Assembly: GCA_938017515.1 (NCBI GenBank)
Contig: CALIJJ010000060.1
Span: 18,633 to 82,632, forward strand
Length of the DNA: 64,000 nucleotides
Source: an uncultured Pseudanabaenaceae cyanobacterium
Lineage (GTDB): Bacteria > Cyanobacteriota > Cyanobacteriia > PCC-9006 > JAAUQQ01
Direction of reading: 5' to 3'
Made by a program: the position numbers and the translations under genes. How positions within the stretch are numbered: position 1 is the stretch's first letter; each line of letters begins with the position of its first letter. Of this stretch, positions 1-64,000 are shown piece by piece. The notes under the pieces are model-generated. The model was not told where the DNA came from, did not search any database, and saw only the letters and a program-made list of their open reading frames with translations.

Positions 1-126
1 GGCTCCGCCAACTTGAGCAAAGGTCTGTCCTACCCCCACCACCATCCCCGCTTTGACTTTGATGAGATGGCGCTGGGCATGGGCGTGGAGATGTTTGCCC
101 GCTGTGTCGAAAAATTCTGCCAGTGA
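1..126 (+). CDS. 3-prime end of an unidentified protein-coding gene (partial, starts upstream of window)
   Basis: Frame 1 is open from base 1 to TGA at 124-126 (GSANLSKGLSYPHHHPRFDFDEMALGMGVEMFARCVEKFCQ*). Third positions are strongly G/C biased, like neighbouring genes. Family not recognised. Confidence 0.4.
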   Translation, partial: GSANLSKGLSYPHHHPRFDFDEMALGMGVEMFARCVEKFCQ

Positions 127-346
127 CCCTTGCCCTGTGACCGTCTGCCAGTCGTTACATTCGGGACAGACATTCGGGATAGGGGAACAAAGTCATCGGT
201 CCTATGGGACCATGCCATCTTGCTGATCCATTTGTCATTATCGAGAGAGTTGTTCTTGATCGAGCTGTTCCCAGTGAAATCACGCAGCTTGTAAAATGAC
301 ACAGCTTTTGCGATAACCCCGTATTCCCCCTATCCCCTGCCCCCGC

Positions 347-3337
347 ATGGTGCGTCTAAAAGATTCCGTCGATACCCTTGTCAGCCTGGGGCTACCTGCC
401 TCGGGGGCAGGGGTGACGCTTCATTTCTTGTTGGGGGGACAGGTTGGACCGGCGGTGGTTTCGGGGATTACGACGGTGGGGGTGGCAGTGCTGACCCTGG
501 GCCGTCGCTTTGGCAAGCGGGTTTGGGCCAGGCTGGGCGATCGCGTCGATGAGCAAGCCGACAGTTTCGCGGACTGGCTGTTTGACCAGAGCAAACGCTG
601 GGGCAAGCGGACCTGGTGGATGCTCTCGGGCAACTTCCGCGAGAAATACAATCGCAGCTTGATCTATCGCTACCGCGACTACCAAACCCAGGGACTCACG
701 ACCCGAGGCCCCTTTGCCCTCGATTTGGAGAAGCTTTTTGTTCCCCTACGCCTGCGGCCCGAGAGCATTGGACAAATTTCAGGGGATTTGGTCGGTCGCC
801 CTGATGCTGGGGGCAGCTGGAATATTTGGCAGTTTCTGGTTGCCCTCAAAACCCAGAGTGCCTTCGATCGCCTGGTGATTCTCGGCGGTCCGGGCTCCGG
901 TAAAACGACGTTGCTGGAGCATGTGGCCCTGATCTTCGCCAAGGGCACCCACAAACGCTATTCTCGCCAGCTCCAGAGCTACGTACCGGTGCTGATCTGT
1001 TTGCGGGAAGTGCGAGATTTGATCACGGCGGATAAACCGGCTTCCCTACAGTCGTTGATTGAGCAACAGCTCCAGATTGATGGCATTACGCCACCCCCCA
1101 ACTGGTTTCAGGAAATGCTCCAGCAGGGCAAGTGCCTGATCATGATCGATGGACTGGATGAGGTCTCCAGCCTGAAGCAGCGCCGTAAGGTGAGCCAGTG
1201 GGTCACACAACAAATGCGGCTCCACCGTGAGAATCCGTTTATTATTACCTCCCGCCCGTTTGGCTATCGCGATGCACCGCTAGAGGGGGCGACAACCCTA
1301 GATATCAAGCCGTTTAACCTGTCCCAGATGCAGCAGTTTATCCGCAGTTGGTATCTGCAAACGGAAACGGTGCGCCATCTGGGCAAGGCCGATCGTGGCG
1401 TGAAGAAAACAGCCCAAACCCAGTCCGAAGATCTCATCCGCCGCATCCAAAATAATCCGTCCCTGGCAGCCATGGCGCTGAATCCGCTGCTGCTGACGAT
1501 GATTGCCACGGTTCACGCCTATCGAGGCGCTTTGCCGGGAAAACGGGTGGAGCTGTATAGCGAAATTTGTGATGTGCTGTTGGGCCGTCGCCAGGATATG
1601 AAGGGGATTCCCGATATTCTGACGGCGGATCAGAAAAAGAAAGTTCTCCAAACGTTGGCCTTCAAGTTAATGAAGCGGCGCACCCGCACGTTTCGGCTGT
1701 TTGCAGGCAAGGTGTTGATTGAGAAACAGTTGGCTGAGGTGGCCAAGGGCGAGATTTCCGCGGAAGAATTCATCCAGCACATTGAGCAAACCAGTGGTCT
1801 CTTGGTAGAGCGCCATCCCGGTGTGTATGAATTTGCCCATAAGAGTTTGCAGGAGTATCTGGCGGCGGTGCAGGTGCGCGTGCTGAACCGGGAGTATGAG
1901 CTGACGCGCAATATTGATGACCCATGGTGGGAGGAAACGATTCGACTCTATGCGGCCCAAAATGATTCCAGCAATTTGATTTGGGCGGCACTCCAGCAGA
2001 ATTCGGTCAAAGCCCTGTCCGTGGCCTATGACTGTTTGGAGGAAGCGGAAAGTGTCAGCAAGGACGTACGCAATGATCTGGAAGGACGCCTCGGTGCGGG
2101 GCTCGAATCATCGAAGCCAGAGATCTTTAAGTTGGCAGCGGAGGTAAAGCTAGAGCGGCGGCTCAAGCGCTTGCTGCGTTTGGATGAGAAGACGGACATT
2201 GATTTGACCTATATCTCCTGTGCGGAGTACCAGCTCTTTCTCGATGAGTTGGCCGAGGAGGCCAAAACAGGTGCGTTTCCGAACCAGCAGTTTCGCCAGC
2301 CGGACCACTGGAAGGAGCACCGCTTTCCCCATGGGTCTGCCAAGGCGGCGATCGCTGGTCTCCGAGCCAGTGATGCCCAGGCCTTTTGTGATTGGCTCAC
2401 CCAGCGGATCAATAGCCTGGGCTCGATCTACCTGGAAGCAGGGGTGACGGTTGTTGCGGGTCCCGTCAGAGTCCGTCTACCGTCTGCCCAGGAGTTGCGA
2501 GATCATCCGGTTTCATCGCCCCATGCCGACAAGCTCAGCAGTTGGTACAACAATTCTTCTGGCGCAACCAGGACGGTTGATCTCACCAGGACTGGTGATC
2601 GGATGGCTGTGGAACTGATGGTTGAGCAGCCACCTGCCATTCGAGTCCCGGGAGCAACGGAAGAGGACGAAGGAGGCCCAGATGAGACGCGCTTTGGTCG
2701 CAAGTCCAAACGACATTCTCCCTTGGCGGCCCAGCTTATTGAGCAGATCGTCCAGGATACGAGCCTAATTTTTGACCCCATCTTGCGTCATGTGCTGACG
2801 CTGAATAATGTTCTCATTTACGATTCTGTCGATGATGTTTTGTCCCAGGCATTGGATGTGCAGAAGGACCCCTTGCGAACCCTAGAGCGGGATACAGCCC
2901 TGAGCAATGTGCGAGGACTGGCGCTTTCGGGCCGCGATGGAGCGGAGCTGAGCCGCGATCGTGACCTCATCCTGCGTTTAGCGGAGGAGTGGGGCAAAGA
3001 GGTGGAGCAAAAGGCGATCGCTGCCCTTAACCGAAATCCTAAGTTGCATCAAAAACTATCGGGGAATAAGCCCCTGCTTCCTGCTCCAGAAATTTTAATG
3101 GTCTGTGCGTTCTGGCGCATGCTGGCAGAATTCTATGACACTCTGTCGAAGAAGCGGCGGTTGGTGCGCCAGAATGCGATTATTCCAGAGGACTGTAAGC
3201 GTTGGCGGCGTCAGTATCTCGACCACTGCGAGGATGTGCTGCGATTTTATGTGTTTTTGGCGTTGAAGGACGAGCGCCGCTTGGGTCGGGCGGAGGCTTG
3301 GGAGAGCTTGCGGATTGTGCGCGCCACTCGCTCCTAG
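347..3337 (+). CDS. NACHT-family STAND NTPase (bacterial NLR-like) with hydrophobic N-terminus and FGE-sulfatase-like fragment
   Basis: 996 aa ORF. Walker A GGPGSGKTTLLEH (nt 884-907), Walker B CLIMIDGLDEV, and the FIITSRPFGY motif typical of NACHT. Residues 12-52 are hydrophobic. Residues 621-720 (YQLFLDE, AQAFCDWL, VRLPSAQEL) resemble the N-terminal half of the FGE-sulfatase fold. Confidence 0.85.
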   Translation: MVRLKDSVDTLVSLGLPASGAGVTLHFLLGGQVGPAVVSGITTVGVAVLTLGRRFGKRVWARLGDRVDEQADSFADWLFDQSKRWGKRTWWMLSGNFREKYNRSLIYRYRDYQTQGLTTRGPFALDLEKLFVPLRLRPESIGQISGDLVGRPDAGGSWNIWQFLVALKTQSAFDRLVILGGPGSGKTTLLEHVALIFAKGTHKRYSRQLQSYVPVLICLREVRDLITADKPASLQSLIEQQLQIDGITPPPNWFQEMLQQGKCLIMIDGLDEVSSLKQRRKVSQWVTQQMRLHRENPFIITSRPFGYRDAPLEGATTLDIKPFNLSQMQQFIRSWYLQTETVRHLGKADRGVKKTAQTQSEDLIRRIQNNPSLAAMALNPLLLTMIATVHAYRGALPGKRVELYSEICDVLLGRRQDMKGIPDILTADQKKKVLQTLAFKLMKRRTRTFRLFAGKVLIEKQLAEVAKGEISAEEFIQHIEQTSGLLVERHPGVYEFAHKSLQEYLAAVQVRVLNREYELTRNIDDPWWEETIRLYAAQNDSSNLIWAALQQNSVKALSVAYDCLEEAESVSKDVRNDLEGRLGAGLESSKPEIFKLAAEVKLERRLKRLLRLDEKTDIDLTYISCAEYQLFLDELAEEAKTGAFPNQQFRQPDHWKEHRFPHGSAKAAIAGLRASDAQAFCDWLTQRINSLGSIYLEAGVTVVAGPVRVRLPSAQELRDHPVSSPHADKLSSWYNNSSGATRTVDLTRTGDRMAVELMVEQPPAIRVPGATEEDEGGPDETRFGRKSKRHSPLAAQLIEQIVQDTSLIFDPILRHVLTLNNVLIYDSVDDVLSQALDVQKDPLRTLERDTALSNVRGLALSGRDGAELSRDRDLILRLAEEWGKEVEQKAIAALNRNPKLHQKLSGNKPLLPAPEILMVCAFWRMLAEFYDTLSKKRRLVRQNAIIPEDCKRWRRQYLDHCEDVLRFYVFLALKDERRLGRAEAWESLRIVRATRS

Positions 3338-3364
3338 CATGATTGCTCTTATGTGATAGGAGCG

Positions 3365-3403
3365 GGGCGGAGAATGATGCCTGTCTCCGCCCTGGGTTGT
3401 TTT
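3365..3403 (+). terminator. putative intrinsic terminator after the NACHT gene
   Basis: GGGCGGAGA (3365-3373) pairs with TCTCCGCCC (3384-3392), followed by TGGGTTGTTTT. Confidence 0.5.
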
Positions 3404-3433
3404 GAATGCCAGAATTCTCCTGTCCCAGGGGGA

Positions 3434-4039
3434 TTAGCGCTGGGAATTTTGAGCCGCATAGGCCAGATTTTTCTCGTACTCGCTGACCTTGGTTTGGGCG
3501 ACTTCAAATTGAGGGTGCTCTGCTGGAACCGATGCCATCATGGCGATCGCACGCTCCCAGTTGTCTGCTACCTCAGTCCAGTCCGCCGAAGACTGAGCCG
3601 TCTGTGTTAGTTCTGCCGCCGCCATTGCAGAACTGACACCTGCATAGAAAGGCTCCGGCGCTTCTGCTGTGGTGGGCACTATCGCTGTCTGGCTGTCTGG
3701 CTCAAAGGCTGTTTCCTCCCAAGTCTCCGCGTAGAAGGCATCCTGTTGGGCGAGTCGGGCGCGATCCGCCTGCTGGAGCAGAGCCGGTAAGGTAAGGCTC
3801 ATGCCGATAGCGCTGAGAAAAGCTGCGACGACACCACCCACGTTGTAGAGGAATGAGCGGCGAACCCACTTCCGGTGCCAAAACTTGATGGAGAATGCCA
3901 AGGCCGCAAATGGTAGGAGTAATACGAGAAATCCCCAGCCAATGCTTTCTTGAAACGCCAGCACAATGTTGGTAATGCCAAAAATAATCGACAGTAAGAG
4001 CCCTACAACAAAAAGCAGGATAAACGGAATGGCAGCCAT
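3434..4039 (-). CDS. hypothetical membrane protein (about 3 N-terminal TM helices, soluble C-terminal domain)
   Basis: 201 aa ORF. The N-terminal half is hydrophobic (AAIPFILLFVVGLLLSIIFGI, GWGFLVLLLPFAALAF, VGGVVAAFLSAIGMSL). No overlapping better ORF. Family not recognised. Confidence 0.6.
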   Translation of the reverse strand: MAAIPFILLFVVGLLLSIIFGITNIVLAFQESIGWGFLVLLLPFAALAFSIKFWHRKWVRRSFLYNVGGVVAAFLSAIGMSLTLPALLQQADRARLAQQDAFYAETWEETAFEPDSQTAIVPTTAEAPEPFYAGVSSAMAAAELTQTAQSSADWTEVADNWERAIAMMASVPAEHPQFEVAQTKVSEYEKNLAYAAQNSQR

Positions 4040-4100
4040 GGTAGCCCCTAAAACTCAATTATCGCTAGGATTCCCATTCGTCGATTCAGAGTTGCTGGGC

Positions 4101-4147
4101 GCAAAAACAAACCCTGCCTCAACACTGGGGGCAGGGTTTGTTTTTGC
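4101..4147 (-). terminator. 18-bp perfect hairpin, probable (bidirectional) terminator
   Basis: GCAAAAACAAACCCTGCC (4101-4118) and GGCAGGGTTTGTTTTTGC (4130-4147) are exact reverse complements with an 11-nt loop. It lies 65 nt downstream of the 4212 stop. The U-rich tract is inside and after the 3-prime arm. Confidence 0.5.
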
Positions 4148-4211
4148 TCAAAAGGGAGAATCAAGCAGTCAGAAAAGATGAACCGTTAGGAACGCCTACT
4201 GTTAGGAACGC

Positions 4212-4388
4212 CTAATCGTCAGGGAAGGTTTGTTCAAACTCATCCAGTAAATCATCCACTTCTTCCAAAGCTTGATTGACGTCGATGCGTAGCGTGCCCA
4301 AGTTTGGCTGATCCAGTAGTTTGACGAGAGCTTCTCGCTTGTCCTTGATTAGGGCAACTTTGTCTCGAATTGCTTGTTCAGATGACAT
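4212..4388 (-). CDS. small acidic helical hypothetical protein (58 aa)
   Basis: The internal ATG at 4388 of track ORF 4212..4604 gives MSSEQAIRDKVALIKDKREALVKLLDQPNLGTLRIDVNQALEEVDDLLDEFEQTFPDD. The longer form would overlap the pentapeptide gene by 130 nt. A hairpin terminator lies downstream. Confidence 0.45.
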   Translation of the reverse strand: MSSEQAIRDKVALIKDKREALVKLLDQPNLGTLRIDVNQALEEVDDLLDEFEQTFPDD

Positions 4389-4473
4389 CGTGGGCGCTCG
4401 TAAAATGTAAGTTAATGAGGATAGTTCCATGCTAGTCGATTTCGGTTTATCAGGGAGCACAACTCCCTGACCG

Positions 4474-5910
4474 CTAGCGCCCGAGCTGGTTCTTGATGTC
4501 ACGACAACCACCGGGAATGGTTGCCCGTGACTTTTCGCCGCACCAGGCACAGCAATACTGTCGCTGTTCCTCAGACATGCGTTGCACATTGGTAAAGTCC
4601 ACATCCTCCACCACCGTCCCCGTACGCTCTCCCGTGGTGTAATTGGGGGCTTCAGTGCGGCTGCGGGGGGAGGCTGTGTCCACAGGTCCGTAGTGGAGTC
4701 GGACTCCCATGATGTCGGCGCTATTGAGGTTGGCGCCGTAGAGAATGGTCCGCGACAAATTGGACTTGACCAGGTCCGCGCCGCGCAGGTCGCAGTAGAT
4801 GAGATTCGCCTCGCTCAGATCGATCCAGCGCAAATCGGTGCGGGAGAGGGTGGCCTTGGCCAACATGACTCCGATATCAATGACGCGTACGCCAGCAATG
4901 CGATCTTCTTCGTAACCCCCCTTGCCATCGAGAATGGCACGACCCAGGTGGCCATCGCGCTTGAGCGGGGTCAGTAGCTTGGAGCGAGCCAAAAAGCGAA
5001 TGACTTTGGCTTTACCGTCGGCGTTGACACTGCTGAGGATGGCGGCGGTGCGGCCCTCGGCGATCGCCCGTTCCTGGGGCCAATCCTCCAACAGACCTTC
5101 CTCATCCAGCACCAAATCCGAAATGCCCTGGAAATAGGCATCGATGGTTTGCTGCTGGGTAATCATGTTCTGCTGAATGGTCAGCTGGTTTTGCTGCTCC
5201 GTCAGAATCTTGGAAATGATGTATTGCCGCCAGGCGATGTACACCGCCAGAACCGCGATGAAAATCTGGCCCACAGCGCCGAGCGTATCACCGACGGCAC
5301 CGACGGCATCCCAATTGACTCCTGTGCGCAGGAAGCGAATGGTTTCGTCGCCAAAACCGGTGAACTGGACCGTTGCTGCGATCGATATCCCAATGCCTAG
5401 GAACGCAATAAACGGCGCCCCCCACTTATCCACCAGCAGCTCTTTGCTGATATCTCGGAGCTCTGGCCAGATCAGTCGGATTGACATCACCAGCGCCATA
5501 ACGGCACCCACCCAGCCCAACCAAGGCAAGCGCAGAATCATGCCCACCAGCGTGAGCACAATGGCAATGAGGATCAGAGGGGTCAGATTGGGCCGAGCTT
5601 CAACGGCATCTCGGCGTTGCCGAAGGACTTCCTCCAGCATGGATTCCGTCGCCATTTGCAGATTGCCCTGGTAACCCAAGGTTTGGGTATGGCGAATGTC
5701 GCTGATATCGGCCCAGCCCTGGCTAAAGCTTTCGGGGTTATAGGGTTCGGGATTATAGCCGCCGTTGCCATAGCCTGGACTGTTGCCCGCACTGGACAAG
5801 CCAGGACGGGTTGTATTCGAATCCGGGCCGCTACTGGAGCTGTTATTCGTCGGCGAATTAAGAGGACCGTTTTGCATAGGGAGCGCGCTCGAAAAGGGGC
5901 GGTATGGCAA
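4474..5910 (-). CDS. membrane-anchored pentapeptide-repeat protein
   Basis: 478 aa. The N-terminus is low-complexity (Asn/Ser/Pro/Gly). Several TM segments follow (LILIAIVLTLVGMILRL, GAVMALVMSIRLIW, FIAFLGIGISIAATV, IFIAVLAVYIAW). The C-terminus has classic A(D/N)LXX repeats (TDLRWIDLSEANLIYCDLRGADLVKSNLSRTILYGANLNSADIMG). The true start may be an internal Met. Confidence 0.8.
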   Translation of the reverse strand: MPYRPFSSALPMQNGPLNSPTNNSSSSGPDSNTTRPGLSSAGNSPGYGNGGYNPEPYNPESFSQGWADISDIRHTQTLGYQGNLQMATESMLEEVLRQRRDAVEARPNLTPLILIAIVLTLVGMILRLPWLGWVGAVMALVMSIRLIWPELRDISKELLVDKWGAPFIAFLGIGISIAATVQFTGFGDETIRFLRTGVNWDAVGAVGDTLGAVGQIFIAVLAVYIAWRQYIISKILTEQQNQLTIQQNMITQQQTIDAYFQGISDLVLDEEGLLEDWPQERAIAEGRTAAILSSVNADGKAKVIRFLARSKLLTPLKRDGHLGRAILDGKGGYEEDRIAGVRVIDIGVMLAKATLSRTDLRWIDLSEANLIYCDLRGADLVKSNLSRTILYGANLNSADIMGVRLHYGPVDTASPRSRTEAPNYTTGERTGTVVEDVDFTNVQRMSEEQRQYCCAWCGEKSRATIPGGCRDIKNQLGR

Positions 5911-5954
5911 GCGGTAACATCAAGGGATATTTGATTATGGACAGGCGCTCCCCT

Positions 5955-6002
5955 AAAGGCAAACAGAAAGGCAAACGGAAAAGCAAACAGAAGGACAAAC
6001 AA
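5955..6002. repeat. four tandem 12-nt A-rich repeats
   Basis: AAAGGCAAACAG / AAAGGCAAACGG / AAAAGCAAACAG / AAGGACAAACAA occupy 5955-6002, which is 45-92 nt upstream of the pentapeptide-protein start (5910, minus strand). Confidence 0.8.
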
Positions 6003-6178
6003 AAACCGCGCCCTCTGTGTGGTTAGACACTGGGACGCGGCGAATCGTTGAGATTTAAACAGGAGATAGGAGATGCAAATAAAACGTTCGGTAGAAAAGA
6101 CGCACCCGGGAGTGCAGATAGGGGGTAGGGAATAAAACGGTCGGTATAATAGCTGTGACCCGGCGACGGCGGAGAAGC

Positions 6179-6574
6179 TTACATGGCCAGGGGGAGGTCC
6201 TCGGGGGGCTCACCCACGAGTTCCAAGGTGGGAACCAAGAAATTGTCACCGTTGGGCTTTTCGATGGACGGTGGCACAATGCTGAGGTCCACAGGACTCA
6301 TGTCTAACTGGCTCAGGTCCAGATTCAGCATCGGAGGCAGCTCTTCTTCTAGCTCATTGGCCAGGGCATTGACGCTGTCGTTGGAGAGACTATTGACCAA
6401 GCTGAGGGGAGTCGCTTCGGTCGGCATTGTGGGGGCAACCTGAACCGTCGCAGCACGCTCGGTGGTCCACTGCATGATCTTGAGGCATTCCTGCAGGTCC
6501 AGGACTGGAATGATTTGGGAAATCGCTTCCATTGCGGTCTGAACTTCCTGTTCGGTGAGTTGATCCAGTGCCAT
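6179..6574 (-). CDS. hypothetical acidic protein (131 aa)
   Basis: An internal ATG at 6574 is preceded by AAGGAG about 10 nt upstream on the minus strand. Product MALDQLTEQEVQTAMEAISQIIPVLDLQECLKIMQW... The longer track ORF (to 6772) has an unlikely Trp/Gly/Pro-rich extension. Confidence 0.5.
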   Translation of the reverse strand: MALDQLTEQEVQTAMEAISQIIPVLDLQECLKIMQWTTERAATVQVAPTMPTEATPLSLVNSLSNDSVNALANELEEELPPMLNLDLSQLDMSPVDLSIVPPSIEKPNGDNFLVPTLELVGEPPEDLPLAM

Positions 6575-6868
6575 GGGGGTGGGGCTCCTTGGTCTGTAAT
6601 GTGGGGGCTGTAAAAAGGTCGTGGTGGCGTAGGGCGAGCTCCGGGTTGGGCCTGCCTTTATGCGGTTCACAGTTATGACTATCGTCGGAGCCACGGCGAT
6701 CGCCCAGGGGGCAAAAAGGGTCAAAGGTCTGAGGGGAGATGCCCCCCAAATGCCTCCCCAACCTGATGCCAAGCTGAATCGGCGGCGATCGACGACTCAG
6801 GATTAGGCATGATCTTGGCGCTGGAAACCCTTGTTTGCGCCATGATTGGTGCCATCAGGAAGGTGACT

Positions 6869-9800
6869 TCAGCGCTCCTCCAGGAGCCGGAGCAAAATCT
6901 CATACTGAAAGTCATTGATAAGGCGGTTGAGGCTTTCCCGAAGGCTGCTCTGATCGCTGGGAAGGTCTTCTAGGAGTACCAAGAGGCGATCCTGATCGGC
7001 GCCCAGCGCCGCTTGTTGCAGGGCGTGACACCAGTCCTGGGGCAAGGGGGTAAAGTTGGCCGGGCTCAAACCCATTTGTTGCTTCGGTTGACTCGTGTTG
7101 TGGCCAGACGTCCGGCTCCCATCCTGAGCCTCGTGTGACGGTTGCGCCTGGCCATTGTGCTGGCTCTGCTCGTCATAGATGAACTGAATATCCAGATGCT
7201 TGATCAACTTCGTGATCACCTCATTCTCTCGATAAGGCTTGGGGAGGAAGTCATCACATCCCACGATATTGGCATGGGTTTGATCCTCTTGAAAGGCATT
7301 GGCACTCAAAGTAATGATAATCGGCCAGAGATCGCGGGCTCGGATTTGGCGCATGACTTCCCAGCCGTCCATCTTGGGCATATTCAAGTCCATCCAAATT
7401 AAATCCGGTTCCTGCTGACAGGTTTTCTCCAAGGCCTCTTTGCCGTCCCGGGCTTCTTCGATGTTGGTCAGACCAATGGCTTTTAGGAATAGGACTAGGG
7501 ATTCACGACTGTCTTGATGATCGTCGACCACGAGTATTTTGGGCTGGGGTTGGTCAGGCATCATGCCCAAGACCCTTTGGTTTTTCACAGACTGAGGCTG
7601 CTGCATCGTTGTGGCATCTACCGTGCCTGCTTGAATGGTTACGGTAAAGGTGGACCCGCGTCCCAATTCACTGCTGACCAGCAAATGGCCATCCATAATC
7701 TGAGCAAATTGACGACTGATGGGGAGTCCGAGGCCCGTCCCCTGGGAGAACTTATGACCATTCCGGGCTTGTTCAAAGGCCTGAAAAATTTGCTCCAACT
7801 CTGTTGGAGCAATGCCGACACCGGTGTCAATCACCTGAAACTGTAGATGTCTGATCTCTGTGTTTCCTAAGCGTTCATCGGCATGTGGGGAGGGGAGAAC
7901 GTGAGCCTTGAGGGTCACCGAGCCGGTTTGGGTAAATTTGATAGCATTACCGACCAGGTTGAGCAGAATTTGGCGCAGCTTACGTTCATCTGTATAGATG
8001 TATTCCGGTAGCTCGGGCTGCATTTCATAGGTATAAGATAGGCCCTTATTTTGAGCCTTGAGCTGCAACATGCTGTGTAAACTATCCAGCAGTGCATGCA
8101 AATTAAAGGCCGAAGCATTGAGTTGTGCTTTTCCGACCTCGAGCTTTGAAAATTCGAGCACGTCGTTGATTAAGTCCAGAAGATGCTCACCGCTCTCACT
8201 AATGGTATTCAGTTGCTCGCGCTGTGTTTCGGAAAAGTTGGGTTGTCGTTGCAAGAGTTGGCTGAATCCTAGGATGGCGTTGAGCGGGGTACGTAATTCG
8301 TGGCTCATATGGGCCAAAAATTCGCTCTTGCCCTGGTTGGCCCCTTCGGCGGCTTCCTTGGCTTGTTGGAGTTCGATGTTGAGTTGTTCTAGGCTTTCGG
8401 TGGCTTGCTTTCGCTCTGTGATGTCATGGAACGTACTGAGAATGCCGACCACTTGCCCCTGGGGGTTATGCAATGGCACCTTGTTGGTTTCCAGCCAGGC
8501 TTTCTGCCCATCTGCCTGTTGTTGCGCCTCGACAATGCCGAGTTCGGCTTGATTGGACTCCATGACACGGCGATCGCATTCCTGAAAGAAATCGGCTTCC
8601 TCAGTTCTCCATGCCAGATCATAGTCAGTTTTGCCGTAGATCTGAGCCGGGGAATCTAGCCCAGCTAATTCCGCAAATTTCTGGTTGCAGCCTAGATACA
8701 CGGAGTCACGTCGTTTCCAAAATATATATTGAGGTAGCGTATCGATGACGACCCGTAATCGATTTTCCGATTCTTGCAGCTCACTTGTTCGTGCAGCAAC
8801 TAATTGTTCTAAGTCTGCTTTAATCCGTTCTAAAGTGTTCTCGGTCTCGAGCTGCTGGTGGATTTCCTGAGCCGTTTGCAGGGGCGGGGTCGTTCCGTTG
8901 GAGCCGGTATTTGCACTAAGGGGTGGCAAAACTGCATCCCTGGCCTGAGAGGATTGAGGATCGGCCAAGTGCATCACAGCCTTCTGTAATTGCTGGAGCT
9001 GAGCCATGGTTTGTTGATGCCGTTCCGAGGCGAGCTGCAAAGAGAGCAGGTTGCCCACGGACGTCATAAAACAGCGCTCTAACTCGCTCCATTTTTGGTC
9101 CGGATTACTATGTTCGCAGCGAATCATGCCGATCATTTGCCCTTCTAGATGGCAGCTGGTCCCTAGCATGGAGGTTCTCTGGGAAGTCAGCTCAGATTTC
9201 TGCTCGGTTGCGTTTCCCCGCAGATGCGACTGGGTGACTGAATTAAAACGGTGGGCGCAGGTGAGTTTGGGGGAGTGATTGGGGAAGGCTGGGTCGGAAT
9301 CACCCTCGAGTAACCAGATGCTTACCTCCTCTCCTCCGAGAACTTTAGCGCAGACCTCTGCAATGGTCTGGAGTTTCTCATCTAGATTACCCACTTCCCC
9401 AGCGGCCTGGGAGAGTTGATTAAATGCGGTGGTCTGTTGGTGGAGAGCGAGGCTGTGATAACTCAGATCCGCTTCTATTTGGCGAATCTTTTCCTGCAGC
9501 ACGTCTTGCTGGGACTTCCCTGCTGCGATCTGGCGTTGGAGAGTCTGGTCATGCAGGAGACTCGCTAACTGGCAGCATAGGAGCTGAATAATGGCCTGCT
9601 GAGGGATCGTAAACGCATTGACTAAGGTTCGATGCTCTAGATAGAGCACACCATAGCTTTGCCTTTGATGCATGAGCGGTAAGCAAAAAAGGCTTTTTGG
9701 AGGATGCTTGTCGGGGAAATACTGGGCAATATCTGGATAGGCGTCTAGCTCCCCATCGCTCGCACGGTTGCTCGCACGGTTACTCGCACTGTCGCTTGCA

Positions 9801-10300
9801 CTGGACGTCAGGTTTATAGACGTATGGTTGTGCTGGTCGGTTCGATCTACATCTGACCAAAGAGTAGACCTCTGCGATTCATGAACCTGGCGAATCAAAG
9901 CAGCGGGTAGATCCTGATCGTCTTCTAGAGAGCCTAGCGTCAGTGCCTGGGCAATATTTCCCCCTAATGAGGGTAATGTTGCGGCGATTTGTAATCCCTT
10001 GTGCCATCCGTGGTTGGGCAATGTTGTCGTATTTTGTGGGTTGCTTGAAGTCGCCGCATCCCACGCTGTTGTACTGGCTGTTGCACCTGATGCGGGAGAG
10101 GACTCTAGCAGTAGAGTTAGGCTGTCTGCGCCGGATAGCTCATATAGAGATTGGAGCAATGCGATGATGCTAGCCCGAATGCTCGTCCCGGACTCCAGTG
10201 CCTTTGCAGCTTGAAAGAGAGGACTGAAATCAAGGCTATCTGCGCCATGAAGGTCCCGGGGAGCCGGGGAGCCGGGGTCAATAACATCAATGTTGGGCAT
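6869..10300 (-). CDS. hybrid sensor histidine kinase (GAF-GAF-PAS-HisKA-HATPase-REC plus C-terminal extension)
   Basis: 1143 aa. H-box SEFLAHMSHELRTPLNAILGF, N-box LLNLVGNAIKFT, G-boxes DTGVGI and GTGLGLPISRQ. The receiver has ILVVDDHQDS ... DLIWMDLNMPKMDG. A PAS-like segment sits before the kinase core. Confidence 0.9.
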   Translation of the reverse strand: MPNIDVIDPGSPAPRDLHGADSLDFSPLFQAAKALESGTSIRASIIALLQSLYELSGADSLTLLLESSPASGATASTTAWDAATSSNPQNTTTLPNHGWHKGLQIAATLPSLGGNIAQALTLGSLEDDQDLPAALIRQVHESQRSTLWSDVDRTDQHNHTSINLTSSASDSASNRASNRASDGELDAYPDIAQYFPDKHPPKSLFCLPLMHQRQSYGVLYLEHRTLVNAFTIPQQAIIQLLCCQLASLLHDQTLQRQIAAGKSQQDVLQEKIRQIEADLSYHSLALHQQTTAFNQLSQAAGEVGNLDEKLQTIAEVCAKVLGGEEVSIWLLEGDSDPAFPNHSPKLTCAHRFNSVTQSHLRGNATEQKSELTSQRTSMLGTSCHLEGQMIGMIRCEHSNPDQKWSELERCFMTSVGNLLSLQLASERHQQTMAQLQQLQKAVMHLADPQSSQARDAVLPPLSANTGSNGTTPPLQTAQEIHQQLETENTLERIKADLEQLVAARTSELQESENRLRVVIDTLPQYIFWKRRDSVYLGCNQKFAELAGLDSPAQIYGKTDYDLAWRTEEADFFQECDRRVMESNQAELGIVEAQQQADGQKAWLETNKVPLHNPQGQVVGILSTFHDITERKQATESLEQLNIELQQAKEAAEGANQGKSEFLAHMSHELRTPLNAILGFSQLLQRQPNFSETQREQLNTISESGEHLLDLINDVLEFSKLEVGKAQLNASAFNLHALLDSLHSMLQLKAQNKGLSYTYEMQPELPEYIYTDERKLRQILLNLVGNAIKFTQTGSVTLKAHVLPSPHADERLGNTEIRHLQFQVIDTGVGIAPTELEQIFQAFEQARNGHKFSQGTGLGLPISRQFAQIMDGHLLVSSELGRGSTFTVTIQAGTVDATTMQQPQSVKNQRVLGMMPDQPQPKILVVDDHQDSRESLVLFLKAIGLTNIEEARDGKEALEKTCQQEPDLIWMDLNMPKMDGWEVMRQIRARDLWPIIITLSANAFQEDQTHANIVGCDDFLPKPYRENEVITKLIKHLDIQFIYDEQSQHNGQAQPSHEAQDGSRTSGHNTSQPKQQMGLSPANFTPLPQDWCHALQQAALGADQDRLLVLLEDLPSDQSSLRESLNRLINDFQYEILLRLLEER

Positions 10301-10711
10301 TGCTTTTAATGCTGGGATTTTTTGAAGATAAGGATGTGTTTGGCCGATATTTTTTCAGGAAAAATGTGAGACCTATAACTGGTCTTACACCTTTCAACCG
10401 AGCCCTCGCTTGATTCAGAACTCCGATCCTCTAAATGGATCTTCGTCTTAAAGGAAATAATTCACCAAGGATAGAGAAGGCTGACTCAGGATTGCTCCTT
10501 TCTTGGTGTGATCAGAGCATTCCCTAATGAATCATTACTCTCCCTGTATTGATTAAGATGTCTTTGATGGATAAAAATATCTCTGTACAAATGTCGATAA
10601 ATGGTAAGTAAAATCCTGTGTCTGTATGCAGAACTCGTATTTTTCCGGTCGCCATTCATTGCTCTGCTATTGGAATATATGTGAGTGATGAATGGGTTGC
10701 TGCAATACATT

Positions 10712-10734
10712 GAACGATCATTAGAACGATCATT
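10712..10734 (+). promoter_or_regulatory. direct repeat GAACGATCATT x2 (period 12) in AT-rich divergent control region
   Basis: GAACGATCATT occurs at 10712-10722 and 10724-10734, about 105-130 nt upstream of the 10840 start. The spacing is compatible with a tandem response-regulator site, but the function is only guessed. Confidence 0.25.
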
Positions 10735-10839
10735 CACATTCCTGATAGTTATATATTCTCTTGTCAGACTTATTTGAATGCCTTGCTTGAACGAGAAGAG
10801 AATGTTCCGAGCTTCCAACTTGAACTGTTTAAGGACTGA

Positions 10840-13194
10840 GTGACCATGGCACAGCTCCCGGAACTAGACCCCTTGTTTTCTGGCACTTTGCCAGCCGCGA
10901 CTGTTGAGGCTGCTCATGCGGGTCTTGAGCATTCTGGCAACGCTCAGACTAATGACCAGAAGAGAGATGTGCTGATTGTGGATGATGTTCCGCACAATTT
11001 GCGGTTTCTCTCAACCACGCTCAAGGAACAGGGATACCAGGTGCGGACGGTCCTCAGTGCAAAGATGGCATTCTCCGCCATTCGGATGTCTTTGCCTGAT
11101 TTGATCCTGCTCGATATCAATTTGCCCGATCTCGATGGTTATTCCGTCTGTCGTGAACTCAAGCTCTCCCCAGAGACAGCTGAGATACCGGTGATTTTTC
11201 TTAGCGCCCTTGGCGAAGCAAAAAATAAAGTAGCAGCCTTTCAAAATGGTGGCGTTGATTACATCACGAAGCCCTTTCAGCTTGAAGAAGTCATCGCACG
11301 GGTGGGCCTACAGTTTAGGCTGAAGGAACTCGCAGAAGATTTGCGTCAGAAAAATCTTCAACTCGTTCAGTTGGCTCAGCATCTAAAGCGACAGAATGAT
11401 GAATTGTCGCAAGCGAGAAAGGCTGCTGATTGTGCGAGTCAGGCCAAAAGTGAGTTTCTCTCATGCGTGAGTCATGAGTTGAGAACGCCCCTGACTGCGA
11501 TTCTGGGGTTTAACCAACTGCTCATGGGAGATCAAGACATTACGGTCCATCAGAGAGAGACGATGGGGATTATCGATCGCAGTGGTAAGCATCTCCTCAA
11601 TTTGATCAATGAAGTGCTGGACCTGTCAAAAATTGAAGCCAACCGTACGGGGCTCAATCTTGAGGTCTTTGACCTGAAAGATTCCCTGTCTGGACTCCGC
11701 CAGATGTTTCTTTTAGAGGCTGAGGCCAAGGGACTGGACTTGTCTCTCGATTATGGAATGAATGTGCCTCAGAGGGTCCGGGCCGACGAGCAAAAGATCC
11801 GCCAAATCATCATTAACCTATTGGGGAATGCTTTGAAGTTCACTGCGGCTGGATTTGTTCGTCTTTCATTGCAAGCCCAGGAACTTGGCGGTGATGCTGT
11901 TCGTTTGTGTCTTATTGTCGAAGATTCTGGCCCAGGCATTACTGAAGCAGATTCTGCGTTGCTGTTTGAACCTTTTCGTCAAACCCAGGTAGGGCAGCAA
12001 GCACAGCAAGGAACGGGTCTTGGTCTCTGCTTGAGTCGTCAGTTTGCCCAGCTCATGGGCGGCGATATTCATTTGGACAGCCAGGTGGGTCAAGGCAGTC
12101 GGTTCATTGTGGAACTGGATTGTGAGATTGCTCAGGCTGATGCGGTTTCCTGCGCTGCAGTGTCATCCCATGAAGGACCCGATGAGGTCGGGCAGACGAA
12201 TACGACATTCTCCGATCTGACGACGTTGTCCGATCCGACGACGGGGACCGATCCGACGACGTGGGCCGAAGCGATGAATGGAGAAAGTTCTGCCCAAGAC
12301 GCGAGGGTGTTGGAGGAAGCCTCAACGGAAGCATTATCTGTCAAGCAGTTGCGGCCTTCTGCTCAGGTCACTTCAGTGTGTCGCCAGCTCAAGGTGTTGG
12401 TGGTTGATGATCACCTTGAAAGCCGTATGCTGTTGGTCCAATTGCTAGAGTCGGCCGGATGTCAGGTGAAGGCGGCGGAGACGGGGGCTGAGGCGATCGC
12501 ATGTGATGCCGAGTGGCAACCCCAGCTCATTTGGATGGATCTGAGGCTGCCTGATATGGATGGTCAGACTGCGATTCAGCAGATCAAACAGCGTATCTCA
12601 GGTCATCAGCCAACCGACCACCCCACTCACATCGTTGCGACTACTGCCAGTGTTTATGACAAGGCGCAGCTATTGGCCGCAGAGCAAAGTTGTGATGGCT
12701 TGATTCGGAAGCCATTTGCTGTGAGTCAAATTTGGGACAAGATTGCTGAATTGTTTGTGCACGATGCATCTTTGGAGCGTTCTTCCCCAGCCTCTACTGC
12801 CCCAGCCTCTTCTGCCCCAGTCTCTAATGATGCAACGGAAGTCTTGCCTCGGCAGAGTACGCTCTCTTCCTGGTCTACTCATCAGCAGTCTTGTTTTATG
12901 GAGCAACTGGAACGGATGCCTCAGTCATGGCTGAAGCGTTTGTATTATTCCAGCCTAGCCTTGGATGAATCTGATTCGCAGGAGCTACTGCTGCTCATCC
13001 CTGAGGATTGCCCGCAACTGAAACAGCGATTGGATGACCTATTCAAAAATCTTCGCTACGACATGATTTTTGCGATTTTGGATCAGCTAGGTGTGGAACC
13101 CGAACCGCTACTTCAGGATTCATCCCTCGAATATTCATCTGTTGATGAGTCGTCGGTCCAGCATTCTCCGCTTGAGGGTTGTTCCGTCAGCTAA
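10840..13194 (+). CDS. hybrid histidine kinase / response regulator (REC-coiled coil-HisKA-HATPase-REC plus C-terminal domain)
   Basis: 784 aa. The N-terminal receiver has VLIVDDVPHN ... DLILLDINLPDLDG ... DYITKPF. H-box SEFLSCVSHELRTPLTAILGF, plus LLGNALKFT and GTGLGLCLSRQ. The second receiver has VLVVDDHLES ... LIWMDLRLPDMDG. GTG at 10840 or ATG at 10846 could be the start. Confidence 0.9.
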   Translation: MTMAQLPELDPLFSGTLPAATVEAAHAGLEHSGNAQTNDQKRDVLIVDDVPHNLRFLSTTLKEQGYQVRTVLSAKMAFSAIRMSLPDLILLDINLPDLDGYSVCRELKLSPETAEIPVIFLSALGEAKNKVAAFQNGGVDYITKPFQLEEVIARVGLQFRLKELAEDLRQKNLQLVQLAQHLKRQNDELSQARKAADCASQAKSEFLSCVSHELRTPLTAILGFNQLLMGDQDITVHQRETMGIIDRSGKHLLNLINEVLDLSKIEANRTGLNLEVFDLKDSLSGLRQMFLLEAEAKGLDLSLDYGMNVPQRVRADEQKIRQIIINLLGNALKFTAAGFVRLSLQAQELGGDAVRLCLIVEDSGPGITEADSALLFEPFRQTQVGQQAQQGTGLGLCLSRQFAQLMGGDIHLDSQVGQGSRFIVELDCEIAQADAVSCAAVSSHEGPDEVGQTNTTFSDLTTLSDPTTGTDPTTWAEAMNGESSAQDARVLEEASTEALSVKQLRPSAQVTSVCRQLKVLVVDDHLESRMLLVQLLESAGCQVKAAETGAEAIACDAEWQPQLIWMDLRLPDMDGQTAIQQIKQRISGHQPTDHPTHIVATTASVYDKAQLLAAEQSCDGLIRKPFAVSQIWDKIAELFVHDASLERSSPASTAPASSAPVSNDATEVLPRQSTLSSWSTHQQSCFMEQLERMPQSWLKRLYYSSLALDESDSQELLLLIPEDCPQLKQRLDDLFKNLRYDMIFAILDQLGVEPEPLLQDSSLEYSSVDESSVQHSPLEGCSVS

Positions 13195-13277
13195 TGTCTG
13201 CGGAGTGAATGTCTTTCTGGGCAAATATCTTGATGGGTAAAGGTCTTTCTGGCCGAACGTCTTTTGGGGAGAAAGTC

Positions 13278-13472
13278 TCACTCGTTGGTTAGTATGATCG
13301 CCTCGACCTGGAGTGTTTGTTGGTCACGATCGAGCTGCGTAATTGCCCAGCGAAGGCAGTGGCTTGGGCCAGCGCCTGGGGCTTGCTCGGCAATGGCTGT
13401 TTCCACTTGCTGCCGATTTTCTAAGGGAGTCGGCAGCAAGGGGAGTGTCAGTATGATGAACTGCGTTTGCAT
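13278..13472 (-). CDS. possible small hypothetical protein (64 aa) downstream of ferredoxin
   Basis: ORF MQTQFIILTLPLLPTPLENRQQVETAIAEQAPGAGPSHCLRWAITQLDRDQQTLQVEAIILTNE starts 38 nt after the ferredoxin stop on the same strand. Codon usage is plausible, but there is no clear RBS and no recognised family. Confidence 0.3.
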   Translation of the reverse strand: MQTQFIILTLPLLPTPLENRQQVETAIAEQAPGAGPSHCLRWAITQLDRDQQTLQVEAIILTNE

Positions 13473-13510
13473 GATCGGACTGGTCTGGCTCGAACCTATC
13501 TTGTTCCAAC

Positions 13511-13834
13511 TTAGTTTTGAAACTGACCAAACTGAAGTTCATACAGCTGATCTTCTTGGGCTGCTTCGATCTTCATGTCCGATCGCGCATAGGCAGCACA
13601 CAGCAGTGTAAAGCCTTGTTCCTTTAGCTCGGGACTGACGCCCATGGCATCGGGATGGTGAATCTCGCCAGAAATGACTTTACCGGCACAGGTGGTACAG
13701 ACCCCAGAGAGACAGGAGCTGGGTAGCTCAATACCGGCATCACCCGCTGCATTCAAGATCGTTTGATCTTCAGGCGCAGTAAAGGTTTGGGTCTCACCGT
13801 TGTGAATGATTTCGATGGTGTGGGTGTTGGACAT
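13511..13834 (-). CDS. plant-type [2Fe-2S] ferredoxin
   Basis: 107 aa with the canonical cluster motif SSCLSGVCTTCAGKV ... LLCAAY (C-X4-C-X2-C ... C) and ferredoxin-like flanks (TILNAAGDAGIELPSSC). Confidence 0.9.
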   Translation of the reverse strand: MSNTHTIEIIHNGETQTFTAPEDQTILNAAGDAGIELPSSCLSGVCTTCAGKVISGEIHHPDAMGVSPELKEQGFTLLCAAYARSDMKIEAAQEDQLYELQFGQFQN

Positions 13835-13902
13835 GGGTTTTGTTAAAGATTGAATTGTAATCTGATTCCCCTAGTGAGGCCTAAGGGTTGGCCCATACTC
13901 AA

Positions 13903-13937
13903 ACACAAAAGCCCGCTCTAAGAACGGGCTTTTGTGT
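13903..13937 (-). terminator. intrinsic terminator ending the atp operon
   Basis: ACACAAAAGCCCG (13903-13915) and CGGGCTTTTGTGT (13925-13937) form a perfect 13-bp stem with a 9-nt loop. It is U-rich on the minus strand and lies 40 nt after the atpC stop. Confidence 0.75.
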
Positions 13938-13976
13938 ACAAACTAATTGTAAGGCTAGAGTGCTGAACAACAATGC

Positions 13977-14927
13977 TTAGCCCAGGGCCTCTGCACCTGC
14001 AACCACCTCAAGGAGTTCTTGGGTAATGGCTGCTTGGCGAGCTTTGTTGTAGACCAGCGTCAAGTTGCCAACCAACTCACTCGCGTTTTCGCTAGCGTTG
14101 TTCATGGCTGTCATCCGAGCGGCTAGCTCACTGGCCGCAGACTCTTGGAGCGCGCGGAGTAGCTGGTTGTTCAGATAGAGCGGCAGCAACGCATTGAGGA
14201 TTTGCGCCGGATCTTGCTCAAAGATCATGTCTGGAGGCAGGGTGCTCGCCTCAGGAGAAGCAACCTCATCCCGTTCGACAGCCAAGTTGCCACCACGGGT
14301 GGTTAGGCGGAAGATCTCGTCGTCTTTTGCTTCCAGTCCTTGCTTGTCCAGAGGCAGCAATGTCTGGACCACGGGGCGGGATGCCACCAGCGAGACAAAC
14401 TTGGTGTAGACCAGCTCAACGCGATCGACTTCTTCCGATAGGAAAATCGAGAGCAACTCGTCTGCAATCATGGCGCCTTCGTCTGCCGTCGGCACTTGCT
14501 CTAGGCCGGTGAATTCAGCCTCGATGGGTTGCTCACGGCGCTTGAAGTATTGGATTGCCTTACGGCCGATGAGAACGTAGCGGAAGTTGACGCCTGCGGC
14601 GGTTAACTCCTTCGCACGATTCTCAGCACGGCGGATGACGTTGGTGTTGTAAGCACCGCAGAGACCGCGATCGCCCGAAACAACCACCAGCGCAACGGTT
14701 TTCACCTCGCGTTGGGTCATCAGCGGCAGATCCACATCCTCAAACTTGAGGCGTGTCTGCAAACCACTCAGCACCTGGGCCAGACGATCCGCAAAGGGCC
14801 GCGTTGCCAAGACCTGGGCCTGGGCGCGACGCACCTTAGCGGCTGCCACAAGGCGCATTGCTTCGGTAATTTTTCTGGTGTTTTTGACCGACTTAATTCG
14901 GTCACGAATAGCTTTTAGGTTAGGCAT
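13977..14927 (-). CDS. atpC: F0F1 ATP synthase gamma subunit
   Basis: 316 aa. [36 protein letters not shown] and the C-terminal [22 protein letters not shown] are hallmark gamma sequences. It is the last gene of the cyanobacterial atp1 operon (E. coli name atpG). Confidence 0.95.
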
Positions 14928-15012
14928 AACTGCTCGACCGATTCAGTGTGCAAAGGGAAATGTCCGTAGGGGCGAACTGTGTTTATCTCAGTTCGCCCCC
15001 AGAAATTTTGGC

Positions 15013-16548
<1,536 letters not shown>

Positions 16549-16653
16549 TTACGGTGTTGGGCAAGGCTCATCACTTCAGTGCGAGGAAAAGCCCATAAAA
16601 CGAAACGTTTGAAAACTGCCGGTGTGCTCTAGATGGGCACAATCATGATCCGA

Positions 16654-17208
16654 CTAGGGACGGCTGAGATTCAGCGCGATCCGACGCAGTTGACCACGCA
16701 AACTGGCATCGACCACCTGAGAGCCTACTTGGATGATCACGCCGCCAATCAGGTCGGGGTCAATGCTGGTCTCAATCTCCACCGATTGAGAGTTGGTCAT
16801 CGACTTGACGCGATCGCAAACGGCCTGACGCTGCTCTTCCGTGAGCTCCACTGCAGAGGTCACCTCTGCCAGCGCGACCTGGTTAAGGTCACGGAGCAAC
16901 TCACGATAGCGCTGACAAATTCCAGGAAGGAAAGGGACGCGCTGGCGATCGACGAGCAGTAGGAGGAAATTGAGAAATAAACCGTGAACCTGATTCTCAA
17001 AAATCTGCTTCAAAACTGCCTTTTTCTGGTTCGCCTCATACACAGGGCTGCCCAGAAACGTAGACAATTCCTCAGACTCGGCCATCACAGCAAGAACGCC
17101 TTCGGCATTCTCACCAAACTGATCAACCAAATTCTGAGACTGAGCCAGAGACATGAGGGCCTCTGTATAGGGCTCGATGACCTTCGCCATCGCCGCACTT
17201 CCCTTCAT
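16654..17208 (-). CDS. atpD: F0F1 ATP synthase delta subunit (OSCP)
   Basis: 184 aa lying between b and alpha. The delta-like C-terminus is DPDLIGGVIIQVGSQVVDASLRGQLRRI (E. coli name atpH). Confidence 0.9.
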   Translation of the reverse strand: MKGSAAMAKVIEPYTEALMSLAQSQNLVDQFGENAEGVLAVMAESEELSTFLGSPVYEANQKKAVLKQIFENQVHGLFLNFLLLLVDRQRVPFLPGICQRYRELLRDLNQVALAEVTSAVELTEEQRQAVCDRVKSMTNSQSVEIETSIDPDLIGGVIIQVGSQVVDASLRGQLRRIALNLSRP

Positions 17209-17210
17209 CT

Positions 17211-17741
17211 CTATCCTCCTAATACCGCGATCGAGCGATCAACAAGCCGCTTCTGGGACGCTTCATCTAAGCGACCGGGAAGCTGTTCGCCAACCTTTTC
17301 TAGAGCCTTATTGACAACACGCTGGCGCAGTTCAGAAATGACCCGCTCCTGCTCTGCTGACAAATCTTGAGACGCAGCTGCTTTCATGCGCTCAACATCT
17401 TGCTGGGCTTGGGCCAAAATCGACTCACGCGAGCTTTTTGCACGTTCCTTGGCATCGGCCAGGATGTGCTCAGCTTCTGCCTTGGCATCTGCAACATTCT
17501 TCTTTTGCTCAGCCAGGTCAGCTTCCGCCTTCGCCAGTCTTGCTTCGACCTCTTTAATCTCTGATGCAATCCCTTCCTTACGTTCGGAGAGAGCATTGGT
17601 CAGAAACTTAGAGCCAGCGTAGTAAACCACACCAATTACAATCGCGAGATTGATGATGTTGGCTTCTAAAATATTGAAATTTAAAGCAATACCGCCCTCG
17701 CCATGGCTAGCTTCCGTCGCTAGCAAAATTAACGTTCCCAT
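17211..17741 (-). CDS. atpF: F0F1 ATP synthase subunit b
   Basis: 176 aa. One N-terminal TM segment is followed by a long charged coiled coil (KAEADLAEQKKNVADAKAEAEHILADAKERA). Operon position fits. Confidence 0.9.
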   Translation of the reverse strand: MGTLILLATEASHGEGGIALNFNILEANIINLAIVIGVVYYAGSKFLTNALSERKEGIASEIKEVEARLAKAEADLAEQKKNVADAKAEAEHILADAKERAKSSRESILAQAQQDVERMKAAASQDLSAEQERVISELRQRVVNKALEKVGEQLPGRLDEASQKRLVDRSIAVLGG

Positions 17742-17826
17742 GATGATGTTCCAAAAACCTGCGCACTGTTTAAGATCGCTTAGCTTGCTGGACCGCTAAC
17801 GATTAACCCGCTGCATGTTGCAACGG

Positions 17827-18252
17827 CTAGCTCGCTGCACTCAACAGCTTTTCGACAATCTGATTGCTGAGTTGATCTACCTGCTGATCCAAGGTTGCCA
17901 TGGCAGCCTGCTTCTGCTGGTCGATCTCCTTCTGGGCAGCTTCCCGCTGGCCTTGGGCTTCCTGCTGAGCTTCGGTCATTTGCGCCGATGCTAGCGTCTG
18001 TGCCTCAGCCTGGGCTTCTGCAACAATGCTCTGCGCTTGCTTTCGAGTTTCGGCGAGTTCCGCTTCATACTCTTCGGCCATCTTCTTAGATTGGTCTAGG
18101 CGCTCTTGGGAACCCACACGCTTCGAGCGAACGTATTCACTGCGATCGTCGAGAGTTTTTCCAAAGGGCGTATAAAAAACCTTATCTAGAATGAAAACCA
18201 GTAGAAGAAACTGAATCGCCATCAAAGGAAGCGTGGCATCAAAATCAAACAT
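17827..18252 (-). CDS. atpG: F0F1 ATP synthase subunit b-prime
   Basis: 141 aa. [37 protein letters not shown] is the typical b-prime N-terminus. Lies between c and b. Confidence 0.85.
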
Positions 18253-18474
18253 TTAAAGCCTCCTCGACAACTGGCAAAAGACTGCAAACGTATGTGAACT
18301 GGTGAGGCTGGGCTAAGCGATTGGACTGATTTAACCGTCTCAAACGCTCAAACAAACTCAACAGTTTGCTTGCAGAACTCGGGCCAAACTTCTAAATTTA
18401 CGATCAACCCGGACTTGCAGTGTGCAGAACTACAGACCTGTAAGCTCGCACACTACAAACTAATCCAATGCAAT

Positions 18475-18777
<303 letters not shown>

Positions 18778-18885
18778 TCAAAATTCACGACAAGTTTGCT
18801 TCTGCCTAAGTTGGCCTCTTGATCAGGCCAGCTAGACAAAACCAGAGAGGTTGAGAGGCAACCTCAGAAACGAGGGATGAACCTC

Positions 18886-19635
18886 TTAGTGATCCTCATC
18901 CCCGTGACCCTCAAGTGCCTCATGGATGTATGCACCAGCAAGGGTGGCAAACACGAGGGCCTGAATGGCGCTGGTAAAAAGACCCAGCATCATGACAGGG
19001 ACGGGAATAAATAGAGGAACCAGCAAGACCAGAACGGCAACCACCAGTTCGTCGGCCAAGATATTTCCGAAAAGACGGAAACTCAGCGACAGGGGCTTAG
19101 TAAAGTCCTCAAGAATTGCAATGGGCAACAGAATGGGGGTTGGTTCGACGTACTTCGCAAAGTACCCTAAACCCCGCTTTCTAAAGCCTGCATAGAAGTA
19201 GGCCAAAGAAGTCAGAAGCGCCAATGCAACGGTTGTGTTTATGTCGCCCGTTGGAGCAGCGAGCTCGCCCTCAGGAAGCTGAATGAGCTTCCAAGGAATG
19301 AGTGCGCCGGACCAGTTTGAAACGAAAATAAACAAAAACAAGGTACCAATAAATGGAACCCAAGGACGATACTCTTTCTCACCCAACTGGTTCTTTGCCA
19401 GGTCCCGAATAAACTCCAGAACATACTCCATGAAGTTCTGAAGGCCAGCGGGGACCATCTGGCGATTGCGCCCTGCAAGCAGGGATGCAATCAGCAAAAG
19501 GCCAATCACAAACCAAGAGGTCAAAAACACCTGACCGTGAACGGTCAGGCCTCCCAAGTTCCAGTAGAAGTGGTGGCCCACTTCTAATTCGGCCAAGGGA
19601 AGGATGTTAGAAAAAGTCAAAAAATTTGGCATCAT
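18886..19635 (-). CDS. atpI: F0F1 ATP synthase subunit a
   Basis: The track ORF extends to 19686, but a start at the Met-Met pair (19635) gives a 249 aa subunit-a-sized product. It has the conserved [16 protein letters not shown] motif (E. coli name atpB). Confidence 0.9.
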
Positions 19636-19707
19636 CAGAGTCGCATTTGCGCCGCGGCAATGAAGACATGAAAAAACGCAAATCAAAACACTTGATCTGC
19701 GCGCAAT

Positions 19708-20145
19708 CTAACGGGGAAGCGTGATTCGGAGCGTGTAAAAGATGATCGCTGCTTTGAAAGTCAAGAAACCGAGGAAAGCGGGCACAATCTGGGTTTGATT
19801 CCAGCGTGCTGCGACCAAGATCAAGACTACAAATAGCGCTAAACGATTTTTGCCTAATTTTTTTTCAGGCCCAAGTCGTTCAACGTCTCTCGCAAGCATC
19901 CTTAAATAGACCATCCCAACTGAGGCCCCCAGTGCGTAACTAAGAGCTACGTTCAGGGTATAAACCCACCAGACTGAGAAGAAAACCACCCCGGAAATTA
20001 CAAGCGTACTCAGCAAGAGTTCCTGCCGAAGCGCATAAAACTCATCCATCGAATTATTCGTAGACGAATCACTCTCTGGATGATCCTCCTTGGGAGTATC
20101 CGCCTCTGCCAAGGTCTTTGGCAAAGTGTTCTCTTGGGACGTCAC
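19708..20145 (-). CDS. atp1: ATP synthase protein I-like small membrane protein (atp1)
   Basis: 145 aa hydrophobic protein and first gene of the operon. The GTG start at 20145 is preceded by GGAG 7 nt upstream. Confidence 0.7.
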
Positions 20146-20579
20146 AACTGCTCCAAATTCCTAGTGAATCACTAGGTAGATATGCATATTCAAGCCACGG
20201 GCAATCATATCACGCAGGGGTAACAATCCTTTATAAAAACGTTGACAGCGGAAGTGCCCGCTCAGTCTTGGTTTGAAGGGGGTTGACGTTTGTTGGGATC
20301 GATGCAGATTAGAGGCCCTTGTCCGGATGAATAATCTTCCTTCTCCTAGGACCGCTTTGTGCCAATGACCCCTGCTCTCTTTGAGTTCTAATGGGGTCTT
20401 GGATCGCAAGCAGAGCGCTCTCGTCTGAAAAATAGATGGCTCAGGTTTATTTTTTGTCATAGGTGCCCGGATCAGGCCATTTTGGCCCAAATTTCGCGGG
20501 GACTATATGCTTTCCCCTCCCGTGGAGACAGGGCGGTCTGGTGTCTGGTGCAATGTCAGGAATGCTGGATTGGAACGGA

Positions 20580-21812
20580 TTATCCGAGAAAAATCATGCG
20601 CTGCTGCCAAAGCGATCGCACCTCATCCAGCGGCGTGGGCACCTGTTCTAAAACGGTTTCCACAACGGCGTCATCGCCCAGGGCCTCGGCGGCCTTGAGA
20701 AACTCAAAACCAGCCTCAGAAATCTTGGCTGGGCGGTAGTCCTGATTGAGCAAGCTTTGGCTGGGCCAACCATGCATGCAGGGATTGCGCTTCACGCTTG
20801 CCCGTTGGAGGGCTGCATCGTCTTCCCAGGTGGTTCGCGCTAGGGGAGGTCGTGCCAAGAAAAACTCGTAATGGGGCACATGGGGGTTGAGCAATTCGAT
20901 CAGTCGGTAGCGATCGCGATCGCTCAATCCTGCTGCTCGTTCGATTAATTCGGGGGCTTGAGCGAGCAATGCTTCCAGGGACCAATTGTCAGGATTTGAA
21001 AATCCGACAAACTCCAAGCCTGAGGCATCAATCAGCTCAAACAGTGTCTTGACGTTGTAGTCCGTTTCCTGGGGATGGACGTACATATCTGCGAAGCACT
21101 CGTCGCGTGTGTTTTCGGCAGCCCAGTAGGTCTTCTCATAGGTCACCAGACGATTGTTATCTGGAAGGCTGCTGAAGAGCTTGCGGCCCACCTGGATGCC
21201 ATCGGTGTAGTCACCTCGCTTGTCCCCCTGGAGGAGTGCGATTGCCTCTTGCATGAGCTGAATTTCCCAGCGTCCCAGCTCGCCATAAACAAAGACATGG
21301 AGAACGCCGCCCGGCTTCAGTTTCTTCGCCAGGGACTGAATCCCGCGGACCGGATCGGGCATGTGGTGGAGCACACCCACGCAGTTGATCAAGTCAAATT
21401 CGCCAGGGACTTGATCGACGTCATAAATACTAAGCGTCTGGAACGTCGCGTTCGTTGCCCCCGAACGCTGTAGCCGCTCCGTGGCGACTTTCACCGTGCC
21501 GGGGCTGAGGTCGATCGCGACCACCTCTGCCTCTGGATTGAGATGGGCCAAGTAGTCTGTCCCGACTCCGGAACCACAGCCCGCATCCAAAATTCGCACC
21601 CGATTGCTTTGGGGTAATCGCCCGGTACAAAAGCTTGATGCTGCCGGCCAAAACCATCGCCAGTTATATCCCGGTGGGGGCTCATCCAACAGGGGGTCTG
21701 GGGGAAAGGGATAGGCGTTATAAAGCTTGGCAACCGCAGAACTCAAATCTGCTTCCGGCCCAGAGAATGATGCCGGATTTTTCTCGTGTGAGGGGAAGTT
21801 AGAAGAGGTCAT
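20580..21812 (-). CDS. class I SAM-dependent methyltransferase with C-terminal extension
   Basis: 410 aa. SAM motif I VRILDAGCGSGVGTDYL, followed by DLINCVGVLHHMPDP and KPGGVLHVFVY. Confidence 0.8.
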   Translation of the reverse strand: MTSSNFPSHEKNPASFSGPEADLSSAVAKLYNAYPFPPDPLLDEPPPGYNWRWFWPAASSFCTGRLPQSNRVRILDAGCGSGVGTDYLAHLNPEAEVVAIDLSPGTVKVATERLQRSGATNATFQTLSIYDVDQVPGEFDLINCVGVLHHMPDPVRGIQSLAKKLKPGGVLHVFVYGELGRWEIQLMQEAIALLQGDKRGDYTDGIQVGRKLFSSLPDNNRLVTYEKTYWAAENTRDECFADMYVHPQETDYNVKTLFELIDASGLEFVGFSNPDNWSLEALLAQAPELIERAAGLSDRDRYRLIELLNPHVPHYEFFLARPPLARTTWEDDAALQRASVKRNPCMHGWPSQSLLNQDYRPAKISEAGFEFLKAAEALGDDAVVETVLEQVPTPLDEVRSLWQQRMIFLG

Positions 21813-22008
21813 ATCAAAGGTGATCCCAAAGCAGCTGATGCTTCAATACATTTGTTAACAAAGGTCTCAGGCAATCCCGAAACACTCTAATCTAAAGGCT
21901 GATAAGAGGCCCTTCTTTGCCCAGTTGTTGCAAATTGACGAAGTTTTCTGGTCTCCAGAACCCTTTTCAATTCAACCACTGTGATTCAGATGGGTTGACC
22001 CATCTTAA

Positions 22009-24078
<2,070 letters not shown>

Positions 24079-24089
24079 GCATTGCTCTA

Positions 24090-24123
24090 CCGAAGGTCCA
24101 GCTCAACCGGGATGGACCTTCGG
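24090..24123 (+). terminator. hairpin after apcE
   Basis: CCGAAGGTCCA (24090-24100) pairs with TGGACCTTCGG (24113-24123), 12 nt after the apcE stop. The U-tract is weak. Confidence 0.5.
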
Positions 24124-24672
24124 TGTGCCTTGACTTCACCCGAATGTTTCTGGGATTAGTCCTCGGCGTTTTTGACGTCAATGGGGTCTGATTCTGGGGG
24201 GGCGGTAGCGCTAGATGTTGATCTAGCGATCGCCATTTGTCGTTCCATCGTTGTCCGTCATTTGGGCCTCAATTGCCTACCGTTAGAAGATTGTTTACAG
24301 AGTCTATAAGCGAGCGATCGTGGGGCTTTGGCGGCAGTTAAGAAGCCTTGCTTTCCCTGAAAGACGAGCTTTCATGAGACGTGATATTACAAACTGTTAC
24401 GTCGATTCTAAAAGGGCAATCCAAATGAAGCACAATAAAATCCCGAAGGTAGCTGGGTCTAGTCCCTGCGTTCGGGTCCAGGAATTTTAATCTGGGGCTC
24501 TGCAAGGGGCAGCGACAAGATTTAAGGGATTTTGTTTGCAATCTTTTTTGCACATATAGGTTTGAACCACGTCTGAGACTGGCCAAGCCATTCATCTGAC
24601 AGAACTCGTTCTGCCAGTGTTCGGTCGTCAGCCTAGGCCCATTTTCATAAATCTGCTTGGAGGAATCCGTTA

Positions 24673-25158
24673 ATGAGTATCGTCTCAAAGTCCATCGTGA
24701 ATGCTGACGCTGAGGCTCGCTACCTCAGCCCGGGTGAGTTAGACCGCATCAAGACCTTCGTCACCAACGGTGAGCGTCGTCTGCGCATCGCAGAAACCCT
24801 GACCAGCTCTCGCGAGAAGATCATTAAGGACGCGGGCAGTCAGCTTTTCCAAAAGCGCCCCGACGTGGTTTCCCCCGGCGGCAACGCCTACGGTGAAGAC
24901 ATGACCGCGACTTGCCTGCGCGACATGGACTACTATCTGCGTCTCGTTACCTACGGCATCGTCTCTGGTGATGTGACTCCCATCGAGGAGATCGGTCTGG
25001 TCGGCGCTCGCGAAATGTACAAGTCTTTGGGTACGCCCATCGACGCTGTCATTGAAGCTGTTCGCGCTATGAAGTCTGTGAGCACGGGTCTTCTGACCGG
25101 CGCTGATGCGGATGAGGCTGGCGCCTACTTCGATTATGTAATCAGCGGCATGTCCTAG
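24673..25158 (+). CDS. apcA: allophycocyanin alpha subunit
   Basis: 161 aa. [30 protein letters not shown] ... [18 protein letters not shown] (chromophore Cys). Confidence 0.97.
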
Positions 25159-25259
25159 GTTGGTTGATTCTGGGCCTGTCTGTTTCGTCAACAGATGGGT
25201 TCGATAATCATTCTTTCTTTAGTCCCTTCAATTTTGAGATTTTTTAAGGAAGCATAACG

Positions 25260-25745
25260 ATGCAAGACGCTATTACCTCCGTCATTAATTCCTCCGATGT
25301 TCAGGGCCAGTATCTTGATGCTGCTGCCATGGGCAAGCTGAAGGCTTACTTCCAAACTGGTGAGCTGCGTGTTCGTGCTGCGACCTCCATCAGCGCTAAC
25401 TCTGCAACCATCGTCAAGGAAGCTGTTGCCAAGGCGCTGCTTTACTCTGACATCACCCGTCCCGGTGGCAACATGTACACCACTCGTCGCTATGCAGCCT
25501 GCATCCGCGACCTGGACTACTATCTGCGCTATGCGACCTACGCAATGCTTGCAGGTGATGTCTCCATCCTGGATGAGCGTGTGCTCAACGGCCTCAAGGA
25601 AACCTACAACTCCCTGGGCGTCCCCGTGGGTGCTACGGTTCAGGCGATTCAAGCCATGAAAGAAGTGACTGCTTCTTTGGTTGGTCCTGACGCTGGCCGC
25701 GAAATGGGCGTTTACTTCGACTACATCTGCTCTGGTCTCGGCTAA
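25260..25745 (+). CDS. apcB: allophycocyanin beta subunit
   Basis: 161 aa. [20 protein letters not shown] ... [23 protein letters not shown]. Confidence 0.97.
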
Positions 25746-25821
25746 TTGCTGAGCTACCTTCGAGTGGCTGGTCACCGAGAGACTGCTCTTTTATAGAGAA
25801 TCCCTCTGGGCTTGACTATCA

Positions 25822-25870
25822 AGACCTAGGCCGTGCGAAAGCTAATTTGCGCCGCCTAGGTCTTTGTTTT
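25822..25870 (+). terminator. intercistronic hairpin / partial terminator between apcB and apcC
   Basis: AGACCTAGGC (25822-25831) pairs with GCCTAGGTCT (25854-25863), followed by TTGTTTT. Confidence 0.5.
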
Positions 25871-25933
25871 ATCCCTGGGCTTCATGTCTCTCCTTATTTA
25901 TCCACGAAAGTTTTCTGCGGGAGAACTGTACTC

Positions 25934-26137
25934 ATGAGGATGTTCAAGGTCACCGCCTGTGTGCCGAGCCCCGACAAGGTTCGTACTCAGCGGGAGCTGC
26001 AAAATACCTACTTCACGAAGCTGGTTGCCTATGACAACTGGTTTAAGGAGCAGCAGCGAATTCAAAAGTTGGGCGGCACAATCATTAAGGTTGAGCTGGC
26101 GACCGGTCGTCCCGGTGCGAATACTGGGATTGCCTAG
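25934..26137 (+). CDS. apcC: phycobilisome core linker LC7.8 (ApcC)
   Basis: An internal ATG at 25934 of track ORF 25847..26137 gives a 67 aa product, MRMFKVTACVPSPDKVRTQRELQNTYFTKLVAYDNWFKEQQRIQKLGGTIIKVELATGRPGANTGIA. This matches the typical ApcC length and sequence. Confidence 0.9.
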   Translation: MRMFKVTACVPSPDKVRTQRELQNTYFTKLVAYDNWFKEQQRIQKLGGTIIKVELATGRPGANTGIA

Positions 26138-26196
26138 TTTTCCCAATGGTGTCTGTCTTAATGGACCCAATTTAATTAATAACCCTTCCAATTTGA

Positions 26197-26243
26197 GCGA
26201 CGTGTTTTCCTAGAGGAATTTCTCTGGAGCGCACGTCGTTTTT
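26197..26243 (+). terminator. intrinsic terminator after apcC
   Basis: Outer stem CGACGTG / CACGTCG with an inner stem CC(T)AGAG / CTCTGG, followed by TTTTTG (26239-26244). Confidence 0.55.
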
Positions 26244-26432
26244 GTTGGGAGCTCTTATTGGCTCGTTGTGATGCTGCTATCCGGTATTGGGCTTTGCCTT
26301 TTTGGCAATTTTGCGATTGAGTAAAGGAGCCCAAGAGGGGGACAGACCCCATCTTCAGTCAAGCTGTCTGACCTGTCGTCTCTATTTGGGTGTCGGCTAC
26401 ACTGAGCAGCACAACTCACCCCAACTCCCACC

Positions 26433-27641
26433 GTGCAACTGCGCTACATTTTTCCCTGGTTCGATCCATCCTCCTTGAAATGGTCTGCCGATGCCCGTGT
26501 GCTGCGTTGGTTAACGTTGCTGTGGCTTTCCATTGGCTTGGTTGTCCTATGTACAGCTTCCTATGTGACAGCCGCGGCAGATAATGCCGATGGCTTTTAC
26601 TATCTCAAGCGCCAGTTTATTTGGGCTTGGATTGGTATGGTCCTGTTCAATTTGATCATCCATACGCCCATCCGATTCATCATTGGCATGGCCCATTGGT
26701 TTTTAATTTCCTGCTTGGGATTGATTCTGCTGACCCATGTACCGGGACTCGGAGCGACGGTGAATGGTGCCACCCGTTGGCTGGTGCTGGGGCCCATTTC
26801 TCTGCAGCCTTCGGAGTTGATTAAGCCGTTTTTGGTGCTCCAAGGGGCGCGTATCTTTAGCCAATGGGATCGATTGCCTTGGCCAGTGCGGTGGCGATGG
26901 TTGGGAACGTTTGCTGTGGTTTTGGGCGCTATTCTGACGCAGCCTAACCTCAGTACGGCCTCGCTTTGTGGCATGCTGCTCTGGCTGATTGCCCTGGCGG
27001 CTGGATTGCCACTGAAGCAGTTGGGGGGGACGGCCTTTGCTGGGTTTATGTTGGCGGTGTTGAGTGTCAGTCGTAATGAATACCAATGGTTGCGCATTAC
27101 TTCTTTTCTGAACCCCTGGGCTGACTCCCAAGGCGATGGCTATCAATTGGTGCAGAGTCTGCTCGCTATTGGCTCAGGGGGCGTGACGGGGACAGGGTTT
27201 GGCCAGTCCCAACAGAAGATGTTCTATTTGCCCTTTCAGTACACCGACTTTATTTTTTCGGTGTTTGCTGAGGAGTTTGGTTTGATTGGCGGCATTCTGT
27301 TGCTGACGCTGCTGGCGATTTATGCGCTCATGGGGTTGAGGGTGGCGATTAAGGCCAATCGAGATGTCCATCAACTGATTGCGATTGGCGTGATCATTTT
27401 GTTGATTGGTCAATCGATTTTGAATATTGCGGTGGCAACGGGCTCTATGCCAACAACGGGATTGCCGATGCCGATGATGAGTTATGGTGGCAACTCGATT
27501 TTGGCCAGTTTGGTGGCGGCAGGGCTGCTGATTCGGGTGGCGCGGGAAAGTAGCGATCGCAATGTTATTGACCCCCTACGCCAATCCGGTAAGCAATTTG
27601 GGCAACCCACCCGTCGCCGCAGTTTGAGCGGAAAGCGCTAA
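26433..27641 (+). CDS. ftsW: FtsW/RodA/SpoVE (SEDS) family cell-division protein
   Basis: 402 aa polytopic membrane protein with a GTG start. Contains the SEDS motifs QPSELIKPFLVL, GYQLVQSLLAIGSGGVTGTGFG and LPFQYTDFIFSVFAEEFGLIG. Confidence 0.85.
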   Translation: MQLRYIFPWFDPSSLKWSADARVLRWLTLLWLSIGLVVLCTASYVTAAADNADGFYYLKRQFIWAWIGMVLFNLIIHTPIRFIIGMAHWFLISCLGLILLTHVPGLGATVNGATRWLVLGPISLQPSELIKPFLVLQGARIFSQWDRLPWPVRWRWLGTFAVVLGAILTQPNLSTASLCGMLLWLIALAAGLPLKQLGGTAFAGFMLAVLSVSRNEYQWLRITSFLNPWADSQGDGYQLVQSLLAIGSGGVTGTGFGQSQQKMFYLPFQYTDFIFSVFAEEFGLIGGILLLTLLAIYALMGLRVAIKANRDVHQLIAIGVIILLIGQSILNIAVATGSMPTTGLPMPMMSYGGNSILASLVAAGLLIRVARESSDRNVIDPLRQSGKQFGQPTRRRSLSGKR

Positions 27642-27750
27642 ATCTATCGGTGAAGCGCAACAGAGAGACTTCACAAGCCGTAATATGGACTGTAGGGACG
27701 TAGCAGCGCTATGTCCCTACAGTCGTTTTTGTGACGGACCCGGAAAACCA

Positions 27751-28488
27751 GTGCTGGAAACGCTGCAAACGCAACTTTATACCCTGGAGCATTGGGCCGA
27801 TGGCCAGGTGCTTCAGCAGCTTAACCATTTATCTCCGCTGAGCGTTGGCGTGATGCTGTTGGCTGGTCTGCTGACCAGTCTGACGCCCTGCATGTTGTCC
27901 ATGTTGCCGATCACGCTGGGCTATATCGGTGGCTATGGTGATGACGATGATCGGGGCCAGGCGGCTGTGCAGTCGCTGTGGTTTGCGGCGGGACTAGCGA
28001 CGACGTTGGCGGGCTTAGGGGTGGCTGCGTCTTTGCTGGGAAAAATCTACGGCCAGATTGGTCTGGGTCTTCCCATTGCCGTGAGCGTGATTGCGATTTT
28101 AATGGGCCTGAATTTGCTTGAGGTTTTGCCCCTGCGGTTGCCTGGCTTCAGCAATATTGAAGTGCCGGAAACCTGGCCCAAGGGGATTCGTTCCTATGCG
28201 CTGGGGCTCACCTTTGGCCTGATCGCGTCTCCTTGCAGTACGCCCGTGTTGGCAACGCTGCTGGCTTGGATTTCCACATCGGGAAAACCGGGCCTGGGTG
28301 GTTTTCTGCTCCTTTGCTATGCCCTGGGCTATGTCCTGCCGATTGTTTTGGCGGGAACGTTTGTTGGGACGCTGAAGCGTCTCCTGTCGCTGCGGCAGTG
28401 GTCCGGTTGGATTAATCCGACGAGTGGTGTTTTGTTGATTGGATTTGGGGTGTTTTCGTTGTTGACTCGGTTATTCCCCGTGGTTTGA
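27751..28488 (+). CDS. ccdA: cytochrome c biogenesis thiol-disulfide transporter CcdA
   Basis: The two conserved Cys motifs are LTPCMLSMLP and ASPCSTPVLA. The track ORF starts at 27685. GTG at 27751 (VLETLQTQLYTLEHW) gives the usual length of about 245 aa. Confidence 0.85.
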   Translation: MLETLQTQLYTLEHWADGQVLQQLNHLSPLSVGVMLLAGLLTSLTPCMLSMLPITLGYIGGYGDDDDRGQAAVQSLWFAAGLATTLAGLGVAASLLGKIYGQIGLGLPIAVSVIAILMGLNLLEVLPLRLPGFSNIEVPETWPKGIRSYALGLTFGLIASPCSTPVLATLLAWISTSGKPGLGGFLLLCYALGYVLPIVLAGTFVGTLKRLLSLRQWSGWINPTSGVLLIGFGVFSLLTRLFPVV

Positions 28489-28552
28489 CTGGGTCAGTGC
28501 TTTTCCCGCAGTGTCCAGTGGCAGTGTTCTATAGGGCGGTTTGATTTTTGGT

Positions 28553-29962
28553 ATGACTCAGGATTCTTCGAGCGGTTCATTGGTGCAATCAATCAAGCGT
28601 TATTTCCGCAAAGAGGTTTTGCCCGTGTTGGCCAATCTGCGGTTGGCTATTGTGCTGCTGTTGACGATTGCGATCGCCAGCATCAGCGGCACCGTGATTG
28701 AACAGGGCCAGAGCCTCGCGTTTTACCAAGAAAACTACCCTGAAGATCCCGCCCTCTTTGGTTTCCTAACCTGGAAAGTCCTGCTGACCCTGGGTCTCAA
28801 TCAGGTCTATCACACCTGGTGGTTTTACAGCATCTTGGTCCTGTTTGGGGCCAGCCTGATTGCCTGTACCTTCACCAATCAGATTCCTCGACTGAAGTCT
28901 GCCCGCAACTGGAAGTACTATCGAAAATCGCGGCAGTTTAACAAGCTTGCCTTGAGTACCGATGTTGGTCTGGCTGCCTTTGAGGCATTACCCGAACGGC
29001 TCAAACGCAAACGCTTTCTGGTGCATCAAGAGGGTGACGTTCTCTATGCGCGGCGCGGCATCATCGGTCGCATTGGTCCGATCATTGTCCATGTCAGCAT
29101 GCTGATGATCTTGGCGGGGGCGATTTGGGGGAGCCTGAGTGGTTTCTTTGCCCAGGAAATGGTTCCCCAAGGCGAAGCGTTCAAAGTAAAAAATATTTTT
29201 GATCGGGGTCCTTTCTCGGATGCCCAAGTGCCGACGGATTGGGGCGTGAAGGTGAATCGTTTTTGGATTGACTACGCCCCCGATGGTCACATCGACCAGT
29301 TTTATTCGGACCTGTCGGTGATTGATGATGAGGGGACTGAACTCGATCGCCAAACGATCCACGTCAACAAGCCCCTGCGCCACGATGGTGTGACGTTCTA
29401 CCAGGCGGATTGGAACATTGCTGGCGTTGCGGTGCGCCTCAACAATAGCCCAACCCTTCAGTTTCCAGTGGGTGAGCTGGATACCGGCGGCCAGGGTCGT
29501 CTCTGGGGCACGTTCATCCCGACCAAGCCTGATATGAGTGAAGGCGTCTCCTTGGTGGCCAAGGATATGCAGGGCACCATGCTGATTTATGGTGCGGATG
29601 GAAAGCTGATCGGAACGGTTCGTAAGGGAATGGCGACGGAAATTCCGATTGATGGCAAGCCCTTTCGTTTGACCCTGGTAGATATCATTGGCAGCACGGG
29701 TCTGCAAATTAAGGCGGATCCCGGGATTCCCTATGTTTATCTGGGGTTTGGCTTGCTGATGGTGAGTACGATGATGAGCTATGTTTCCCATTCCCAGGTG
29801 TGGGCATTGCGCGAGGGCGATCGCTGCTACATCGGTGGCAGAACCAATCGAGCCCAGGTGAGCTTTGAGCGGGAACTGCTGGAGATTCTAGAAAGCGTTC
29901 AACACAGTGATTCAGTCACCAATCGCCAAAAAGAGACTGATCCTGCCGCCGCATCGGTCTAG
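28553..29962 (+). CDS. ccs1: cytochrome c biogenesis protein Ccs1/CcsB (ResB family)
   Basis: About 469 aa from ATG 28553. It has the ResB-like N-terminus ([35 protein letters not shown]), a large soluble loop and a C-terminal TM segment. Adjacent to ccdA (System II). Confidence 0.9.
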
Positions 29963-29998
29963 GGGCCTAGCCTCAAGGTCTAGAGACCTAGCCTCAAT

Positions 29999-30043
29999 CG
30001 GAACGAGCGCCATCCCGACTCAGTCGGGATGGCGCTCGTTCCG
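29999..30043. repeat. perfect 22-bp-arm palindrome between convergent ccs1 and queF (possible bidirectional terminator)
   Basis: CGGAACGAGCGCCATCCCGACT (29999-30020) and AGTCGGGATGGCGCTCGTTCCG (30022-30043) are exact reverse complements. There is no flanking U-tract. It is preceded by a direct repeat of CCTAGCCTCAA. Confidence 0.6.
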
Positions 30044-30075
30044 ATGACTAACTTCCGCAGGACCGAGCGTCCGGG

Positions 30076-30516
30076 CTAATTCTCTTTCGTATGGTTCACC
30101 GTGATGACGGTGTGAACATTGCCGCGGGGGGTAAAGTCTCCCTTGATGGTCACCTCTAGGGGATCACAGGCGGCGATGATGTCATCCAAAATTTGGTTGA
30201 CGGACTCTTCGTGAGAAATATAGCGATCGCGAAAGCTATTGATATACAGCTTCAGCGCTTTCAGCTCCACGACACGCTCATTGGGAACATACTTGAGATA
30301 AATCGTTGCGAAGTCGGGATACCCCGAAAACGGACATTTGCACGTGAACTCCGGCAGGGAGATCTCAACGTCAAAGCGGCGGCCTGGTCGAGGATTCGGG
30401 AACGTAATCAGCTTGCCTTCTCGGATCTCACGCTCACCGTATTTCATTTCCGGTGTGCTGATAATTCCCGCTGCTGCTTCAATGGCTTCCCGGGTGGGTG
30501 CTGATGACACTTCCAT
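30076..30516 (-). CDS. queF: NADPH-dependent 7-cyano-7-deazaguanine (preQ0) reductase QueF
   Basis: 146 aa unimodular QueF. Contains EFTCKCPFSGYPDFATIYLKYVP and the E(S/L)K(S/A)hK(L/Y)(Y/F/W)-like motif VELKALKLYINSFR. Confidence 0.9.
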   Translation of the reverse strand: MEVSSAPTREAIEAAAGIISTPEMKYGEREIREGKLITFPNPRPGRRFDVEISLPEFTCKCPFSGYPDFATIYLKYVPNERVVELKALKLYINSFRDRYISHEESVNQILDDIIAACDPLEVTIKGDFTPRGNVHTVITVNHTKEN

Positions 30517-30901
30517 GATCTAGATGTTCCTGGGTAGATTAATGCTCTGGTGAAGACTTAATGCCGTGCCTTGGCCAAAACCCTTTAGGCTAAAACCCTC
30601 TAATTTCAGGGGGTAATCCTGAAGCTCGGAGAAGCTTGATGGCTCCAGGGTTATTACGGACGTAAGCGTTAAATTACCAACAAGTCTACCGAAAAAATAG
30701 CGAAGTTAGATCCGTGGAAGGCAAGGGTAGACCAAATATTTATTTACTCAAATTCAAACAGTATTTAGCAGGCTTTCCAAAGCCTTATGCCGTAAGGATT
30801 TCGGATTTTCCAGAGAAAAAGGTGCCAGATCGGAAGTTATGCATTATTCTTGGGCTTGAATTCGGCGATCTTGCTCTTTTTCCCTCCAACGGCTAAGGCA
30901 G

Positions 30902-31594
30902 ATGAACTTTGGTATGAATCAAAAACGCTCTATCCACGATCGTGGACCTGGGCAGGCAGCGGCGACTCAACCGACACCCGCTGTCCCCATCTCGGTGTAT
31001 CGCGAGTTAGCAGCAGAGTTGCAAGCATCGCAAACCATGCTCGACTCTCTCCATGCTCAGAATCGCCATTTGCGCAAAGCGAATCAGCAAATGCAGTTTG
31101 AGCTGGACCACATTATTGAATCGGCCCAAAAGATGCAGCAGATTTCTGCTCCATCTCCCAGTGCGGCCCATTCTTCGCCCTCCCAGACGACCGGCAACGG
31201 CACTCAGACCAATGCCGCTGCTCAACCCGCCCGAAAAGCGGTGCGACGCCCCGCTGCCCATGCTGCGGAAGCGGCAGCTCAATCTCAGCACCCTGCGGCT
31301 CCGATTCCCTTGGAAGCCTTAGAGGCACCGGCGCATCCCTCTGCTGCTCGACCGAAGAAGGTGCGCAAGCGTCCTCCGGCACCCAGGAGCGATCGCGAAG
31401 TTGCTGTGGATGCTCTCAATAAGTTATTTACGGGGCGTGAGGAGCAGCGTCTGCGCCCGAAGCTTTCGCCCGATGGTTCACCAGAAATCAATTCCTGGTG
31501 GCTCATGGTGATGGTGCTTTTTATCGTCGTCACAGCCTTCGGAACAGGCTTCTTGCTTGTTCGCCCCTTCCTGAATCAATCTTCGTCGTCTTAG
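30902..31594 (+). CDS. hypothetical protein (coiled coil, Ala/Pro-rich middle, C-terminal TM anchor)
   Basis: 230 aa. YRELAAELQASQTMLDSLHAQNRHLRKANQQMQFELDHIIESAQKMQQ is followed by a low-complexity region and a C-terminal hydrophobic segment, WWLMVMVLFIVVTAFGTGFLLV. Confidence 0.6.
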   Translation: MNFGMNQKRSIHDRGPGQAAATQPTPAVPISVYRELAAELQASQTMLDSLHAQNRHLRKANQQMQFELDHIIESAQKMQQISAPSPSAAHSSPSQTTGNGTQTNAAAQPARKAVRRPAAHAAEAAAQSQHPAAPIPLEALEAPAHPSAARPKKVRKRPPAPRSDREVAVDALNKLFTGREEQRLRPKLSPDGSPEINSWWLMVMVLFIVVTAFGTGFLLVRPFLNQSSSS

Positions 31595-31904
31595 ATCGCT
31601 CCAAGAAGGGGGATTGGGGTGGGTTGAGGAAAGAGCAAATCGCCGTTTTATCTTGCTTTCCCGCTCTACCCCAAATTAAACCTCGTCTTGGAAGTAAGTT
31701 TTGACGTGTCGACCATTTGCAGTTCTTGGGTTGTCTTAGGCGACTCACCGTTGCAGTCTTGATGAGCTGGATTCATGCGGAATTGCAGCCGTTCTGTTTC
31801 CGTGCTGAAGATAGATTTGATGCCTTTGTTACGATTTGGCTTGCTGCTGTTGCGATCGCGCTAGTCTAGAAAAGATTTCGTTCGTGATTAAGACGTCGGG
31901 ATAA

Positions 31905-32288
<384 letters not shown>

Positions 32289-32349
32289 ACAACTTTTCTA
32301 CTGTGTGAATTTCTAGGGGATGTTGTTTTCGCAAACCCTTAGCATCGCC

Positions 32350-32388
32350 AAAAAAGCAGGGAATCGCATTGCGATTCCCTGCTTTTTT
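32350..32388. terminator. bidirectional intrinsic terminator between convergent glnB and miaB
   Basis: AGCAGGGAATCGC (32355-32367) and GCGATTCCCTGCT (32371-32383) form a perfect 13-bp stem. It is flanked by an A6 run upstream and a T6 run downstream. Confidence 0.75.
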
Positions 32389-32470
32389 GGTCAGATTTTG
32401 GTAACTCGAATTTTCGAGGTACTTCAAATGTTCGAGATTGAGCTTCGAAACTCTGCTTTGCGATTACGCC

Positions 32471-33823
32471 CTAGGCCAAACTGTGAACCAAGGCAACACC
32501 CGTCAAGCTAAAGGGGCGTACCTGCGTGATTTTGACGGGGACAATTTGTCCACGTAGTGCTTGGATATCTCCTTCAAAAAACGTCAGGCGGTTGGTGCGC
32601 GTGCGGCCCATGACCTGAGTTGGATCCTTAGGGTTGATGTCTTCCACAAGGATGGTTTCTACCCGATCGGCATAGCGCTGGGAGCGCTCCGCCGCTTGGA
32701 GACTGACTAAGTGATTGAGTCGTTGGAGGCGATCAGCCTTCACTTCTTCAGGGAGTTGGTTGTCCCAGGTGGCGGCGGGGGTGCCGGGTCGAGGGGAGTA
32801 CGCTGCGGTGTTGAGCAGATCGAAACCAATGTCCTCAACCAATTGGAGTGTGTCCTGAAACTGTTCCTCTGTCTCGCCCGGAAAAGCGACGATGGCGTCG
32901 GCACTGATGGCTGCATCGGGCAAATAGTGCCGTACTTTGTCGATGATGCGGCGATATTTTTCGTGGGTGTAGCCCCGGGACATGGCCTTGAGGATATCGT
33001 TGTTGCCGGACTGAAACGGAATGTGGAAATGCTCGCAAACGGTGGGCAGCTCGGCGCAGGCCTTGATCAATCGTTCGGTGAAGTAGCGGGGATGGCTGGT
33101 GGCAAATCGGATGCGCTCGATGCCGGGAACGTCATGGACGTAGTACAGGAGGTCCGTGAGCGTGTGCTTGTGGCGGCCTTCCGGTGTCGAACCGGGCAGA
33201 TCTCGGCCATAGGCGTCGATGTTTTGCCCCAGCAGCGTTATTTCTTTGAAGCCCTGGCGAGCAATGTCTTCCATCTCAGCCCGAATCGCTTCCGGTGTGC
33301 GCGATTGCTCTAAGCCTCGGACCCCAGGCACAACGCAGTAGGTGCAGCGTTCATTGCAGCCGTAGATCACATTGACCCAAGCCGTGATGTCGCTGTCGCG
33401 GCGGGGCTTGGTGATGTCTTCCATGATGTGGACGGGCTCGGTGGCCACCACCTGATTTCCCTGAAAAACCTGTTCGAGCAAATCGCCTAGACGATTGGCA
33501 TGCTGTGGTCCCATGACCAAATCTAGCTCGGGCACCCGACGCATGAGTGACTCACCTTCTTGCTGGGCAACGCAGCCCGCGACGACCAAGGTGACATTGG
33601 GATCCTGGTGTTTGCGTTTGGCTTGCCGACCGAGATAGGAGTAAACCTTTTGTTCGGCATTGTCACGAATGGTGCAGGTGTTGTAGAGAACTAGGTCTGC
33701 TTTGAATGGATCCTCCTCCCAGCTCATGCCCATCCCATCTAGAATTCCGGCCATGCGCTCGGAATCGGCTTTGTTCATTTGGCAGCCGAAGGTGGTGATG
33801 TGATAGCAATTGGGAGTGGACAT
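32471..33823 (-). CDS. miaB: tRNA-i6A37 methylthiotransferase MiaB (radical SAM)
   Basis: [22 protein letters not shown] (N-terminal cluster), [12 protein letters not shown] (radical SAM CxxxCxxC) and a TRAM-like C-terminus. The track ORF begins 7 codons earlier, at 33844. Confidence 0.92.
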
Positions 33824-33915
33824 GGTAGGCCGTGAATGGGGCAACCTCCATCCTAACGTAGGAGCCCATTCGGTTCGATGTTGTGACTGATAAATCTTGT
33901 GACTGATGAGAACGG

Positions 33916-35178
33916 CTAGGGAGCCAGGTCGTCAGGCCTTTTCTTGCGATAAATGATGCAGCGGGCGCGGGATTCTTTCTCTAGGCATTGTTCAAATTCG
34001 CTTAGCACTGGAGAGGATTGTCCCTGGGACTGGCTCGGGGTTGAGGTGGGCGATCGCATCCCTCCGAACAGGCTATTGATCAACAGCAAACTCACCAGAA
34101 AACCAGAGAGCCCAACCCCCATTGTGCAGAGCGTTTTCACGAGATGGGAGGCCTGCTGGGCCAAGGGATATTTGCCCTGCTTGTATAGGGTGACGACTTG
34201 AGTGGTACAGAGTAATGACGAGAGACCCAAGGGCGGACAGGCAATGACCATCAGCAATACGAGTCGCCAATGGCGGGGAGGACAGGGTTGCTGATCGTAA
34301 ATCCCGTAGCGCTGCTTCCAGTCCTGAAAGCGATTGTTCTGGATGCGCCCCACCAATTCAAATTGGTAGATGTCTTGTAGGTCCAGAAAGATCAACCCTT
34401 CCCGAATTTTGTTCGGCAATGTTTGGTAGTTGACGCCGACACCCAGGGGACGTTCCACCAACACTTCTAGATAACTGTCCCGGTGCTGGAGGACGTGGCG
34501 GACCTGAACGCTGAATAGTCTCAGATCGGAGCGACGGTTGAAAAAGGCCTGGAGTTGTTCGGTGAGTTTGGTATCTTCGGTGTGTTGGCGGGCCTGTTGT
34601 AGTCGGAGTTTGGCATCATCTTGGCCAAAGTCATTGCAAATGGCTAATTCCCAGTCGGCCATGGCGCCGTCAAGGTCGCCGCAGCGGTTGCGGAGATTGC
34701 CCCGTTGGAAATAGGCCTCGGCTAAGTTGGGGTTGATGGCGATCGCCCGGTCAAAGGCCATTAATGCAGTCGCATCTTGCTGACGCTCAATGGCTTTGAG
34801 GCCTCTGTGGTAATAGATTTCGGCGTCTTCTTCACCGAGGGCAATGGCTTGTTCCCAGTCCTGGACAGCTTGGTCACCATTGCCTTGGGCATCATGGAGC
34901 AGCCCGCGCTTGGCGTAGGCACGGCTATGGTCGGGATTAAGACTGAGGGCCTGCTCATAGTCTTTAAAGGCGGCGACCGCTTGCCCAAGCTTGGCATAGG
35001 CAACGCCGCGCATGACCAGAACATCACTGGGGTGGGGGTGCCAGCGCATGGCTTTCTCAAAGGCGGCGATCGCTTGCCCATAGGCCATGCTTTGCAGAAA
35101 GGCGAGGCCTCGCTGGTAGTGCAGTAGTGAGAGCTTTTGATACCACAGCGGACTAACACTAACCTTAACCATGGCCAT
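33916..35178 (-). CDS. TPR-repeat protein with C-terminal membrane segments
   Basis: Several 34-aa TPR units ([69 protein letters not shown]). Two hydrophobic C-terminal helices ([38 protein letters not shown]). The start could be at 35232, 35178 or 35172. Confidence 0.75.
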
Positions 35179-35419
35179 TCTCCGAAAGTTAAGCTGCGGG
35201 GCATGGGCAAAACATGGTGACATTTGCCTCATTCTTCTATCAGCTTAACAATCTTCAAATAATTAGGGGATGGTCCGGTAACCCCATCTAGATGAGGGGA
35301 GGGGACATGAAAAATTCAATTTTTTGTGAAGAAGAGAAAATTCAGCTCCCCACGGTTATCGGATTTGGGTGAGGCGTTGAAACCCAATAGACAGAAAGCG
35401 ACTAAAACAGAAAGCCACT

Positions 35420-35458
35420 AAAAAAGGTCATGGATAGCGAGTATCCATAACCTTTTTT
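35420..35458. terminator. bidirectional hairpin terminator between the TPR gene and moeB
   Basis: AGGTCATGGATA (35425-35436) pairs with TATCCATAACCT (35442-35453) with one mismatch. It is flanked by A6 and T6 runs. A second small hairpin, ACGGGC-TCAA-GCCCGT, lies at 35467-35482. Confidence 0.6.
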
Positions 35459-35518
35459 ATACAATCACGGGCTCAAGCCCGTCACCCAAGACGGTGGTGT
35501 TGGCTTGAAAGCAGAGTG

Positions 35519-36787
35519 CTAGTAGGTCGGTACTGAGCTATCCACTTCATTGCTCCAGGCGGTAATGCCGCCTTTGACGTTGGTGCCTTCAATGCCGTTT
35601 TCCTTCAGGATGGCCAGAGCCTTGGCAGAGCGACCGCCCATCTTGCAGTGCGCAATGAGCTTGTGGCCGTTCAGTGCTTCCTTGACTTGAGCCACACCAT
35701 TACCGTTTTCGATGTCCGGTAGGGGAATGAGCACAGAGCCCGGGATCTTTGCAATCTCGTACTCGTGGGGATTGCGCACATCCAGCAACAGATAATCTTC
35801 GGCACTGCTGTCTAGGAGTGTTTTTAGTTCCGTTACGGTCATCTCAGGGATCATGCTCTTGGCCTCTTCTTCAGCTGCGTTGGCTTGGGGAATTCCACAG
35901 AACATCTCGTAATCGATCAGCTTTTCGATCACCGGACGCACAGGGTTGGGCTGGAGCTTCAGCTCCCGGAATTTCATGTTCAGAGAGTCGTAAAGCATCA
36001 AACGACCGCTGAGGCTCTGACCTTTACCTAGAATCAGTTTGATGGTTTCCGTTGCCTGGACGACGCCAATGATACCCGGCAAGATCCCTAGGACTCCGCC
36101 TTCGGCGCAGGAAGGCACCATGCCTGGCGGGGGGGGATCGGGATAGAGGTCGCGATAGTTTGGACCGGGCAGGGTTTCGTCGTAGAACCAGTCCTTATTC
36201 TTCTTGCGTCGCCCAGCCTTTTCTTCCTTACTGAGGTCATTCCAATCGTCGGGCCGTTTCCAGCCGCCCTTGCCATTGAAGACCGTGGCTTGGCCTTCGA
36301 AGCGGAAGATTGAACCGTAAACGTTGGGCTTACCCAGCAGGACGCAGGCGTCGTTGACCAGGTAACGGGTCGGGAAATTGTCGGTCCCATCCACGATGAT
36401 GTCGTAGGGTTCCATCAGCTCCAGGGCATTGTCGGAACTAATGGCGACTTCGTGGAGATCAACCTGACAGTGGGGATTGATTTCGTGGATACGGTCCTTG
36501 GCAGATTCGATCTTGGGCTTGCCGACCCAGGACGTTCCGTGGATGACCTGGCGCTGAAGATTGGAGTGATCGACGACATCGAAATCGACGATGCCAAGGC
36601 GACCCACTCCAGCGGCAGCCAAGTACAGCAGCAGTGGAGAGCCTAAGCCCCCGGTGCCAATGCACAAAACCTTGGCGGCCTTCAGGCGTTTTTGCCCCTC
36701 AACGCCGACTTCCGGCAGGATGAGATGCCGCGAATAGCGAGCGTAGTCATCCTGAGTCAATTCAAAATTGGTGTCTAGATTAAGCAT
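35519..36787 (-). CDS. moeB: adenylyltransferase/sulfurtransferase MoeB/MoeZ (E1-like ThiF domain plus rhodanese domain)
   Basis: 422 aa. [34 protein letters not shown] (nucleotide-binding), [10 protein letters not shown], and a C-terminal rhodanese with active-site CKMGGRS. It carries an atypical charged insertion of about 36 aa (aa 172-207). Confidence 0.9.
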   Translation of the reverse strand: [422 protein letters not shown]

Positions 36788-36976
36788 GATTCTTGAACGA
36801 CGGAGACACTGGTTTGAAGAACAAATCGTTCATCAAATGGATTGCAGAGGAAGGCCGGTGAGGGGATAACGATTGCCTGCAAAGTTGAGGAGTCTTTGAT
36901 AAGCGATCGTTCCGGATACCCAATGCTTTTCTATTCTCTCTCGAAAGGTCACGAATGGGATGAGAATGGTCTGAGC

Positions 36977-37564
36977 CTAGGGGGAAATCTCAATCTTTTC
37001 CGGCTGGAACTGGCTAACATCGTCCAAAATCCAGCTCCGCTGTTCGGCAATGCCAGTCGTACTTACGGACAAAATTAGATAGCTATAGGCGTGCCAGGCG
37101 GATTGGCGATCGCGTTCTGATGGCACGGCGGGATAGTCGGGGTGGGAGTGATAAATGCCGATGACGGACCAATCCTGCGATCGCGCAAACTTCTGGGCCT
37201 TGAGCAAATCTCGTGGATCAATCCAAAAGCGATCGGTCCGGTTGTGTTCCTGGCTAGGGTCATTCGCTGAAGCGTCAATGCCTTTCATGCTTTCGATGCC
37301 TTCAATACCTAAGATCGCCCGATGCTCAGCTTCAATCTCGGGCGTCCAGGCATTGGGGGTGGGCCAAACCTGGGTGACTTGTCGGTGGGTGACTTGTCGG
37401 TGGGTGATTTGTTGTTCGGTGATTTGTTGGTGGGATTGATCGGCAGCCATGACCTCTAGGGGACGATCGAGGGTGCCCAGTAGGAGACCGCAGCATTCTT
37501 GGGGGTATTGGGCGATCGCCGCCTGCTGGATCTGCTCGGTTTGGGTCTGGGTGAGCTGCAACAT
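36977..37564 (-). CDS. JAMM/MPN+ (Mov34) metalloprotease
   Basis: 195 aa. ECCGLLLG near the N-terminus and the JAMM motif HSHPDYPAVPSERD. It contains an internal tandem-repeat insertion, QQITEQQITHRQVTHRQVTQ. Confidence 0.85.
   Translation of the reverse strand: MLQLTQTQTEQIQQAAIAQYPQECCGLLLGTLDRPLEVMAADQSHQQITEQQITHRQVTHRQVTQVWPTPNAWTPEIEAEHRAILGIEGIESMKGIDASANDPSQEHNRTDRFWIDPRDLLKAQKFARSQDWSVIGIYHSHPDYPAVPSERDRQSAWHAYSYLILSVSTTGIAEQRSWILDDVSQFQPEKIEISP
37372..37435. repeat. in-frame short tandem repeat inside the JAMM gene
   Basis: GGGTGACTTGTCGGT occurs twice (37372-37401), followed by GGGTGATTTGTTG-type degenerate copies. It encodes the (T/V)HRQ(V/I)T repeats. Confidence 0.8.
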
Positions 37565-38266
37565 TTAGGCCACCGGTTCGAGCTGCTTGCTCTTTGCAGC
37601 TGTCGGATTGAGCCAAACCTCAATGCGACTAAGGCCATAGGAAAACACCAGTGTCATGACCAGGTACATCAGGGCCACCGTTAGGTAGATCTCAAACACC
37701 TGGTAAGTACGAGCAACAATCAACTTGCCCTGCATAAACATTTCCTGAAAGCCAATTACTGAGACGATGCTGGTGTCCTTGAGCATGATGATGAACTCAT
37801 TGCCCAGGGGCGGAATCATGCGCCGCAGAGCCTGGGGAAAAATGACGTACTGCATGGCTTGGGTCTCGCTGAGGCCCAGACTTTCCGATGCCTCTTGCTG
37901 ACCCATTTCGATGGACTGGATACCCGCACGAATAATCTCTGCAATGTAGGCTGCACTGTTGAGGCTAAGGGCGAGGATGGCGGCACTCCAGGGACTGAGG
38001 CGGAAATTGAAATCGGAGCTTTGGGCCAGGGCCGGAATGCCGAAGTAGACCATGAAGAGCTGAACAATCAGCGGTGTACCGCGAAAAAACTCAATATAGG
38101 CGCGGGCTGCCCAGCGTACGGGGCCATAGCGAGAAAGCCGACCAATGCCCAGGAGTGAGCCCCCCATGAGCCCCAGGACGGCGGAAGCGGCGGTGAGTCG
38201 CAGGGTCACTGTGGCTCCCATGAGGAGGACAGGCATCGCTTCGGCGATCGCATCAAAGTTGGCCAT
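37565..38266 (-). CDS. polar amino-acid ABC transporter permease (HisM/GlnP family)
   Basis: 233 aa. Carries the EAA-type signature SIEMGQQEASESLGLSETQAMQYVIFPQALRRMIPPLGNEFIIMLKDTS. Confidence 0.9.
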   Translation of the reverse strand: MANFDAIAEAMPVLLMGATVTLRLTAASAVLGLMGGSLLGIGRLSRYGPVRWAARAYIEFFRGTPLIVQLFMVYFGIPALAQSSDFNFRLSPWSAAILALSLNSAAYIAEIIRAGIQSIEMGQQEASESLGLSETQAMQYVIFPQALRRMIPPLGNEFIIMLKDTSIVSVIGFQEMFMQGKLIVARTYQVFEIYLTVALMYLVMTLVFSYGLSRIEVWLNPTAAKSKQLEPVA

Positions 38267-38310
38267 GGAAAGGTGCCTAGGGCAGAAGATTTAGGAGTGG
38301 TGATGAAGAC

Positions 38311-38349
38311 CTTGTCGGCATTCCAGGGCAGTCCCGGAATGCCGACAAG
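38311..38349 (-). promoter_or_regulatory. intercistronic 14-bp perfect stem-loop between the SBP and permease genes
   Basis: CTTGTCGGCATTCC (38311-38324) and GGAATGCCGACAAG (38336-38349) are exact reverse complements with an 11-nt loop. Confidence 0.5.
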
Positions 38350-38468
38350 ACCCATGGGAGAGCCGAGTCAACAACAACAACGACTTGGTTAAGGCCAGAT
38401 TGGGAAAGAATGCCAGATTGGGGAAAGCCCAAAATTTTTGGAAAGCCAAATTCTGGCAAAGCCAGAGG

Positions 38469-39275
38469 CTAGAATGCTGTCTCGGGCAGGCTAGGCGCAT
38501 CTGCGCCAAACCACTTTTGATAGATTTCGGCGTACTTGCCGCTCTCGATCACGCTGTTAAGGCCTGCATTGACCTTCTCGACGTTCTCAGATCCCTTGGG
38601 CATGGCAATGCCGTAGAACTCTTCCGTCAGGAGTTCTCCTACAACCTTGATGCCTTTGACGTTTCCAGTTGCGATCGCATCTAGTGTCACCGGACCATCA
38701 TTAATGACAGCATCTGCGTTCTTGTTGGAAAGCTCTTGGAGCGCCAGAGGGGCTGTCTCAAACGTTACGACTTCAGCACCCTCCACTTCCGCTGCTTTAT
38801 CCGCGCCGGTGGTCCCGATTTGCACCGCAATTTTCTTGCCTTTGAGGTCATCAAAAGACTTAATGCTTTCGTCCTCGGCTTGAACGGCGATCGCCAACCC
38901 TGCCTTGAAATAAGGTCTAGAAAAATCGACGTTTTGAGCCCGCTCTTGCGTGATCGTCATGGCACTAATCGCGGCATCGATCGTGCCCGATTGCAGGGCG
39001 GGGATCAAGGCATCAAAGCCCATGTTTTGAAACTCAACCTCAAAGCCCCCGGCTTCGCCTGCTGCCGTGAATAGGTCGATGTCGAATCCTTCAAATCCAT
39101 CGGCTACCTGGCTTTCAAAGGGAGGATAGGCTGCATCGGAGCCGACTTTGAGGATGCCGCTGTCAGTTCCGCCGCCACCGGAACTGCTGCAGGCTGCGAC
39201 TGTCATCACGAGCAATAAGCTGCACAGTGCTGGAGCCATTCGACGCAATAAACGAGAGCGAGAAAGAGTCAACAT
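38469..39275 (-). CDS. polar amino-acid ABC transporter substrate-binding lipoprotein (family 3 SBP)
   Basis: From ATG 39275 the product begins MLTLSRSRLLRRMAPALCSLLLVMTVAACSS (lipobox-like VAAC). This is followed by VGSDAAYPPFE, GFDIDL and DAAISAMTITQERAQNVDFSRPYF. Confidence 0.85.
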   Translation of the reverse strand: MLTLSRSRLLRRMAPALCSLLLVMTVAACSSSGGGGTDSGILKVGSDAAYPPFESQVADGFEGFDIDLFTAAGEAGGFEVEFQNMGFDALIPALQSGTIDAAISAMTITQERAQNVDFSRPYFKAGLAIAVQAEDESIKSFDDLKGKKIAVQIGTTGADKAAEVEGAEVVTFETAPLALQELSNKNADAVINDGPVTLDAIATGNVKGIKVVGELLTEEFYGIAMPKGSENVEKVNAGLNSVIESGKYAEIYQKWFGADAPSLPETAF

Positions 39276-39658
39276 ATGTTTCTCAAATGAATTGAATCGA
39301 ACCGAAACCGTCAACAGTCCCCCGTCAACAGTCCCAAAGGGGGTGGCAAATTCTACGAATAAAGCCTTAAAGACTCTGTATTCTTGAGGACGATTTTGAA
39401 TTGGAGGTTATGATAGCTTGCGACTCGAAGGTTGCTTCTATCTCTCCCTAAAATCCTCCAGAAGTAAGACAAAGTTCTTCACAAAATCATGGATTCCGTA
39501 GATTAATCGCAGGCATTAATGCTGCCGTTGTTGTGCAGGTTTCCATATCGCGATTGTTGATGCCGTTGGATGTCATGCAACTGGATCGAATATCGCGATC
39601 CCATGGGGACGGATTGGCTTGCTCAACTCTTTCTTCGTACAGGACACGTATCCGAAAG

Positions 39659-40423
39659 ATGGACAATACTTCTGCGATCGCCTTTCATCAGCTCACAAAG
39701 AATTTTGGCGACTTAGAGGTCCTCAAGGGCGTTAGCGGTCACATCAATACTGGTGAAGTGATCGCCATCATCGGCTCGTCTGGCTGCGGCAAAAGTACGC
39801 TGCTGCGCTGCTTCAACCGCCTTGAGAAAATTACGGGGGGGCAGCTCATCGTCGATGGTATTGATCTGTCCCAGCCTGATATTCCTGCGAAGGCCCTACG
39901 ATATCTGCACCAGCGAGTGGGCATGGTGTTTCAGCAGTTCAATCTTTTTCCCCACTTGTCCGTGCTGGATAACCTGACGCTGGCGCCCCAGAAGGTCCTG
40001 GGCTTGTCCAAGGCCGAGAGCCAGGAACGAGGACGGCGCTATCTCGACAAGGTGGGTCTGTCGGAAAAGGCGAATGCCTATCCGGAGCAGCTCTCGGGCG
40101 GGCAAAAGCAGCGGGTGGCGATCGCGCGATCGCTGTGCATGGAGCCCCAGGTTCTCTTGTTTGATGAACCGACCAGTGCCCTCGACCCGGAGCTCGTCGG
40201 AGAAGTACTCCTGGTGATGCGTCAGCTTGCAGACGAAGGTATGACCATGGTTGTGGTCACCCACGAAATGCAGTTTGCCCAGGAAGTGGCGAGCCGCGTC
40301 TTCTTTCTGAATCAGGGCCAAATTGAAGAGGAAGGCCCTGCAAAGCAGGTGATGACACAGCCCCAAAGCGAACGGCTGAGGACATTCCTCAGCCGTATCA
40401 ACACTGCCAACGTGTTGCGCTAG
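39659..40423 (+). CDS. polar amino-acid ABC transporter ATP-binding protein
   Basis: From ATG 39659. Walker A GSSGCGKST, Q-loop, signature LSGGQKQRVAIARSL, Walker B LLFDEPTSALD and H-loop VVVTHEM. Divergent from the SBP gene. Confidence 0.9.
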   Translation: MDNTSAIAFHQLTKNFGDLEVLKGVSGHINTGEVIAIIGSSGCGKSTLLRCFNRLEKITGGQLIVDGIDLSQPDIPAKALRYLHQRVGMVFQQFNLFPHLSVLDNLTLAPQKVLGLSKAESQERGRRYLDKVGLSEKANAYPEQLSGGQKQRVAIARSLCMEPQVLLFDEPTSALDPELVGEVLLVMRQLADEGMTMVVVTHEMQFAQEVASRVFFLNQGQIEEEGPAKQVMTQPQSERLRTFLSRINTANVLR

Positions 40424-40448
40424 TCGTCCAGTTTTGTCCCAGGCGGCT

Positions 40449-41168
40449 TTAGCGTCTGGCTTTGCTGGGCTTGGTGAGGTTGGGCTTCACTTGGCTGGCT
40501 TCCACCAGACTAGTCTCCCCTTCTAGGGCTGGCTCTGCTGCGATCGTCGGCTCCTCTTGAGCCGCAGCGAAGTCCATATTGCCCAAGGTCGCTAGGGTTT
40601 CATCGTGGGTGAGATACAGATGGCCCAGGGTTTTGCCGTTGTAAGCGCGTTTGGTGAGTCTCCAGCCGGGCTCCAGTTCTAGCTTAGAGAAGGAACGGGC
40701 TTCACCTTTGCTGCGAGCAATCAGCAGTTTGGCTTCGGCGGGGTTGCTGGTGGGAATGCCTACCAGCATCATTTCGCCACTGTGCTCGATGATTTTGAGG
40801 GTGTAGCGCCAGTTGAGATCCTCGCCCCCCACACGAATGGAGTAGCCGTTGCTGTCGGTGCTGCGACCGCAGATACCGCTGAAGTTGAAGCCCAACAGCA
40901 AGGGGTTGATCACCACAGGGACCGTGGCTGTGGAGACAGCGGTAGCAGCTTCCTCAGCCCAGCAATCGCGGCTTTGTTTTTGTTGTTCGACGATGGTGAG
41001 TTGGTGCCGACTGCCACCGTTGTAGGGGGTGGCCATCAGAACAAATTTGTCCTGATTCACTTCGGTGTTGTCGAAGGCAGGGCTGGCGGCGGCGGGCAAG
41101 ACCTGAGAAGAGCCCAAACAGGCGGCGGTGAGGAACGCAATGCGTTGCTGTGAAAGAGAGAATTGCAT
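40449..41168 (-). CDS. secreted hypothetical protein
   Basis: 239 aa with a signal-peptide-like N-terminus (MQFSLSQQRIAFLTAACLGSSQVLPAAASPA). Family not confidently recognised. Confidence 0.6.
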   Translation of the reverse strand: MQFSLSQQRIAFLTAACLGSSQVLPAAASPAFDNTEVNQDKFVLMATPYNGGSRHQLTIVEQQKQSRDCWAEEAATAVSTATVPVVINPLLLGFNFSGICGRSTDSNGYSIRVGGEDLNWRYTLKIIEHSGEMMLVGIPTSNPAEAKLLIARSKGEARSFSKLELEPGWRLTKRAYNGKTLGHLYLTHDETLATLGNMDFAAAQEEPTIAAEPALEGETSLVEASQVKPNLTKPSKARR

Positions 41169-41461
41169 AGGGAGAGCTGCTGATGCTGTGATAGGGGAGT
41201 GCTGAACCCTCTAAGGACCTAAGACGGTGGCCGAAAGAAAATGGGCGACACCATGGCCCGGAAGCAAAGGTTCGATATTCCTATGTATTCCCTTGTGTAA
41301 AAACTAAATCAGCTTTCTCCGTATAAAGATTGGAAGAAGAGTTCGGTACCCATCTTCATCATTTTTCTAACAGCGATCGCCCTATTTTTGGGTCCGAATG
41401 CGGCAACAATCGCTCTCAAATCGATGCCAAACTCAAACGTTTGCCAGGCAAAATTCCAGTC

Positions 41462-42340
41462 TTAAAGGGTCGCTAACAACTGCGCCATCATGCGATTGGC
41501 CTGGGCATCGTAGCTGCCACCAAAGAGATTGAAGTGATTCAGGATGTGATAGAGGTTGTAGAGAATTTTTCGGGCTTTATACCCCCCATCTAGGGGCCAG
41601 ATCGCTTCATAGCCCTGGTAAAAGGCGGGTGGGAAGCCGCCAAAGAGTTCGGTCATGGCCAGATCGACTTCGCGATCGCCATAGTAGGCAGCCGGGTCAA
41701 AGATGCTCGGTGTGTTGTCCGCCAGAATTGCCGCATTGCCAGACCACAGATCGCCATGGACCAGGGACGGCTCTGGGGCGTGACCGGCGAGAAGCTGGGG
41801 GATGGCGTCGAGGAGGCGATCGCCCTGCTCAAATCGTCCGCCCTTGCGGTTGCCGAGCCTGAGTTGATAGCCAATGCGATGCTCAACCCAGAAATCGGTC
41901 CAACTTGGGGTCCAGTCATTGATCTGGGGGGTCGAACCAATGGTGTTGTTGCGCTGCCAGCCAAAGCCTTTGTCGCTGATGGCCAGTCGATGCAGTCGCG
42001 CCAGCTGACGACCCATCTCCCCCCAGGCTTGTGCATCGCCACGACCGCCAAAGTCGAGGTATTCCATGACGATGTAGCAGGAACTGCCAGCGGTGCCGTG
42101 GCAAATGGGCTTCGGTACACGGATGGCGTTGGCAGTGGCCATTTGCTTGAGGCCGAGGGCTTCGGCTTCAAACATGGGGAGTTGTCCCGCGCTATTCAGT
42201 TTGATGAAGTAGCTGTCGCCGCTTTCGCTAGTAATCGCAAAGCCTTGGTTGATGCAGCCACCCCCCACGGTTTTGCGATCGCTCAACTCAAACGTTCGCC
42301 CTGTCGCTTGGCTGATGTGCTGGCTTACTTCATTCCACAT
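41462..42340 (-). CDS. fructosamine/ketosamine-3-kinase family protein
   Basis: 292 aa from ATG 42340 (MWNEVSQHISQATGRTFEL...GGGCINQGF). The catalytic region is PSLVHGDLWSGN. The track ORF (to 42496) would overlap the upstream M16 gene. Confidence 0.85.
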   Translation of the reverse strand: MWNEVSQHISQATGRTFELSDRKTVGGGCINQGFAITSESGDSYFIKLNSAGQLPMFEAEALGLKQMATANAIRVPKPICHGTAGSSCYIVMEYLDFGGRGDAQAWGEMGRQLARLHRLAISDKGFGWQRNNTIGSTPQINDWTPSWTDFWVEHRIGYQLRLGNRKGGRFEQGDRLLDAIPQLLAGHAPEPSLVHGDLWSGNAAILADNTPSIFDPAAYYGDREVDLAMTELFGGFPPAFYQGYEAIWPLDGGYKARKILYNLYHILNHFNLFGGSYDAQANRMMAQLLATL

Positions 42341-42404
42341 GTCGAATCTCTGTTTGAGGGAATTCTCCCCTATCTGAATTGAGTGATGACAGGATTGACG
42401 TTGG

Positions 42405-43724
42405 CTATACCTTGTCTGCGGACTGTTTTTCAGGCCGAATGATAACGAGGCTGTAGGCATCTGTTGGCAAATAGCGCAGTGCTGCCTCTTGTACATCTGC
42501 CGCGGTTATTTTTCGGATGATGTCGGGGTAGTTGAACGCTGGTTCCAAGTCACCAATCAAGGTTTGGTAGTAGCCGTAGAGGCCAGTGCGATCGCTCGGT
42601 CTTTCGTTGCCAAAGACAAACCGATTCGCCACCTGGGTCCGAATGCGGTTGAGTTCTGACGCCTTCACCGGATTGACCTGGAGTTCGCGAATATGGGCCA
42701 GCACCGCTGCTTCTACCTGCTCAATATTCTCTTCCTTCAGACGAGCCGATATCGTGAATATTCCCTGGGCCCAATAGTCCGTATTGCCTGCGGAGATGGA
42801 TGTGACCAGCGATCGCGTCTCCCGCAAATCCTGCACCAGCCTTGACGTCCGTCCATGGGACATCACCGATGACAACACATCCAGGGGATAGGTGTCTTCA
42901 ATATGCTGGAGACCCGGCACCCGCCAGGTCATCATCATGCGCGCCTGCTGCAGAGTTGGGTCCGTAAATTCGTGGCGCTGAATCTGAGTGAAGGCTGGCT
43001 CTGGAACCACCGCCGCCGATGTTGCGGGGGCAGGGGAAATCGCACCTGTACGATCGTGGAATGCCTGGGGAATATTTTCGACAATGGTTTCGATAATGGC
43101 TTCCACCGGCAGGTTGCCCACCGCCACAATGGTCAAATTCTGAGGCTGGTACCAGGTGCGATAAAAATCTCGCATTTCCTGGGGCGTAATATTTTCGATA
43201 ACGCTGCTTGGCCCCAACACCGACCGACGGTAAGGAAGTCGGTCAAAGGTGCTTTCCACCATGTGGGTATAGGTGCGTCGTTGGGGATTGTCCTCTGCCC
43301 GACGAATTTCTTCGAGAACGACGTGGCGCTCGGATGCAAAATCACTGTCTGGGATGCTCGGATTAAACACGAGGTCAAGTTGCAGCGGTGCCAGGGTCGC
43401 AAAATCCTGGGGAGCGCAGGTGATATAGAAATGGGTGTAATCCTGGCTGGTCGCAGCGTTCATCACTGCTCCCCGTTCTTCCACCCGACGTTCAAATTCC
43501 CCGGCTTTGAGCTGGTCCGTTCCCTTGAAGACCATGTGCTCTAGGAAGTGAGCCACACCATTGATGGCATCGGTTTCCACGGCTGAGCCCACCCTGGCCC
43601 AAATATCGAGGGACATCACCTCGACGGGCATTTGTTCGGCAATAATCCTGAGGCCATTGGGCAACGTATGCACCGTTGGATTGTTGAGCCGAGAGGCGAC
43701 TGGGTTGACAAGAACCGATGTCAT
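42405..43724 (-). CDS. M16 (pitrilysin/insulinase) family zinc peptidase
   Basis: 439 aa with the inverted zinc motif GVAHFLEHMVFKGT (HxxEH) and a downstream E in the RGAVMNAATSQDYT region. Confidence 0.9.
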   Translation of the reverse strand: MTSVLVNPVASRLNNPTVHTLPNGLRIIAEQMPVEVMSLDIWARVGSAVETDAINGVAHFLEHMVFKGTDQLKAGEFERRVEERGAVMNAATSQDYTHFYITCAPQDFATLAPLQLDLVFNPSIPDSDFASERHVVLEEIRRAEDNPQRRTYTHMVESTFDRLPYRRSVLGPSSVIENITPQEMRDFYRTWYQPQNLTIVAVGNLPVEAIIETIVENIPQAFHDRTGAISPAPATSAAVVPEPAFTQIQRHEFTDPTLQQARMMMTWRVPGLQHIEDTYPLDVLSSVMSHGRTSRLVQDLRETRSLVTSISAGNTDYWAQGIFTISARLKEENIEQVEAAVLAHIRELQVNPVKASELNRIRTQVANRFVFGNERPSDRTGLYGYYQTLIGDLEPAFNYPDIIRKITAADVQEAALRYLPTDAYSLVIIRPEKQSADKV

Positions 43725-43888
43725 AAAGATTTCTTAACTTTTTTAGTTGACTCAATGGTACGGGAGAGATTCAAAACAGGCATCCGAAAGTTATAAATCC
43801 GTTATGTTACGGAGATTTCGACGGTCTATGACAGTCACTGGGGATGATTTGAATCTGTTTTTTAAGTATTAATGCTTGAATTTTTCCA

Positions 43889-44854
43889 CTAGAACGGCAA
43901 CGTGTCCGTTTTTGGAAAGGTTTTCGGTTTTGAGGTGGCCCTGGCGTTTCCTTGCACTTTTTGGGGAGGTCTTTGCTGGGGTGGAGTGGCCTGGGTCGGG
44001 GTGGGGGAATTAGTGGCTACCGCTTGAGCTTGAGCTTTTTCGGATGGTTTTGGCGTCGTTTTGGACAAGTTGGAGCTTGAGCCTGCGGCGCTGGAATCTG
44101 CGGCGCTGGAATCTGCCGTGTTGACCGTGGTCTTGGAAAGCGTGGTCTCTGCTCGCTCTAGAACAGTGCAAGGGAAAGGAAACTTGGTGAGTTCGGCTTC
44201 TCGTAGTTTGCAGACCCACTGTTTGTGGGCGCCGTCCCAGCGAAACCCGGCATCCTTGGCCAATTGGCGATCGCCATAGGAGACCTCCGCCTTCACCTTG
44301 ACCTTGGGGCTCGTTGCGGATGCAATCATGGCCGGCAGATCATCCATGCGATCGAACAGGGCCGCCAGGAGCTGACAGTCCGTCAGGGCACGGTGGGCAC
44401 TGCTAACGCCGATGCCGTGGGCAAGGGCAAGGTCGATGAGTTTTTGCCCTTGGCGATGTTGTTTGGGCCAGGTGAAGTCATGGCAGGTGCAGAGCCAGGC
44501 TTGATCGTAGAGGTCCGCCAGAATGGGATGCTCCTTGAACCATTTGCGATCGAATTCAGCGTTGTGGGCAACAACGTAGGTGGCGATTTGTCCCCAGTAA
44601 TTAATTGTTTGGCAGAGATAATCGCTCAGCTCTGCAGGTGTGGCGTTGGCGGCAGCAATCGAAATATTGTTGATGGCTTCGGCGGGATTGGTGTCTAAAT
44701 CCGTCGGAATCAGTGTGCTGATCTGTTGCAAGGTGCAGTGATGATCCACGGAGTAGAGAATCGCCGCAATTTCCAGGACTTCGTGTTTGCTTTCGTCGAT
44801 GCCGCTGGTTTCGGTGTCGAGAATGAGCAGGAGCTGAGCAGGAGCGGTTGTCAT
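43889..44854 (-). CDS. DEDDh 3-prime-5-prime exonuclease (DnaQ-like) with C-terminal DUF5710-like module and low-complexity tail
   Basis: ExoI LILDTETSG, ExoII VVAHNAEFD, ExoIII HRALTDCQ. Then YGDRQLAKDAGFRWDGAHKQWV, followed by a Ser/Ala/Thr/Pro/Gln-rich tail. Confidence 0.8.
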   Translation of the reverse strand: MTTAPAQLLLILDTETSGIDESKHEVLEIAAILYSVDHHCTLQQISTLIPTDLDTNPAEAINNISIAAANATPAELSDYLCQTINYWGQIATYVVAHNAEFDRKWFKEHPILADLYDQAWLCTCHDFTWPKQHRQGQKLIDLALAHGIGVSSAHRALTDCQLLAALFDRMDDLPAMIASATSPKVKVKAEVSYGDRQLAKDAGFRWDGAHKQWVCKLREAELTKFPFPCTVLERAETTLSKTTVNTADSSAADSSAAGSSSNLSKTTPKPSEKAQAQAVATNSPTPTQATPPQQRPPQKVQGNARATSKPKTFPKTDTLPF

Positions 44855-44952
44855 AACAGTTCTGCAGCAATAGGCCTACATCGAAGCGATGTGCCTCGGC
44901 AATGCGCCTGAGCAATGCGCTTCTTCCAACAATACGCTTGTACAAATGTTTT

Positions 44953-46002
44953 CTATTGTGCCGCGTTTATGACGGTCTCTCGTCCGTGGGGCTGCATCAA
45001 ATGGCTCAGGTCGGGTCCTGTCGGGACAATTCCGCCAGGGTTGAGCGGGAATAAGTTGCCATAGTAGTCCCGCTTCACCGCTGGAATATCGCAGGTGTCG
45101 GCGACGCCGGGAAGCTGATAAATATCGCGTAAATAGCCGCTGAGGTGGGGATATTCGACAATACGTCGGCGATCGCATTTAAAAATCCCGAAATAAGCCA
45201 CATCAAAGCGAATCAGTGTCGTAAAAAGCCGAATATCGGCCAGCGTGAGTTGGCTGCCGCACAGATATCGCTGGGAGGCCAGCACCCCATCAATCTCATC
45301 GAGCATCCCAAATAGCGCGTTGACAGCTTCGTCGTAGGCTGCTTGGGTTTGGGCAAAGCCGCAGCGATAGACCCCGTTATTGATGGCTGGGTAGATCTTC
45401 TCGTTCCAGTCATCGATCGACCCACGCAAGGCTTTAGGGTAGAGGTCAACATCGGCAGAGCCACCACAGTCGTTGAAGGCTTCGTTGAGGATGACAATGA
45501 TTTCCGAACTTTCGTTGTTGACAATCGTGTTTGTTTCGCTGTCCCACAACACCGGTACGGTGTTGCGACCGCTGTAGCCGGGCTGGGTCTGGGCATAGAA
45601 CTGGGCCAGAGATTGGCAGGCGACATCGGGTTGGGGCTGAAAGGGTTCGTCGAAAATCCAGCCCCCGGCTTCGGGGGAAGGGGAGACGCGGGTGATGGCG
45701 ATCGCATCTTCCAAACCCTTCAATGCCAGCACGACGAGGGTCCGGTGTGCCCAGGGACAACTCATCCCCACAAATAGGCGATAGCGTCCAGCGGCGGCTG
45801 GATATTGAGCGTCCGTATTCCCATGCTTGGAATTTGCACCATCCCCAATGCGATGGCGAAAGGCACTCTCGGGCCTCACATAGGCACCGGATTTGTTGCG
45901 TGGGGCCATCTGCGACATCATGACGTGCCAGACCGTCTCCCAGCCCCAGCGACCGGCTTTGATGATCAGATTCGGAGGCAGTGAAGAACGGCGCTTACTC
46001 AT
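44953..46002 (-). CDS. Xi-class glutathione S-transferase / glutathionyl-hydroquinone reductase (YqjG/ECM4-like)
   Basis: 349 aa. Contains the SGAYVRPESAFRHRIG and YRLFVGMSCPWAHRTLVV (CPWA active site) motifs. Confidence 0.85.
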   Translation of the reverse strand: MSKRRSSLPPNLIIKAGRWGWETVWHVMMSQMAPRNKSGAYVRPESAFRHRIGDGANSKHGNTDAQYPAAAGRYRLFVGMSCPWAHRTLVVLALKGLEDAIAITRVSPSPEAGGWIFDEPFQPQPDVACQSLAQFYAQTQPGYSGRNTVPVLWDSETNTIVNNESSEIIVILNEAFNDCGGSADVDLYPKALRGSIDDWNEKIYPAINNGVYRCGFAQTQAAYDEAVNALFGMLDEIDGVLASQRYLCGSQLTLADIRLFTTLIRFDVAYFGIFKCDRRRIVEYPHLSGYLRDIYQLPGVADTCDIPAVKRDYYGNLFPLNPGGIVPTGPDLSHLMQPHGRETVINAAQ

Positions 46003-46232
46003 GGCAAAGACGGTGGGGAAGATGGACTAATCGTTTAACCAATGCACATTTTTGAATTTTTTCTTAAATGCTTTATGCATTGTCGTAAAAGTGTTGAGGT
46101 TGGCCCAAAAAGAAATCGCTAAAAATGTATCGACAACAACATTTTGAAAACCTCTCCAGCTTTGAACTATGACCGACTATCAAGGTACGGATTTCTCTCT
46201 CTAAAGTCGTATTGCAAGCTCAATGAACTTGC

Positions 46233-46250
46233 GTTACATTAGTTTACAAA
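46233..46250 (+). promoter_or_regulatory. HLR1 (high-light regulatory 1, RpaB-type) direct repeat
   Basis: GTTACATT AG TTTACAAA matches (G/T)TTACA(T/A)(T/A)-N2-(G/T)TTACA(T/A)(T/A) exactly. It lies 37-54 nt upstream of the hli ATG. Confidence 0.6.
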
Positions 46251-46286
46251 GCAAGGCGTAACACTCTCTCTTCGGAGGTTCAAGCA

Positions 46287-46424
46287 ATGGAAGACTCTAA
46301 ATTCGGTTTCACCCAAGCAGCAGAAACTTGGAACGGTCGTTTGGCAATGCTCGGTTTCCTGATTGGCCTAGCAACTGAACTCCTGACCGGTCAAGGTGTT
46401 CTCTCTCAAATTGGCCTGATGTAA
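46287..46424 (+). CDS. hli: high-light-inducible protein (HLIP/Scp, one-helix CAB family), 45 aa
   Basis: Not in the ORF track because it is under 60 aa. Sequence [45 protein letters not shown] carries the E-x2-NGR-x-AM chlorophyll-binding motif. GGAGG lies 9 nt upstream. Confidence 0.85.
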
Positions 46425-46521
46425 CTCGTTTGTGTCACTGGTTGGTTTCTCTGCTGAGTTTCCAGCCAGTCACTCAATTATCTCTGAGTCGGTTTCTCCC
46501 GGCGCAATAAAATTCAGTAAC

Positions 46522-46543
46522 GCCCCGCGCCGCGGGGCTTTTT
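46522..46543 (+). terminator. GC-rich hairpin plus T5 after hli
   Basis: GCCCCGCG (46522-46529) / CGCGGGGC (46531-46538) followed by TTTTT. Confidence 0.55.
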
Positions 46544-46688
46544 GTGTACTGTTCCTACAAGTCTGAACCCGTTTCACGGTAGTGTTTAGATAGATTAAGT
46601 ATATAAACCTAATCCTGTAATTGAAGGCGCGCTCGCCTGAGGCGGGCGCGGGACTGCTGTAGGTCGGCTCAAGAGGTAAATCGAGGAT

Positions 46689-48242
46689 ATGCTCAGCGCT
46701 CTCGTTTGGCTGCCCATGGCGGCAGCTCTCTTGGTGGCGGTGTTGCCCCAGGAAAAAGCTTCCCAGCAATCCCGCTGGATCGCTGGCATCACATCTGGCG
46801 TGGTTTTTGTGCTGGCGTTGGCAGTATTTGCGCAGTTTGAGACTGGCAATGCAGGGCTCCAGTTTGTGGAACAAATTCCTTGGATTGACCCTCTGGGTCT
46901 CTCCTATCGGCTAGGGGTGGATGGTCTTTCCCTCCCCCTTGTTTTGCTGAATACGCTGCTGATGATCATGGTGATTTACGCCACAGAGCAGACGATTCAG
47001 CGACCGCGGCTCTACTACAGCATGATGATGCTGATTAGCGGCGGTGTCACAGGGGCGTTCCTGGCCCAGGATATGTTGCTCTTTTTCATCTTTTACGAGG
47101 TGGAGCTGATTCCCCTGTACCTGCTCATCGCTATTTGGGGCGGCAAGCGCCGGGGTTATGCGTCCACCAAGTTTTTGATTTATACCGCTGTCTCCGGGAT
47201 TTTTCTGCTTCTAGGATTCCTAGGGATTGTGGCGCTCAGTGGCTCTGGTTCCTTTGCCTATGACACGGCGATGACTGATGCCTTGCCCTTGGCTCAGCAA
47301 ATTCTGCTGCTTTCCATGCTGCTGATCGCCTTCGGGATCAAGGTGCCCATGGTGCCGTTGCACACATGGCTGCCTGATGCCCACGTCGAAGCTTCGACGC
47401 CGGTTTCTATGCTGCTCGCCGGTGTCCTGCTCAAGCTGGGTACCTATGGCTTGTTGCGGTTTGGCTTAGGTCTGTTGCCCCAGGCTTGGGAAGTGTTTGC
47501 TCCATGGCTAGCCATTCTGGCGGTGGTGAGTACGATTTATGGATCGCTCAATGCCATTGTCCAGCAGGACATGAAAAAGCTGGTGGCCTACAGCTCCATT
47601 GGCCACATGGGCTACATCATTCTGGCCCTCGCTGCGGCAACGCCGCTGAGCCTGACCGGTGCTGTTGCACAGATGGTTAGCCACGGCTTTATCTCGGCAC
47701 TACTCTTCCTGATGGTGGGCTTTGTCTATAGCCGCACGGGCACTCGTGATTTGACCGTCCTGCGGGGACTGCTGACCCCTGAGCGAGGGTTTCCCATTGT
47801 GGGCTCGCTGATGATTCTGGCTGCGATGGCGAGCAGTGGTTTGCCTGGTCTCGTGGGTTTTGTGGCAGAGTTTTCGATCTTTCGCGGCAGTTATGGTGTT
47901 TTTCCGATTCAAACGCTGTTGTGTATTGTCGGAACGGGTCTGACGTCGGTTTATTTCATTCTCTTGCTCAACCGCGCTTTCTTCGGACGCTTGCCCGATG
48001 AATTCTCCGACCTGCCTGCGATTCCCTTGAAGGAGCACATTCCTGCTTTTATCTTGGCATCTATGATCGTTGGCTTTGGCATTAAGCCCCAAGCCTTTGT
48101 GACGCTGAGCGAGGTCACGATGACGACCATTGCCCAAAATATAGCCCTGGAGCAGAAACAGACGGAACGGTTGCCCGTGAGTGCTGCGATCGCCCTTCCC
48201 GACAGTTTCTCCCTCGCTTCGGCTCCCAGTTTGTCTGACTAG
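46689..48242 (+). CDS. ndhD: NAD(P)H-quinone oxidoreductase subunit 4 (NdhD / NuoM family), D3/D4-like N-terminus
   Basis: 517 aa polytopic protein. Contains the NuoM-type motifs PMVPLHTWLPDAHVEASTPVSMLLAGVLLKLGTYGLLRF and KLVAYSSIGHMGYI. Confidence 0.9.
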   Translation: MLSALVWLPMAAALLVAVLPQEKASQQSRWIAGITSGVVFVLALAVFAQFETGNAGLQFVEQIPWIDPLGLSYRLGVDGLSLPLVLLNTLLMIMVIYATEQTIQRPRLYYSMMMLISGGVTGAFLAQDMLLFFIFYEVELIPLYLLIAIWGGKRRGYASTKFLIYTAVSGIFLLLGFLGIVALSGSGSFAYDTAMTDALPLAQQILLLSMLLIAFGIKVPMVPLHTWLPDAHVEASTPVSMLLAGVLLKLGTYGLLRFGLGLLPQAWEVFAPWLAILAVVSTIYGSLNAIVQQDMKKLVAYSSIGHMGYIILALAAATPLSLTGAVAQMVSHGFISALLFLMVGFVYSRTGTRDLTVLRGLLTPERGFPIVGSLMILAAMASSGLPGLVGFVAEFSIFRGSYGVFPIQTLLCIVGTGLTSVYFILLLNRAFFGRLPDEFSDLPAIPLKEHIPAFILASMIVGFGIKPQAFVTLSEVTMTTIAQNIALEQKQTERLPVSAAIALPDSFSLASAPSLSD

Positions 48243-48279
48243 CACCGTTCAGCCGCTGGTAAAAGCGCCTGACCTTTTG

Positions 48280-48315
48280 AAAACCCCCTCTTCCACGATT
48301 GGAAGAGGGGGTTTT
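48280..48315. terminator. bidirectional intrinsic terminator after ndhD
   Basis: CCCCCTCTTCCA (48284-48295) and TGGAAGAGGGGG (48300-48311) form a perfect 12-bp stem with a 4-nt loop. It is flanked by an A run and a T4 run. Confidence 0.7.
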
Positions 48316-48423
48316 AGCTTCTCCATCGCCCCAACCCCGAACGGTGGAACAGTCTCCTAGGCCGTATGTCTAGAGGAGCGCCTGTTTAGAGGAGCGCCTG
48401 TCATAGGGGGAGCCGAGAAACGC

Positions 48424-49317
48424 CTAAAGTCCGATTGCCATGCCCTCAAGGGCATCTAAATCGAGGGCTTGCAGGCGGGCGTAGGCATCATCAATGGCAT
48501 GCTTGCCGCGTAGAAAACCGATGCTCGCTCCCGGGCAAATATATTGCAGTTGCTCGGGGGCAAAGTGGTTTTGCAGCATCTTCAGGCTGCGTAATTGTCG
48601 AGGCCAGTGAAAGGTCTTGGCAGTGCGCAGGGGCGAGCAGTTTCCCTGCCTTGTGGGTAGAAGATGACGCCCGGTAAACAAGACGCCGCCAGCACCGCTC
48701 CAATGGAGGCAAGCTGCTCCCGGAGAAAATCCGCTAGTCCAAAGGGCGGTCAGCGCTTCGCTAATGGCCAGTTCTCGGTGGAACGATGTGGTCTCGATAT
48801 TGGGGAGAAGATAGGCCTCCTGCTCCTGAATCACGACTTCGCAGTCCAGAGACTGCTGAATCGTTTTGACCTGGGCGATCGCATTGCGTTGGGTCAAAAA
48901 TAGCCAGCGCACGCCCCGTTCTTGCAGGTAGCTCTGGGTCGTTTCAGTCCAGGGCGGACTGTCCACCAGAATATTCCCTGCCGCTGTTTCGATGAGATAG
49001 GACGTGCCGCCCAATGTTTCACGGTTCGGCGGAAATGCTACAACCTCTGGGAATACTGGTTGGGGAGGTTTTCCCACCGCTAAGGCTTTTTGAAAGCTCG
49101 TTGTGGTGATAGTTTCGGAGTTCGTCGTTTCGGTATCTGGCGTTTCGGTATCTGGCGTTTCAGCGCTTGATATTTCCGTGCTTGGTATTTCAGCGCTTGG
49201 TATTTCCGTGCTTGGTATTTCCGTGCTTAACCCTTCAGTCTCTGAAGGGGTTGGAGTCGAAATGTTTGCTCTTTCGGAGTCGGACACAGTCGGTTTCAGC
49301 CTTGAATGGATTGACAA
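48424..49317 (-). CDS. MBL-fold (metallo-beta-lactamase-like) protein with degenerate metal motif and repetitive N-terminus
   Basis: 297 aa with a beta-lactamase-fold-like core (SYLIETAAGNILVDSPPW ... VRWLFLTQRNAIAQ). LTQRNA occupies the position of HxHxDH. The N-terminus has (E/S)(I/T)PS(T/A)E pentapeptide repeats. Confidence 0.6.
   Translation of the reverse strand: MSIHSRLKPTVSDSERANISTPTPSETEGLSTEIPSTEIPSAEIPSTEISSAETPDTETPDTETTNSETITTTSFQKALAVGKPPQPVFPEVVAFPPNRETLGGTSYLIETAAGNILVDSPPWTETTQSYLQERGVRWLFLTQRNAIAQVKTIQQSLDCEVVIQEQEAYLLPNIETTSFHRELAISEALTALWTSGFSPGAACLHWSGAGGVLFTGRHLLPTRQGNCSPLRTAKTFHWPRQLRSLKMLQNHFAPEQLQYICPGASIGFLRGKHAIDDAYARLQALDLDALEGMAIGL
49126..49230. repeat. seven in-frame 15-nt tandem repeats in the 5-prime part of the MBL-like gene
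   Basis: CGTTTCGGTATCTGG x2, CGTTTCAGCGCTTGA, TATTTCCGTGCTTGG, TATTTCAGCGCTTGG, TATTTCCGTGCTTGG, TATTTCCGTGCTTAA. Confidence 0.85.
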
Positions 49318-49484
49318 CGGCGGTCCAAATGGCGCAGATAGAGAGGGACGTCTTGAACAACCCTACTTCACTTGCTTACAGCATCTGTTTACAGCACTTA
49401 ATGGCATCTCCCCGTTCAAGATTGAAAGTGGGAGAATAGGTGCAGTAGTTCTCGTCGTCTAGCGATTAATCGAACCTATCAAGA

Positions 49485-50987
49485 ATGACACTGTTCTGGC
49501 TAGCGATCTTGGGATGGCTGACGTACATCATTTTGAGGCGAAGCGTGCCACTCCTCTCTGGCGGGAGGATTTGGGTGCTTTGGACCGTGATGATGGCACC
49601 GGCCCTGATTTGGACCACTTGGGGACTGCTGCATGAGGAGAGCGAGCAGCAAATCCCGCTACTGTTGATTTTGGGACCCTTTTTCCTCTGTCCCTTGATC
49701 TACCTTGTTTTGATTACACGCTGGCGACCCACCCCCTCAAGCCCTGATACAGCGAGTCAATCGCTTCAATCTGACGCCGCTGAGAAGGCCACGGCCATTC
49801 GTAAATCCCTCCTACCTTCGAGCAAGCCGCCGCTGAATGCAGAGGAAGAGTCTGAACTGCGCCGGTGCTTTTCGCTCTCAACCTACTTTCTGCACAAGGT
49901 GGAATATCGTCTCCAAGCCGTAATTTGCCAGGGGCAACTGCGCACAACTGCTGACGAAGCCTATGCGGTAATCGATGAAAAGGTGAAGGGCTCCTTTGGC
50001 GATCGCTTCCTGGTCCTGCTCCAGGAGGATTTCAGCGGTAAGCCCTACTTCGCGCTGGTGCCCAATCCCCATCGCAAACGCATTGAGCAGACTCGACAGG
50101 CCACGGCTACCCCTCGCTATCCCCTTGCTCTGGGCCTCTTGCTGCTGACCCTGTTCACGACAACCCTCGTGGGCACAGGCATGGTGGGGAGTCCCATCGA
50201 TTCCTTTGAAACCATTGCCCAGCAGCCAAATTTGCTCCAGAAGGGCTTGCCCTATGCCTTGCCATTACTGCTCATTCTTGGCATGCACGAGGGTGGACAC
50301 TTTTGGGCCGCGCGCCGCTACAAGCTCAAGACCTCTCTGCCTTATTTCATTCCTGTACCTTCATTCCTGGGAACCTTTGGCGCCTTTATCCAAATCCGTT
50401 CCCCCATGCCCAACCGCAAAATTTTGTTTGATGTGGGCATTGCGGGGCCGCTGGCAGGGTTGATCGTGACATTGCCCCTGCTAGCCTGGGGCATTGCCCA
50501 TTCCCAGGTGGTGCCGATGGATACGGAATCCACGCTACTCAATTTCAGTGCTCTGGATCCGAAGCATTCGATTTTGATGACCCTGATGAGCCGCTTCTTT
50601 CTGGGAGAAGCGCTGACGCTCAATGGAGCACTGGCCCTTCACCCGGTCGCGATCGCAGGCTATCTTGGCCTGGTGGTGACAGCCTTGAACCTGATGCCCA
50701 TTGGTCAACTGGATGGCGGTCATGTCGTCCACGCTATGTTTGGCCAAAAATCTGGGGCGATCATTGGGCAAGTCGCTCGATTGTTAGTGTTGTTGCTTTC
50801 CCTGGTACAGAAGGAGCTATTGCTCTGGGCCCTGCTGCTGTTCTTTATCCCTGCGGTGGATGAGCCCGCGCTGAATGATGTCAGCGAGTTGGATGATGGT
50901 CGAGACATTCTTGGTTTGGCTTCGTTGGCCCTGTTGTTCTTGATTATTCTGCCGACACCGTCAGTTCTTGCTAACCTCATCCTGTAA
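49485..50987 (+). CDS. M50 family site-2 protease (membrane metalloprotease)
   Basis: 500 aa polytopic protein. HEGGHFWAARRY (HExxH) and NLMPIGQLDGGH (NxxPxxxLDG). Confidence 0.85.
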   Translation: MTLFWLAILGWLTYIILRRSVPLLSGGRIWVLWTVMMAPALIWTTWGLLHEESEQQIPLLLILGPFFLCPLIYLVLITRWRPTPSSPDTASQSLQSDAAEKATAIRKSLLPSSKPPLNAEEESELRRCFSLSTYFLHKVEYRLQAVICQGQLRTTADEAYAVIDEKVKGSFGDRFLVLLQEDFSGKPYFALVPNPHRKRIEQTRQATATPRYPLALGLLLLTLFTTTLVGTGMVGSPIDSFETIAQQPNLLQKGLPYALPLLLILGMHEGGHFWAARRYKLKTSLPYFIPVPSFLGTFGAFIQIRSPMPNRKILFDVGIAGPLAGLIVTLPLLAWGIAHSQVVPMDTESTLLNFSALDPKHSILMTLMSRFFLGEALTLNGALALHPVAIAGYLGLVVTALNLMPIGQLDGGHVVHAMFGQKSGAIIGQVARLLVLLLSLVQKELLLWALLLFFIPAVDEPALNDVSELDDGRDILGLASLALLFLIILPTPSVLANLIL

Positions 50988-51045
50988 TCTGGCTAGCTGT
51001 CATCTAGCTACAATAATCCGGCTGAAATCTGGAGCGAACGGTTGC

Positions 51046-51477
51046 ATGAGTCAAGACGTTACCCAATGGCTAGAAGAAATTAAAGCCCTGCGCAGCCAAT
51101 TAGCGACGGTTCAGCAGGAACGGGATGAAGCTTTTAAGGAATCATCCACCTGGCGCGATCGCCTCAATGCAGAAATGCAGCTGCGCATGCGGGAGACAAC
51201 CCTGCTGAAACAGCAAATCGACACCCTGGAAGGCGATCGGGCCGAGTCCGAGGAGGAGCCATCCAGTGCAGGGGTGAGCGACAAACTTCAGGGCACGCTG
51301 TCTCAGCTCACCAATCTGGAGGATCTGCGGCAGTTTGCCATTGAGCTAGCCCAGGAGCGCGATCGCCTTCGTCAGGAGCTGCAATCCGAGCGTCAGGCCC
51401 ACCAATCCACCCGCGAAAGTCTGAGCATTGCCCTAGGCGACACCATTGATTTGTTGACTCAGCGTCCGTCCACCTAG
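51046..51477 (+). CDS. hypothetical coiled-coil protein (143 aa)
   Basis: From ATG 51046 (GGAG 11 nt upstream). MSQDVTQWLEEIKALRSQLATVQQERDEAFKE... is heptad-rich throughout. The track ORF starts earlier, at 50968, and overlaps the S2P gene end. Confidence 0.5.
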   Translation: MSQDVTQWLEEIKALRSQLATVQQERDEAFKESSTWRDRLNAEMQLRMRETTLLKQQIDTLEGDRAESEEEPSSAGVSDKLQGTLSQLTNLEDLRQFAIELAQERDRLRQELQSERQAHQSTRESLSIALGDTIDLLTQRPST

Positions 51478-52725
51478 GGAAGCTGAACTGCCCTGGGTGA
51501 CTGTTACGGGAACCAGGGCCGATGCGGCTGCATCGGTCGAGCTAGGTGCTTGACTGATGGAGGGAGCGGACTCTGGGATGGAACGGACGGAAGGGCTGTC
51601 CGGGATTGTATCGATGTCCGGGGCTGCATCGATGTCTGAGCCTGTCTTGATCGTTGAGCTTGGATCGATGTCTTGGCCTGTCTTGATCGTTGAGCCTAAT
51701 TCAGGCTCGGAGGCTGAACCCGCACCCAAGCGAGAACTCACATAGTTGCGTACCCGTTGACGTTGCTGGGGCTTGATCAGCCAGAGGCTCAGATAAATCA
51801 GCAGCAGTCTGGGGGTTGGCAGCCCGACCTCGCAGGCGGCGCGTAGGAGTTGGGTAAAGGCTTGTCTGTCTTTGGCCTGGGAGGCGTTGGCGGCCACTTC
51901 CGTGAGAATAAAGGTTTGGTAGGCCTGGGCTGAGAGGTGCTGACGATGCTGCTGAATCCAGGCTAAGGATGCCTGCCACGTTGCCCTTGGGCGATTGCGA
52001 GGATGGGGATGCAGGCCGAGACGATCCCTGCGACTGATACAGCCCGTCATTTTTTGGATTTCAAAGCCGACGCCGTTAACCCGAGCGATGCGTAGCAGCC
52101 AGCCCCGTTCGTCGTCTTGGGCGATGGATTCGGCCGTGGCTTGGGGGACTGCTGACCCGAGGGGAGGCACGGTGGGCAGACGCAGGGGGAAGGCCCGGGC
52201 CAGGGCTGTGGGAAAGAGGAGGGTGGAGCGATGCATCAGACCTTCACCGAGGAAGCCACTTTTGCGTCGGAAAAGATAATCGCCGATTGATTCTTCGGGT
52301 TGGGGCAATCGCCGGGGCCACAATTCTTCTCCAGCCTCGCTCACCATCGTCAGACGACAGCTCACCACCGGGAACTTGTGCTGGGAGTCTTGAGCAAGCT
52401 GTTGTTGCGCCGCTAATTTTTCCGGTTGCCACTCGTCCTCATCATGGAGCAGGGCAACCCATGCGCCCCTGGCGTTATTGATGCCCACTTGCCAGGCATT
52501 GAGTTTGCTGGTTTGCCCCTCCTGCATGACGATTTGAAGGTTTTGGATATCCATTTTGAACAGTTCCCGGCAGACCGAAGCATTGGGGCCATCTAAGACC
52601 ACAATGACTTCGAGGGGTTGAAGGGTTTGCCGCTCTACACTCTCCAGGGCACGACGCAGCAAAAAACGCTGCTCTCCGGCGGGACGACGAGGAACGGATA
52701 CCACAACACTGACGGGAAACTCCAT
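51433..52725 (-). CDS. glycosyltransferase family 2-like protein with repetitive C-terminal tail
   Basis: 430 aa. The N-terminus VSVVVSVPRRPAGEQRFLLRRALESVERQTLQPLEVIVVLDG and the LLHDEDEW (DxD-like) motif resemble GT2. The C-terminal tail has STIKTG(Q/S)DID repeats. Its last 45 nt overlap the convergent coiled-coil ORF. Confidence 0.65.
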   Translation of the reverse strand: MEFPVSVVVSVPRRPAGEQRFLLRRALESVERQTLQPLEVIVVLDGPNASVCRELFKMDIQNLQIVMQEGQTSKLNAWQVGINNARGAWVALLHDEDEWQPEKLAAQQQLAQDSQHKFPVVSCRLTMVSEAGEELWPRRLPQPEESIGDYLFRRKSGFLGEGLMHRSTLLFPTALARAFPLRLPTVPPLGSAVPQATAESIAQDDERGWLLRIARVNGVGFEIQKMTGCISRRDRLGLHPHPRNRPRATWQASLAWIQQHRQHLSAQAYQTFILTEVAANASQAKDRQAFTQLLRAACEVGLPTPRLLLIYLSLWLIKPQQRQRVRNYVSSRLGAGSASEPELGSTIKTGQDIDPSSTIKTGSDIDAAPDIDTIPDSPSVRSIPESAPSISQAPSSTDAAASALVPVTVTQGSSASLGGRTLSQQINGVA

Positions 52726-52924
52726 GGGTGACTTCCGGGTACGAGGACACTTCCATTTAAGTAATTCCCCTTAGGCAATCAAGTTTTTAGGTTTACTCCT
52801 GTCGATGTTTTTGGGTATTTCACGGAGCCTACGGAGGGCACCAAAACTTGGAGAAGAAGGGCTGTTTGTCCTGGTAATTGATTTGCAGGCCAAATTTTCG
52901 CGCTTGCCATTGATGGGGAATCCA

Positions 52925-53989
52925 TCAGTTTTGTTCGTTGGTCGGCCCAAGCTGGGCTTGGACGAGGGCTGGGAATCCTGGATATTCGCTAAGGGGTTTG
53001 CCTAGTCGGAGATTCAGGTGCGGACATTGGGCACGAAGCTGATGTTCTAGCTCCTGAAGGCGTTGGGCGATCGCATCGGTGAGTCCCCCCTCGAACAGAA
53101 AGTAGGGCAATACCTCAATGGTGAGATGGGTCGCCCTGTTTGTCCCCGTCCCAGGAATAGGGTGAGCTTGACCCGGCTGTCCCGGTACATTTTTCTCGGG
53201 TTGAATCGCTGTATTGTTTTGCCCCTGCTCCGCGAGTTGCTGCTGTACGACACTTTGGATTTGCTGAGACAAGCTTTCTGGCTTGACCCAGTAGGCCACA
53301 GGCAGACCCAGGCGATCGCCCAGGGCCTGAATATGCTCACTTGCCCCCGTTCGACGACTGCCGTGGGCCATCAAAATTTGAAATGTTTTGCTGCTGCTGG
53401 AAGTCGTCAAGACTGATGTTGAGCCCAGGAGTGTGGCCATAGCCTGGTGTTGGCTGCCGAGGTAGGGCAATACGTCTATCTCAACTCCCTGATAGCGAGC
53501 GTCTTCGGCAAGCGCGCGCTTGGCTTGTTCCACTTCCGCGGGAATGTCCTCCATGACATGGACACCCGGTAGCAAGAACAGGGGCAGAATCTTGAGGCAG
53601 CTCCCCGCGCTCAACTTGCAGTGGTGGACGAAGTCTTGAATCTGTTGGTGGAGTGCTGTGGGTCCTAGCTCCAAAACTGCTGTGCCGATCTGGAGCGCTG
53701 TGCTTTGGTTTTGGGGACGCAGGATGGCAAGTTGACCTTCCGATTTAGAGGTACTTTGCAGGGAAGGACTGGGCCGTGAAGGACTGCTCAGGTCTGAGTC
53801 CAGGGGAGGATGGGCATTGCCCGAACCAGAGGACGTCTGAAGATGATGAACCAGGGCCTGAGCCCCCTGCTCGGAGCGTGGGTCACGACTGCCATGGGTG
53901 ACCAGCAAATAAGCCGTGGAAGACTTTTCATCCTTGGCTGGGGAAGACATTGCTTGGGAAGGTCTCGTTTGGGAAGGCATCGCACACAT
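52925..53989 (-). CDS. cbiX: sirohydrochlorin chelatase CbiX (two-domain form)
   Basis: 354 aa. The two CbiX halves each have the (L/M)xHGSR motif (LLVTHGSRDPRSEQGAQAL and ILMAHGSRRTGASEHIQAL). A Ser/Pro-rich insert lies in the first half. Confidence 0.85.
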   Translation of the reverse strand: MCAMPSQTRPSQAMSSPAKDEKSSTAYLLVTHGSRDPRSEQGAQALVHHLQTSSGSGNAHPPLDSDLSSPSRPSPSLQSTSKSEGQLAILRPQNQSTALQIGTAVLELGPTALHQQIQDFVHHCKLSAGSCLKILPLFLLPGVHVMEDIPAEVEQAKRALAEDARYQGVEIDVLPYLGSQHQAMATLLGSTSVLTTSSSSKTFQILMAHGSRRTGASEHIQALGDRLGLPVAYWVKPESLSQQIQSVVQQQLAEQGQNNTAIQPEKNVPGQPGQAHPIPGTGTNRATHLTIEVLPYFLFEGGLTDAIAQRLQELEHQLRAQCPHLNLRLGKPLSEYPGFPALVQAQLGPTNEQN

Positions 53990-54112
53990 TGCTCCTAAAA
54001 CACCTCAGATTTCATCAGGCCAAGCCCACAGGGTAAACGATGGGACGCATCCACGCTGCTCGGGCGCCTATGAGTGTTGGACTTTGAGCCAGAAACGCCT
54101 GTGATGGACGAA

Positions 54113-54310
54113 CGAAAAAAATGGCCTTCCCGCACTTAGGAAAGGCCATTGTTCATGCATCAATCTTGGTAGGCACCCTTCTTTCACTGGAAGGTGCGAA
54201 GGTCCGGTGGCATGCAGTGGGAGCTACTGTCGTCGGACCGCCGCTTTTACCGAATCAGCCAAGAGAAGAAATCTTCTGTGGCCCCTGATGATCGGTGGTG
54301 TCACTGAGAC
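54113..54310 (-). ncRNA. candidate structured RNA / riboswitch-like leader with its own intrinsic terminator, upstream of cbiX
   Basis: On the minus strand there are three consecutive hairpins. The first has CAG..CUG, GCCA..UGGC and AGAAGA..UCUUCU pairings. The second is GGUCCG..CGGACC enclosing CAGU..ACUG. The third is GCACCUU..AAGGGUGC. A terminator follows (AUGGCCUU(U)CC..GGAAGGCCAU plus U7, plus-strand 54115-54149). No ORF. Class unconfirmed. Confidence 0.35.
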
Positions 54311-54757
54311 AAAACTAAGACATTACAGCCATATGGCCCAATGCTTTCTAGAGGACTTTATTGAAAAAAGATAGAACAGCTTCCTGTATGAAGCTTCTCT
54401 GCCGATGATGGCTGATGTTCTCCGTATAATCTCGGGTACGCAATCCCAGGTAAATACGGAGATGTACTGAGCCTCGGTTCACTAGAATAAACCAGCGCGG
54501 AGTCATGTTGAATCTTAAGAAAAGCCTATGATTATCAAGGGTATAGAGAAATTTACGCTTTTCTTTTAATCCTTTTCCCAACGTTCTATGGATTGGTGTT
54601 TCGCTGTGTCAGCCGGGCAGATTCACAACAGTCGGTCTCACCCGTGATTGCGTCAAATGAGCGGTGAAAAGGCTGTTGTGTTGAACGCTGTCTCCCTCCA
54701 TTCTGTTTCACCCGAACCACCCAGTCTCCAGTCCTTTGCCAGGCCGGTTCTCAAACC

Positions 54758-56740
54758 CTAATCCCGATGGAACCCTAAATATCCCCGGGGTGTGATGAGC
54801 CAGTTCTGATGATTGAGCGTGCTGGCGTTGCCAATGAGAACCGTGGTCAACATATCGATGGTTGAGTCGAGTAGGGCTCCCAGTGTTGTGATCGTAATTT
54901 GTTCGGTCTCTCGATAGGCGGATTGAACCAGTGCAACCGGTGTCTCGGGGTTGCGGTGTTCAAGGAAAATGCTTTGGGCTGTTTCGATTTGTGTGAGACG
55001 CGTTTTGGACTTGGGATTGTAGAGTGCCACCACAAAATCTGCTTGGGCAGCCGCTCGCAGCCGCTTTTCGATCATCTCCCAGGGCGTTAGCAGATCGCTG
55101 AGGCTGATGGCACAAAAGTCATGCATCAGCGGTGTACCCACTCGGGCGGCGGCGGCTTGCAGCGCTGTGATACCTGGATAGACTTGGACGCTGGGGCTGG
55201 CCCCATCCCAACCGGCTTGGCTGAGGCTTTCCATCACGAGTCCCGCCATGCCATAGATGCCGCTGTCGCCGGAGGAGATCACCGCGACAGAGAGTCCCCA
55301 ATGGGCCAGTGCGATGGCCCGTTCTGCCCGGGCGCGTTCCTGGGTGATGGGCAGGGCTTCGACGATTTGGCCGGGGCGTAGTAAGGGACGAATCAGATCG
55401 ATGTAGAGGGAGTAGCCAATTACCGCATCCACTGCTGCGATCGCCCCCTTGGCTGCGGGAGTCATCTGATTCAAAGCGCCGGGGCCAATTCCCACTAGGG
55501 CAAGATGCCCTGGGCGTCCCGTGTATTCCGTTTGAGCTTGGGCGATGGCAACGGTCACAGCCCCCGGCTCACCCTCCAGCCGGTGAATTTGTTTTGTGAC
55601 CTGTAGTTTCGGGGCCTGTAATTGGGGAGATTCTGATGGGTCTGATGTTGCTGCTGCGATCGCAGCGGCTTCCGAAACACTGGGGGTTCCAACCTCAGCC
55701 AACACGACGTCGGAGGGCGTGGGCACAGGAATGTCGCGCAGTGTTTCTGCCGTAAAGCATCGTAGGGGCCAGTCTCGGGCTTCGCATAGGTCTAGTAGCC
55801 CCGCTTCATCGGCTTTGAGGTCGAGGGAGGCAATGCCTGCGATCGCTCCCTCGGCGAAGTGGCTGGCTTGGCAGGTGCGGGCGATCGCGGTTTCAATCAA
55901 GTGCCGGGAGCTGCCTCGCTCACAGCCGATCCCCACCCACAGCACCCGAGGATGCCACTGGACCTTGGCACTGGTGGCTTCAAACTTGCGCTGGGTTGCA
56001 CTAATCCAGATCCGGGCTTGGGGGTCTGGTGCCTCAGTGGGCTGTTCCGTTTGTTCTTTTGATGAGTCCTCTGATGGCTTTTGGGTTGCCCCGGCTGTTG
56101 ACGCTTCCGAGAAGCCGAACTGAAACGGATGACCTGCGGGGAGATGGGCTTGCCAGAGGGGCGATCCGGCATCTTGGAGGACTTGGACTGGCTTGCCCTG
56201 GGCAATGGTGGCGCTGACGCTGGTCCAGTTGCCGCTGCCCCGATGCCAGCCAAAGGGGTTGCCCAGAATGTCGATGCCGGGCAGATCTTGCTGAGCCGAT
56301 GCGCCGGTAATGATGGGGGTTGCCCCGAGTTGTGTGGCGACTAAGCGGGCGAGCTGATCCGCACCGCCCTGGTGACCGCCACAAAGGCTGATGACATAGT
56401 CTCCAGATGCGTCAACAACAATGATGGCTGGGTCTGTGGCCTTGTCTTGCAGCAGGGGAGCGATGAGGCGAGTGGTTGCGCCCGCCGCGAGGCAAAAGAT
56501 AAAGGCGCGATGGTGGGGCCAGAGGGTGGCGAGATGATCGCTCAGTGAGCCCGCATAGGTTTGGATGTGGCTATCGGCGGCACCATCGCTGGAGGGATTG
56601 GAACGATCGTGGTGCTGGAGAGACGGCGGAACCCAAACGGGAACTGCAGATTGAATGAGGGGATGTAGGGTTTTGAGGGCCTGGGGAGTGGTGGCGATCG
56701 CCGCCATGGGCCAGCCAGTTTTAGACGCAAAATCGAGCAC
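54758..56740 (-). CDS. cobJ: bifunctional cobalt-precorrin-5A hydrolase (CbiG) / precorrin-3B C17-methyltransferase (CobJ/CbiH)
   Basis: 660 aa. The N-terminal two thirds are CbiG-like (ATTRLIAPLLQDKATDPAIIVVD ... IASLDLKADEAGL). The C-terminal third is a tetrapyrrole methylase (HLALVGIGPGALNQMTPAA ... VAVISSGDSGIYGMAGLVME). Confidence 0.88.
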   Translation of the reverse strand: MLDFASKTGWPMAAIATTPQALKTLHPLIQSAVPVWVPPSLQHHDRSNPSSDGAADSHIQTYAGSLSDHLATLWPHHRAFIFCLAAGATTRLIAPLLQDKATDPAIIVVDASGDYVISLCGGHQGGADQLARLVATQLGATPIITGASAQQDLPGIDILGNPFGWHRGSGNWTSVSATIAQGKPVQVLQDAGSPLWQAHLPAGHPFQFGFSEASTAGATQKPSEDSSKEQTEQPTEAPDPQARIWISATQRKFEATSAKVQWHPRVLWVGIGCERGSSRHLIETAIARTCQASHFAEGAIAGIASLDLKADEAGLLDLCEARDWPLRCFTAETLRDIPVPTPSDVVLAEVGTPSVSEAAAIAAATSDPSESPQLQAPKLQVTKQIHRLEGEPGAVTVAIAQAQTEYTGRPGHLALVGIGPGALNQMTPAAKGAIAAVDAVIGYSLYIDLIRPLLRPGQIVEALPITQERARAERAIALAHWGLSVAVISSGDSGIYGMAGLVMESLSQAGWDGASPSVQVYPGITALQAAAARVGTPLMHDFCAISLSDLLTPWEMIEKRLRAAAQADFVVALYNPKSKTRLTQIETAQSIFLEHRNPETPVALVQSAYRETEQITITTLGALLDSTIDMLTTVLIGNASTLNHQNWLITPRGYLGFHRD

Positions 56741-56992
56741 AGAGGTCTGTTAAAAGGAGGACTTCGTCATTATCGCAGTGCAGCTTAGAGCGATCGCCTG
56801 ATTACTTCAAATTGCAACTTATTTCGGCATCTCTATATAGAATGAGGTTTAGCCCGTAAGGCTTCCAAGCCCATTCCATCGCGAGATTGGGCGAGATTGT
56901 CTAGCGCTTTACCCCGGTCTGTTTCAGTACAAAGGCTGTTCATTATAAGAGCGGTTAATTGTAGTTTTGTCATCAACCTATATGGATATTGC

Positions 56993-57796
56993 ATGACTGT
57001 TATCACTGCGGTTCAAAAAGGCAACGAAATTTCCATTGCTTGTGATACCCAGACGACTAGCAGTGACCTGCGCTATAAGGTCACGGCGGCTTATCGGGCC
57101 AATTCCAATAAGCTTCTGACCTATGGTGACAATATTCTGGGCCATTCCGGTAGCAATGCCATCAAGCAAATTCTGGAAGCCCTGTTTCGGGAAGATAGCG
57201 ATGCCCCTGCGTTGGCCTCTCGCGACGAAATTTTTCAATGGCTCCTCGCGATTCAGCCTGAACTTAAGGAGACCTATCTGATCAAGCCCTCAGGGGATAG
57301 CAAAAATCAGCCCGTGGAATCCAATCAGGTCAGCATTGCCCTCGTGGTTAATCCCCATGGCATCTTTAGCCTGAACGGCTACCGGGAGGTCAATGAGTTT
57401 CTCAAATTCTGGGCGATTGGTAGCGGCCAGCATTTTGCGCTGGGGGCGATGCAGGCCGTGTACGATTTGGACTTCTCTGCCGCTCAGATTGCAGAGGCAG
57501 GCGTTTTGGCTGCGACGGAGTTTTGCCCCTACTCGGCTAAGCCGGTTCAGGTGAAAACGATTCAACGGGCTCAGATTTCGGAGGAACGTTCAGGGTCCAA
57601 GGCGGTCGCAAAAAAAGCGGCATCTCCCCAAAAAACAGCAGCTAAAAAAGTGACGGCTAAAAAAGCAACGGCTAAAAAGGCTGCATCCCAAGCAACGCCA
57701 GCCAAAAAAGCAACGGCTAAAAAAGCAGCGGCCAAAAAAACAACGACCAAAAAAACGGCTGCGAAGCAGACCATCCGTAAGGGAGCGATCCGCTAG
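56993..57796 (+). CDS. HslV/proteasome-beta-like Ntn (Thr) peptidase domain fused to a histone-H1-like Lys/Ala-rich tail
   Basis: From ATG 56993. MTVITAVQKGNEISIACDTQTT aligns by eye with the HslV N-terminus (Thr after Met). NSNKLLTYGDNILGHSGS matches the Lys33 region, and WAIGSGQHFALGAM matches the GSG motif. The C-terminal roughly 65 aa are AKKA/TAKK repeats. Confidence 0.7.
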   Translation: MTVITAVQKGNEISIACDTQTTSSDLRYKVTAAYRANSNKLLTYGDNILGHSGSNAIKQILEALFREDSDAPALASRDEIFQWLLAIQPELKETYLIKPSGDSKNQPVESNQVSIALVVNPHGIFSLNGYREVNEFLKFWAIGSGQHFALGAMQAVYDLDFSAAQIAEAGVLAATEFCPYSAKPVQVKTIQRAQISEERSGSKAVAKKAASPQKTAAKKVTAKKATAKKAASQATPAKKATAKKAAAKKTTTKKTAAKQTIRKGAIR

Positions 57797-57859
57797 GATT
57801 CAGCTACCTGATGGATTAATCTTTTTTTGTAGGAATTGTTGGTTGAGTCAATTCTGAGC

Positions 57860-59596
57860 CTACAAACGTTGGATGGAGCGGTGGGGATGAAGCGGTGGGG
57901 AGATCGGGGTATGAAGGTCCAGCGATCGCACCTCGCTCCCCTCAATCCTTCGAATCCGGTGATTATTGGTATCTGCAATCAACAAGCTGTCTTCCCAGTG
58001 CCCCATCCCCGACGGTTCCGCGAACATGGCCGCTGAATCTAGGCCATCCCGGTATCCGGCTTGTCCTGTGCCATGGTGGGTTTGGCAATCGCCTGTGTTG
58101 GGATTGACGCGCTTGATGCGGTGGTTGTAAGTGTCGGCGACCCAGAGAAATCCTTGGTGGTAGCTCAAGCCGAGACAGTGTTGGAGCCGTACGTCTTCGC
58201 CGCTTCCGTCGCGATCGCCCCAGCCAAACAACATGCCGCTGCCACACACCGTACGCACTTGGGGATTTTTGCCGAGTTCGACCGCGCCGAGCCCAACTGC
58301 GCGAATGGAGCTGGTCTCTGCATCCGCCACAAATAGCTCGTTCCCATCTGTCGCTAACCCACTGGGTTGGGCGAATGCTGCCCTGAGCAGTGCGCCGTCG
58401 GCCCAGCCTTCCGCACCGCTGCCTGCGTAGGTTTCGCATTGGCCACTCTCCAACGCCAGTCGCCAAATTTGATGGGTTCCGGCCATGGCAATGAACAGGT
58501 GACGGTCCACCAAGGCCAAATCCCAGGGAGAATTCAGCGCCACGGCTTTGGCTTGGCCGCCGTGGGGGTGGAGAAACCGACTCTGCTGTCCGGTACCTGC
58601 GATTGTCCTGACCTGTGGCCCTTGGGCTGACAGCTGTCCTGGGGGCTCTTGCGACTCTGCTTGCATTTCTGTTTGCCAATTCAAAACGCGTACGACATGA
58701 TTGCCGGAATCAGCGATGTAAAGCTGCTGGGTGGCATCGTCCCAGGCCATTCCCTGGGGATAGCAAAATTGAGCGCGATGGCCGGGACCATCCGTCCAAC
58801 CTGATGCCCCCGTTCCGATGCTGTCGATCCATTGGCCGGTCAGGGTTGTGATGACGATGCGGTGATTGCTGGAGTCCGCGATGAACAGATAGGGCTGTTC
58901 TGCATGGTTCGGTTGAGCCACGCAGATGTTCCCAGGGAAAGATAGTTCCCTGGGAGAGGAGGCGCTAAGGCCACTATTGCTGCTCCGTTCGCAGTGCCGA
59001 GTGGGTTCTGGCAGCCTACTTATCTGGCTTGTGTTGGTCGGGTTTGTGCTGGTCGGGTTTGTGATGGCTGGGCTTGTATTGCTCGGGGTGGTGCCGGACC
59101 CACCCGCATTTTGACTGAGTAATTTGCTGATCAGCGCCGAGATTTTTTCCCCACGCCCTTCGCCGACGAATTGGCCTGCGATGTAGCCCCTGGCGTCAAT
59201 GACAACGACGGTTGGCCAGGCTCGAATTGCGTACTGTTGCCAGACCTGGAAATCGCGATCGCACAAAACCGGATGTCGGATGCCGTAGCGCCGCAGGGCC
59301 TGTTGCACCTGGGCTGGCTCCGCTTCATGGTCAAACTTTGCGGAGTGAATGCCGAGGAGCGTGATGCGATCGCCATAGGTTGCTTCCAGTGCCGCTAGCT
59401 CCGGCAACATATGGAGGCAGTTGATGCAGCCATAGGTCCAAAAATCGAGCACCACAATTCCTCCCCGCAATTCAGCCAAAGAAAGACCCCCCACAGAGCA
59501 CTCCTCAGACCGCTGTGAGGGGATTGCTGTAGAGGGTTCTTCTCCAGATGTCATGAGCCACTGAGCATCACTGGGAAATTCAGGGGCACGGACCAT
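57860..59596 (-). CDS. thioredoxin-fold (TlpA/AhpC-TSA-like) plus NHL-repeat beta-propeller protein (NHLRC2-like)
   Basis: 578 aa. VVLDFWTYGCINCLHMLPEL (CxxC), a Thr/Ser/Pro/Asn linker, then repeated NHL-type units (YIADSGNHVVRV, FVADAETSSIRAV, WVADTYNHRIKRV, LIADTNNHRIRRI). Confidence 0.85.
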   Translation of the reverse strand: MVRAPEFPSDAQWLMTSGEEPSTAIPSQRSEECSVGGLSLAELRGGIVVLDFWTYGCINCLHMLPELAALEATYGDRITLLGIHSAKFDHEAEPAQVQQALRRYGIRHPVLCDRDFQVWQQYAIRAWPTVVVIDARGYIAGQFVGEGRGEKISALISKLLSQNAGGSGTTPSNTSPAITNPTSTNPTNTSQISRLPEPTRHCERSSNSGLSASSPRELSFPGNICVAQPNHAEQPYLFIADSSNHRIVITTLTGQWIDSIGTGASGWTDGPGHRAQFCYPQGMAWDDATQQLYIADSGNHVVRVLNWQTEMQAESQEPPGQLSAQGPQVRTIAGTGQQSRFLHPHGGQAKAVALNSPWDLALVDRHLFIAMAGTHQIWRLALESGQCETYAGSGAEGWADGALLRAAFAQPSGLATDGNELFVADAETSSIRAVGLGAVELGKNPQVRTVCGSGMLFGWGDRDGSGEDVRLQHCLGLSYHQGFLWVADTYNHRIKRVNPNTGDCQTHHGTGQAGYRDGLDSAAMFAEPSGMGHWEDSLLIADTNNHRIRRIEGSEVRSLDLHTPISPPLHPHRSIQRL

Positions 59597-59617
59597 AGGA
59601 AATATCAGAAGAGAGGA

Positions 59618-62600
59618 TTAGGAACCGAAGATGTCAGCAGCCTTGGCGGTGTCGCGCTTTTCCTGAATGCCGCTGCTGCCAAAGATATCGCGGGCATTTT
59701 CCTTATTGGGGATATCAGGATCGAGGGTCTTTAGCTCACGCTCGAAGCGCTCAAAGGCCTTGTCGAAGTTGACCTCCGGTTCCTCGGTGGTGGATTTTGG
59801 GGTGGAGGATTTCTTGGTAGAGGGCTTTTGCTGAGCGGTTTTTTCTGACTGCTTCGTTGACGATGACTGAGATGCCGTTTCCGATTTCTCTGCTGTGTCC
59901 TTGGTCGTTATGTCTGAAGACTTGGGTTTGCTCTTTTGAGTTGTGCTGTCTTTGCGTCCCAAGAAATCAAAGAAAGAGGATTGCTTTTTCTCTGAAACCT
60001 GTTTCTGTCCCGTGGTTGTCTTAGGGGTAGCTGTGGCAGATGTTTTGCTGCTATCGGCAGCTTTTGCTGTTGGCAAGGGCTGGGTTGTGTCAGCCTTCTT
60101 CGTTGCTTCAGTCTGCTTAGAAGAATTTGCCGTTGCTTTAGCCTTCGGCTGAGTCTCAGTCTTGGGCTTCGCCGCTGGTGGGATGGCTGTTTTGTTCTCA
60201 GGTAACTTGCTCTCAGGTAACTTGCTCTCGGGGACCTTGCTCCGCTTGCCAAAGAAATCAAAGGCAGAATTCTGCTTTGGTTTTGCTTCTGGATTGGTTT
60301 TGGCTGCAGGACTCGTTTTTGGGGCTGTGTCTATAGGTTTCTTCTCGGTTTTGGCCGCTGGAGCAGTGGTTTTGGTTGCTGGAGCAGTGGTTTTGGGAGC
60401 TGTTGTTGCTTTGGGGGCGGGAGCACTAGGCACGACAGGCTTAGGTGTGGGAGCTGTCGCTGCTTTTGGAGCCGGGGGAGCGACTTTGGGGGCCGTTACG
60501 GGCTTTGGAGCCTGAGGGGCTTTTGGTTGAACTGCTGCTGGGGCAGGGCTCTCTGGTGCCTTGGCCGCTGGCTTTGCGGGGGCTTGCTGCCAGAAGGGTT
60601 TTGGACTGCTGCTCGGCTTTGGAGCGGCTTTGGGAGTGACGGGTAAGGGGGCTGCAGGCTTAGGGGCGAGCCGTTGGGGCGGTGCTTTTTGGGGGCTAGG
60701 CTGCACCGGCTTTGCCATGGGAACCGCAGGCGAGGCCTGAGGCTTGGCTGCTGGCGTGATGCCTGTGGCCGGAGCTGGTTTGTTCGGAAGCGCAGACTTC
60801 TTCAGATCTTTAGATACAGGGGGCTTCAGGTCGCTCGGTGCCTTCCCACTATTCGGAGTTTTGACTTCTTTAGGTGTGTTTGCTTTGGTAGGTGTGTTTG
60901 CCTTGGGCTGTTGGAAGCGTTGCCAGAATGGCTTGCTGTCCGACTTGGCTTGAGGTGCTGGGTTGGTTTTCTTTGTTTCGGGTTTCACGGCCTCTGATTT
61001 CACCTGGGCTGCTTCTGGAGCCTTGGTTGATGCTTGAGGCGCTGGCGTCACATTGTTGGGTTTGGCAGGGGTTGGTTTGGCAGGGGTTGGTTTGGCAGGG
61101 GCTTTCGTCACCGCAGAAACGGGCTTCTCAGCTTTTTCGGCCTTGGGTGCTGTCAGAGATTGAGGCGCTTCCATCGGCTTGGATGGCGGAGTCACGATGG
61201 GCTTATTGGTTTCGTCTGACTGGAATCGTTGCCAAAACGGTTTCTTCTCTGGCGTTGCGGGCTTCTCCGCTTTTTGAGTCCTTGGCTGGGTCGTCGGTTG
61301 AGTGGCAGTTGTGGGTGGGCTGATAGGCTTTTTCGCCGTTGGCTTTGCTGCCTCGACTTTCTTGGGCTCGATTTTTTGAGCCTCAGGCTTCTTAATCTCA
61401 GGCTTTGTAACGACCGGAGCTTTGACCGTGGGTGGCTTCGCTGCGGGTTGCTTGGTTTCGGGCTTGATGACGGTCGGCTTCACCGTTGGTGTTGGAACGG
61501 AGCGAGGTTGGGCCGCTGGTGCGATCGCGGGAGTGCTTGGGAGAGGTGCCTTTTCGGATTTTGGTGCCGTCAAATCCGTTGGAACGCCTTGGGGTTTTGA
61601 GGGAGGCGTGACAATGGGCTTGTTCTCGGTTGATTGGAATCGCTTCCAGAATGGCTGTTTCTCAGCTTTCTGATTCTCAGCTTTCTGCTCCGTCTTAGGC
61701 TCGACTTTCGATGCAGAGGGGGATTGCTTTTCTAAAGCCTTATCGTTTGTGAGTTTTGCCGGTGCCTTGGTTGCTGGTTTGGCGTCCGCTGGCTTGGGGG
61801 GGATTGGCTTGGCTTCGGTTTTCTTCGCTGGAGGTGTGATCGCAGGCGCCACCGAAGGTTCTGGAACAGGAGGTATAACGACGGGTTTGGGTGCAGCCGC
61901 TGGTTTCTTCTCAGCCTGAGTTACTTTGCCGGGTTCGACCTGCTTGCTAGCCCCTTTCTGAATATCAGGTTTTGGCGCAATGGCCTTGGGCGCAGTGGGT
62001 TTGGGAGCTACTGGCTTGGGCGCTACTGGCTTGGGCGCAGTTGCTTTTTGGCTGGGGGTGACTGGCTTTGTTTCCCTAGTTTTTGTTTCGCCAGTTTTTG
62101 CTTTCTCAGATTTTGATTCGCCAGTTTTTGTTTCGCCGGTCTTCGCTTTGTTGGCAGGGGAGACCTTTGGCGTTGCAGCAGGAGTCGTCTCGGACTGCTT
62201 GCCGAAACGTTTCCAGAACGGAGTTTTCTCCGACTTCGTTTCTGCTTTTACTGCTTCTTTTTTCGTGGGGGTTGGTTTGGGAGTGGTTGGCTGGGTCTCG
62301 ATCTTCTTCGCTGGAGGTGCGATCGCAGGCGCCACCGAAGGTGCTGGAACAGGAGGAATGACGACGGGTTTGGGTGCAACCGCTGGTTTCTTCTCAGCCT
62401 GAGTTGCTTTGCCGGGGTCGACCTGCTTGCTAGCCCCTTTCTGAATATCAGGTTTTGGCGCAATGGCCTTGGGCGCAGTGGGCTTAGGTGCTACTGGCTT
62501 AGGTGCTACTGGCTTAGGTGCTACTGGCTCAGGTGCAGTCGCTTTTTGGCTGGGGGTGACTGGCTTTGTTGCACTAGTTTTTGTTTCGCCAGTTTTTGCT

Positions 62601-64000
62601 TTCTCAGATTTTGTTTCGCCAGTTTTTGTTTCGTCGGTCTTCGCTTTGTTGGTAGGGGAGACCTTTGGAGCTTCAGCGGGAGTGGCCTCGGTTTTCTTGC
62701 CGAAGCGTTTCCAGAACGGAGTCGTCTCTGTTTGGGCGTCTTCCTTCTTCGTTGATTTGGGTTGGGTGGGGTTTACTGCGGGCTTAGCCTCGGTATCCCT
62801 TGAAGTCTTGCTTTCCGCTTTTGGGCTTGCCTGTTGCTGTGATGCTGAAGGCTTCGATTCTGAAGGCTTTTTCGCGTCCTGAATTTTTGACGTATCGAGC
62901 GGTGGGGATTCTAGCTTGGGAGCAACCTTGGGTTTTGGAGCGGAAGGTGCCGGAGAAATCTTTGGGGCGATCGGTGCAGGAATCGGAACGGGGACGATGG
63001 GAGGAATGGCTTTACTGCCGGATGCATCGTTCTGCGGCTGAGCTTCGGATGGCTGGACTTCGGATGGCTGAGCTTCGGATGGCTTAGACGCTGGCTTTAC
63101 GCCTTGACTCGGCGCAATTCTTTCGGCAGGTGCCTTATCTGCTGGGAGCTTGGGTGCTTCGGGGGCTGGTTCAGGTTCTGCGTAAATGGGAGGTACGTAG
63201 TCTGGATCAACGATGCCGAGGGCATTCTTGAGGGAAATCTGGTTGCGTGATAGCCGTGCCAGAGGCTCCTGACCGTCGGGCTGATAGTCGATGAGGCTCA
63301 CGCCTGTGTTGAAGACATTGTTAACAACGTCGCCATTTTCATCGAGAAATTCTAGCTTCAGCCAGTTCTTTCCCTTTTTGAATCCCTTTAGGTAGATGGG
63401 CTGCCAGCGATCGAGCAAAAAGCTCTCCCCATTGATCGTGCAGCGAATCCGCCAATCCGCCACGTCTTCCTCATCCTTGGCCACAAAGTGGAGAGGGGCA
63501 TTCGTCAGATAGTAATCCAGCAGAATGGGCTCTGCACCGTAGTGACCCCGAGGGCGGCTGTAGGTAATCAGCGGCAGGTTGGGATCGGGGATGTTGGTCT
63601 GGGTTTGGGTGAAAACGTGAAACGTTTGCTGAACGTAGGCACCTTCATTTTTGAAGCTTTCATCCCAAGGGCGCGCTGCAAAGGCCCGAAGGGTATGGCT
63701 ACCGGGTTCTAAGTCTTCGATGATGAGGGGCTGGCTCAGGTCGTAGAGCTCACTGTGAAACTTGTCATCGATAAACACATCGATGTGGGGGCCAAGGCCC
63801 AGTCGTTCGTCTTTAAACAGCTTCAAGTCTGAGAGTTTGAGGCGAACTTCAACACGGTTATCATCCAGCACTGTGTTGGCTTTGGGGCTAATGACCTGAA
63901 GCTGGGGCTGGTTGTCTGCGAGCGATCGCCGTAACTCTTGAATGACGGCTGGGGTCGAGACCTCTGAAATACTGCTACGCCGACTCTCCGGTTGAAGAGC
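59618..64000 (-). CDS. giant Pro/Lys/Ala/Thr-rich repeat protein with folded N-terminal domain (5-prime end outside window)
   Basis: The track ORF starts at GTG 63871, but the frame stays open to base 64000, so the N-terminus is probably beyond the window. About 270 aa of ordinary-composition sequence (63100-63900) is followed by about 1150 aa of low-complexity repeats. These contain six PFW(K/Q)(R/Q) motifs (PFW(K/Q)RF in five) and two FDF(F/L)G motifs. Confidence 0.8.
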   Translation of the reverse strand, partial: ALQPESRRSSISEVSTPAVIQELRRSLADNQPQLQVISPKANTVLDDNRVEVRLKLSDLKLFKDERLGLGPHIDVFIDDKFHSELYDLSQPLIIEDLEPGSHTLRAFAARPWDESFKNEGAYVQQTFHVFTQTQTNIPDPNLPLITYSRPRGHYGAEPILLDYYLTNAPLHFVAKDEEDVADWRIRCTINGESFLLDRWQPIYLKGFKKGKNWLKLEFLDENGDVVNNVFNTGVSLIDYQPDGQEPLARLSRNQISLKNALGIVDPDYVPPIYAEPEPAPEAPKLPADKAPAERIAPSQGVKPASKPSEAQPSEVQPSEAQPQNDASGSKAIPPIVPVPIPAPIAPKISPAPSAPKPKVAPKLESPPLDTSKIQDAKKPSESKPSASQQQASPKAESKTSRDTEAKPAVNPTQPKSTKKEDAQTETTPFWKRFGKKTEATPAEAPKVSPTNKAKTDETKTGETKSEKAKTGETKTSATKPVTPSQKATAPEPVAPKPVAPKPVAPKPTAPKAIAPKPDIQKGASKQVDPGKATQAEKKPAVAPKPVVIPPVPAPSVAPAIAPPAKKIETQPTTPKPTPTKKEAVKAETKSEKTPFWKRFGKQSETTPAATPKVSPANKAKTGETKTGESKSEKAKTGETKTRETKPVTPSQKATAPKPVAPKPVAPKPTAPKAIAPKPDIQKGASKQVEPGKVTQAEKKPAAAPKPVVIPPVPEPSVAPAITPPAKKTEAKPIPPKPADAKPATKAPAKLTNDKALEKQSPSASKVEPKTEQKAENQKAEKQPFWKRFQSTENKPIVTPPSKPQGVPTDLTAPKSEKAPLPSTPAIAPAAQPRSVPTPTVKPTVIKPETKQPAAKPPTVKAPVVTKPEIKKPEAQKIEPKKVEAAKPTAKKPISPPTTATQPTTQPRTQKAEKPATPEKKPFWQRFQSDETNKPIVTPPSKPMEAPQSLTAPKAEKAEKPVSAVTKAPAKPTPAKPTPAKPNNVTPAPQASTKAPEAAQVKSEAVKPETKKTNPAPQAKSDSKPFWQRFQQPKANTPTKANTPKEVKTPNSGKAPSDLKPPVSKDLKKSALPNKPAPATGITPAAKPQASPAVPMAKPVQPSPQKAPPQRLAPKPAAPLPVTPKAAPKPSSSPKPFWQQAPAKPAAKAPESPAPAAVQPKAPQAPKPVTAPKVAPPAPKAATAPTPKPVVPSAPAPKATTAPKTTAPATKTTAPAAKTEKKPIDTAPKTSPAAKTNPEAKPKQNSAFDFFGKRSKVPESKLPESKLPENKTAIPPAAKPKTETQPKAKATANSSKQTEATKKADTTQPLPTAKAADSSKTSATATPKTTTGQKQVSEKKQSSFFDFLGRKDSTTQKSKPKSSDITTKDTAEKSETASQSSSTKQSEKTAQQKPSTKKSSTPKSTTEEPEVNFDKAFERFERELKTLDPDIPNKENARDIFGSSGIQEKRDTAKAADIFGS
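61821..62723. repeat. near-identical tandem duplication of about 0.5 kb inside the giant gene
   Basis: 61821-62225 and 62304-62723 align almost base for base, at offset 483 nt. The offset becomes 498 nt after an extra 15-nt GGCTTAGGTGCTACT-type unit in the second copy. Confidence 0.85.

Follow-up and report, generated by a model that had tools for sequence, protein, structure and literature searches.

Does the reading frame that begins at nucleotide 347 of a 64,000-nucleotide stretch of DNA from an uncultured Pseudanabaenaceae cyanobacterium (the window) encode a complete single-gene sensor and switch, and, if so, what would that switch detect and what would it do? An earlier note, made from the sequence alone, had suggested a stand-alone, NLR-like NACHT NTPase with a hydrophobic N-terminus and a split sensor related to the FGE-sulfatase fold. 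The reading frame (347–3337, forward strand) is genuine and complete; it encodes a protein of 996 residues, designated P0001, and all the motifs quoted in the note were found where it had placed them. P0001, encoded by a single-copy gene, is an intact ATPase of the NACHT (NLR) type; the large bacterial family to which it belongs has already been catalogued.

Domain organization of P0001

The features, in window coordinates, are:

347–3337, +: complete ORF of P0001 (996 aa), a STAND NTPase of the NACHT type carrying a CLec-type sensor
368–502, +: N-terminal helical hairpin, aa 8–52; a pair of hydrophobic helices rich in Gly, Ala, Thr and Val, between MVRLK and GRRFGKR
515–856, +: conserved helical linker/pre-NACHT segment, aa 57–170; W77, WW90–91 and YRYRDYQTQGL..FVPL, with invariant alignment columns
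869–1351, +: NACHT NTPase core, aa 175–335; PF05729 match and residues invariant in 24 homologues
884–907, +: Walker A, GGPGSGKT, aa 180–187
1136–1165, +: Walker B of the NACHT core, LIMIDGLDEV, aa 264–273
1244–1258, +: sensor-1 of the NACHT core, ITSRP, aa 300–304, with R303
1367–2176, +: STAND-module region with its helical and winged-helix domains, aa 341–610; FAHKSLQEYLAA motif with invariant H498 at nt 1832–1846
2177–2557, +: first part of the predicted FGE-sulfatase/C-type-lectin fold, aa 611–737; DIDLTYISCAEYQLF, PDHW, GLRASDAQAFCDWLT, RLPSAQE and W733
2558–2716, +: disordered, lineage-specific part of the insert, aa 738–790; acidic-, Pro- and Gly-rich, pLDDT <50
2717–3286, +: predicted helical insert, aa 791–980; a bundle whose last two helices (913–935 and 947–978) form a long hairpin, with conserved W923 and Y968
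3287–3334, +: predicted C-terminal strand that closes the CLec fold, aa 981–996; AWESLRIVRATRS with invariant W985, strand 991–994 in both AF2 models
3364–3403, +: likely intrinsic terminator between convergent genes; 10-bp G+C-rich hairpin (3364–3393) and TTGTTTT (3397–3403)

The NLR-like NTPase reading is supported by the match of residues 175–335 to the Pfam NACHT family (PF05729, E 1.4e-17, 64.4 bits against a cut-off of 26.7) and by the invariance of the catalytic motifs. Taking Walker A (GxxGxGK[ST]), Walker B (hhhhDGLDE), the sensor-1 arginine (TSRP) and the winged-helix histidine (FxHxSxQEYLAA) as the defining motifs of a NACHT protein, all are present in P0001. Residues G183, G185, K186, T188, D268, D271, E272 and R303 are invariant in an alignment of 24 homologues, as is the winged-helix H498. 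Judged by these motifs, the NTPase is catalytically intact. The helical and winged-helix domains that follow (residues 341–610) form the best-conserved region of the protein, being 74% identical in close homologues and 61% identical in distant ones; they show a weak match to the wHTH family PF25521 and are modeled by AF2 with pLDDT values of 85–94. The pre-NACHT segment (residues 57–170) matched no Pfam family, and a protein atlas search with residues 1–172 returned unnamed clusters only (best score 0.90).

The two hydrophobic stretches noticed earlier at the N-terminus are located at residues 11–29 and 33–51 (Kyte-Doolittle 19-residue means of 1.54 and 1.85), and their positions are conserved across 24 full-length homologues. 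The suggestion that this end of the protein lacks a classical enzymatic effector is likewise supported. AF2 places helices at residues 2–29 and 33–51 with low confidence (pLDDT 49–76). Helix 1 falls below the usual 19-residue membrane threshold of 1.6, and the summed Hessa-type score of the hairpin is marginal (approximately +3.5). Basic residues are found at both flanks of the hairpin, and the Kyte-Doolittle values of hairpins in relatives reach 2.2–2.8. A 19-mer at or above 1.6 is present in 80 of the 105 other relatives without an N-terminal SEFIR or TIR domain; relatives that do carry such a domain have no hydrophobic hairpin, with values of 0.58 and 0.28.

A split lectin-like sensor

The boldest structural guess of the earlier note, a split FGE-like sensor, is supported by profile matches of the orthologues and of the sensor module, together with the AF2 model. 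P0001 itself has no match to PF03781 even at E ≤ 1. Its orthologues match positions ~38–118 of the 255 in this profile only, at residues ~607–710 (23–31 bits, with the cut-off at 23.3), P0035 for instance reaching 28.7 bits. A profile of the sensor module matches the FGE-like domain of ToxD (7spq) with an E-value of 1.2e-5, also over the first half only. These matches bear out the first half of the fold. The second half of the PF03781 profile (positions ~120–255) has no counterpart in P0001, where the helical insert is found in its place. True FGE enzymes have their active-site cysteine pair in this second half of the domain, and with it absent from P0001, their catalytic machinery is not found there.

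At the other end of the fold, the identification of AWESLRIVR as its final element is strengthened by short relatives, which pass from “GYWC” to “xGIRIVR” within ~30–40 residues and thus close the fold without any insert, and by structural alignments that reach residues 396–398 of the sensor model. The closing motif ends nearly every family member. The AF2 model of the sensor has a mean pLDDT of 72.7. The 11 best chains from a VIA-align wide search with this model are all FGE/CLec proteins, with Z-scores of 8.1–10.4 and alignments spanning model residues 1–3 to 396–398, a similarity that depends on the predicted model and was resolved by this search only; Foldseek against the PDB gave nothing at E ≤ 0.001 (best 7spq, E 0.2). 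Structural matches include PorK, CarF, ToxD and TvpA. A contiguous non-lectin C-terminal domain, which the earlier note had named as evidence against its reading, is not what the AF2 model gave. The interpretation of the sensor as a split, non-catalytic FGE/C-type-lectin-like fold, closed in the predicted structure by the final strand (..WESLRIVR), holds up.

The sequence between the two parts, previously put at about 270 unrecognized residues, comprises ~245 residues (738–980) and is not featureless, being disordered at residues 738–790 and helical at residues 792–978. The disordered part shows 8% identity and 57% gaps even between close orthologues, and most of the sequence variability falls within the insert. 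For the helical insert, the structural matches were all to long hairpins of a generic kind (Snf7, PspA and the like; Z ∼7.5), below the level that is meaningful for helical models. In the predicted structure, the insert occupies the position equivalent to the variable region of proteins diversified by DGRs. The comparison is most direct for TvpA from Treponema denticola (PDB 2y3c), a DGR variable protein with the fold that is predicted for the P0001 sensor (Z 9.6, rmsd of 3.2 Å for 130 residues). Both are presumed to be ligand-binding and non-catalytic. However, P0001 has the ~245-residue insert where TvpA has its variable region, and no reverse transcriptase, template repeat or hypervariation accompanies it. 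Also missing from P0001, when compared with DGR CLec/FGE proteins, are the N-terminal β extension and the latter half of the FGE domain.

The sensor had also been described as degenerate, which it is not: the same insert-bearing module is conserved in at least five phyla and forms 915 representative clusters at E ≤ 1e-30. Among 76 loci, 45 have the module joined to NACHT in one protein and 23 have it as a separate gene. At one locus, ten tandem, translationally coupled module genes lie behind a 626-residue NACHT core and adjoin an Mrr-ResIII gene. More than half of the new top matches (77/144) are stand-alone proteins of up to 560 residues that start at the module boundary and have no Walker A motif. 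From these gene arrangements, the sensor is an autonomous module.

Genomic context and relation to known systems

The P0001 gene lies in a neighborhood of phycobilisome (cpc linker), FtsH and M20 peptidase genes; directly upstream of it is the M20 peptidase gene. Its G+C content (0.54–0.58) is comparable to that of its neighbors, and composition thus lends no support to its earlier description as the most accessory-looking gene in the window. Of seven other genomes in the family, five have a homologue, and the distribution beyond the family is patchy (9 of 41 relatives). The adjacency of M20 peptidase and NACHT genes is kept in two genera (g1 and g3), and the gene has a different location in a third (g2). 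This adjacency goes partway toward the fixed housekeeping context that the earlier note had held to be incompatible with its proposal. Across 79 loci, no neighbor family is shared by more than nine, and there is no recurrent partner gene. Defense-type genes among 124 immediate neighbors (∼70 loci) are Septu PtuA/B (2), ThsB-like (1), AbiEii (1), REase (2) and PIN (3), the others being mostly housekeeping. The sequence is near-identical in samples from two studies, with few scattered SNPs. Orthologues in two MAGs (G001 and G004) are frameshifted; both assemblies have ~4× coverage, and the frameshifts were therefore not counted as decay. The proposal that the gene has its own terminator is favored by an 83-nt stretch containing the hairpin (−33.2 kcal/mol, z −3.7), with TTGTTTT 3 nt after the hairpin, but a consensus signal scan called no terminator after the gene and found promoter-like sites at chance level.

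The search for homologues gave 1209 sequences, many of which carry FGE-sulfatase, GUN4, TIR, SEFIR or EAD1 domains, and P0001 is an ordinary member of the known NACHT-FGS family. Placed by architecture alone, it belongs to NACHT clade 1 (“NACHT+FGS”) of Kibby et al. (bioRxiv 10.1101/2022.07.19.500537), for which entries of Table S1 give NACHT+FGS with an ~80-residue FGS, EAD1+NACHT+FGS+GUN4, and NACHT+FGS+GUN4+FGE-sulfatase. Relatives of P0001 reproduce the architectures in these entries (short ~80-residue FGS, GUN4, complete FGE-sulfatase, EAD1 and TIR) and come from the same phyla (cyanobacteria, Beggiatoa/Thiomargarita and Chloroflexi). The sensor is represented in those entries by the ~80-residue “FGS” piece only, and no mention of the hairpin, the helical insert or the closing strand was found in them. 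Kaur et al. (eLife 2021, PMC8195603) described STAND NTPase-FGS systems that correspond to the NACHT+FGS antigen-receptor type; P0001 differs from NACHT clade 1/STAND-FGS systems in having no DGR. A literature search yielded no experimental phenotype for any member of NACHT clade 1 (NACHT+FGS).

P0001 shares its tripartite logic (output at the N-terminus, STAND NTPase in the middle and sensor at the C-terminus) with Avs1–5, bNACHT01 and other tested bNACHT proteins, and ligand-triggered oligomerization is proposed. In contrast to these proteins, its sensor has a predicted lectin fold rather than a TPR or short SNaCT-type domain, and it carries no nuclease, TIR or protease effector. A search of PADLOC-DB v2 for a defense identity gave no assignment, with only P-loop matches at E ≥ 0.0027, and the match to the NCBIfam EruA model, at 42.6 bits, fell short of its cut-off of 1000.

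Proposed function and alternatives

We favor, with moderate confidence, the interpretation of P0001 as an NLR-like molecular switch that consists of a single polypeptide and belongs to the NACHT+FGS family, for which an anti-phage role is the most likely by family analogy. In the resting state, the sensor and the ADP-bound NACHT would maintain the protein in a monomeric, inactive form close to or at a membrane. Binding of a specific macromolecule, phage- or host-derived, to the surface formed by the lectin fold and its insert would lift this inhibition, and nucleotide exchange would then lead to oligomerization and clustering of the N-terminal hairpins. The clustered hairpins would most likely disturb the membrane, or else recruit another factor. 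Specificity would be germline-encoded, arising from insert variation and module swapping rather than from a DGR. By the same analogy, surveillance against invaders is the most likely purpose, and it is in this sense that we infer a role in defense. Weighing against this reading are the housekeeping surroundings of the gene with the conserved M20 adjacency, the scarcity of defense-type genes and of recurrent families among neighbors, PADLOC matches limited to the P-loop, the lack of a reported phenotype in the clade, and a hairpin that is marginally hydrophobic, modeled with low confidence and retained beside TIR or EAD1 in some relatives.

It is possible, though less probable, that P0001 is a vertically inherited, physiological switch outside immunity, sensing an endogenous ligand or the state of the membrane or of photosynthesis. 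Such a role would agree with the single copy and native G+C of the gene, its cpc linker, FtsH and M20 flanks with the M20–NACHT adjacency in g1 and g3, its presence in 5 of 7 other family genomes, the mostly housekeeping neighbors across loci and the near-identity of samples from two studies with few scattered SNPs, as well as with close paralogous architectures that contain the tetrapyrrole-binding GUN4. However, the distribution is patchy beyond the family (9/41), the gene is located elsewhere in g2, relatives swap in the conflict-type domains TIR, SEFIR and EAD1, sensor modules are duplicated in arrays beside restriction-type genes, and it is the sensor insert that varies most.

A more ambitious, joint claim can be made, which we consider speculative and, as a whole, unlikely. 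The C-terminal module would represent a previously undescribed kind of bacterial immune-receptor cassette in which the helical insert (200–250 residues) replaces the DGR-variable surface and carries germline-encoded specificity, the sensor works in cis or in trans (up to ten sensor genes per NACHT core), and the N-terminal hairpin forms a resistosome-like funnel that permeabilizes the membrane on oligomerization. As in the plant CC-NLR resistosome ZAR1, the N-terminal helices of an NLR could form a membrane-inserting funnel on oligomerization; the analogy is purely functional.

As for the output, for which the earlier note had proposed membrane perturbation, the hairpin is conserved but only marginally hydrophobic in P0001 and its clade, and it is kept beside a C-terminal TIR domain in P0061 and an N-terminal EAD1 domain in P0087, P0112 and P0115. 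Since it is retained alongside TIR or EAD1, the hairpin could be a mere anchor. The corresponding alternative, that it acts only as a membrane anchor or as a soluble packing element while the output is recruitment of a genomically unlinked effector, seems quite unlikely: there is no recurrent neighbor, no other protein in the genome has a similar N-terminal segment, and SEFIR/TIR relatives replace the hairpin instead of adding to it. Membrane perturbation would be the output that we infer for the switch.

Amyloid signaling systems of the BASS type have reportedly been described for NLRs of filamentous bacteria, and P0001 does have a short, non-enzymatic N-terminal segment on a bacterial NLR. 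That this segment is a BASS-like motif templating a partner cell-death protein is nevertheless very improbable, as the upstream gene encodes an M20 peptidase and not a Bell-type effector, the segment is predicted to be helical and hydrophobic, and a genome search for a second such N-terminal motif found no matching protein (best E 1.3); an amyloid partner was rejected. Diversification of P0001 by a DGR, as in the antigen receptors among many cyanobacterial STAND-FGE proteins, has precedent at the family level only and is hardly credible, and we rejected it, as the 93%-complete genome contains neither a reverse transcriptase (0 RVT_1 matches, while control genomes did give matches) nor a template repeat (no second copy of nt 2100–3400), 79 related loci with 8-kb flanks show no A-biased repeat over the module, four metagenome runs show ∼13 scattered, mostly transition SNPs and no hypervariable patch, and the position of the variable region is taken by the helical insert.

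NACHT-FGS proteins are among the commonest predicted NLR-like receptors in cyanobacteria and other multicellular bacteria, and the P0001 locus contributes an uncomplicated single-gene case that is free of a DGR. The predicted anatomy of the sensor has also become clearer: its lectin fold contains a large insert at the position of the variable region and is completed by the final strand of the protein, and the module also occurs as a separate gene. If the cassette claim were true, the family would offer a simple system for how a lectin sensor gates a STAND NTPase and how specificity may diversify without hypermutation.

Architecture of the protein and its sensor

P0001, the protein under study, is encoded by a single unbroken ORF (window 347-3337, + strand, 996 aa). 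Its NACHT domain is recognized by Pfam at aa 175-335 (E 1.4e-17), and the motifs quoted in the earlier note are all correctly placed: GGPGSGKT at nt 884-907, LIMIDGLDEV at aa 264-273 and ITSRP at aa 300-304. Across 24 aligned full-length homologues, the Walker A lysine (K186), the Walker B acidic residues (D268, D271 and E272), the sensor-1 arginine (R303) and the winged-helix histidine (H498, within FAHKSLQEYLAA) are invariant; the NTPase switch therefore looks functional, as judged from sequence. We are highly confident of this identity and of the anatomy described here. Structures were predicted for the whole of P0001 (pLDDT 77.5) and for the C-terminal module alone (aa 599-996, pLDDT 72.7).

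Features of P0001 (the last four seen in both predicted models)
aa 8-52: N-terminal hairpin of two Gly/Ala/Thr/Val-rich hydrophobic helices with a GGQ joint
aa 611-737: lectin-type alpha/beta half
aa 738-790: disordered stretch
aa 792-978: helical bundle
aa 991-994: final strand

P0001 itself has no match to PF03781, and its orthologues match that profile only over positions ~38-118 of 255. A search with a profile built from 56 module sequences hits ToxD in its FGE-like domain (7spq, E 1.2e-5) and, more weakly, PorK and OvoA, in every case over the first half only. A conserved tryptophan is followed by 'xGIRIVR' within ~30-40 residues in the short relatives P0027, P0028 and P0034 (757-772 aa), and the equivalent W733 of P0001 lies ~250 residues from the terminal motif. 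Foldseek alone gave no significant match for the module model. In an exhaustive structural comparison, the best eleven matches are FGE/C-type-lectin (CLec) fold proteins, including PorK (Z score 10.4), CarF (10.3), ToxD (9.8), the DGR target TvpA (9.6), PvdO, EgtB, SenA and pFGE. As these alignments cover the model from residues 1-3 as far as 396-398, terminal strand included, the "split" fold proposed in the earlier note is supported on the predicted model. The insert occupies the site of the variable region in DGR targets and is the most variable portion of P0001. Since the catalytic second half of a true FGE is missing, the modeled sensor is a putative binding module rather than an enzyme.

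An exchangeable cassette without detected hypermutation

Species-representative genomes carry the insert-bearing module at no fewer than 177 loci, spread over cyanobacteria, Thiotrichaceae, Chloroflexota, Blastocatellia and other groups, and nearly all of these modules end in (A/P)WEGIRIVRE. At E<=1e-30 the module is found in 915 representative clusters. About half of the best representative matches (P0121-P0264) are stand-alone proteins of 300-560 aa that start sharply at the module boundary (M..RF.LAA.V.L.RRL..), carry the terminal motif and have no Walker A/P-loop. Of 76 loci (within L027-L105), 45 encode the module as a fusion with NACHT and 23 as an ORF of its own. In one Anaerolineales MAG (JAVEWN010000007.1; L058:5291-15513), a gene for a 626-aa NACHT core is followed by ten tandem genes (230-323 aa each, with 4-nt overlaps), each consisting of lectin half, insert and ..FEGIRLVRE terminus and nothing else, and then by an Mrr_cat_2-ResIII gene. 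This locus resembles a single NTPase equipped with a set of alternative sensors. The module, found both separately and fused to NACHT, is thus a sensor unit that stands on its own and can be exchanged; the gene in the window is its fused form.

Diversification by a DGR, raised in the earlier note, finds no counterpart here. The 93%-complete source genome contains no RVT_1 match (control genomes did give matches) and no second copy of window nt 2100-3400, and an adenine-biased repeat over the module was found at none of 79 related loci. On contigs from four metagenome runs (two studies), the gene shows ~13 scattered differences, mostly transitions, with no hypervariable patch. Variation clusters at one small site only, window 2260-2272, where three of the four runs share three linked SNPs (G>C, A>G, T>C) in a 13-nt span inside the lectin half. 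Separately, an 81-bp inverted repeat pair in Symploca sp. SIO1C2 (L044, 3663-3743 and 12391-12471) differs at 13 positions, 10 of which are adenines in one of the copies, a DGR-like template/variable pattern; the pair lies near a family member, yet outside its sensor module.

N-terminal hairpin and possible output

The hairpin is flanked by MVRLK and GRRFGKR, and its helices (2-29 and 33-51 in the AlphaFold model, at low confidence) have Kyte-Doolittle 19-mer means of 1.54 and 1.85. Its position is conserved across the family, with 19-mer values of >=1.6 in 80 of 105 relatives and many of 2.2-2.8. Hydrophobicity is marginal in P0001 and its closest orthologues, where a simple sum on the Hessa scale is ~+3.5 versus <=0 in distant relatives. 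The hairpin is wholly absent from two relatives with SEFIR/TIR as the N-terminus, which would place it in the effector slot. Other relatives retain it beside TIR at the C-terminus or an EAD1 adaptor at the N-terminus, a coexistence that fits a plain anchor, which it may equally be. A direct membrane-perturbing output is less likely than not.

What sequence and models together show in P0001 is an intact STAND switch, a conserved hydrophobic hairpin at the N-terminus, and a lectin-fold module, putatively for binding, whose insert is variable. By analogy with established STAND/NLR behaviour, ligand binding by the sensor would relieve autoinhibition, nucleotide exchange would lead to oligomerisation, and the clustered N-termini would produce the output.

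Genomic context and place in the family

Phycobilisome linker genes, FtsH and an M20 peptidase lie upstream of the gene, whose G+C is not deviant. Convergent downstream genes encode a 201-aa membrane protein (described next), a pentapeptide-repeat protein and hybrid kinases.

Window 3434-4039, - strand: 201-aa ORF, convergent; N-terminal half hydrophobic and probably multi-TM, tail acidic and rich in Ala

This ORF matches no Pfam family, bears no relation to genes flanking other members of the NACHT family and was not found at the corresponding position in a same-genus genome (G001). The M20-NACHT adjacency recurs in that genome and in a related genus (g3; G006 and G004/L029) but is not kept in another (g2). 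The C-terminal part of P0001 is detected in five of the seven further genomes of the host family and in 9 of 41 relatives overall. The orthologues in G001 (L023:7518-10510) and G004 (L029:1635-5037) are frameshifted, into 600+451 aa and into a 1058-aa part and a tail ORF of 169 aa, respectively; these may be errors rather than pseudogenes, because both MAG assemblies have only ~4x coverage. The source genome encodes one further NACHT protein, a 979-aa Ser/Thr protein kinase-NACHT fusion (contig C109, L002:484-3423, - strand). In four Chloroflexota MAGs (L065, L080, L081 and L102), a conserved ~1680-aa ORF lies directly next to the NACHT gene, ~300-400 nt downstream.

PADLOC and NCBIfam make no defence assignment for P0001. 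In a set of ~70 loci, every neighbour family is limited to nine loci or fewer, and only a few immediate neighbours of family members are of defence type. Among candidates scored, P0001 has 1209 homologues at E<=0.001, many with FGE-sulfatase, GUN4, TIR, SEFIR or EAD1 domains. Table S1 of Kibby et al. (10.1101/2022.07.19.500537) lists these architectures under clade 1, among them a short ~80-aa 'FGS' immediately after NACHT. Where that work and Kaur et al. (PMC8195603, PMC7159879) treat such proteins, they predict conflict systems of the antigen-receptor type, which are often linked to DGRs and are enriched in multicellular bacteria. We found no experimental test of any clade 1 member in the literature.

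By this analogy, a counter-invader role for P0001 is a tentative reading, at slightly below even chances. The chief alternative, a physiological sensor, agrees both with the syntenic housekeeping neighbourhood and with paralogues that carry GUN4. The observation in the earlier note stands and its structural reasoning proved good; its interpretation finds partial support. The gene is an additional member of a catalogued family of predicted function; what is mildly novel is confined to how the sensor is built in detail and to its occurrence as a cassette encoded apart from NACHT.

What the first reader, a model, noticed from the sequence alone, without database searches (positions are those of the whole stretch)
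56993..57796. Orphan HslV/proteasome-beta-like threonine peptidase fused to a histone-H1-like KA-rich tail
Seen in sequence:
- The product starts MTVITAVQKGNEISIACDTQTT.
- It keeps, by eye alignment to E. coli HslV, the N-terminal Thr nucleophile (after Met removal), a Lys at the Lys33-equivalent position (NSNKLLTY) and the GSG motif (WAIGSGQHFALGAM).
- The last roughly 65 residues are AKKA/TAKKA repeats of the kind that bind DNA or other polyanions in histone H1, AlgP and bacterial H1-like proteins.

No hslU, no Anbu-type operon partners (ATP-grasp, transglutaminase, alpha-E) and no proteasome alpha subunit gene lie nearby.

Inference: this is a self-compartmentalising Ntn peptidase tethered to the nucleoid, RNA or polyphosphate. 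I do not recognise this architecture as described. The track ORF is also 32 codons too long.
Basis: partly seen in the sequence, partly recalled or inferred. Interest (0 to 1): 0.65.

Follow-up and report, generated by a model that had tools for sequence, protein, structure and literature searches.

The report
BPH peptidase with histone-like basic tail
This cyanobacterial gene encodes a member of the known but functionally unexplained BPH family of barrel-forming proteasome relatives, here carrying a long, disordered, lysine-rich tail that probably sticks the enzyme to DNA, RNA or polyphosphate.

Summary
Window 56993..57796 (+) is a 267-codon gene under strong purifying selection (core dN/dS 0.068). 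It has an N-terminal Thr, Asp18, Lys40, Gly53 and Gly-Ser-Gly 143-145, followed by a 77-residue tail with net charge +22.

The N-domain is more specific than "HslV/proteasome-like". It belongs to BPH, the bacterial proteasome homolog crystallised in 2017:
- phmmer gives E 1.3e-33 to Cupriavidus BPH, against 0.003 to HslV.
- Foldseek's top six hits are all BPH chains (target-normalised TM-score 0.84-0.90).

BPH is already known to form 14-mers, to lack an unfoldase partner and to occur in cyanobacteria. "Orphan" is therefore the family norm.

What I did not find described is the subclade. It is a cyanobacterial Thr-type BPH whose pore loop has lost the family's acidic character. Its basic tail appears ancestral: 18 of 18 tailed relatives are basic, and one nested subclade seems to have lost the tail.

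The tail evolves by 15-nt repeat slippage. Lys/Arg positions and a terminal T-x-R-K motif are kept. Short basic tails arose at least 11 further times elsewhere in BPH.

Polyanion tethering (DNA, RNA or polyphosphate) is the best reading of the tail, but it is inferred, not shown.

Verdict: a new variant of a known kind, of moderate interest.

The parts
56993..57796 (+). Complete coding sequence, 267 aa plus stop: BPH-family peptidase with a basic C-terminal tail
   Evidence: An exact copy is in public assemblies. Core dN/dS against ortholog L084 is 0.068.
56993..57565 (+). BPH / proteasome-beta-like Ntn-hydrolase core, residues 1-191
   Evidence: phmmer gives E 1.3e-33 to 5ovu and 3.5e-27 to 5ovs. 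Much of the AF2 core has pLDDT near or above 90. Foldseek's top hits are 5ovt, 5ovs and 5ovu, E 4e-18, target TM 0.84-0.90.
56996..56998 (+). Thr2 codon: the N-terminal nucleophile once the start Met is removed
   Evidence: This column is Thr or Ser in all 26 aligned relatives. Met removal and Thr1 as nucleophile were shown for Cm-BPH and Td-BPH in PMC5777263.
57044..57046 (+). Asp18 codon, equivalent to Asp17
   Evidence: Invariant in alignment A1. Role taken from PMC5777263.
57110..57112 (+). Lys40 codon, equivalent to proteasome Lys33 and Td-BPH Lys37
   Evidence: Invariant in A1. It aligns to the Lys of 'NQK' in Cm-BPH.
57149..57151 (+). Gly53 codon, the oxyanion-hole Gly (Td-BPH Gly50)
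   Evidence: Invariant in A1. Role.
57281..57328 (+). Pore loop, residues 97-112 (IKPSGDSKNQPVESNQ). Net charge 0, where proteobacterial BPHs carry -4 to -6
   Evidence: Charge table. Residues 105-110 have pLDDT below 50. The loop is described as long, flexible and acidic in PMC5777263.
57419..57427 (+). Gly143-Ser144-Gly145. The Ser corresponds to Td-BPH Ser139, which hydrogen-bonds Thr1
   Evidence: Invariant in A1. Role.
57566..57793 (+). Intrinsically disordered polycationic tail, residues 192-267. Counted from residue 191 it has net charge +22
   Evidence: Composition. pLDDT below 50. Sub-threshold Pfam HC2 match. Basic tails occur in all 18 tailed relatives of the clade.
57630..57754 (+). 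Imperfect tandem repeat of 15 nt (one xAKKx pentapeptide), 8.3 copies, with a 45-nt super-period
   Evidence: Tandem Repeats Finder. A near-identical strain variant, P0180, has one extra ATAKK unit. There is a 48-nt in-frame indel against L084.
57770..57793 (+). C-terminal end TIRKGAIR, carrying the clade-wide T-[TI]-R-K-[RKG] motif
   Evidence: The motif lies within the last 4-14 residues of 16 of 18 tails.
56925..56992 (+). Conserved non-coding leader or promoter region directly upstream of the start codon
   Evidence: Alignment to L084. Substitutions are not codon-periodic. No Rfam match and no sigma-70 consensus.

Best explanation
The gene encodes a BPH-family peptidase. BPH is the bacterial proteasome homolog, an HslV-derived relative of the proteasome beta subunit.

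**Shown here**
- The fold, the family assignment and the full catalytic set: Thr1 after Met removal, Asp17, Lys33-equivalent, oxyanion Gly and Ser of G-S-G.
- Strong purifying selection on the core.
- The true start codon.
- No unfoldase gene in the window.
- A conserved, disordered, polycationic C-terminal tail.

**Inferred from the two crystallised BPHs**
- It assembles into a homo-14-mer double ring with the active sites inside.
- It works without ATP.

**Inferred from composition and analogues**
- The 14 tails, about +300 charges per particle, project from the outside of the barrel.
- They act as a multivalent electrostatic tether to a cellular polyanion: nucleoid DNA, RNA or ribosomes, or polyphosphate granules.
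- This would concentrate the peptidase where basic, polyanion-bound proteins or peptides sit.

The tail grows and shrinks by slippage of 15-nt repeat units. Selection keeps the spacing of Lys/Arg and a short terminal T-x-R-K motif. It also keeps the tail nearly free of the bulky hydrophobic residues that a hydrophobic S1 pocket would favour. That may protect it from self-digestion; this last point is speculative.
For: **Family**
- phmmer gives E 1.3e-33 to 5ovu and 3.5e-27 to 5ovs over the whole core. HslV scores 0.003.
- The NCBIfam HslV equivalog scores 35.9 bits against a cut-off of 137.
- The Foldseek top six are all BPH chains, target TM 0.84-0.90. HslV follows at about 0.7.
- Catalytic columns are invariant.
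- Core dN/dS is 0.068.

**Context**
- There is no unfoldase or Anbu partner in the 64 kb.
- No neighbour gene is conserved across 15 cyanobacterial loci.
- BPH is reported to lack a partner, and cyanobacteria to lack HslV.

**Tail is real and selected**
- It is present in the same frame in four independent assemblies.
- 18 of 18 tailed clade members are basic (30-65% Lys+Arg) although they use different repeat units: TAKKA, ASKST, GQKT and TTRK.
- Between the window and L084, 15 of 16 Lys/Arg positions are kept while overall tail identity is 25/45.
- In the NJ tree the tail sits on all basal branches of the clade.
- At least 11 further independent basic tails occur elsewhere in BPH. Among 41 representatives with extensions of 10 aa or more, 20 have net charge +5 or more and one is strongly acidic.

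**Accessibility of the C-terminus**
- C-terminally tagged Cm-BPH bound affinity beads.

**Analogue**
- The KPAA-repeat tail of AlgP binds DNA and localises the protein to polyphosphate granules.
Against: - No binding, localisation, oligomer or activity data exist for this protein.
- The crystallised BPHs were inert on peptides and casein, so even peptidase activity is inferred from active-site geometry and inhibitor labelling of relatives.
- The position of the C-terminus on the 14-mer was not measured here.
- One nested cyanobacterial subclade does without the tail, so the tail is dispensable for whatever the core does.
- The tail's similarity to HC2/H1-like proteins is compositional and below the curated thresholds.
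- A tail-only database search found nothing significant.
Confidence: 0.55

Rival explanations
1. The tail is a cis-acting regulatory, gating or assembly element. It folds back onto the acidic barrel or pore of its own or a neighbouring particle, plugging it, activating it or bridging particles, rather than binding an external polyanion.
For: - The BPH inner surface and pore loop are described as highly acidic.
- The window's core has pI 5.2 and net charge -5.
- The conserved terminal T-x-R-K motif looks more like a docking element than pure charge.
- From general knowledge: the C-terminal tails of HslU insert between HslV subunits and activate them.
- The short basic tails in gammaproteobacterial BPHs co-occur with -4/-5 pore loops.
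Against: - In the tailed cyanobacterial clade the pore loop is neutral (0 or -1), not acidic.
- Tail length ranges from 14 to 77 residues and the repeat units differ. That suits non-specific electrostatics better than a fixed docking geometry.
- C-terminal tags on Cm-BPH were accessible from outside.
Confidence: 0.2
2. The tail is a functionally neutral low-complexity expansion. It would be produced by replication slippage at an A-rich repeat and tolerated because the C-terminus is exposed.
For: - The tail DNA is a 15-nt tandem repeat.
- Copy number differs between near-identical strains.
- There is a 48-nt indel against the nearest ortholog.
- One subclade lacks the tail with no obvious change in the core.
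- Tail amino-acid identity is much lower than in the core.
Against: - All 18 tails of the clade are strongly basic even though the repeat units differ.
- Lys/Arg positions are kept 15/16 while the spacer residues change.
- No frameshift or premature stop appears in any tailed ortholog.
- A terminal motif is conserved at about 50% core identity.
- Extensions across the BPH family are skewed to basic, about 20 strongly basic to 1 strongly acidic.
Confidence: 0.12
3. The tail anchors the particle electrostatically to anionic membranes, that is thylakoid or plasma membrane rich in sulfolipid and phosphatidylglycerol, rather than to nucleic acid or polyphosphate.
For: - The host is a cyanobacterium: photosystem, phycobilisome and ATP-synthase genes and 63 HIP1 sites in the window.
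- From general knowledge: polybasic stretches can bind acidic lipids.
Against: - The tail has almost no aromatic or bulky hydrophobic residues to insert into a bilayer.
- Its closest compositional matches are nucleic-acid- and polyphosphate-binding proteins such as HC2, Burkholderia H1-like protein and AlgP.
- Basic tails also occur on non-photosynthetic gammaproteobacterial BPHs.
Confidence: 0.08
4. It is a genuine HslV whose HslU partner lies elsewhere in the genome.
For: - There are weak C-terminal matches to HslV models and structures.
- HslV is the second-best fold class.
Against: - The HslV equivalog scores 35.9 and 33.7 bits against cut-offs of 137 and 157.75.
- BPH matches are about 30 orders of magnitude better.
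- The long pore loop is a BPH feature.
- The literature reports that no cyanobacterium has HslV.
Confidence: 0.02

Closest known systems
BPH, the bacterial (Betaproteobacteria) proteasome homolog. Structures: Cupriavidus metallidurans 5OVU, Thiobacillus denitrificans 5OVS and 5OVT (Fuchs et al., J Biol Chem 2018, PMC5777263; first named by Valas & Bourne 2008, PMC3235984)
   Same: - Fold: target TM 0.84-0.90.
- 34-36% identity in the Foldseek alignments, and a full-length phmmer match.
- Start Met directly followed by the nucleophile.
- Same catalytic residues.
- Long flexible pore loop.
- Lacks the C-terminal S12/H5 elements.
- No partner ATPase gene and no conserved operon.
- The family is already reported in cyanobacteria.
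   Different: - It carries a 77-residue polycationic disordered tail. The 2018 paper does not contain the words lysine or extension, and none of its four uses of 'C-terminal' concerns a tail. The 2021 paper applies 'C-terminal extension' only to a different subfamily (RPC) in the passages shown.
- Its pore loop is neutral instead of the highly acidic loop (-4 to -6) treated as a hallmark.
- It uses Thr although it is not betaproteobacterial. The 2018 paper stated that all BPHs outside the Betaproteobacteria use Ser.
HslV (ClpQ), the peptidase of the HslUV protease
   Same: - Same superfamily and N-terminal Thr mechanism.
- Double-ring self-compartmentalising design.
- BPH is thought to descend from it.
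   Different: - HslV is a dodecamer with a short basic pore loop and depends on the AAA+ HslU encoded next to it.
- Here there is no hslU.
- HslV models score far below threshold.
- HslV structures rank below every BPH chain.
Bacterial histone-H1-like lysine/alanine repeat proteins and tails: Chlamydia Hc2, Pseudomonas AlgP and PhaF, Burkholderia H1-like protein, the PAKKA tail of mycobacterial Ku
   Same: - Lys/Ala(/Thr/Pro) pentamer-type repeats.
- Intrinsic disorder.
- Repeat-number polymorphism between strains, as reported for Hc2 pentamers (PMC2848022).
- These tails are documented to bind DNA, and for AlgP to associate with polyphosphate granules.
   Different: - The similarity is compositional only: Pfam HC2 33 bits against 40, NCBIfam 31 against 80.
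- Those proteins are architectural or DNA-repair proteins.
- I found no example among them of such a tail on a compartmentalised peptidase.
Lon protease bound to DNA or polyphosphate (general knowledge: polyphosphate-Lon degrades free ribosomal proteins during starvation)
   Same: The concept of a cytoplasmic protease brought together with basic substrates on a shared polyanion.
   Different: - Lon is an unrelated AAA+ Ser-Lys protease, and its binding site lies within folded domains.
- No evidence here links BPH to that pathway. It is a functional analogy only.
CPH, the Cyanobacterial Proteasome Homolog of Fuchs et al. 2021 (PMC8665760)
   Same: - A group I proteasome-like protein radiating from BPH.
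- Found in cyanobacteria.
   Different: - The new subfamilies of that study were recovered from the non-significant range (E > 0.002) of PSI-BLAST searches seeded with known members.
- The window protein matches Cm-BPH at E 1e-33, so it sits inside BPH proper.
- A direct comparison with the CPH representative (WP_008185288) was not possible with these tools.

Membership tests
BPH (bacterial proteasome homolog) | Sequence clusters with crystallised BPHs rather than with HslV, Anbu or the 20S beta subunit | tested here: met
   phmmer gives E 1.3e-33 and 3.5e-27 to 5ovu and 5ovs over residues 2-201. The best HslV scores 0.0029 and 20S beta 0.003.
BPH (bacterial proteasome homolog) | Compact proteasome-beta-like Ntn fold without the S12/H5 C-terminal elements | tested here: met
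   The AF2 core is confident in most blocks and ends with strand 186-191. Foldseek's top six hits are BPH chains, target TM 0.84-0.90.
BPH (bacterial proteasome homolog) | Active site: N-terminal Thr or Ser directly after the start Met, Asp17, Lys37 (proteasome Lys33), Gly50, Ser139 | tested here: met
   Thr2, Asp18, Lys40, Gly53 and Ser144 are all invariant columns in 26 relatives. Residue list from PMC5777263.
BPH (bacterial proteasome homolog) | Elongated pore loop between H2 and the following strand | tested here: met
   The loop is 16 residues (97-112), as long as or one residue longer than in proteobacterial BPHs. The model has low confidence there, as expected for a flexible loop.
BPH (bacterial proteasome homolog) | Highly acidic pore loop and inner cavity | tested here: not met
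   Loop net charge is 0 (IKPSGDSKNQPVESNQ). Most proteobacterial BPHs carry -4 to -6. The whole tailed cyanobacterial clade is 0 or -1. The authors stress this trait as distinctive, but it also varies elsewhere in the tree. I treat it as a subfamily difference, not an exclusion.
BPH (bacterial proteasome homolog) | Homo-tetradecameric double ring | not testable with these tools
   Only monomer prediction is available. This needs AlphaFold-Multimer, SEC-MALS or EM.
BPH (bacterial proteasome homolog) | No adjacent or co-distributed unfoldase | tested here: met
   No AAA+ unfoldase in the 64-kb window. No conserved neighbour across 15 cyanobacterial loci.
BPH (bacterial proteasome homolog) | Covalent labelling of residue 1 by epoxomicin or MG132 | not testable with these tools
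   Biochemical. Shown only for Cm-BPH and Td-BPH.
HslV | Passes the curated HslV equivalog models | tested here: not met
   NF003964 scores 35.9 bits (cut-off 137). TIGR03692 scores 33.7 bits (cut-off 157.75).
HslV | hslU encoded alongside | tested here: not met
   None in the window. The literature reports that cyanobacteria lack HslV.
Anbu | Operon with ATP-grasp (COG2308), alpha-E (COG2307) and transglutaminase (COG1305) genes | tested here: not met
   No such domains in the window. No Anbu chain appears among the 50 Foldseek hits listed.
Histone H1-like HC2 / bacterial H1-like DNA-binding proteins | Passes the curated family thresholds | tested here: not met
   Pfam PF07382 scores 33 bits (cut-off 40). 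NF038053 scores 31.2 (cut-off 80). NF038052 scores 21.7 (cut-off 135). The resemblance is compositional.
Histone H1-like HC2 / bacterial H1-like DNA-binding proteins | Binds DNA or another polyanion | not testable with these tools
   Needs EMSA or anisotropy with DNA, RNA and polyphosphate.
CPH (Cyanobacterial Proteasome Homolog, 2021) | Clusters with WP_008185288 and apart from BPH | not tested
Indirect argument against membership: the novel subfamilies of that study were detected only among non-significant PSI-BLAST matches to known members, whereas this protein matches Cm-BPH at E 1e-33.

The most novel reading that the evidence does not exclude
The polyanion may be more than an address. 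It may be the missing cofactor of BPH. On this reading, tail-mediated binding to DNA, RNA or polyphosphate brings basic, polyanion-bound proteins (nucleoid-associated or ribosomal proteins) to the particle and switches on an otherwise inert ATP-independent peptidase.

This would parallel polyphosphate-Lon. The Thr/Ser-rich tail might also be tunable by phosphorylation.

The recurrent, independent gain of basic tails across BPH would then point to the natural partner of the whole family, whose function has been unknown since 2008.
Probability: 0.15. Interest if true: 0.75.

Novelty: new variant of a known kind. Interest (0 to 1): 0.45.

Why it matters
BPH is one of the few self-compartmentalising protease families in bacteria with solved structures but no known substrate, partner or physiological role. 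The crystallised members were inert in every assay tried, and the authors proposed an unknown cofactor or delivery factor.

A natural fusion to a histone-H1-like polycationic tail is ancestral in one cyanobacterial clade. It was reinvented many times elsewhere in the family. That gives a concrete, cheap hypothesis: look at polyanions and at the basic proteins bound to them.

It also corrects two generalisations about the family:
- Ser as nucleophile in all BPHs outside the Betaproteobacteria.
- An acidic pore loop as a universal trait.

If the tail is only a localisation device or neutral, the finding remains a tidy annotation: a BPH, a corrected start codon and a repeat-driven tail.

Tried and rejected
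- **Alignment-based locus search.** The search with the 26-sequence alignment failed for lack of a conserved stretch. It was repeated with the 15-sequence Thr-clade alignment.
- **Tail-only protein search.** No hit at E <= 1e-3. I therefore could not tabulate which domain families carry the most similar tails. Only incidental hits from the full-length search are available: L21 and RsfS proteins with lysine/alanine tails.
- **Rfam scan of the gene and its conserved leader.** Nothing found.
- **Promoter and terminator consensus scan.** No sigma-70-type promoter. The terminator-like hits are no more frequent than in shuffles and none sits after the stop codon.
- **Supplement of the 2021 proteasome-homolog paper.** It holds no sequences, so a direct comparison with CPH was impossible.
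- **Organism name.** Cluster look-up and contig look-ups give only metagenome assembly records: ENA ERZ6864208 and ERZ6863740, Logan ERR9287626. No species representative in the GTDB-based genome collection carries a BPH more than 51% identical.
- **An N-terminal propeptide from the TTG at 56897.** Rejected on substitution pattern and upstream indels.
- **HslV, Anbu and HC2 membership.** Rejected on curated thresholds and gene context.
- **A conserved partner gene.** None found across 15 cyanobacterial loci. Synteny is shared only between close relatives.
Full report
**1. What is in the sequence**

The + strand carries an ATG at 56993 and a TAG ending at 57796, giving a 267-residue product that begins MTVITAVQKGNEISIACDTQTT.

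The mechanical ORF list extends the frame to a TTG at 56897 (299 aa, 32 codons longer). I compared the locus with its nearest ortholog, L084, which has the same gene order.
- The 190-codon core differs at codon positions 1/2/3 by 13/6/73 substitutions, giving dN/dS 0.068.
- The 96 nt upstream of the ATG differ 10/9/8, which is not coding.
- Further upstream there are 25-nt and 6-nt indels.
- Every relative starts Met-Thr or Met-Ser.

The roughly 70 nt just before it are unusually conserved. They match no Rfam family and no sigma-70 consensus.

**2. The N-terminal domain is a BPH**

- Pfam sees only a weak Proteasome match (E 0.0025).
- NCBIfam's HslV equivalogs score 34-36 bits against cut-offs of 137-158.
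- Against PDB sequences, the protein matches the "beta-proteobacteria proteasome homologue" of Cupriavidus metallidurans (5ovu, E 1.3e-33, residues 4-201) and Thiobacillus denitrificans (5ovs, E 3.5e-27). HslV and the archaeal beta subunit reach only about 0.003.
- An AlphaFold2 model built on 26 relatives has pLDDT near or above 90 over much of the core. Confidence falls around residues 21-40 and in the pore loop.
- Foldseek ranks six BPH chains first (E 4e-18 to 5e-17, target-normalised TM 0.84-0.90). HslV comes next (about 0.7), then 20S beta subunits.
- The residues listed as the BPH active site (Thr1, Asp17, Lys37, Gly50, Ser139; PMC5777263) correspond to Thr2, Asp18, Lys40, Gly53 and Ser144. 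All are invariant columns in the alignment.

**3. What BPH is known to be**

According to PMC5777263:
- BPH descends from HslV and forms a homo-tetradecameric double ring with internal active sites.
- It has a long, highly acidic pore loop.
- It is labelled on Thr1 by epoxomicin and MG132, and the start Met is removed.
- It has no identifiable unfoldase and occurs outside the Betaproteobacteria, including in cyanobacteria.
- It was inert on all peptides and on casein, so an unknown cofactor or delivery factor was proposed.

Valas & Bourne (PMC3235984) note that no cyanobacterium has HslV. The 2021 survey (PMC8665760) adds further subfamilies, including a cyanobacterial one (CPH). Those subfamilies were recovered from non-significant PSI-BLAST hits, so a protein matching Cm-BPH at 1e-33 belongs to BPH proper. 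I found no later functional work on BPH in the library.

"Orphan" is therefore the normal state of the family. I confirmed it locally.
- The whole 64-kb window is an ordinary cyanobacterial chromosome stretch with 63 HIP1 sites.
- Its genes include ATP synthase, an ApcE-like linker, an Ndh subunit, CbiX, a CbiG-methylase fusion and a thioredoxin-NHL protein.
- It holds no AAA+ unfoldase, ATP-grasp, transglutaminase, alpha-E or alpha-subunit gene.
- No neighbour is conserved across 15 cyanobacterial BPH loci.

**4. The tail**

*Composition*
- Residues 191-267 contain 20 Lys, 4 Arg, 22 Ala, 10 Thr and only 2 acidic residues. Net charge is +22 and pI 11.7, against pI 5.2 for the core.
- AlphaFold2 predicts the tail disordered.
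- It resembles Hc2 and other H1-like proteins only by composition, below the curated thresholds.

*DNA and evolution*
- The DNA at 57630-57754 is an imperfect 15-nt tandem repeat, one pentapeptide per unit.
- A near-identical strain variant (P0180) has exactly one more ATAKK unit.
- The ortholog in L084 differs by a 48-nt in-frame indel.
- The tail therefore evolves by slippage, as reported for Hc2 pentamers.
- It is nevertheless constrained. Over the last 45 codons the window and L084 share only 25 identical residues, but 15 of 16 Lys/Arg positions are kept.

**5. Distribution**

Searches of the protein database, of one genome per species, and of 1.8 billion cluster representatives gave hundreds of BPHs. 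There were 172 representatives at E < 1e-30. I extracted the full ORFs and measured the extension beyond the core.

*The cyanobacterial Thr clade*
- The window protein belongs to a cyanobacterial, Thr-type clade: Phormidesmis, Leptolyngbyaceae and Pseudanabaenaceae MAGs and related marine bins.
- Its pore loop is neutral (net 0 or -1) instead of -4 to -6.
- In this clade 18 sequences carry basic tails of 14-77 residues with 30-65% Lys+Arg and almost no bulky hydrophobic residues.
- The tails are built from different repeat units: TAKKA here, ASKST in Phormidesmis, GQKT and TTRK elsewhere.
- 16 of the 18 share a T-[TI]-R-K-[RKG] motif within the last 4-14 residues.

*Gain and loss*
- In a neighbour-joining tree of 231 cores, the tail is on every basal branch of the clade.
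- It is missing from one nested subclade (Leptothoe and relatives).
- This suggests an ancestral short basic tail, later internal expansions and one loss.

*Elsewhere in BPH*
- Short basic tails appear at least 11 more times on scattered branches, including Ser-type gammaproteobacterial proteins with fully acidic pore loops.
- Among 140 representatives whose match reaches the end of the core profile, 41 have extensions of 10 aa or more. Of these, 20 carry net charge +5 or more and one is strongly acidic.

The window's tail is the longest of those measured. Only the 74-residue Phormidesmis tail carries more net charge (+27).

**6. How it most likely works**

*Shown*
- BPH fold and family, complete catalytic set and purifying selection.
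- No partner gene.
- A conserved, disordered, polycationic C-terminal extension.

*Inferred from the crystallised relatives*
- A 14-mer barrel acting without ATP.
- Thr1 exposed after Met removal.

*Inferred from composition and analogues*
- Fourteen tails, about +300 charges, project outward. C-terminal tags on Cm-BPH were bead-accessible.
- They tether the particle multivalently to DNA, RNA or ribosomes, or polyphosphate.
- The best experimental analogue is AlgP. Its KPAA-repeat tail binds DNA, places the protein on polyphosphate granules and is needed for granule spacing.
- Lys/Ala tails also turned up on ribosomal protein L21 and on RsfS in the homolog search.
- The near absence of bulky hydrophobic residues fits avoidance of self-cleavage by a peptidase with a hydrophobic S1 pocket. 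This is speculation.

*Rivals*
- A cis-acting plug, activator or bridge contacting the acidic barrel. The conserved terminal motif favours it. The neutral pore loop of this clade and the 5-fold length variation count against it.
- A neutral slippage product. The conserved charge pattern and recurrent gains count against it.
- Anchoring to an anionic membrane. The lack of hydrophobic residues counts against it.
- True HslV. Effectively excluded.

**7. Comparison and novelty**

This is a member of a known family (BPH) in a variant form that the three papers I term-searched do not mention. I saw none of their figures or alignments.
- A histone-H1-like tail.
- A neutral pore loop.
- Thr as nucleophile outside the Betaproteobacteria. 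This contradicts the 2018 statement that all such BPHs use Ser. Other Thr-type sequences also lie scattered through the tree.

Lys-rich tails on bacterial proteins are common, so a specialist would not be astonished. The value lies in giving a functionally opaque protease family a testable lead. I rate it a new variant of a known kind, interest about 0.45.

**8. Limits**

- No oligomer prediction, binding, activity or localisation could be tested.
- The exit point of the C-terminus on the 14-mer was not computed.
- The tree is a simple neighbour-joining tree without support values.
- The organism is known only as an uncultured cyanobacterium from metagenome assemblies.

Noticed in passing
window 59618..63871 (-): A 1417-aa ORF, extremely rich in Pro/Ala/Lys/Thr, with many near-identical blocks that each contain a 'PFWKRF(G/Q)' or 'PFWQRF' motif. 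It follows an N-terminal region of about 200 aa. The first 300 residues have no Pfam match. The ortholog in L001 is 1513 aa, so its length is also polymorphic. The gene is syntenic with the BPH gene in L001, L082 and L084.
   Followed up: partly
window 56925..56992 (+): About 70 nt directly upstream of the BPH start codon are more conserved against L084 than the synonymous sites of the gene. Substitutions are not codon-periodic. This may be a promoter or 5' leader element. No Rfam family and no sigma-70 consensus match.
   Followed up: partly
P0180 against window 57630..57754: A near-identical strain variant (272 aa) has exactly one extra ATAKK pentapeptide, one 15-nt unit. A second variant, P0001, differs by a single Ala-to-Ser change in the tail. 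This is repeat-number polymorphism within a population.
   Followed up: yes
Relatives P0016-P0026, L018 and the rest of the NJ tree: Cyanobacterial bins hold two BPH lineages: the Thr-type clade described here and a Ser-type, tail-less one. Thr-type and Ser-type sequences are interleaved across the wider BPH tree. The published rule 'Ser outside Betaproteobacteria' therefore no longer holds.
   Followed up: partly
P0027, P0028, P0030 (ribosomal protein L21) and P0029 (RsfS): Ribosome-associated proteins from other bacteria carry C-terminal xAKKx repeat tails very like this one. They were the only non-BPH hits of the full-length search.
   Followed up: no
window 57571..57774 (-): A 67-aa antisense ORF rich in Phe/Leu/Ala/Val is the mirror image of the Lys/Ala repeat. 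It should not be annotated as a gene.
   Followed up: yes
window 54758..56740 (-): A 660-aa fusion of all three CbiG domains with a tetrapyrrole methylase domain (cobalamin synthesis), divergent from the BPH gene. CbiX lies further on, at 52925..53989. This arrangement is conserved in L001, L082 and L084.
   Followed up: no
window 57860..59596 (-): A 578-aa protein with an N-terminal thioredoxin/AhpC-TSA-like domain followed by NHL repeats. It is convergent with the BPH gene, starting 64 nt after its stop codon, and conserved in that position in the closest relatives only.
   Followed up: no
window 347..3337 (+) and 4474..5910 (-): A 996-aa NACHT-domain NTPase and a 478-aa pentapeptide-repeat protein lie at the far end of the window.
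   Followed up: no
whole window: There are 63 copies of the HIP1 octamer GCGATCGC in 64 kb, a cyanobacterial signature. The species is not among the GTDB species representatives searched; the best BPH match there is 51% identical.
   Followed up: partly

Follow-up and report, generated by a model that had tools for sequence, protein, structure and literature searches.

A giant member of an uncharacterised exported cyanobacterial protein family with recurrent aromatic-basic motifs in an expanded proline-rich tail

Tethers of the TonB/LpoB type are extracytoplasmic, have an N-terminal membrane anchor and owe their reach to long Pro-rich (X-Pro)n spacers with Lys-Pro and Glu-Pro runs. Scaffolds of the CsoS2/EPYC1 type carry evenly spaced short motifs in a disordered chain, with a copy number that varies between species; their chains grow by module duplication, and aromatic residues and Arg are the likely contact points. 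Ig/FN3 surface lipoproteins and adhesins, such as Bacteroides SGBP-B, the B12-binding lipoprotein 7BIZ, intimin D00-D0 and V. cholerae RbmA, are likewise extracytoplasmic, in several cases lipid-anchored, and have two consecutive beta-sandwiches, an arrangement that was predicted here as well. Likenesses to each of these systems were found in the product of a giant open reading frame (ORF) at one end of the window, by which we mean the whole 64,000-nucleotide stretch of DNA that was analysed. The ORF and its two principal parts are as follows.

59618 to 64000, minus strand: giant ORF, open to the window edge, with 1460 codons and a stop at 59618-59620 (frame 1).
63191 to 63973, minus strand: folded head, aa ~10-270, with two predicted Ig/FN3-like beta-sandwich domains; the family-defining region.
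59621 to 63166, minus strand: disordered tail of 1182 aa, rich in Pro, Lys, Ala and Thr, with a net charge of +107.

A preliminary description of the window had reported the same minus-strand ORF, open from 59618 to 64000, and had doubted that the GTG at 63871 was the true start. All 1460 codons were indeed open, and the alignment of orthologues began at the first codon in the window, where ALQPESRRS aligned with VLQPESRRS, residues 81-89 of the 78%-identical protein P0001. The GTG is therefore not the start. The ORF is truncated at its 5' end by the window edge, and about 85 N-terminal codons are predicted to lie beyond 64000, because orthologues carry 50 to 90 more residues upstream, comprising a signal peptide and a lipobox. 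No relative closer than 78% identity was found; the best match in a metagenome scan had 61% identity, and neither an exact 60-mer, compared with genome contigs, nor the neighbouring protein, looked up by exact sequence, had a match. As the N terminus of the window protein itself falls beyond the window, we infer its signal peptide from its relatives. A lipobox Cys with an h-region was present in 60 of 83 orthologue N termini, the remainder having signal peptides with AxA sites, and the closest relatives read ...LIGVLA(L/V)GTVGCG, which includes a GTVGC lipobox. On the evidence of these signal sequences, from which the location of its members is read, the family is one of exported proteins.

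The domain of normal composition that had been noticed ahead of the tail, of about 270 aa, was recovered as aa ~10-270. Searches for homologues of this head returned 866 sequences at E<=1e-3 in one case and 1375 in another, with 1049 cluster representatives; the best homologue had an E value of 1.7e-148 and 78% identity. Head identity was 55-60% across orders, and 46 columns were invariant in a 51-sequence alignment. Homology and these common invariant columns place the window head in an unnamed family of exported cyanobacterial proteins that are usually encoded next to psaAB, which ranges from Pseudanabaena to Nostocales. AlphaFold2 (AF2) modelled an orthologue head with a pLDDT of 80-97, and Foldseek searches with two models gave generic tandem Ig/FN3 matches at the level of fold only. 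The likeness to the surface proteins named above is thus one of fold class, with TM-scores of 0.1-0.36, RMSD values of 12-20 A (both domains) and 10-14% identity, and it brings no sequence-family membership for the head.

The whole window protein had no match in Pfam or NCBIfam, the head alone had no Pfam match up to E=10, and a profile search against PDB sequences yielded no relative, its sole matches being TonB-type Pro-rich segments at non-significant E values of 1.5-9, with TonB itself at 7-9. In orthologues, Big_7 scored 20-23 bits against a cut-off of 24.1 and DUF6130 15-21 bits against 23.7, in both cases below the curated gathering threshold; the modelled fold class of the head agrees with these bacterial Ig-like domains, and membership of either was not reached. 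That the preliminary description did not recognise the family was fair in the light of these results, and the case that it had named as fatal to its proposal, an N-terminal domain from a well-characterised family, was not borne out by the Pfam, NCBIfam and PDB sequence checks. Literature searches on the family (divergent psaAB neighbour, photosystem I [PSI] lipoprotein and model-organism genes, the locus tags used being guesses) returned nothing relevant. The window gene is the longest and most expanded member found in this analysis of a widespread, uncharacterised exported cyanobacterial family.

The tail contained 219 Pro, 196 Lys, 180 Ala and 128 Thr residues in 1182 aa and just 53 of Leu, Ile, Met and Cys together, in keeping with the earlier impression of some 1150 aa almost devoid of hydrophobic residues. 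An orthologue tail was modelled without secondary structure at a pLDDT of 46-60. The (A/V)PKP and KTGET repeats that had been pointed out are real and correspond to 15-nt tandem repeats. Across the family the tail is Pro-rich and disordered, with a median length of 224 aa and a range from <50 to >1000 aa; the giant size seen here reflects expansion in one lineage and is no property of the family. The elements of the window tail are listed below.

61821 to 62722, minus strand: tandem duplication, 483-bp unit, 1.8 copies, 89% matches; spans motif modules 1 and 2.
62699 to 62719, minus strand: motif 1, PFWKRFG, aa 428-434.
62201 to 62221, minus strand: motif 2, PFWKRFG, aa 594-600.
61634 to 61654, minus strand: motif 3, PFWKRFQ, aa 783-789.
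61220 to 61240, minus strand: motif 4, PFWQRFQ, aa 921-927.
60911 to 60931, minus strand: motif 5, PFWQRFQ, aa 1024-1030.
60584 to 60598, minus strand: motif 6, PFWQQ, degenerate, aa 1135-1139.
60242 to 60265, minus strand: motif 7, AFDFFGKR, aa 1246-1253, followed by (KLPE)2.
59951 to 59974, minus strand: motif 8, FFDFLGRK, aa 1343-1350.
59621 to 59767, minus strand: C-terminal module, FDKAFERFERELKTL...DIFGSSG...DIFGS-COOH, also present in the closest complete relative, L004.

The 483-bp tandem duplication shows the mode of tail growth, namely, duplication of a module of motif plus spacer. Only modules 1 and 2 lie within this repeat; modules 3 to 8 are not recent copies. The six PFW(K/Q)(R/Q) motifs and the two C-terminal (A/F)FDF(F/L)G(K/R)(R/K) motifs were exactly those listed in the preliminary description, at a spacing of 97-189 aa (given there as 110-190). 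The local form of the motif is (K/T)PFW(K/Q)RF(G/Q) or FDF(F/L)G(K/R). Six copies of PFW were observed in the tail against 0.02 expected, a number reached by none of 20000 composition-preserving shuffles. All 6 tail Trp residues lie in PFW motifs, and up to aa 1412 no aromatic residue occurs outside a motif island. Among 7-residue windows of the tail, negative Wimley-White interfacial free energies were confined to the motif islands and one C-terminal IFGSSGI, the motif 7-mers having values of about -1 to -2.6 kcal/mol versus a tail mean of +3.3. When the ORFs of all six frames across the 64-kb window were scanned down to a length of 100 aa, the pattern [FW][FW]x[KR]F turned up in no gene but the giant one. 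The looser family pattern [FWY][FW]x[RK][FR] had six matches in the tail, which together with PFWQQ and FFDFLGRK make up the eight motif islands. Motif 7 and its (KLPE)2 resemble the family arrangement FFNR...LPPTLPEI.

Across the family, the motif consensus was K-P-x-F-G-G-F-F-N-R-F-R-R-P, of which PFWKRF is the local form. In 161 unique family tails, 188 instances were detected against 0.9 expected, a 200-fold excess over composition, so that conservation in orthologues, on which the earlier proposal of binding motifs had been made to depend, was found. Positions left unfixed by the search pattern were conserved too: in a logo of 229 instances these were the G-G that precedes the core, the N at position +2 and the R-R-P that follows. 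A stricter pattern applied to 2.9 Mb of loci gave 106 instances within family ORFs, compared with 8 spurious matches elsewhere. Tails carried 0-8 copies, and copy number rose with tail length (rho 0.65, p 5e-21, for the 161 unique tails; rho 0.47 on 50%-identity cluster representatives), which answers the question, raised in the preliminary description, of whether motif number scales with protein length. No instance of the pattern was present in 64 of the 161 tails, mostly short ones, and the head must therefore function without the motif.

The spacers behaved differently. The window tail is basic (+107) whereas that of L004 is acidic (-85), and KPFWQRFQ and the C-terminal module are kept in both; retention of the motif while spacer charge reverses indicated that the spacers are free to change. 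Two other basic giant tails, those of L022 and L052, carry FGGFF(N/D)RFKS. To judge from these sequence patterns, the islands of aromatic and basic residues act like short linear motifs that are conserved within a disordered spacer, and to that extent the earlier view of them as multivalent binding motifs stands. The part of it that named nucleic acid as a target is not supported: the family is exported, with signal peptides and, in 60 of 83 cases, a lipobox, and nucleic-acid binding was rejected on this ground.

Export likewise makes a cytoplasmic condensate of the CsoS2 type, to which the organisation of the protein had been compared, unlikely, so that the analogy with CsoS2 can be no more than a physical one. 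CsoS2 and EPYC1 bind Rubisco in the cytoplasm or stroma, and their genes keep company with those of carboxysomes or pyrenoids, whereas members of the present family are exported and probably lipid-anchored, and their neighbours are psaAB, a thioredoxin (Trx)-NHL gene and cobalamin genes. The motif sequence is unrelated and its spacing far sparser (~100-190 aa). The only recurrent motif classes in the tail were PFW(K/Q)RF and FDF(F/L)G, and the searches of Pfam, NCBIfam and PDB sequences with the whole protein found no CsoS2 homology.

Two candidate partners for the motifs were considered. In an AF2 model of a full-length orthologue with a single motif (110-sequence alignment), the motif region had a pLDDT of 46-56 and no structure; docking of the motif onto its own head was therefore not supported by the model, a weak negative that is neutral on membrane binding. 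The second candidate was the NHL beta-propeller encoded by the gene next to the giant ORF.

57860 to 59596, minus strand: downstream gene for a thioredoxin-like (WTYGCINC) and NHL-repeat protein, no signal peptide; starts 21 nt after the giant-gene stop.

This protein matched NHL (5.7e-30) and AhpC-TSA and Thioredoxin_8 (about 1e-10) in Pfam and has the NHLRC2/SOQ1-type order of a CxxC thioredoxin-like domain followed by NHL repeats. Given the 21-nt gap, the two genes are probably co-transcribed. However, neither a signal peptide nor a transmembrane segment was found in its sequence, which points to a cytoplasmic location, and a Trx-NHL gene, a recurrent neighbour of the family, was downstream in just 37 of 120 unique loci; the propeller was set aside as a receptor on these grounds.

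The reading that we favour, with about even confidence, is that the protein is a sticker-and-spacer tether, extracytoplasmic and anchored to a membrane, which module duplication has expanded in this genome. Family members begin with a signal peptide, in most cases one that carries a lipobox Cys, continue with the two-Ig/FN3 head and end in a fast-evolving, Pro-rich disordered tail. The lipid anchor would hold the protein at a membrane, on the periplasmic or thylakoid-lumen side. Each motif would be a weak, independent contact, and the Pro-rich spacers would supply only reach and flexibility; if motifs act independently and spacers are inert, copy number would set avidity and span. Candidate targets are the interface of an anionic membrane and some conserved partner outside the cytoplasm. 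The family consensus FFNRFRR had a weaker interfacial score than PFWKRF (our own sum, on the same scale), and a protein or glycan partner may thus be the true target. In the window genome, duplication of motif-plus-spacer modules has led to the tail of 1182 aa with eight motifs.

A more specific alternative, which we regard as somewhat unlikely, is a protein that reaches across the envelope as TonB, Lpp or LpoB do, with its lipid anchor in the plasma or outer membrane and its Pro-rich tail passing through a thick peptidoglycan; the aromatic-arginine motifs would take hold of the peptidoglycan, of polysaccharide attached to it or of the outer membrane's inner leaflet, and tail length would track envelope thickness. 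The signal peptide and lipobox of orthologues fit this arrangement, as does the fold class of the head, that of SGBP-B, the B12-binding lipoprotein, intimin D00-D0 and RbmA. The (A/V)PKP and EP-rich runs are like the TonB spacer, the source of the only, non-significant, PDB matches. By our own estimate a coil of 1182 aa would have an Rg of ~11-13 nm, which suits the periplasm better than a lumen of 5-10 nm. The resemblance to TonB goes no further than the spacer, however. The C-terminal TonB_C domain (PF03544) was not found in the window protein with Pfam or NCBIfam, and the same searches gave no other domain known for binding peptidoglycan or the outer membrane; the folded part sits at the N terminus in the family and at the C terminus in TonB; the family anchor is a cleavable signal or lipoprotein peptide instead of the TonB transmembrane helix; and no ExbB/ExbD-like partner occurred among the recurrent neighbours of the family gene. 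In addition, the functional elements of the family appear to be the repeated short motifs inside the spacer, and a fixed electrostatic match to the wall is hard to square with the flip in spacer charge between close relatives. Spanning of the envelope would also leave the very old pairing with psaAB unexplained.

This pairing, which for the window gene would lie beyond 64000 and so out of reach of the preliminary description, is the strongest contextual clue. In 115 of 129 unique loci, psaA was divergent within 3.5 kb of the family gene, at a median of 768 nt. The divergent psaA-psaB pairing was present in the 78%-identical relative L164, and paired loci span Nostocales, Oscillatoriales, Leptolyngbyales, Pleurocapsales, Chroococcidiopsidales and Thermosynechococcaceae. 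Such an ancient arrangement suggests that expression is coupled to PSI and thylakoid biogenesis; the link may, on the other hand, be only regulatory or historical. Taken functionally, it leads to an alternative that we consider unlikely, a PSI-linked factor of the thylakoid lumen, in which the head has an electron donor, an assembly intermediate or the lumenal PsaA/PsaB face as its partner, the motifs of the tail hold onto or bridge anionic lumenal leaflets, and co-regulation with psaAB operates through the shared divergent promoter region. Besides the adjacency itself, the very strong conservation of the head would be expected of a conserved partner. The cyanobacterial lumen has known lipoproteins with a lipobox (Psb27, CyanoP and CyanoQ), and anionic SQDG and PG are abundant among thylakoid lipids. 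Against such a factor, we know of no unassigned Ig-like lipoprotein reported in PSI structures, a coil of 1182 aa is large for the narrow lumen, and the pairing is absent from the Crocosphaera clade and from Egbenema and Prochloron loci. The family gene was also intact, with no psaAB nearby, in three genomes of Rhopalodia spheroid bodies (diatom endosymbionts), a point tempered by slow pseudogenisation and the retention of thylakoids. The R. gibberula spheroid body has been reported to be without functional PSI and PSII genes (PMC5638926). The keeping of the gene in such non-photosynthetic endosymbionts, which retain an envelope, speaks instead for the envelope-spanning arrangement.

That the tail is functionless filler, a runaway low-complexity expansion tolerated while the head does all the work and the motifs persist only through recent module duplication, is highly improbable: the recent 483-bp duplication, the many 15-nt repeats, the wide range of tail lengths, the tails that lack a motif and a frameshift that parts head from tail in L003 would all fit it, but conservation of the motif extends across orders in independent flanking contexts and takes in positions that the search left free; the motif is also enriched far above composition, stays identical while spacers reverse charge and occurs in modules that are not recent copies.

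The tether reading can be carried one step further, to a proposal that we hold to be quite doubtful. The family would be an unrecognised structural component of the extracytoplasmic space, co-expressed with PSI, in the form of a lipid-anchored "associative polymer brush" whose aromatic-arginine stickers form reversible cross-links between membranes or among themselves and so determine how the thylakoid lumen or periplasm is spaced or organised. If this were true, tail length and sticker number would be evolutionary tuning knobs, of which the window protein would be an extreme setting.

More than 1000 sequence clusters share a highly conserved exported head, yet no family model, structure or literature was found for them. 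Their tails provide a clean natural experiment in which a motif of 7-14 residues is present in 0-8 copies among spacers that vary tenfold in length and even switch the sign of their charge, and retention of the motif despite these changes makes a motif-centred function directly testable. If the psaAB pairing is functional, thylakoid or PSI biogenesis would gain a participant outside the cytoplasm; if it is not, the family would represent a new type of cyanobacterial envelope tether.

The giant gene lies on the minus strand, where its frame contained 1460 open codons from position 64000 down to a stop codon at 59618-59620. The orthologues align from the first codon in the window and extend a further 50 to 90 residues upstream, and because of this the GTG at 63871 is not the start codon. 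The first ~270 residues (the head) had an ordinary composition and were followed by a tail of 1182 residues (P 219, K 196, A 180, T 128, S 91), in which L, I, M and C together contributed only 53. The (A/V)PKP and KTGET runs of the tail were 15-nt tandem repeats, and a 483-bp tandem duplication at 61821-62722 (1.8 copies, 89% matches) corresponded to motif modules 1 and 2. The tail grew via duplication of modules and was the longest seen, the runner-up being that of orthologue locus L022 with 1062 aa. Spread along it were eight motifs, as follows.

Motifs of the giant tail (minus-strand ORF; nucleotide coordinates checked by translation)
PFWKRFG, starts at aa 428 and aa 594
PFWKRFQ, starts at aa 783
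PFWQRFQ, starts at aa 921 and aa 1024
PFWQQ, starts at aa 1135
AFDFFGKR, starts at aa 1246
FFDFLGRK, starts at aa 1343

Neighbouring motifs were separated by 97 to 189 residues, and all tail tryptophans (6/6) and all aromatics before aa 1412 fell inside these islands. The motif count was far above chance, with 6 PFW observed versus 0.02 expected; in 20000 composition-preserving shuffles the figure of 6 was never reached. When every six-frame ORF of 100 aa or longer in the 64-kb window was checked, [FW][FW]x[KR]F turned up in the giant gene only. On the Wimley-White scale, the motifs alone among the tail segments were predicted to favour a membrane interface, at about -1 to -2.6 kcal/mol per 7-mer compared with a tail mean of +3.3. 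The preliminary description had doubted the GTG start, had placed a hydrophobic-poor stretch with (A/V)PKP and KTGET-type repeats after a domain of normal composition, and had listed six PFW-type and two FDF(F/L)G-type motifs; the orthologue alignment and the composition agreed with it, and its motif list was exact.

The head is widely conserved. Searches with it detected 866 proteins at E<=1e-3 in a 90%-clustered database (top match, 78% identical) and, when clusters were formed at 50% identity, 1049 representatives, of which 418 reached E<=1e-30; a Crocosphaera head as query found 1375 proteins. Every named source was cyanobacterial, including Nostocales, Oscillatoriales, Leptolyngbyales, Pleurocapsales, Chroococcidiopsidales and Thermosynechococcaceae as well as Spirulina, Chamaesiphon, Trichodesmium and Pseudanabaena. 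Head identity between orders was 50 to 60%, with 46 invariant columns in a 51-sequence alignment. The preliminary description had not recognised the family, and the database searches bore this out: no Pfam model was matched by the whole giant protein or by the head alone (searched down to E=10), no NCBIfam model was matched by the whole protein, and a family profile search of PDB sequences returned no relative, only non-significant TonB-like Pro-rich stretches. Family members are named "hypothetical protein" or, at times in UniRef, "FHA domain containing protein", a label that nothing in the analysis supported; one NCBI record reads "DUF6130 family protein", and orthologue matches to DUF6130 and Big_7 fell below curated cut-offs.

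A first AF2 model of the head (51 sequences) left residues 140-181 unresolved. With 110 sequences and orthologue P0063, the entire head was modelled as two beta-sandwich domains at pLDDT 80-97. Foldseek searches of the PDB matched tandem FN3/Ig modules from surface lipoproteins, adhesins and matrix proteins, among them CbhA Fn3 (1.9e-9), a Bacteroides B12-binding lipoprotein, SGBP-B, RbmA and intimin D00-D0. Because TM-scores were low, the modelled likeness to these surface proteins is one of fold class only.

Orthologue tails were Pro-rich, acidic in most cases and variable in length (median, 224 aa). A logo of 229 distinct motif instances gave K-P-[KR]-F-G-G-[FY]-F-[NDQ]-R-[FR]-[RK]-R-P, and strong conservation extended to positions left free by the search pattern, with G-G preceding the core, N at +2 and R-R-P following it. 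The P-F-W-(K/Q)-R-F of the giant protein retains the order aromatic, aromatic, x, Arg, aromatic that is seen across the family. The 161 unique complete tails contained 188 instances versus 0.9 expected from shuffles, with at least one copy in 97 tails. With a stricter pattern, 2.9 Mb of cyanobacterial locus DNA yielded 106 instances in family ORFs and 8 elsewhere, all in spurious-looking ORFs. Copy number rose with tail length (Spearman rho 0.65, p 5e-21), from a mean of 0.04 below 150 aa to 0.74 at 150-250 aa, 1.7 at 250-400 aa and 2.8 at 400-700 aa; an independent check on cluster representatives gave a rho of 0.47. The earlier reading of the islands as short linear motifs, for which a scaling of motif number with protein length had been raised, was thus largely upheld.

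The nearest complete relative, L004 (head identity, 68%), carried one GGFFSRFGQK and five KPFWQR(F/I)Q in its tail and shared with the giant protein a C-terminal module, FDxAFxRFExxL ... D(I/V)FG ... DIFGS-COOH. The spacers were acidic in L004 (net -85) and basic in the giant protein (net +107), and two unrelated basic giant tails, L022 and L052, contained FGGFF(N/D)RFKS. Comparison of these tails and that of L003 showed that the motifs are the conserved elements and that the spacers drift freely.

The orthologue in a second relative, L003 (Synechococcales cyanobacterium RM1_1_8, 8001-9714), was split by a +1 frameshift directly after the folded head, with a Pro-rich tail containing LPFWKRLQQRF, followed by an (AEQKA)n region, in the shifted frame; a sequencing error could account for the split, or the gene could be a genuine pseudogene or split gene. 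Further lineage-specific elements were present beside FFNRF (for example at loci L134, L142, L157 and L035; L022 and L052; L107, L111 and L124): F(Q/E)PQTELERRLG(M/I)PLK; K(F/Y)DYLK(Q/K)YL(N/D)K with a ...DELIPIGKL C terminus; RIIQAP...IPSRF(L/F)(K/Q)K; and LPPTLPEI(I/V), often 10 to 15 residues downstream of the family motif. The orthologue tail is therefore a mosaic of several motifs.

Orthologue N termini had a positively charged n-region and a hydrophobic core, with a lipobox Cys (LTSC, LASC, LVGC and similar) in 60/83 loci; those without it, mostly Leptolyngbyaceae, had signal peptides with AxA sites. These features predict a family that is extracytoplasmic and, as a rule, lipid anchored. 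The N terminus of the giant protein lies beyond the window, and export would be expected from its relatives, the three closest of which have GTVGC at this end.

Examination of gene neighbourhoods detected psaA then psaB on the opposite strand, no more than 3.5 kb upstream of the family gene, in 115 of 129 loci (duplicates removed, flank long enough), with a median of 768 nt from psaA start to head-match start. Since the 78%-identical relative shares this layout (psaA at 864 nt), psaA-psaB would be expected immediately past position 64000. The arrangement was not seen in the Crocosphaera/Cyanothece clade and its diatom endosymbionts, at the Egbenema and Prochloron loci, or at a few others. On a metagenome-assembled contig, CASBRD010000153.1, two psaA/family-gene pairs (L100 and L101) were oppositely oriented, with about 14-31 kb between them; either the PSI core locus is truly duplicated in inverted form or the assembly is at fault. 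The family gene was intact (454-455 aa) in three genomes of non-photosynthetic spheroid-body endosymbionts of rhopalodiacean diatoms (Rhopalodia) (orthologues P0281 and P0283 among them), and no psaA/psaB remnant was present near it at the L084/L085 loci examined. According to PMC5638926, the endosymbiont of R. gibberula has no functional PSI or PSII genes and keeps thylakoid membranes. The only widely recurrent same-strand downstream neighbour (37/120 unique loci) was a thioredoxin-like and NHL-repeat gene, which in the window starts 21 nt past the giant-gene stop with no terminator-like site in the gap. Its product should be cytoplasmic and is an unlikely receptor of the tail motif, because it has no signal peptide.

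Genes in the window and an endosymbiont orthologue
57860-59596, minus strand: thioredoxin-like (WTYGCINC) and NHL-repeat protein of the NHLRC2/SOQ1 lumenal-domain type, without signal peptide
52925-56740, minus strand, just downstream: cobalamin-pathway cluster with a CbiG-CobJ/CbiH fusion (660 aa) and a CbiX-like chelatase (354 aa)
22048-24078, plus strand: ApcE-like phycobilisome core-membrane linker of only 676 aa, two linker-domain stretches matched in Pfam
347-3337, plus strand: NACHT-domain NTPase, 996 aa
8001-9365 of L084/L085: family gene of the Rhopalodia musculus endosymbiont

The predicted ApcE-like linker, NACHT NTPase, ATP synthase alpha, NDH-1 subunit and CcsB confirm the window as cyanobacterial chromosome. 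A plus-strand ORF at 56897-57796 (probable start near 56993) encodes a product like an HslV/proteasome-beta-type N-terminal-nucleophile hydrolase (MTVITAVQKGNEISIACDTQTT...; NCBIfam HslV match of 3.6e-9, below cut-off) fused at its C terminus to a Lys/Ala-rich histone-H1/Hc2-like tail (Pfam HC2 1e-7, below cut-off), an odd pairing in which a tail of DNA-binding type follows a peptidase-like domain.

For an exported protein with a head of two Ig domains and a predicted-disordered tail bearing multiple copies of a conserved motif, the general model of a sticker-and-spacer tether has about an even chance of being correct. Each motif is a short aromatic and cationic patch that would bind weakly, and eight per chain would provide avidity and a long reach. 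Motif Lys and Arg would strengthen attraction to anionic lipids. A protein or glycan receptor is as compatible with the data as a membrane interface, and AF2 gave no docking of the motif on the head. Retention of the family gene in endosymbionts and the coil size point to an envelope location, and an envelope-spanning version of the tether has less than an even chance. A thylakoid location is favoured by the psaAB pairing, and a tether in the PSI/thylakoid-lumen setting is slightly less likely still. That the tail is functionless filler is improbable.

The giant protein works somewhat like TonB and LpoB, anchored proteins with Pro-rich reach, and resembles the sticker-and-spacer scaffolds CsoS2 and EPYC1, but it belongs to none of these families. 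It differs from TonB in having no TonB_C domain, TonB-type anchor or ExbBD context. The CsoS2-type organisation suggested in the preliminary description should be dropped, as there is no homology to CsoS2 and the compartment is different, and so should a nucleic-acid target, as the family is exported. No family model, structure or paper was found, the literature search having used guessed model-organism locus tags, and the family, the motif and the psaAB pairing appear undescribed so far. As an architecture this is a variation on envelope tethers already known, and the giant protein is the extreme member of its family.
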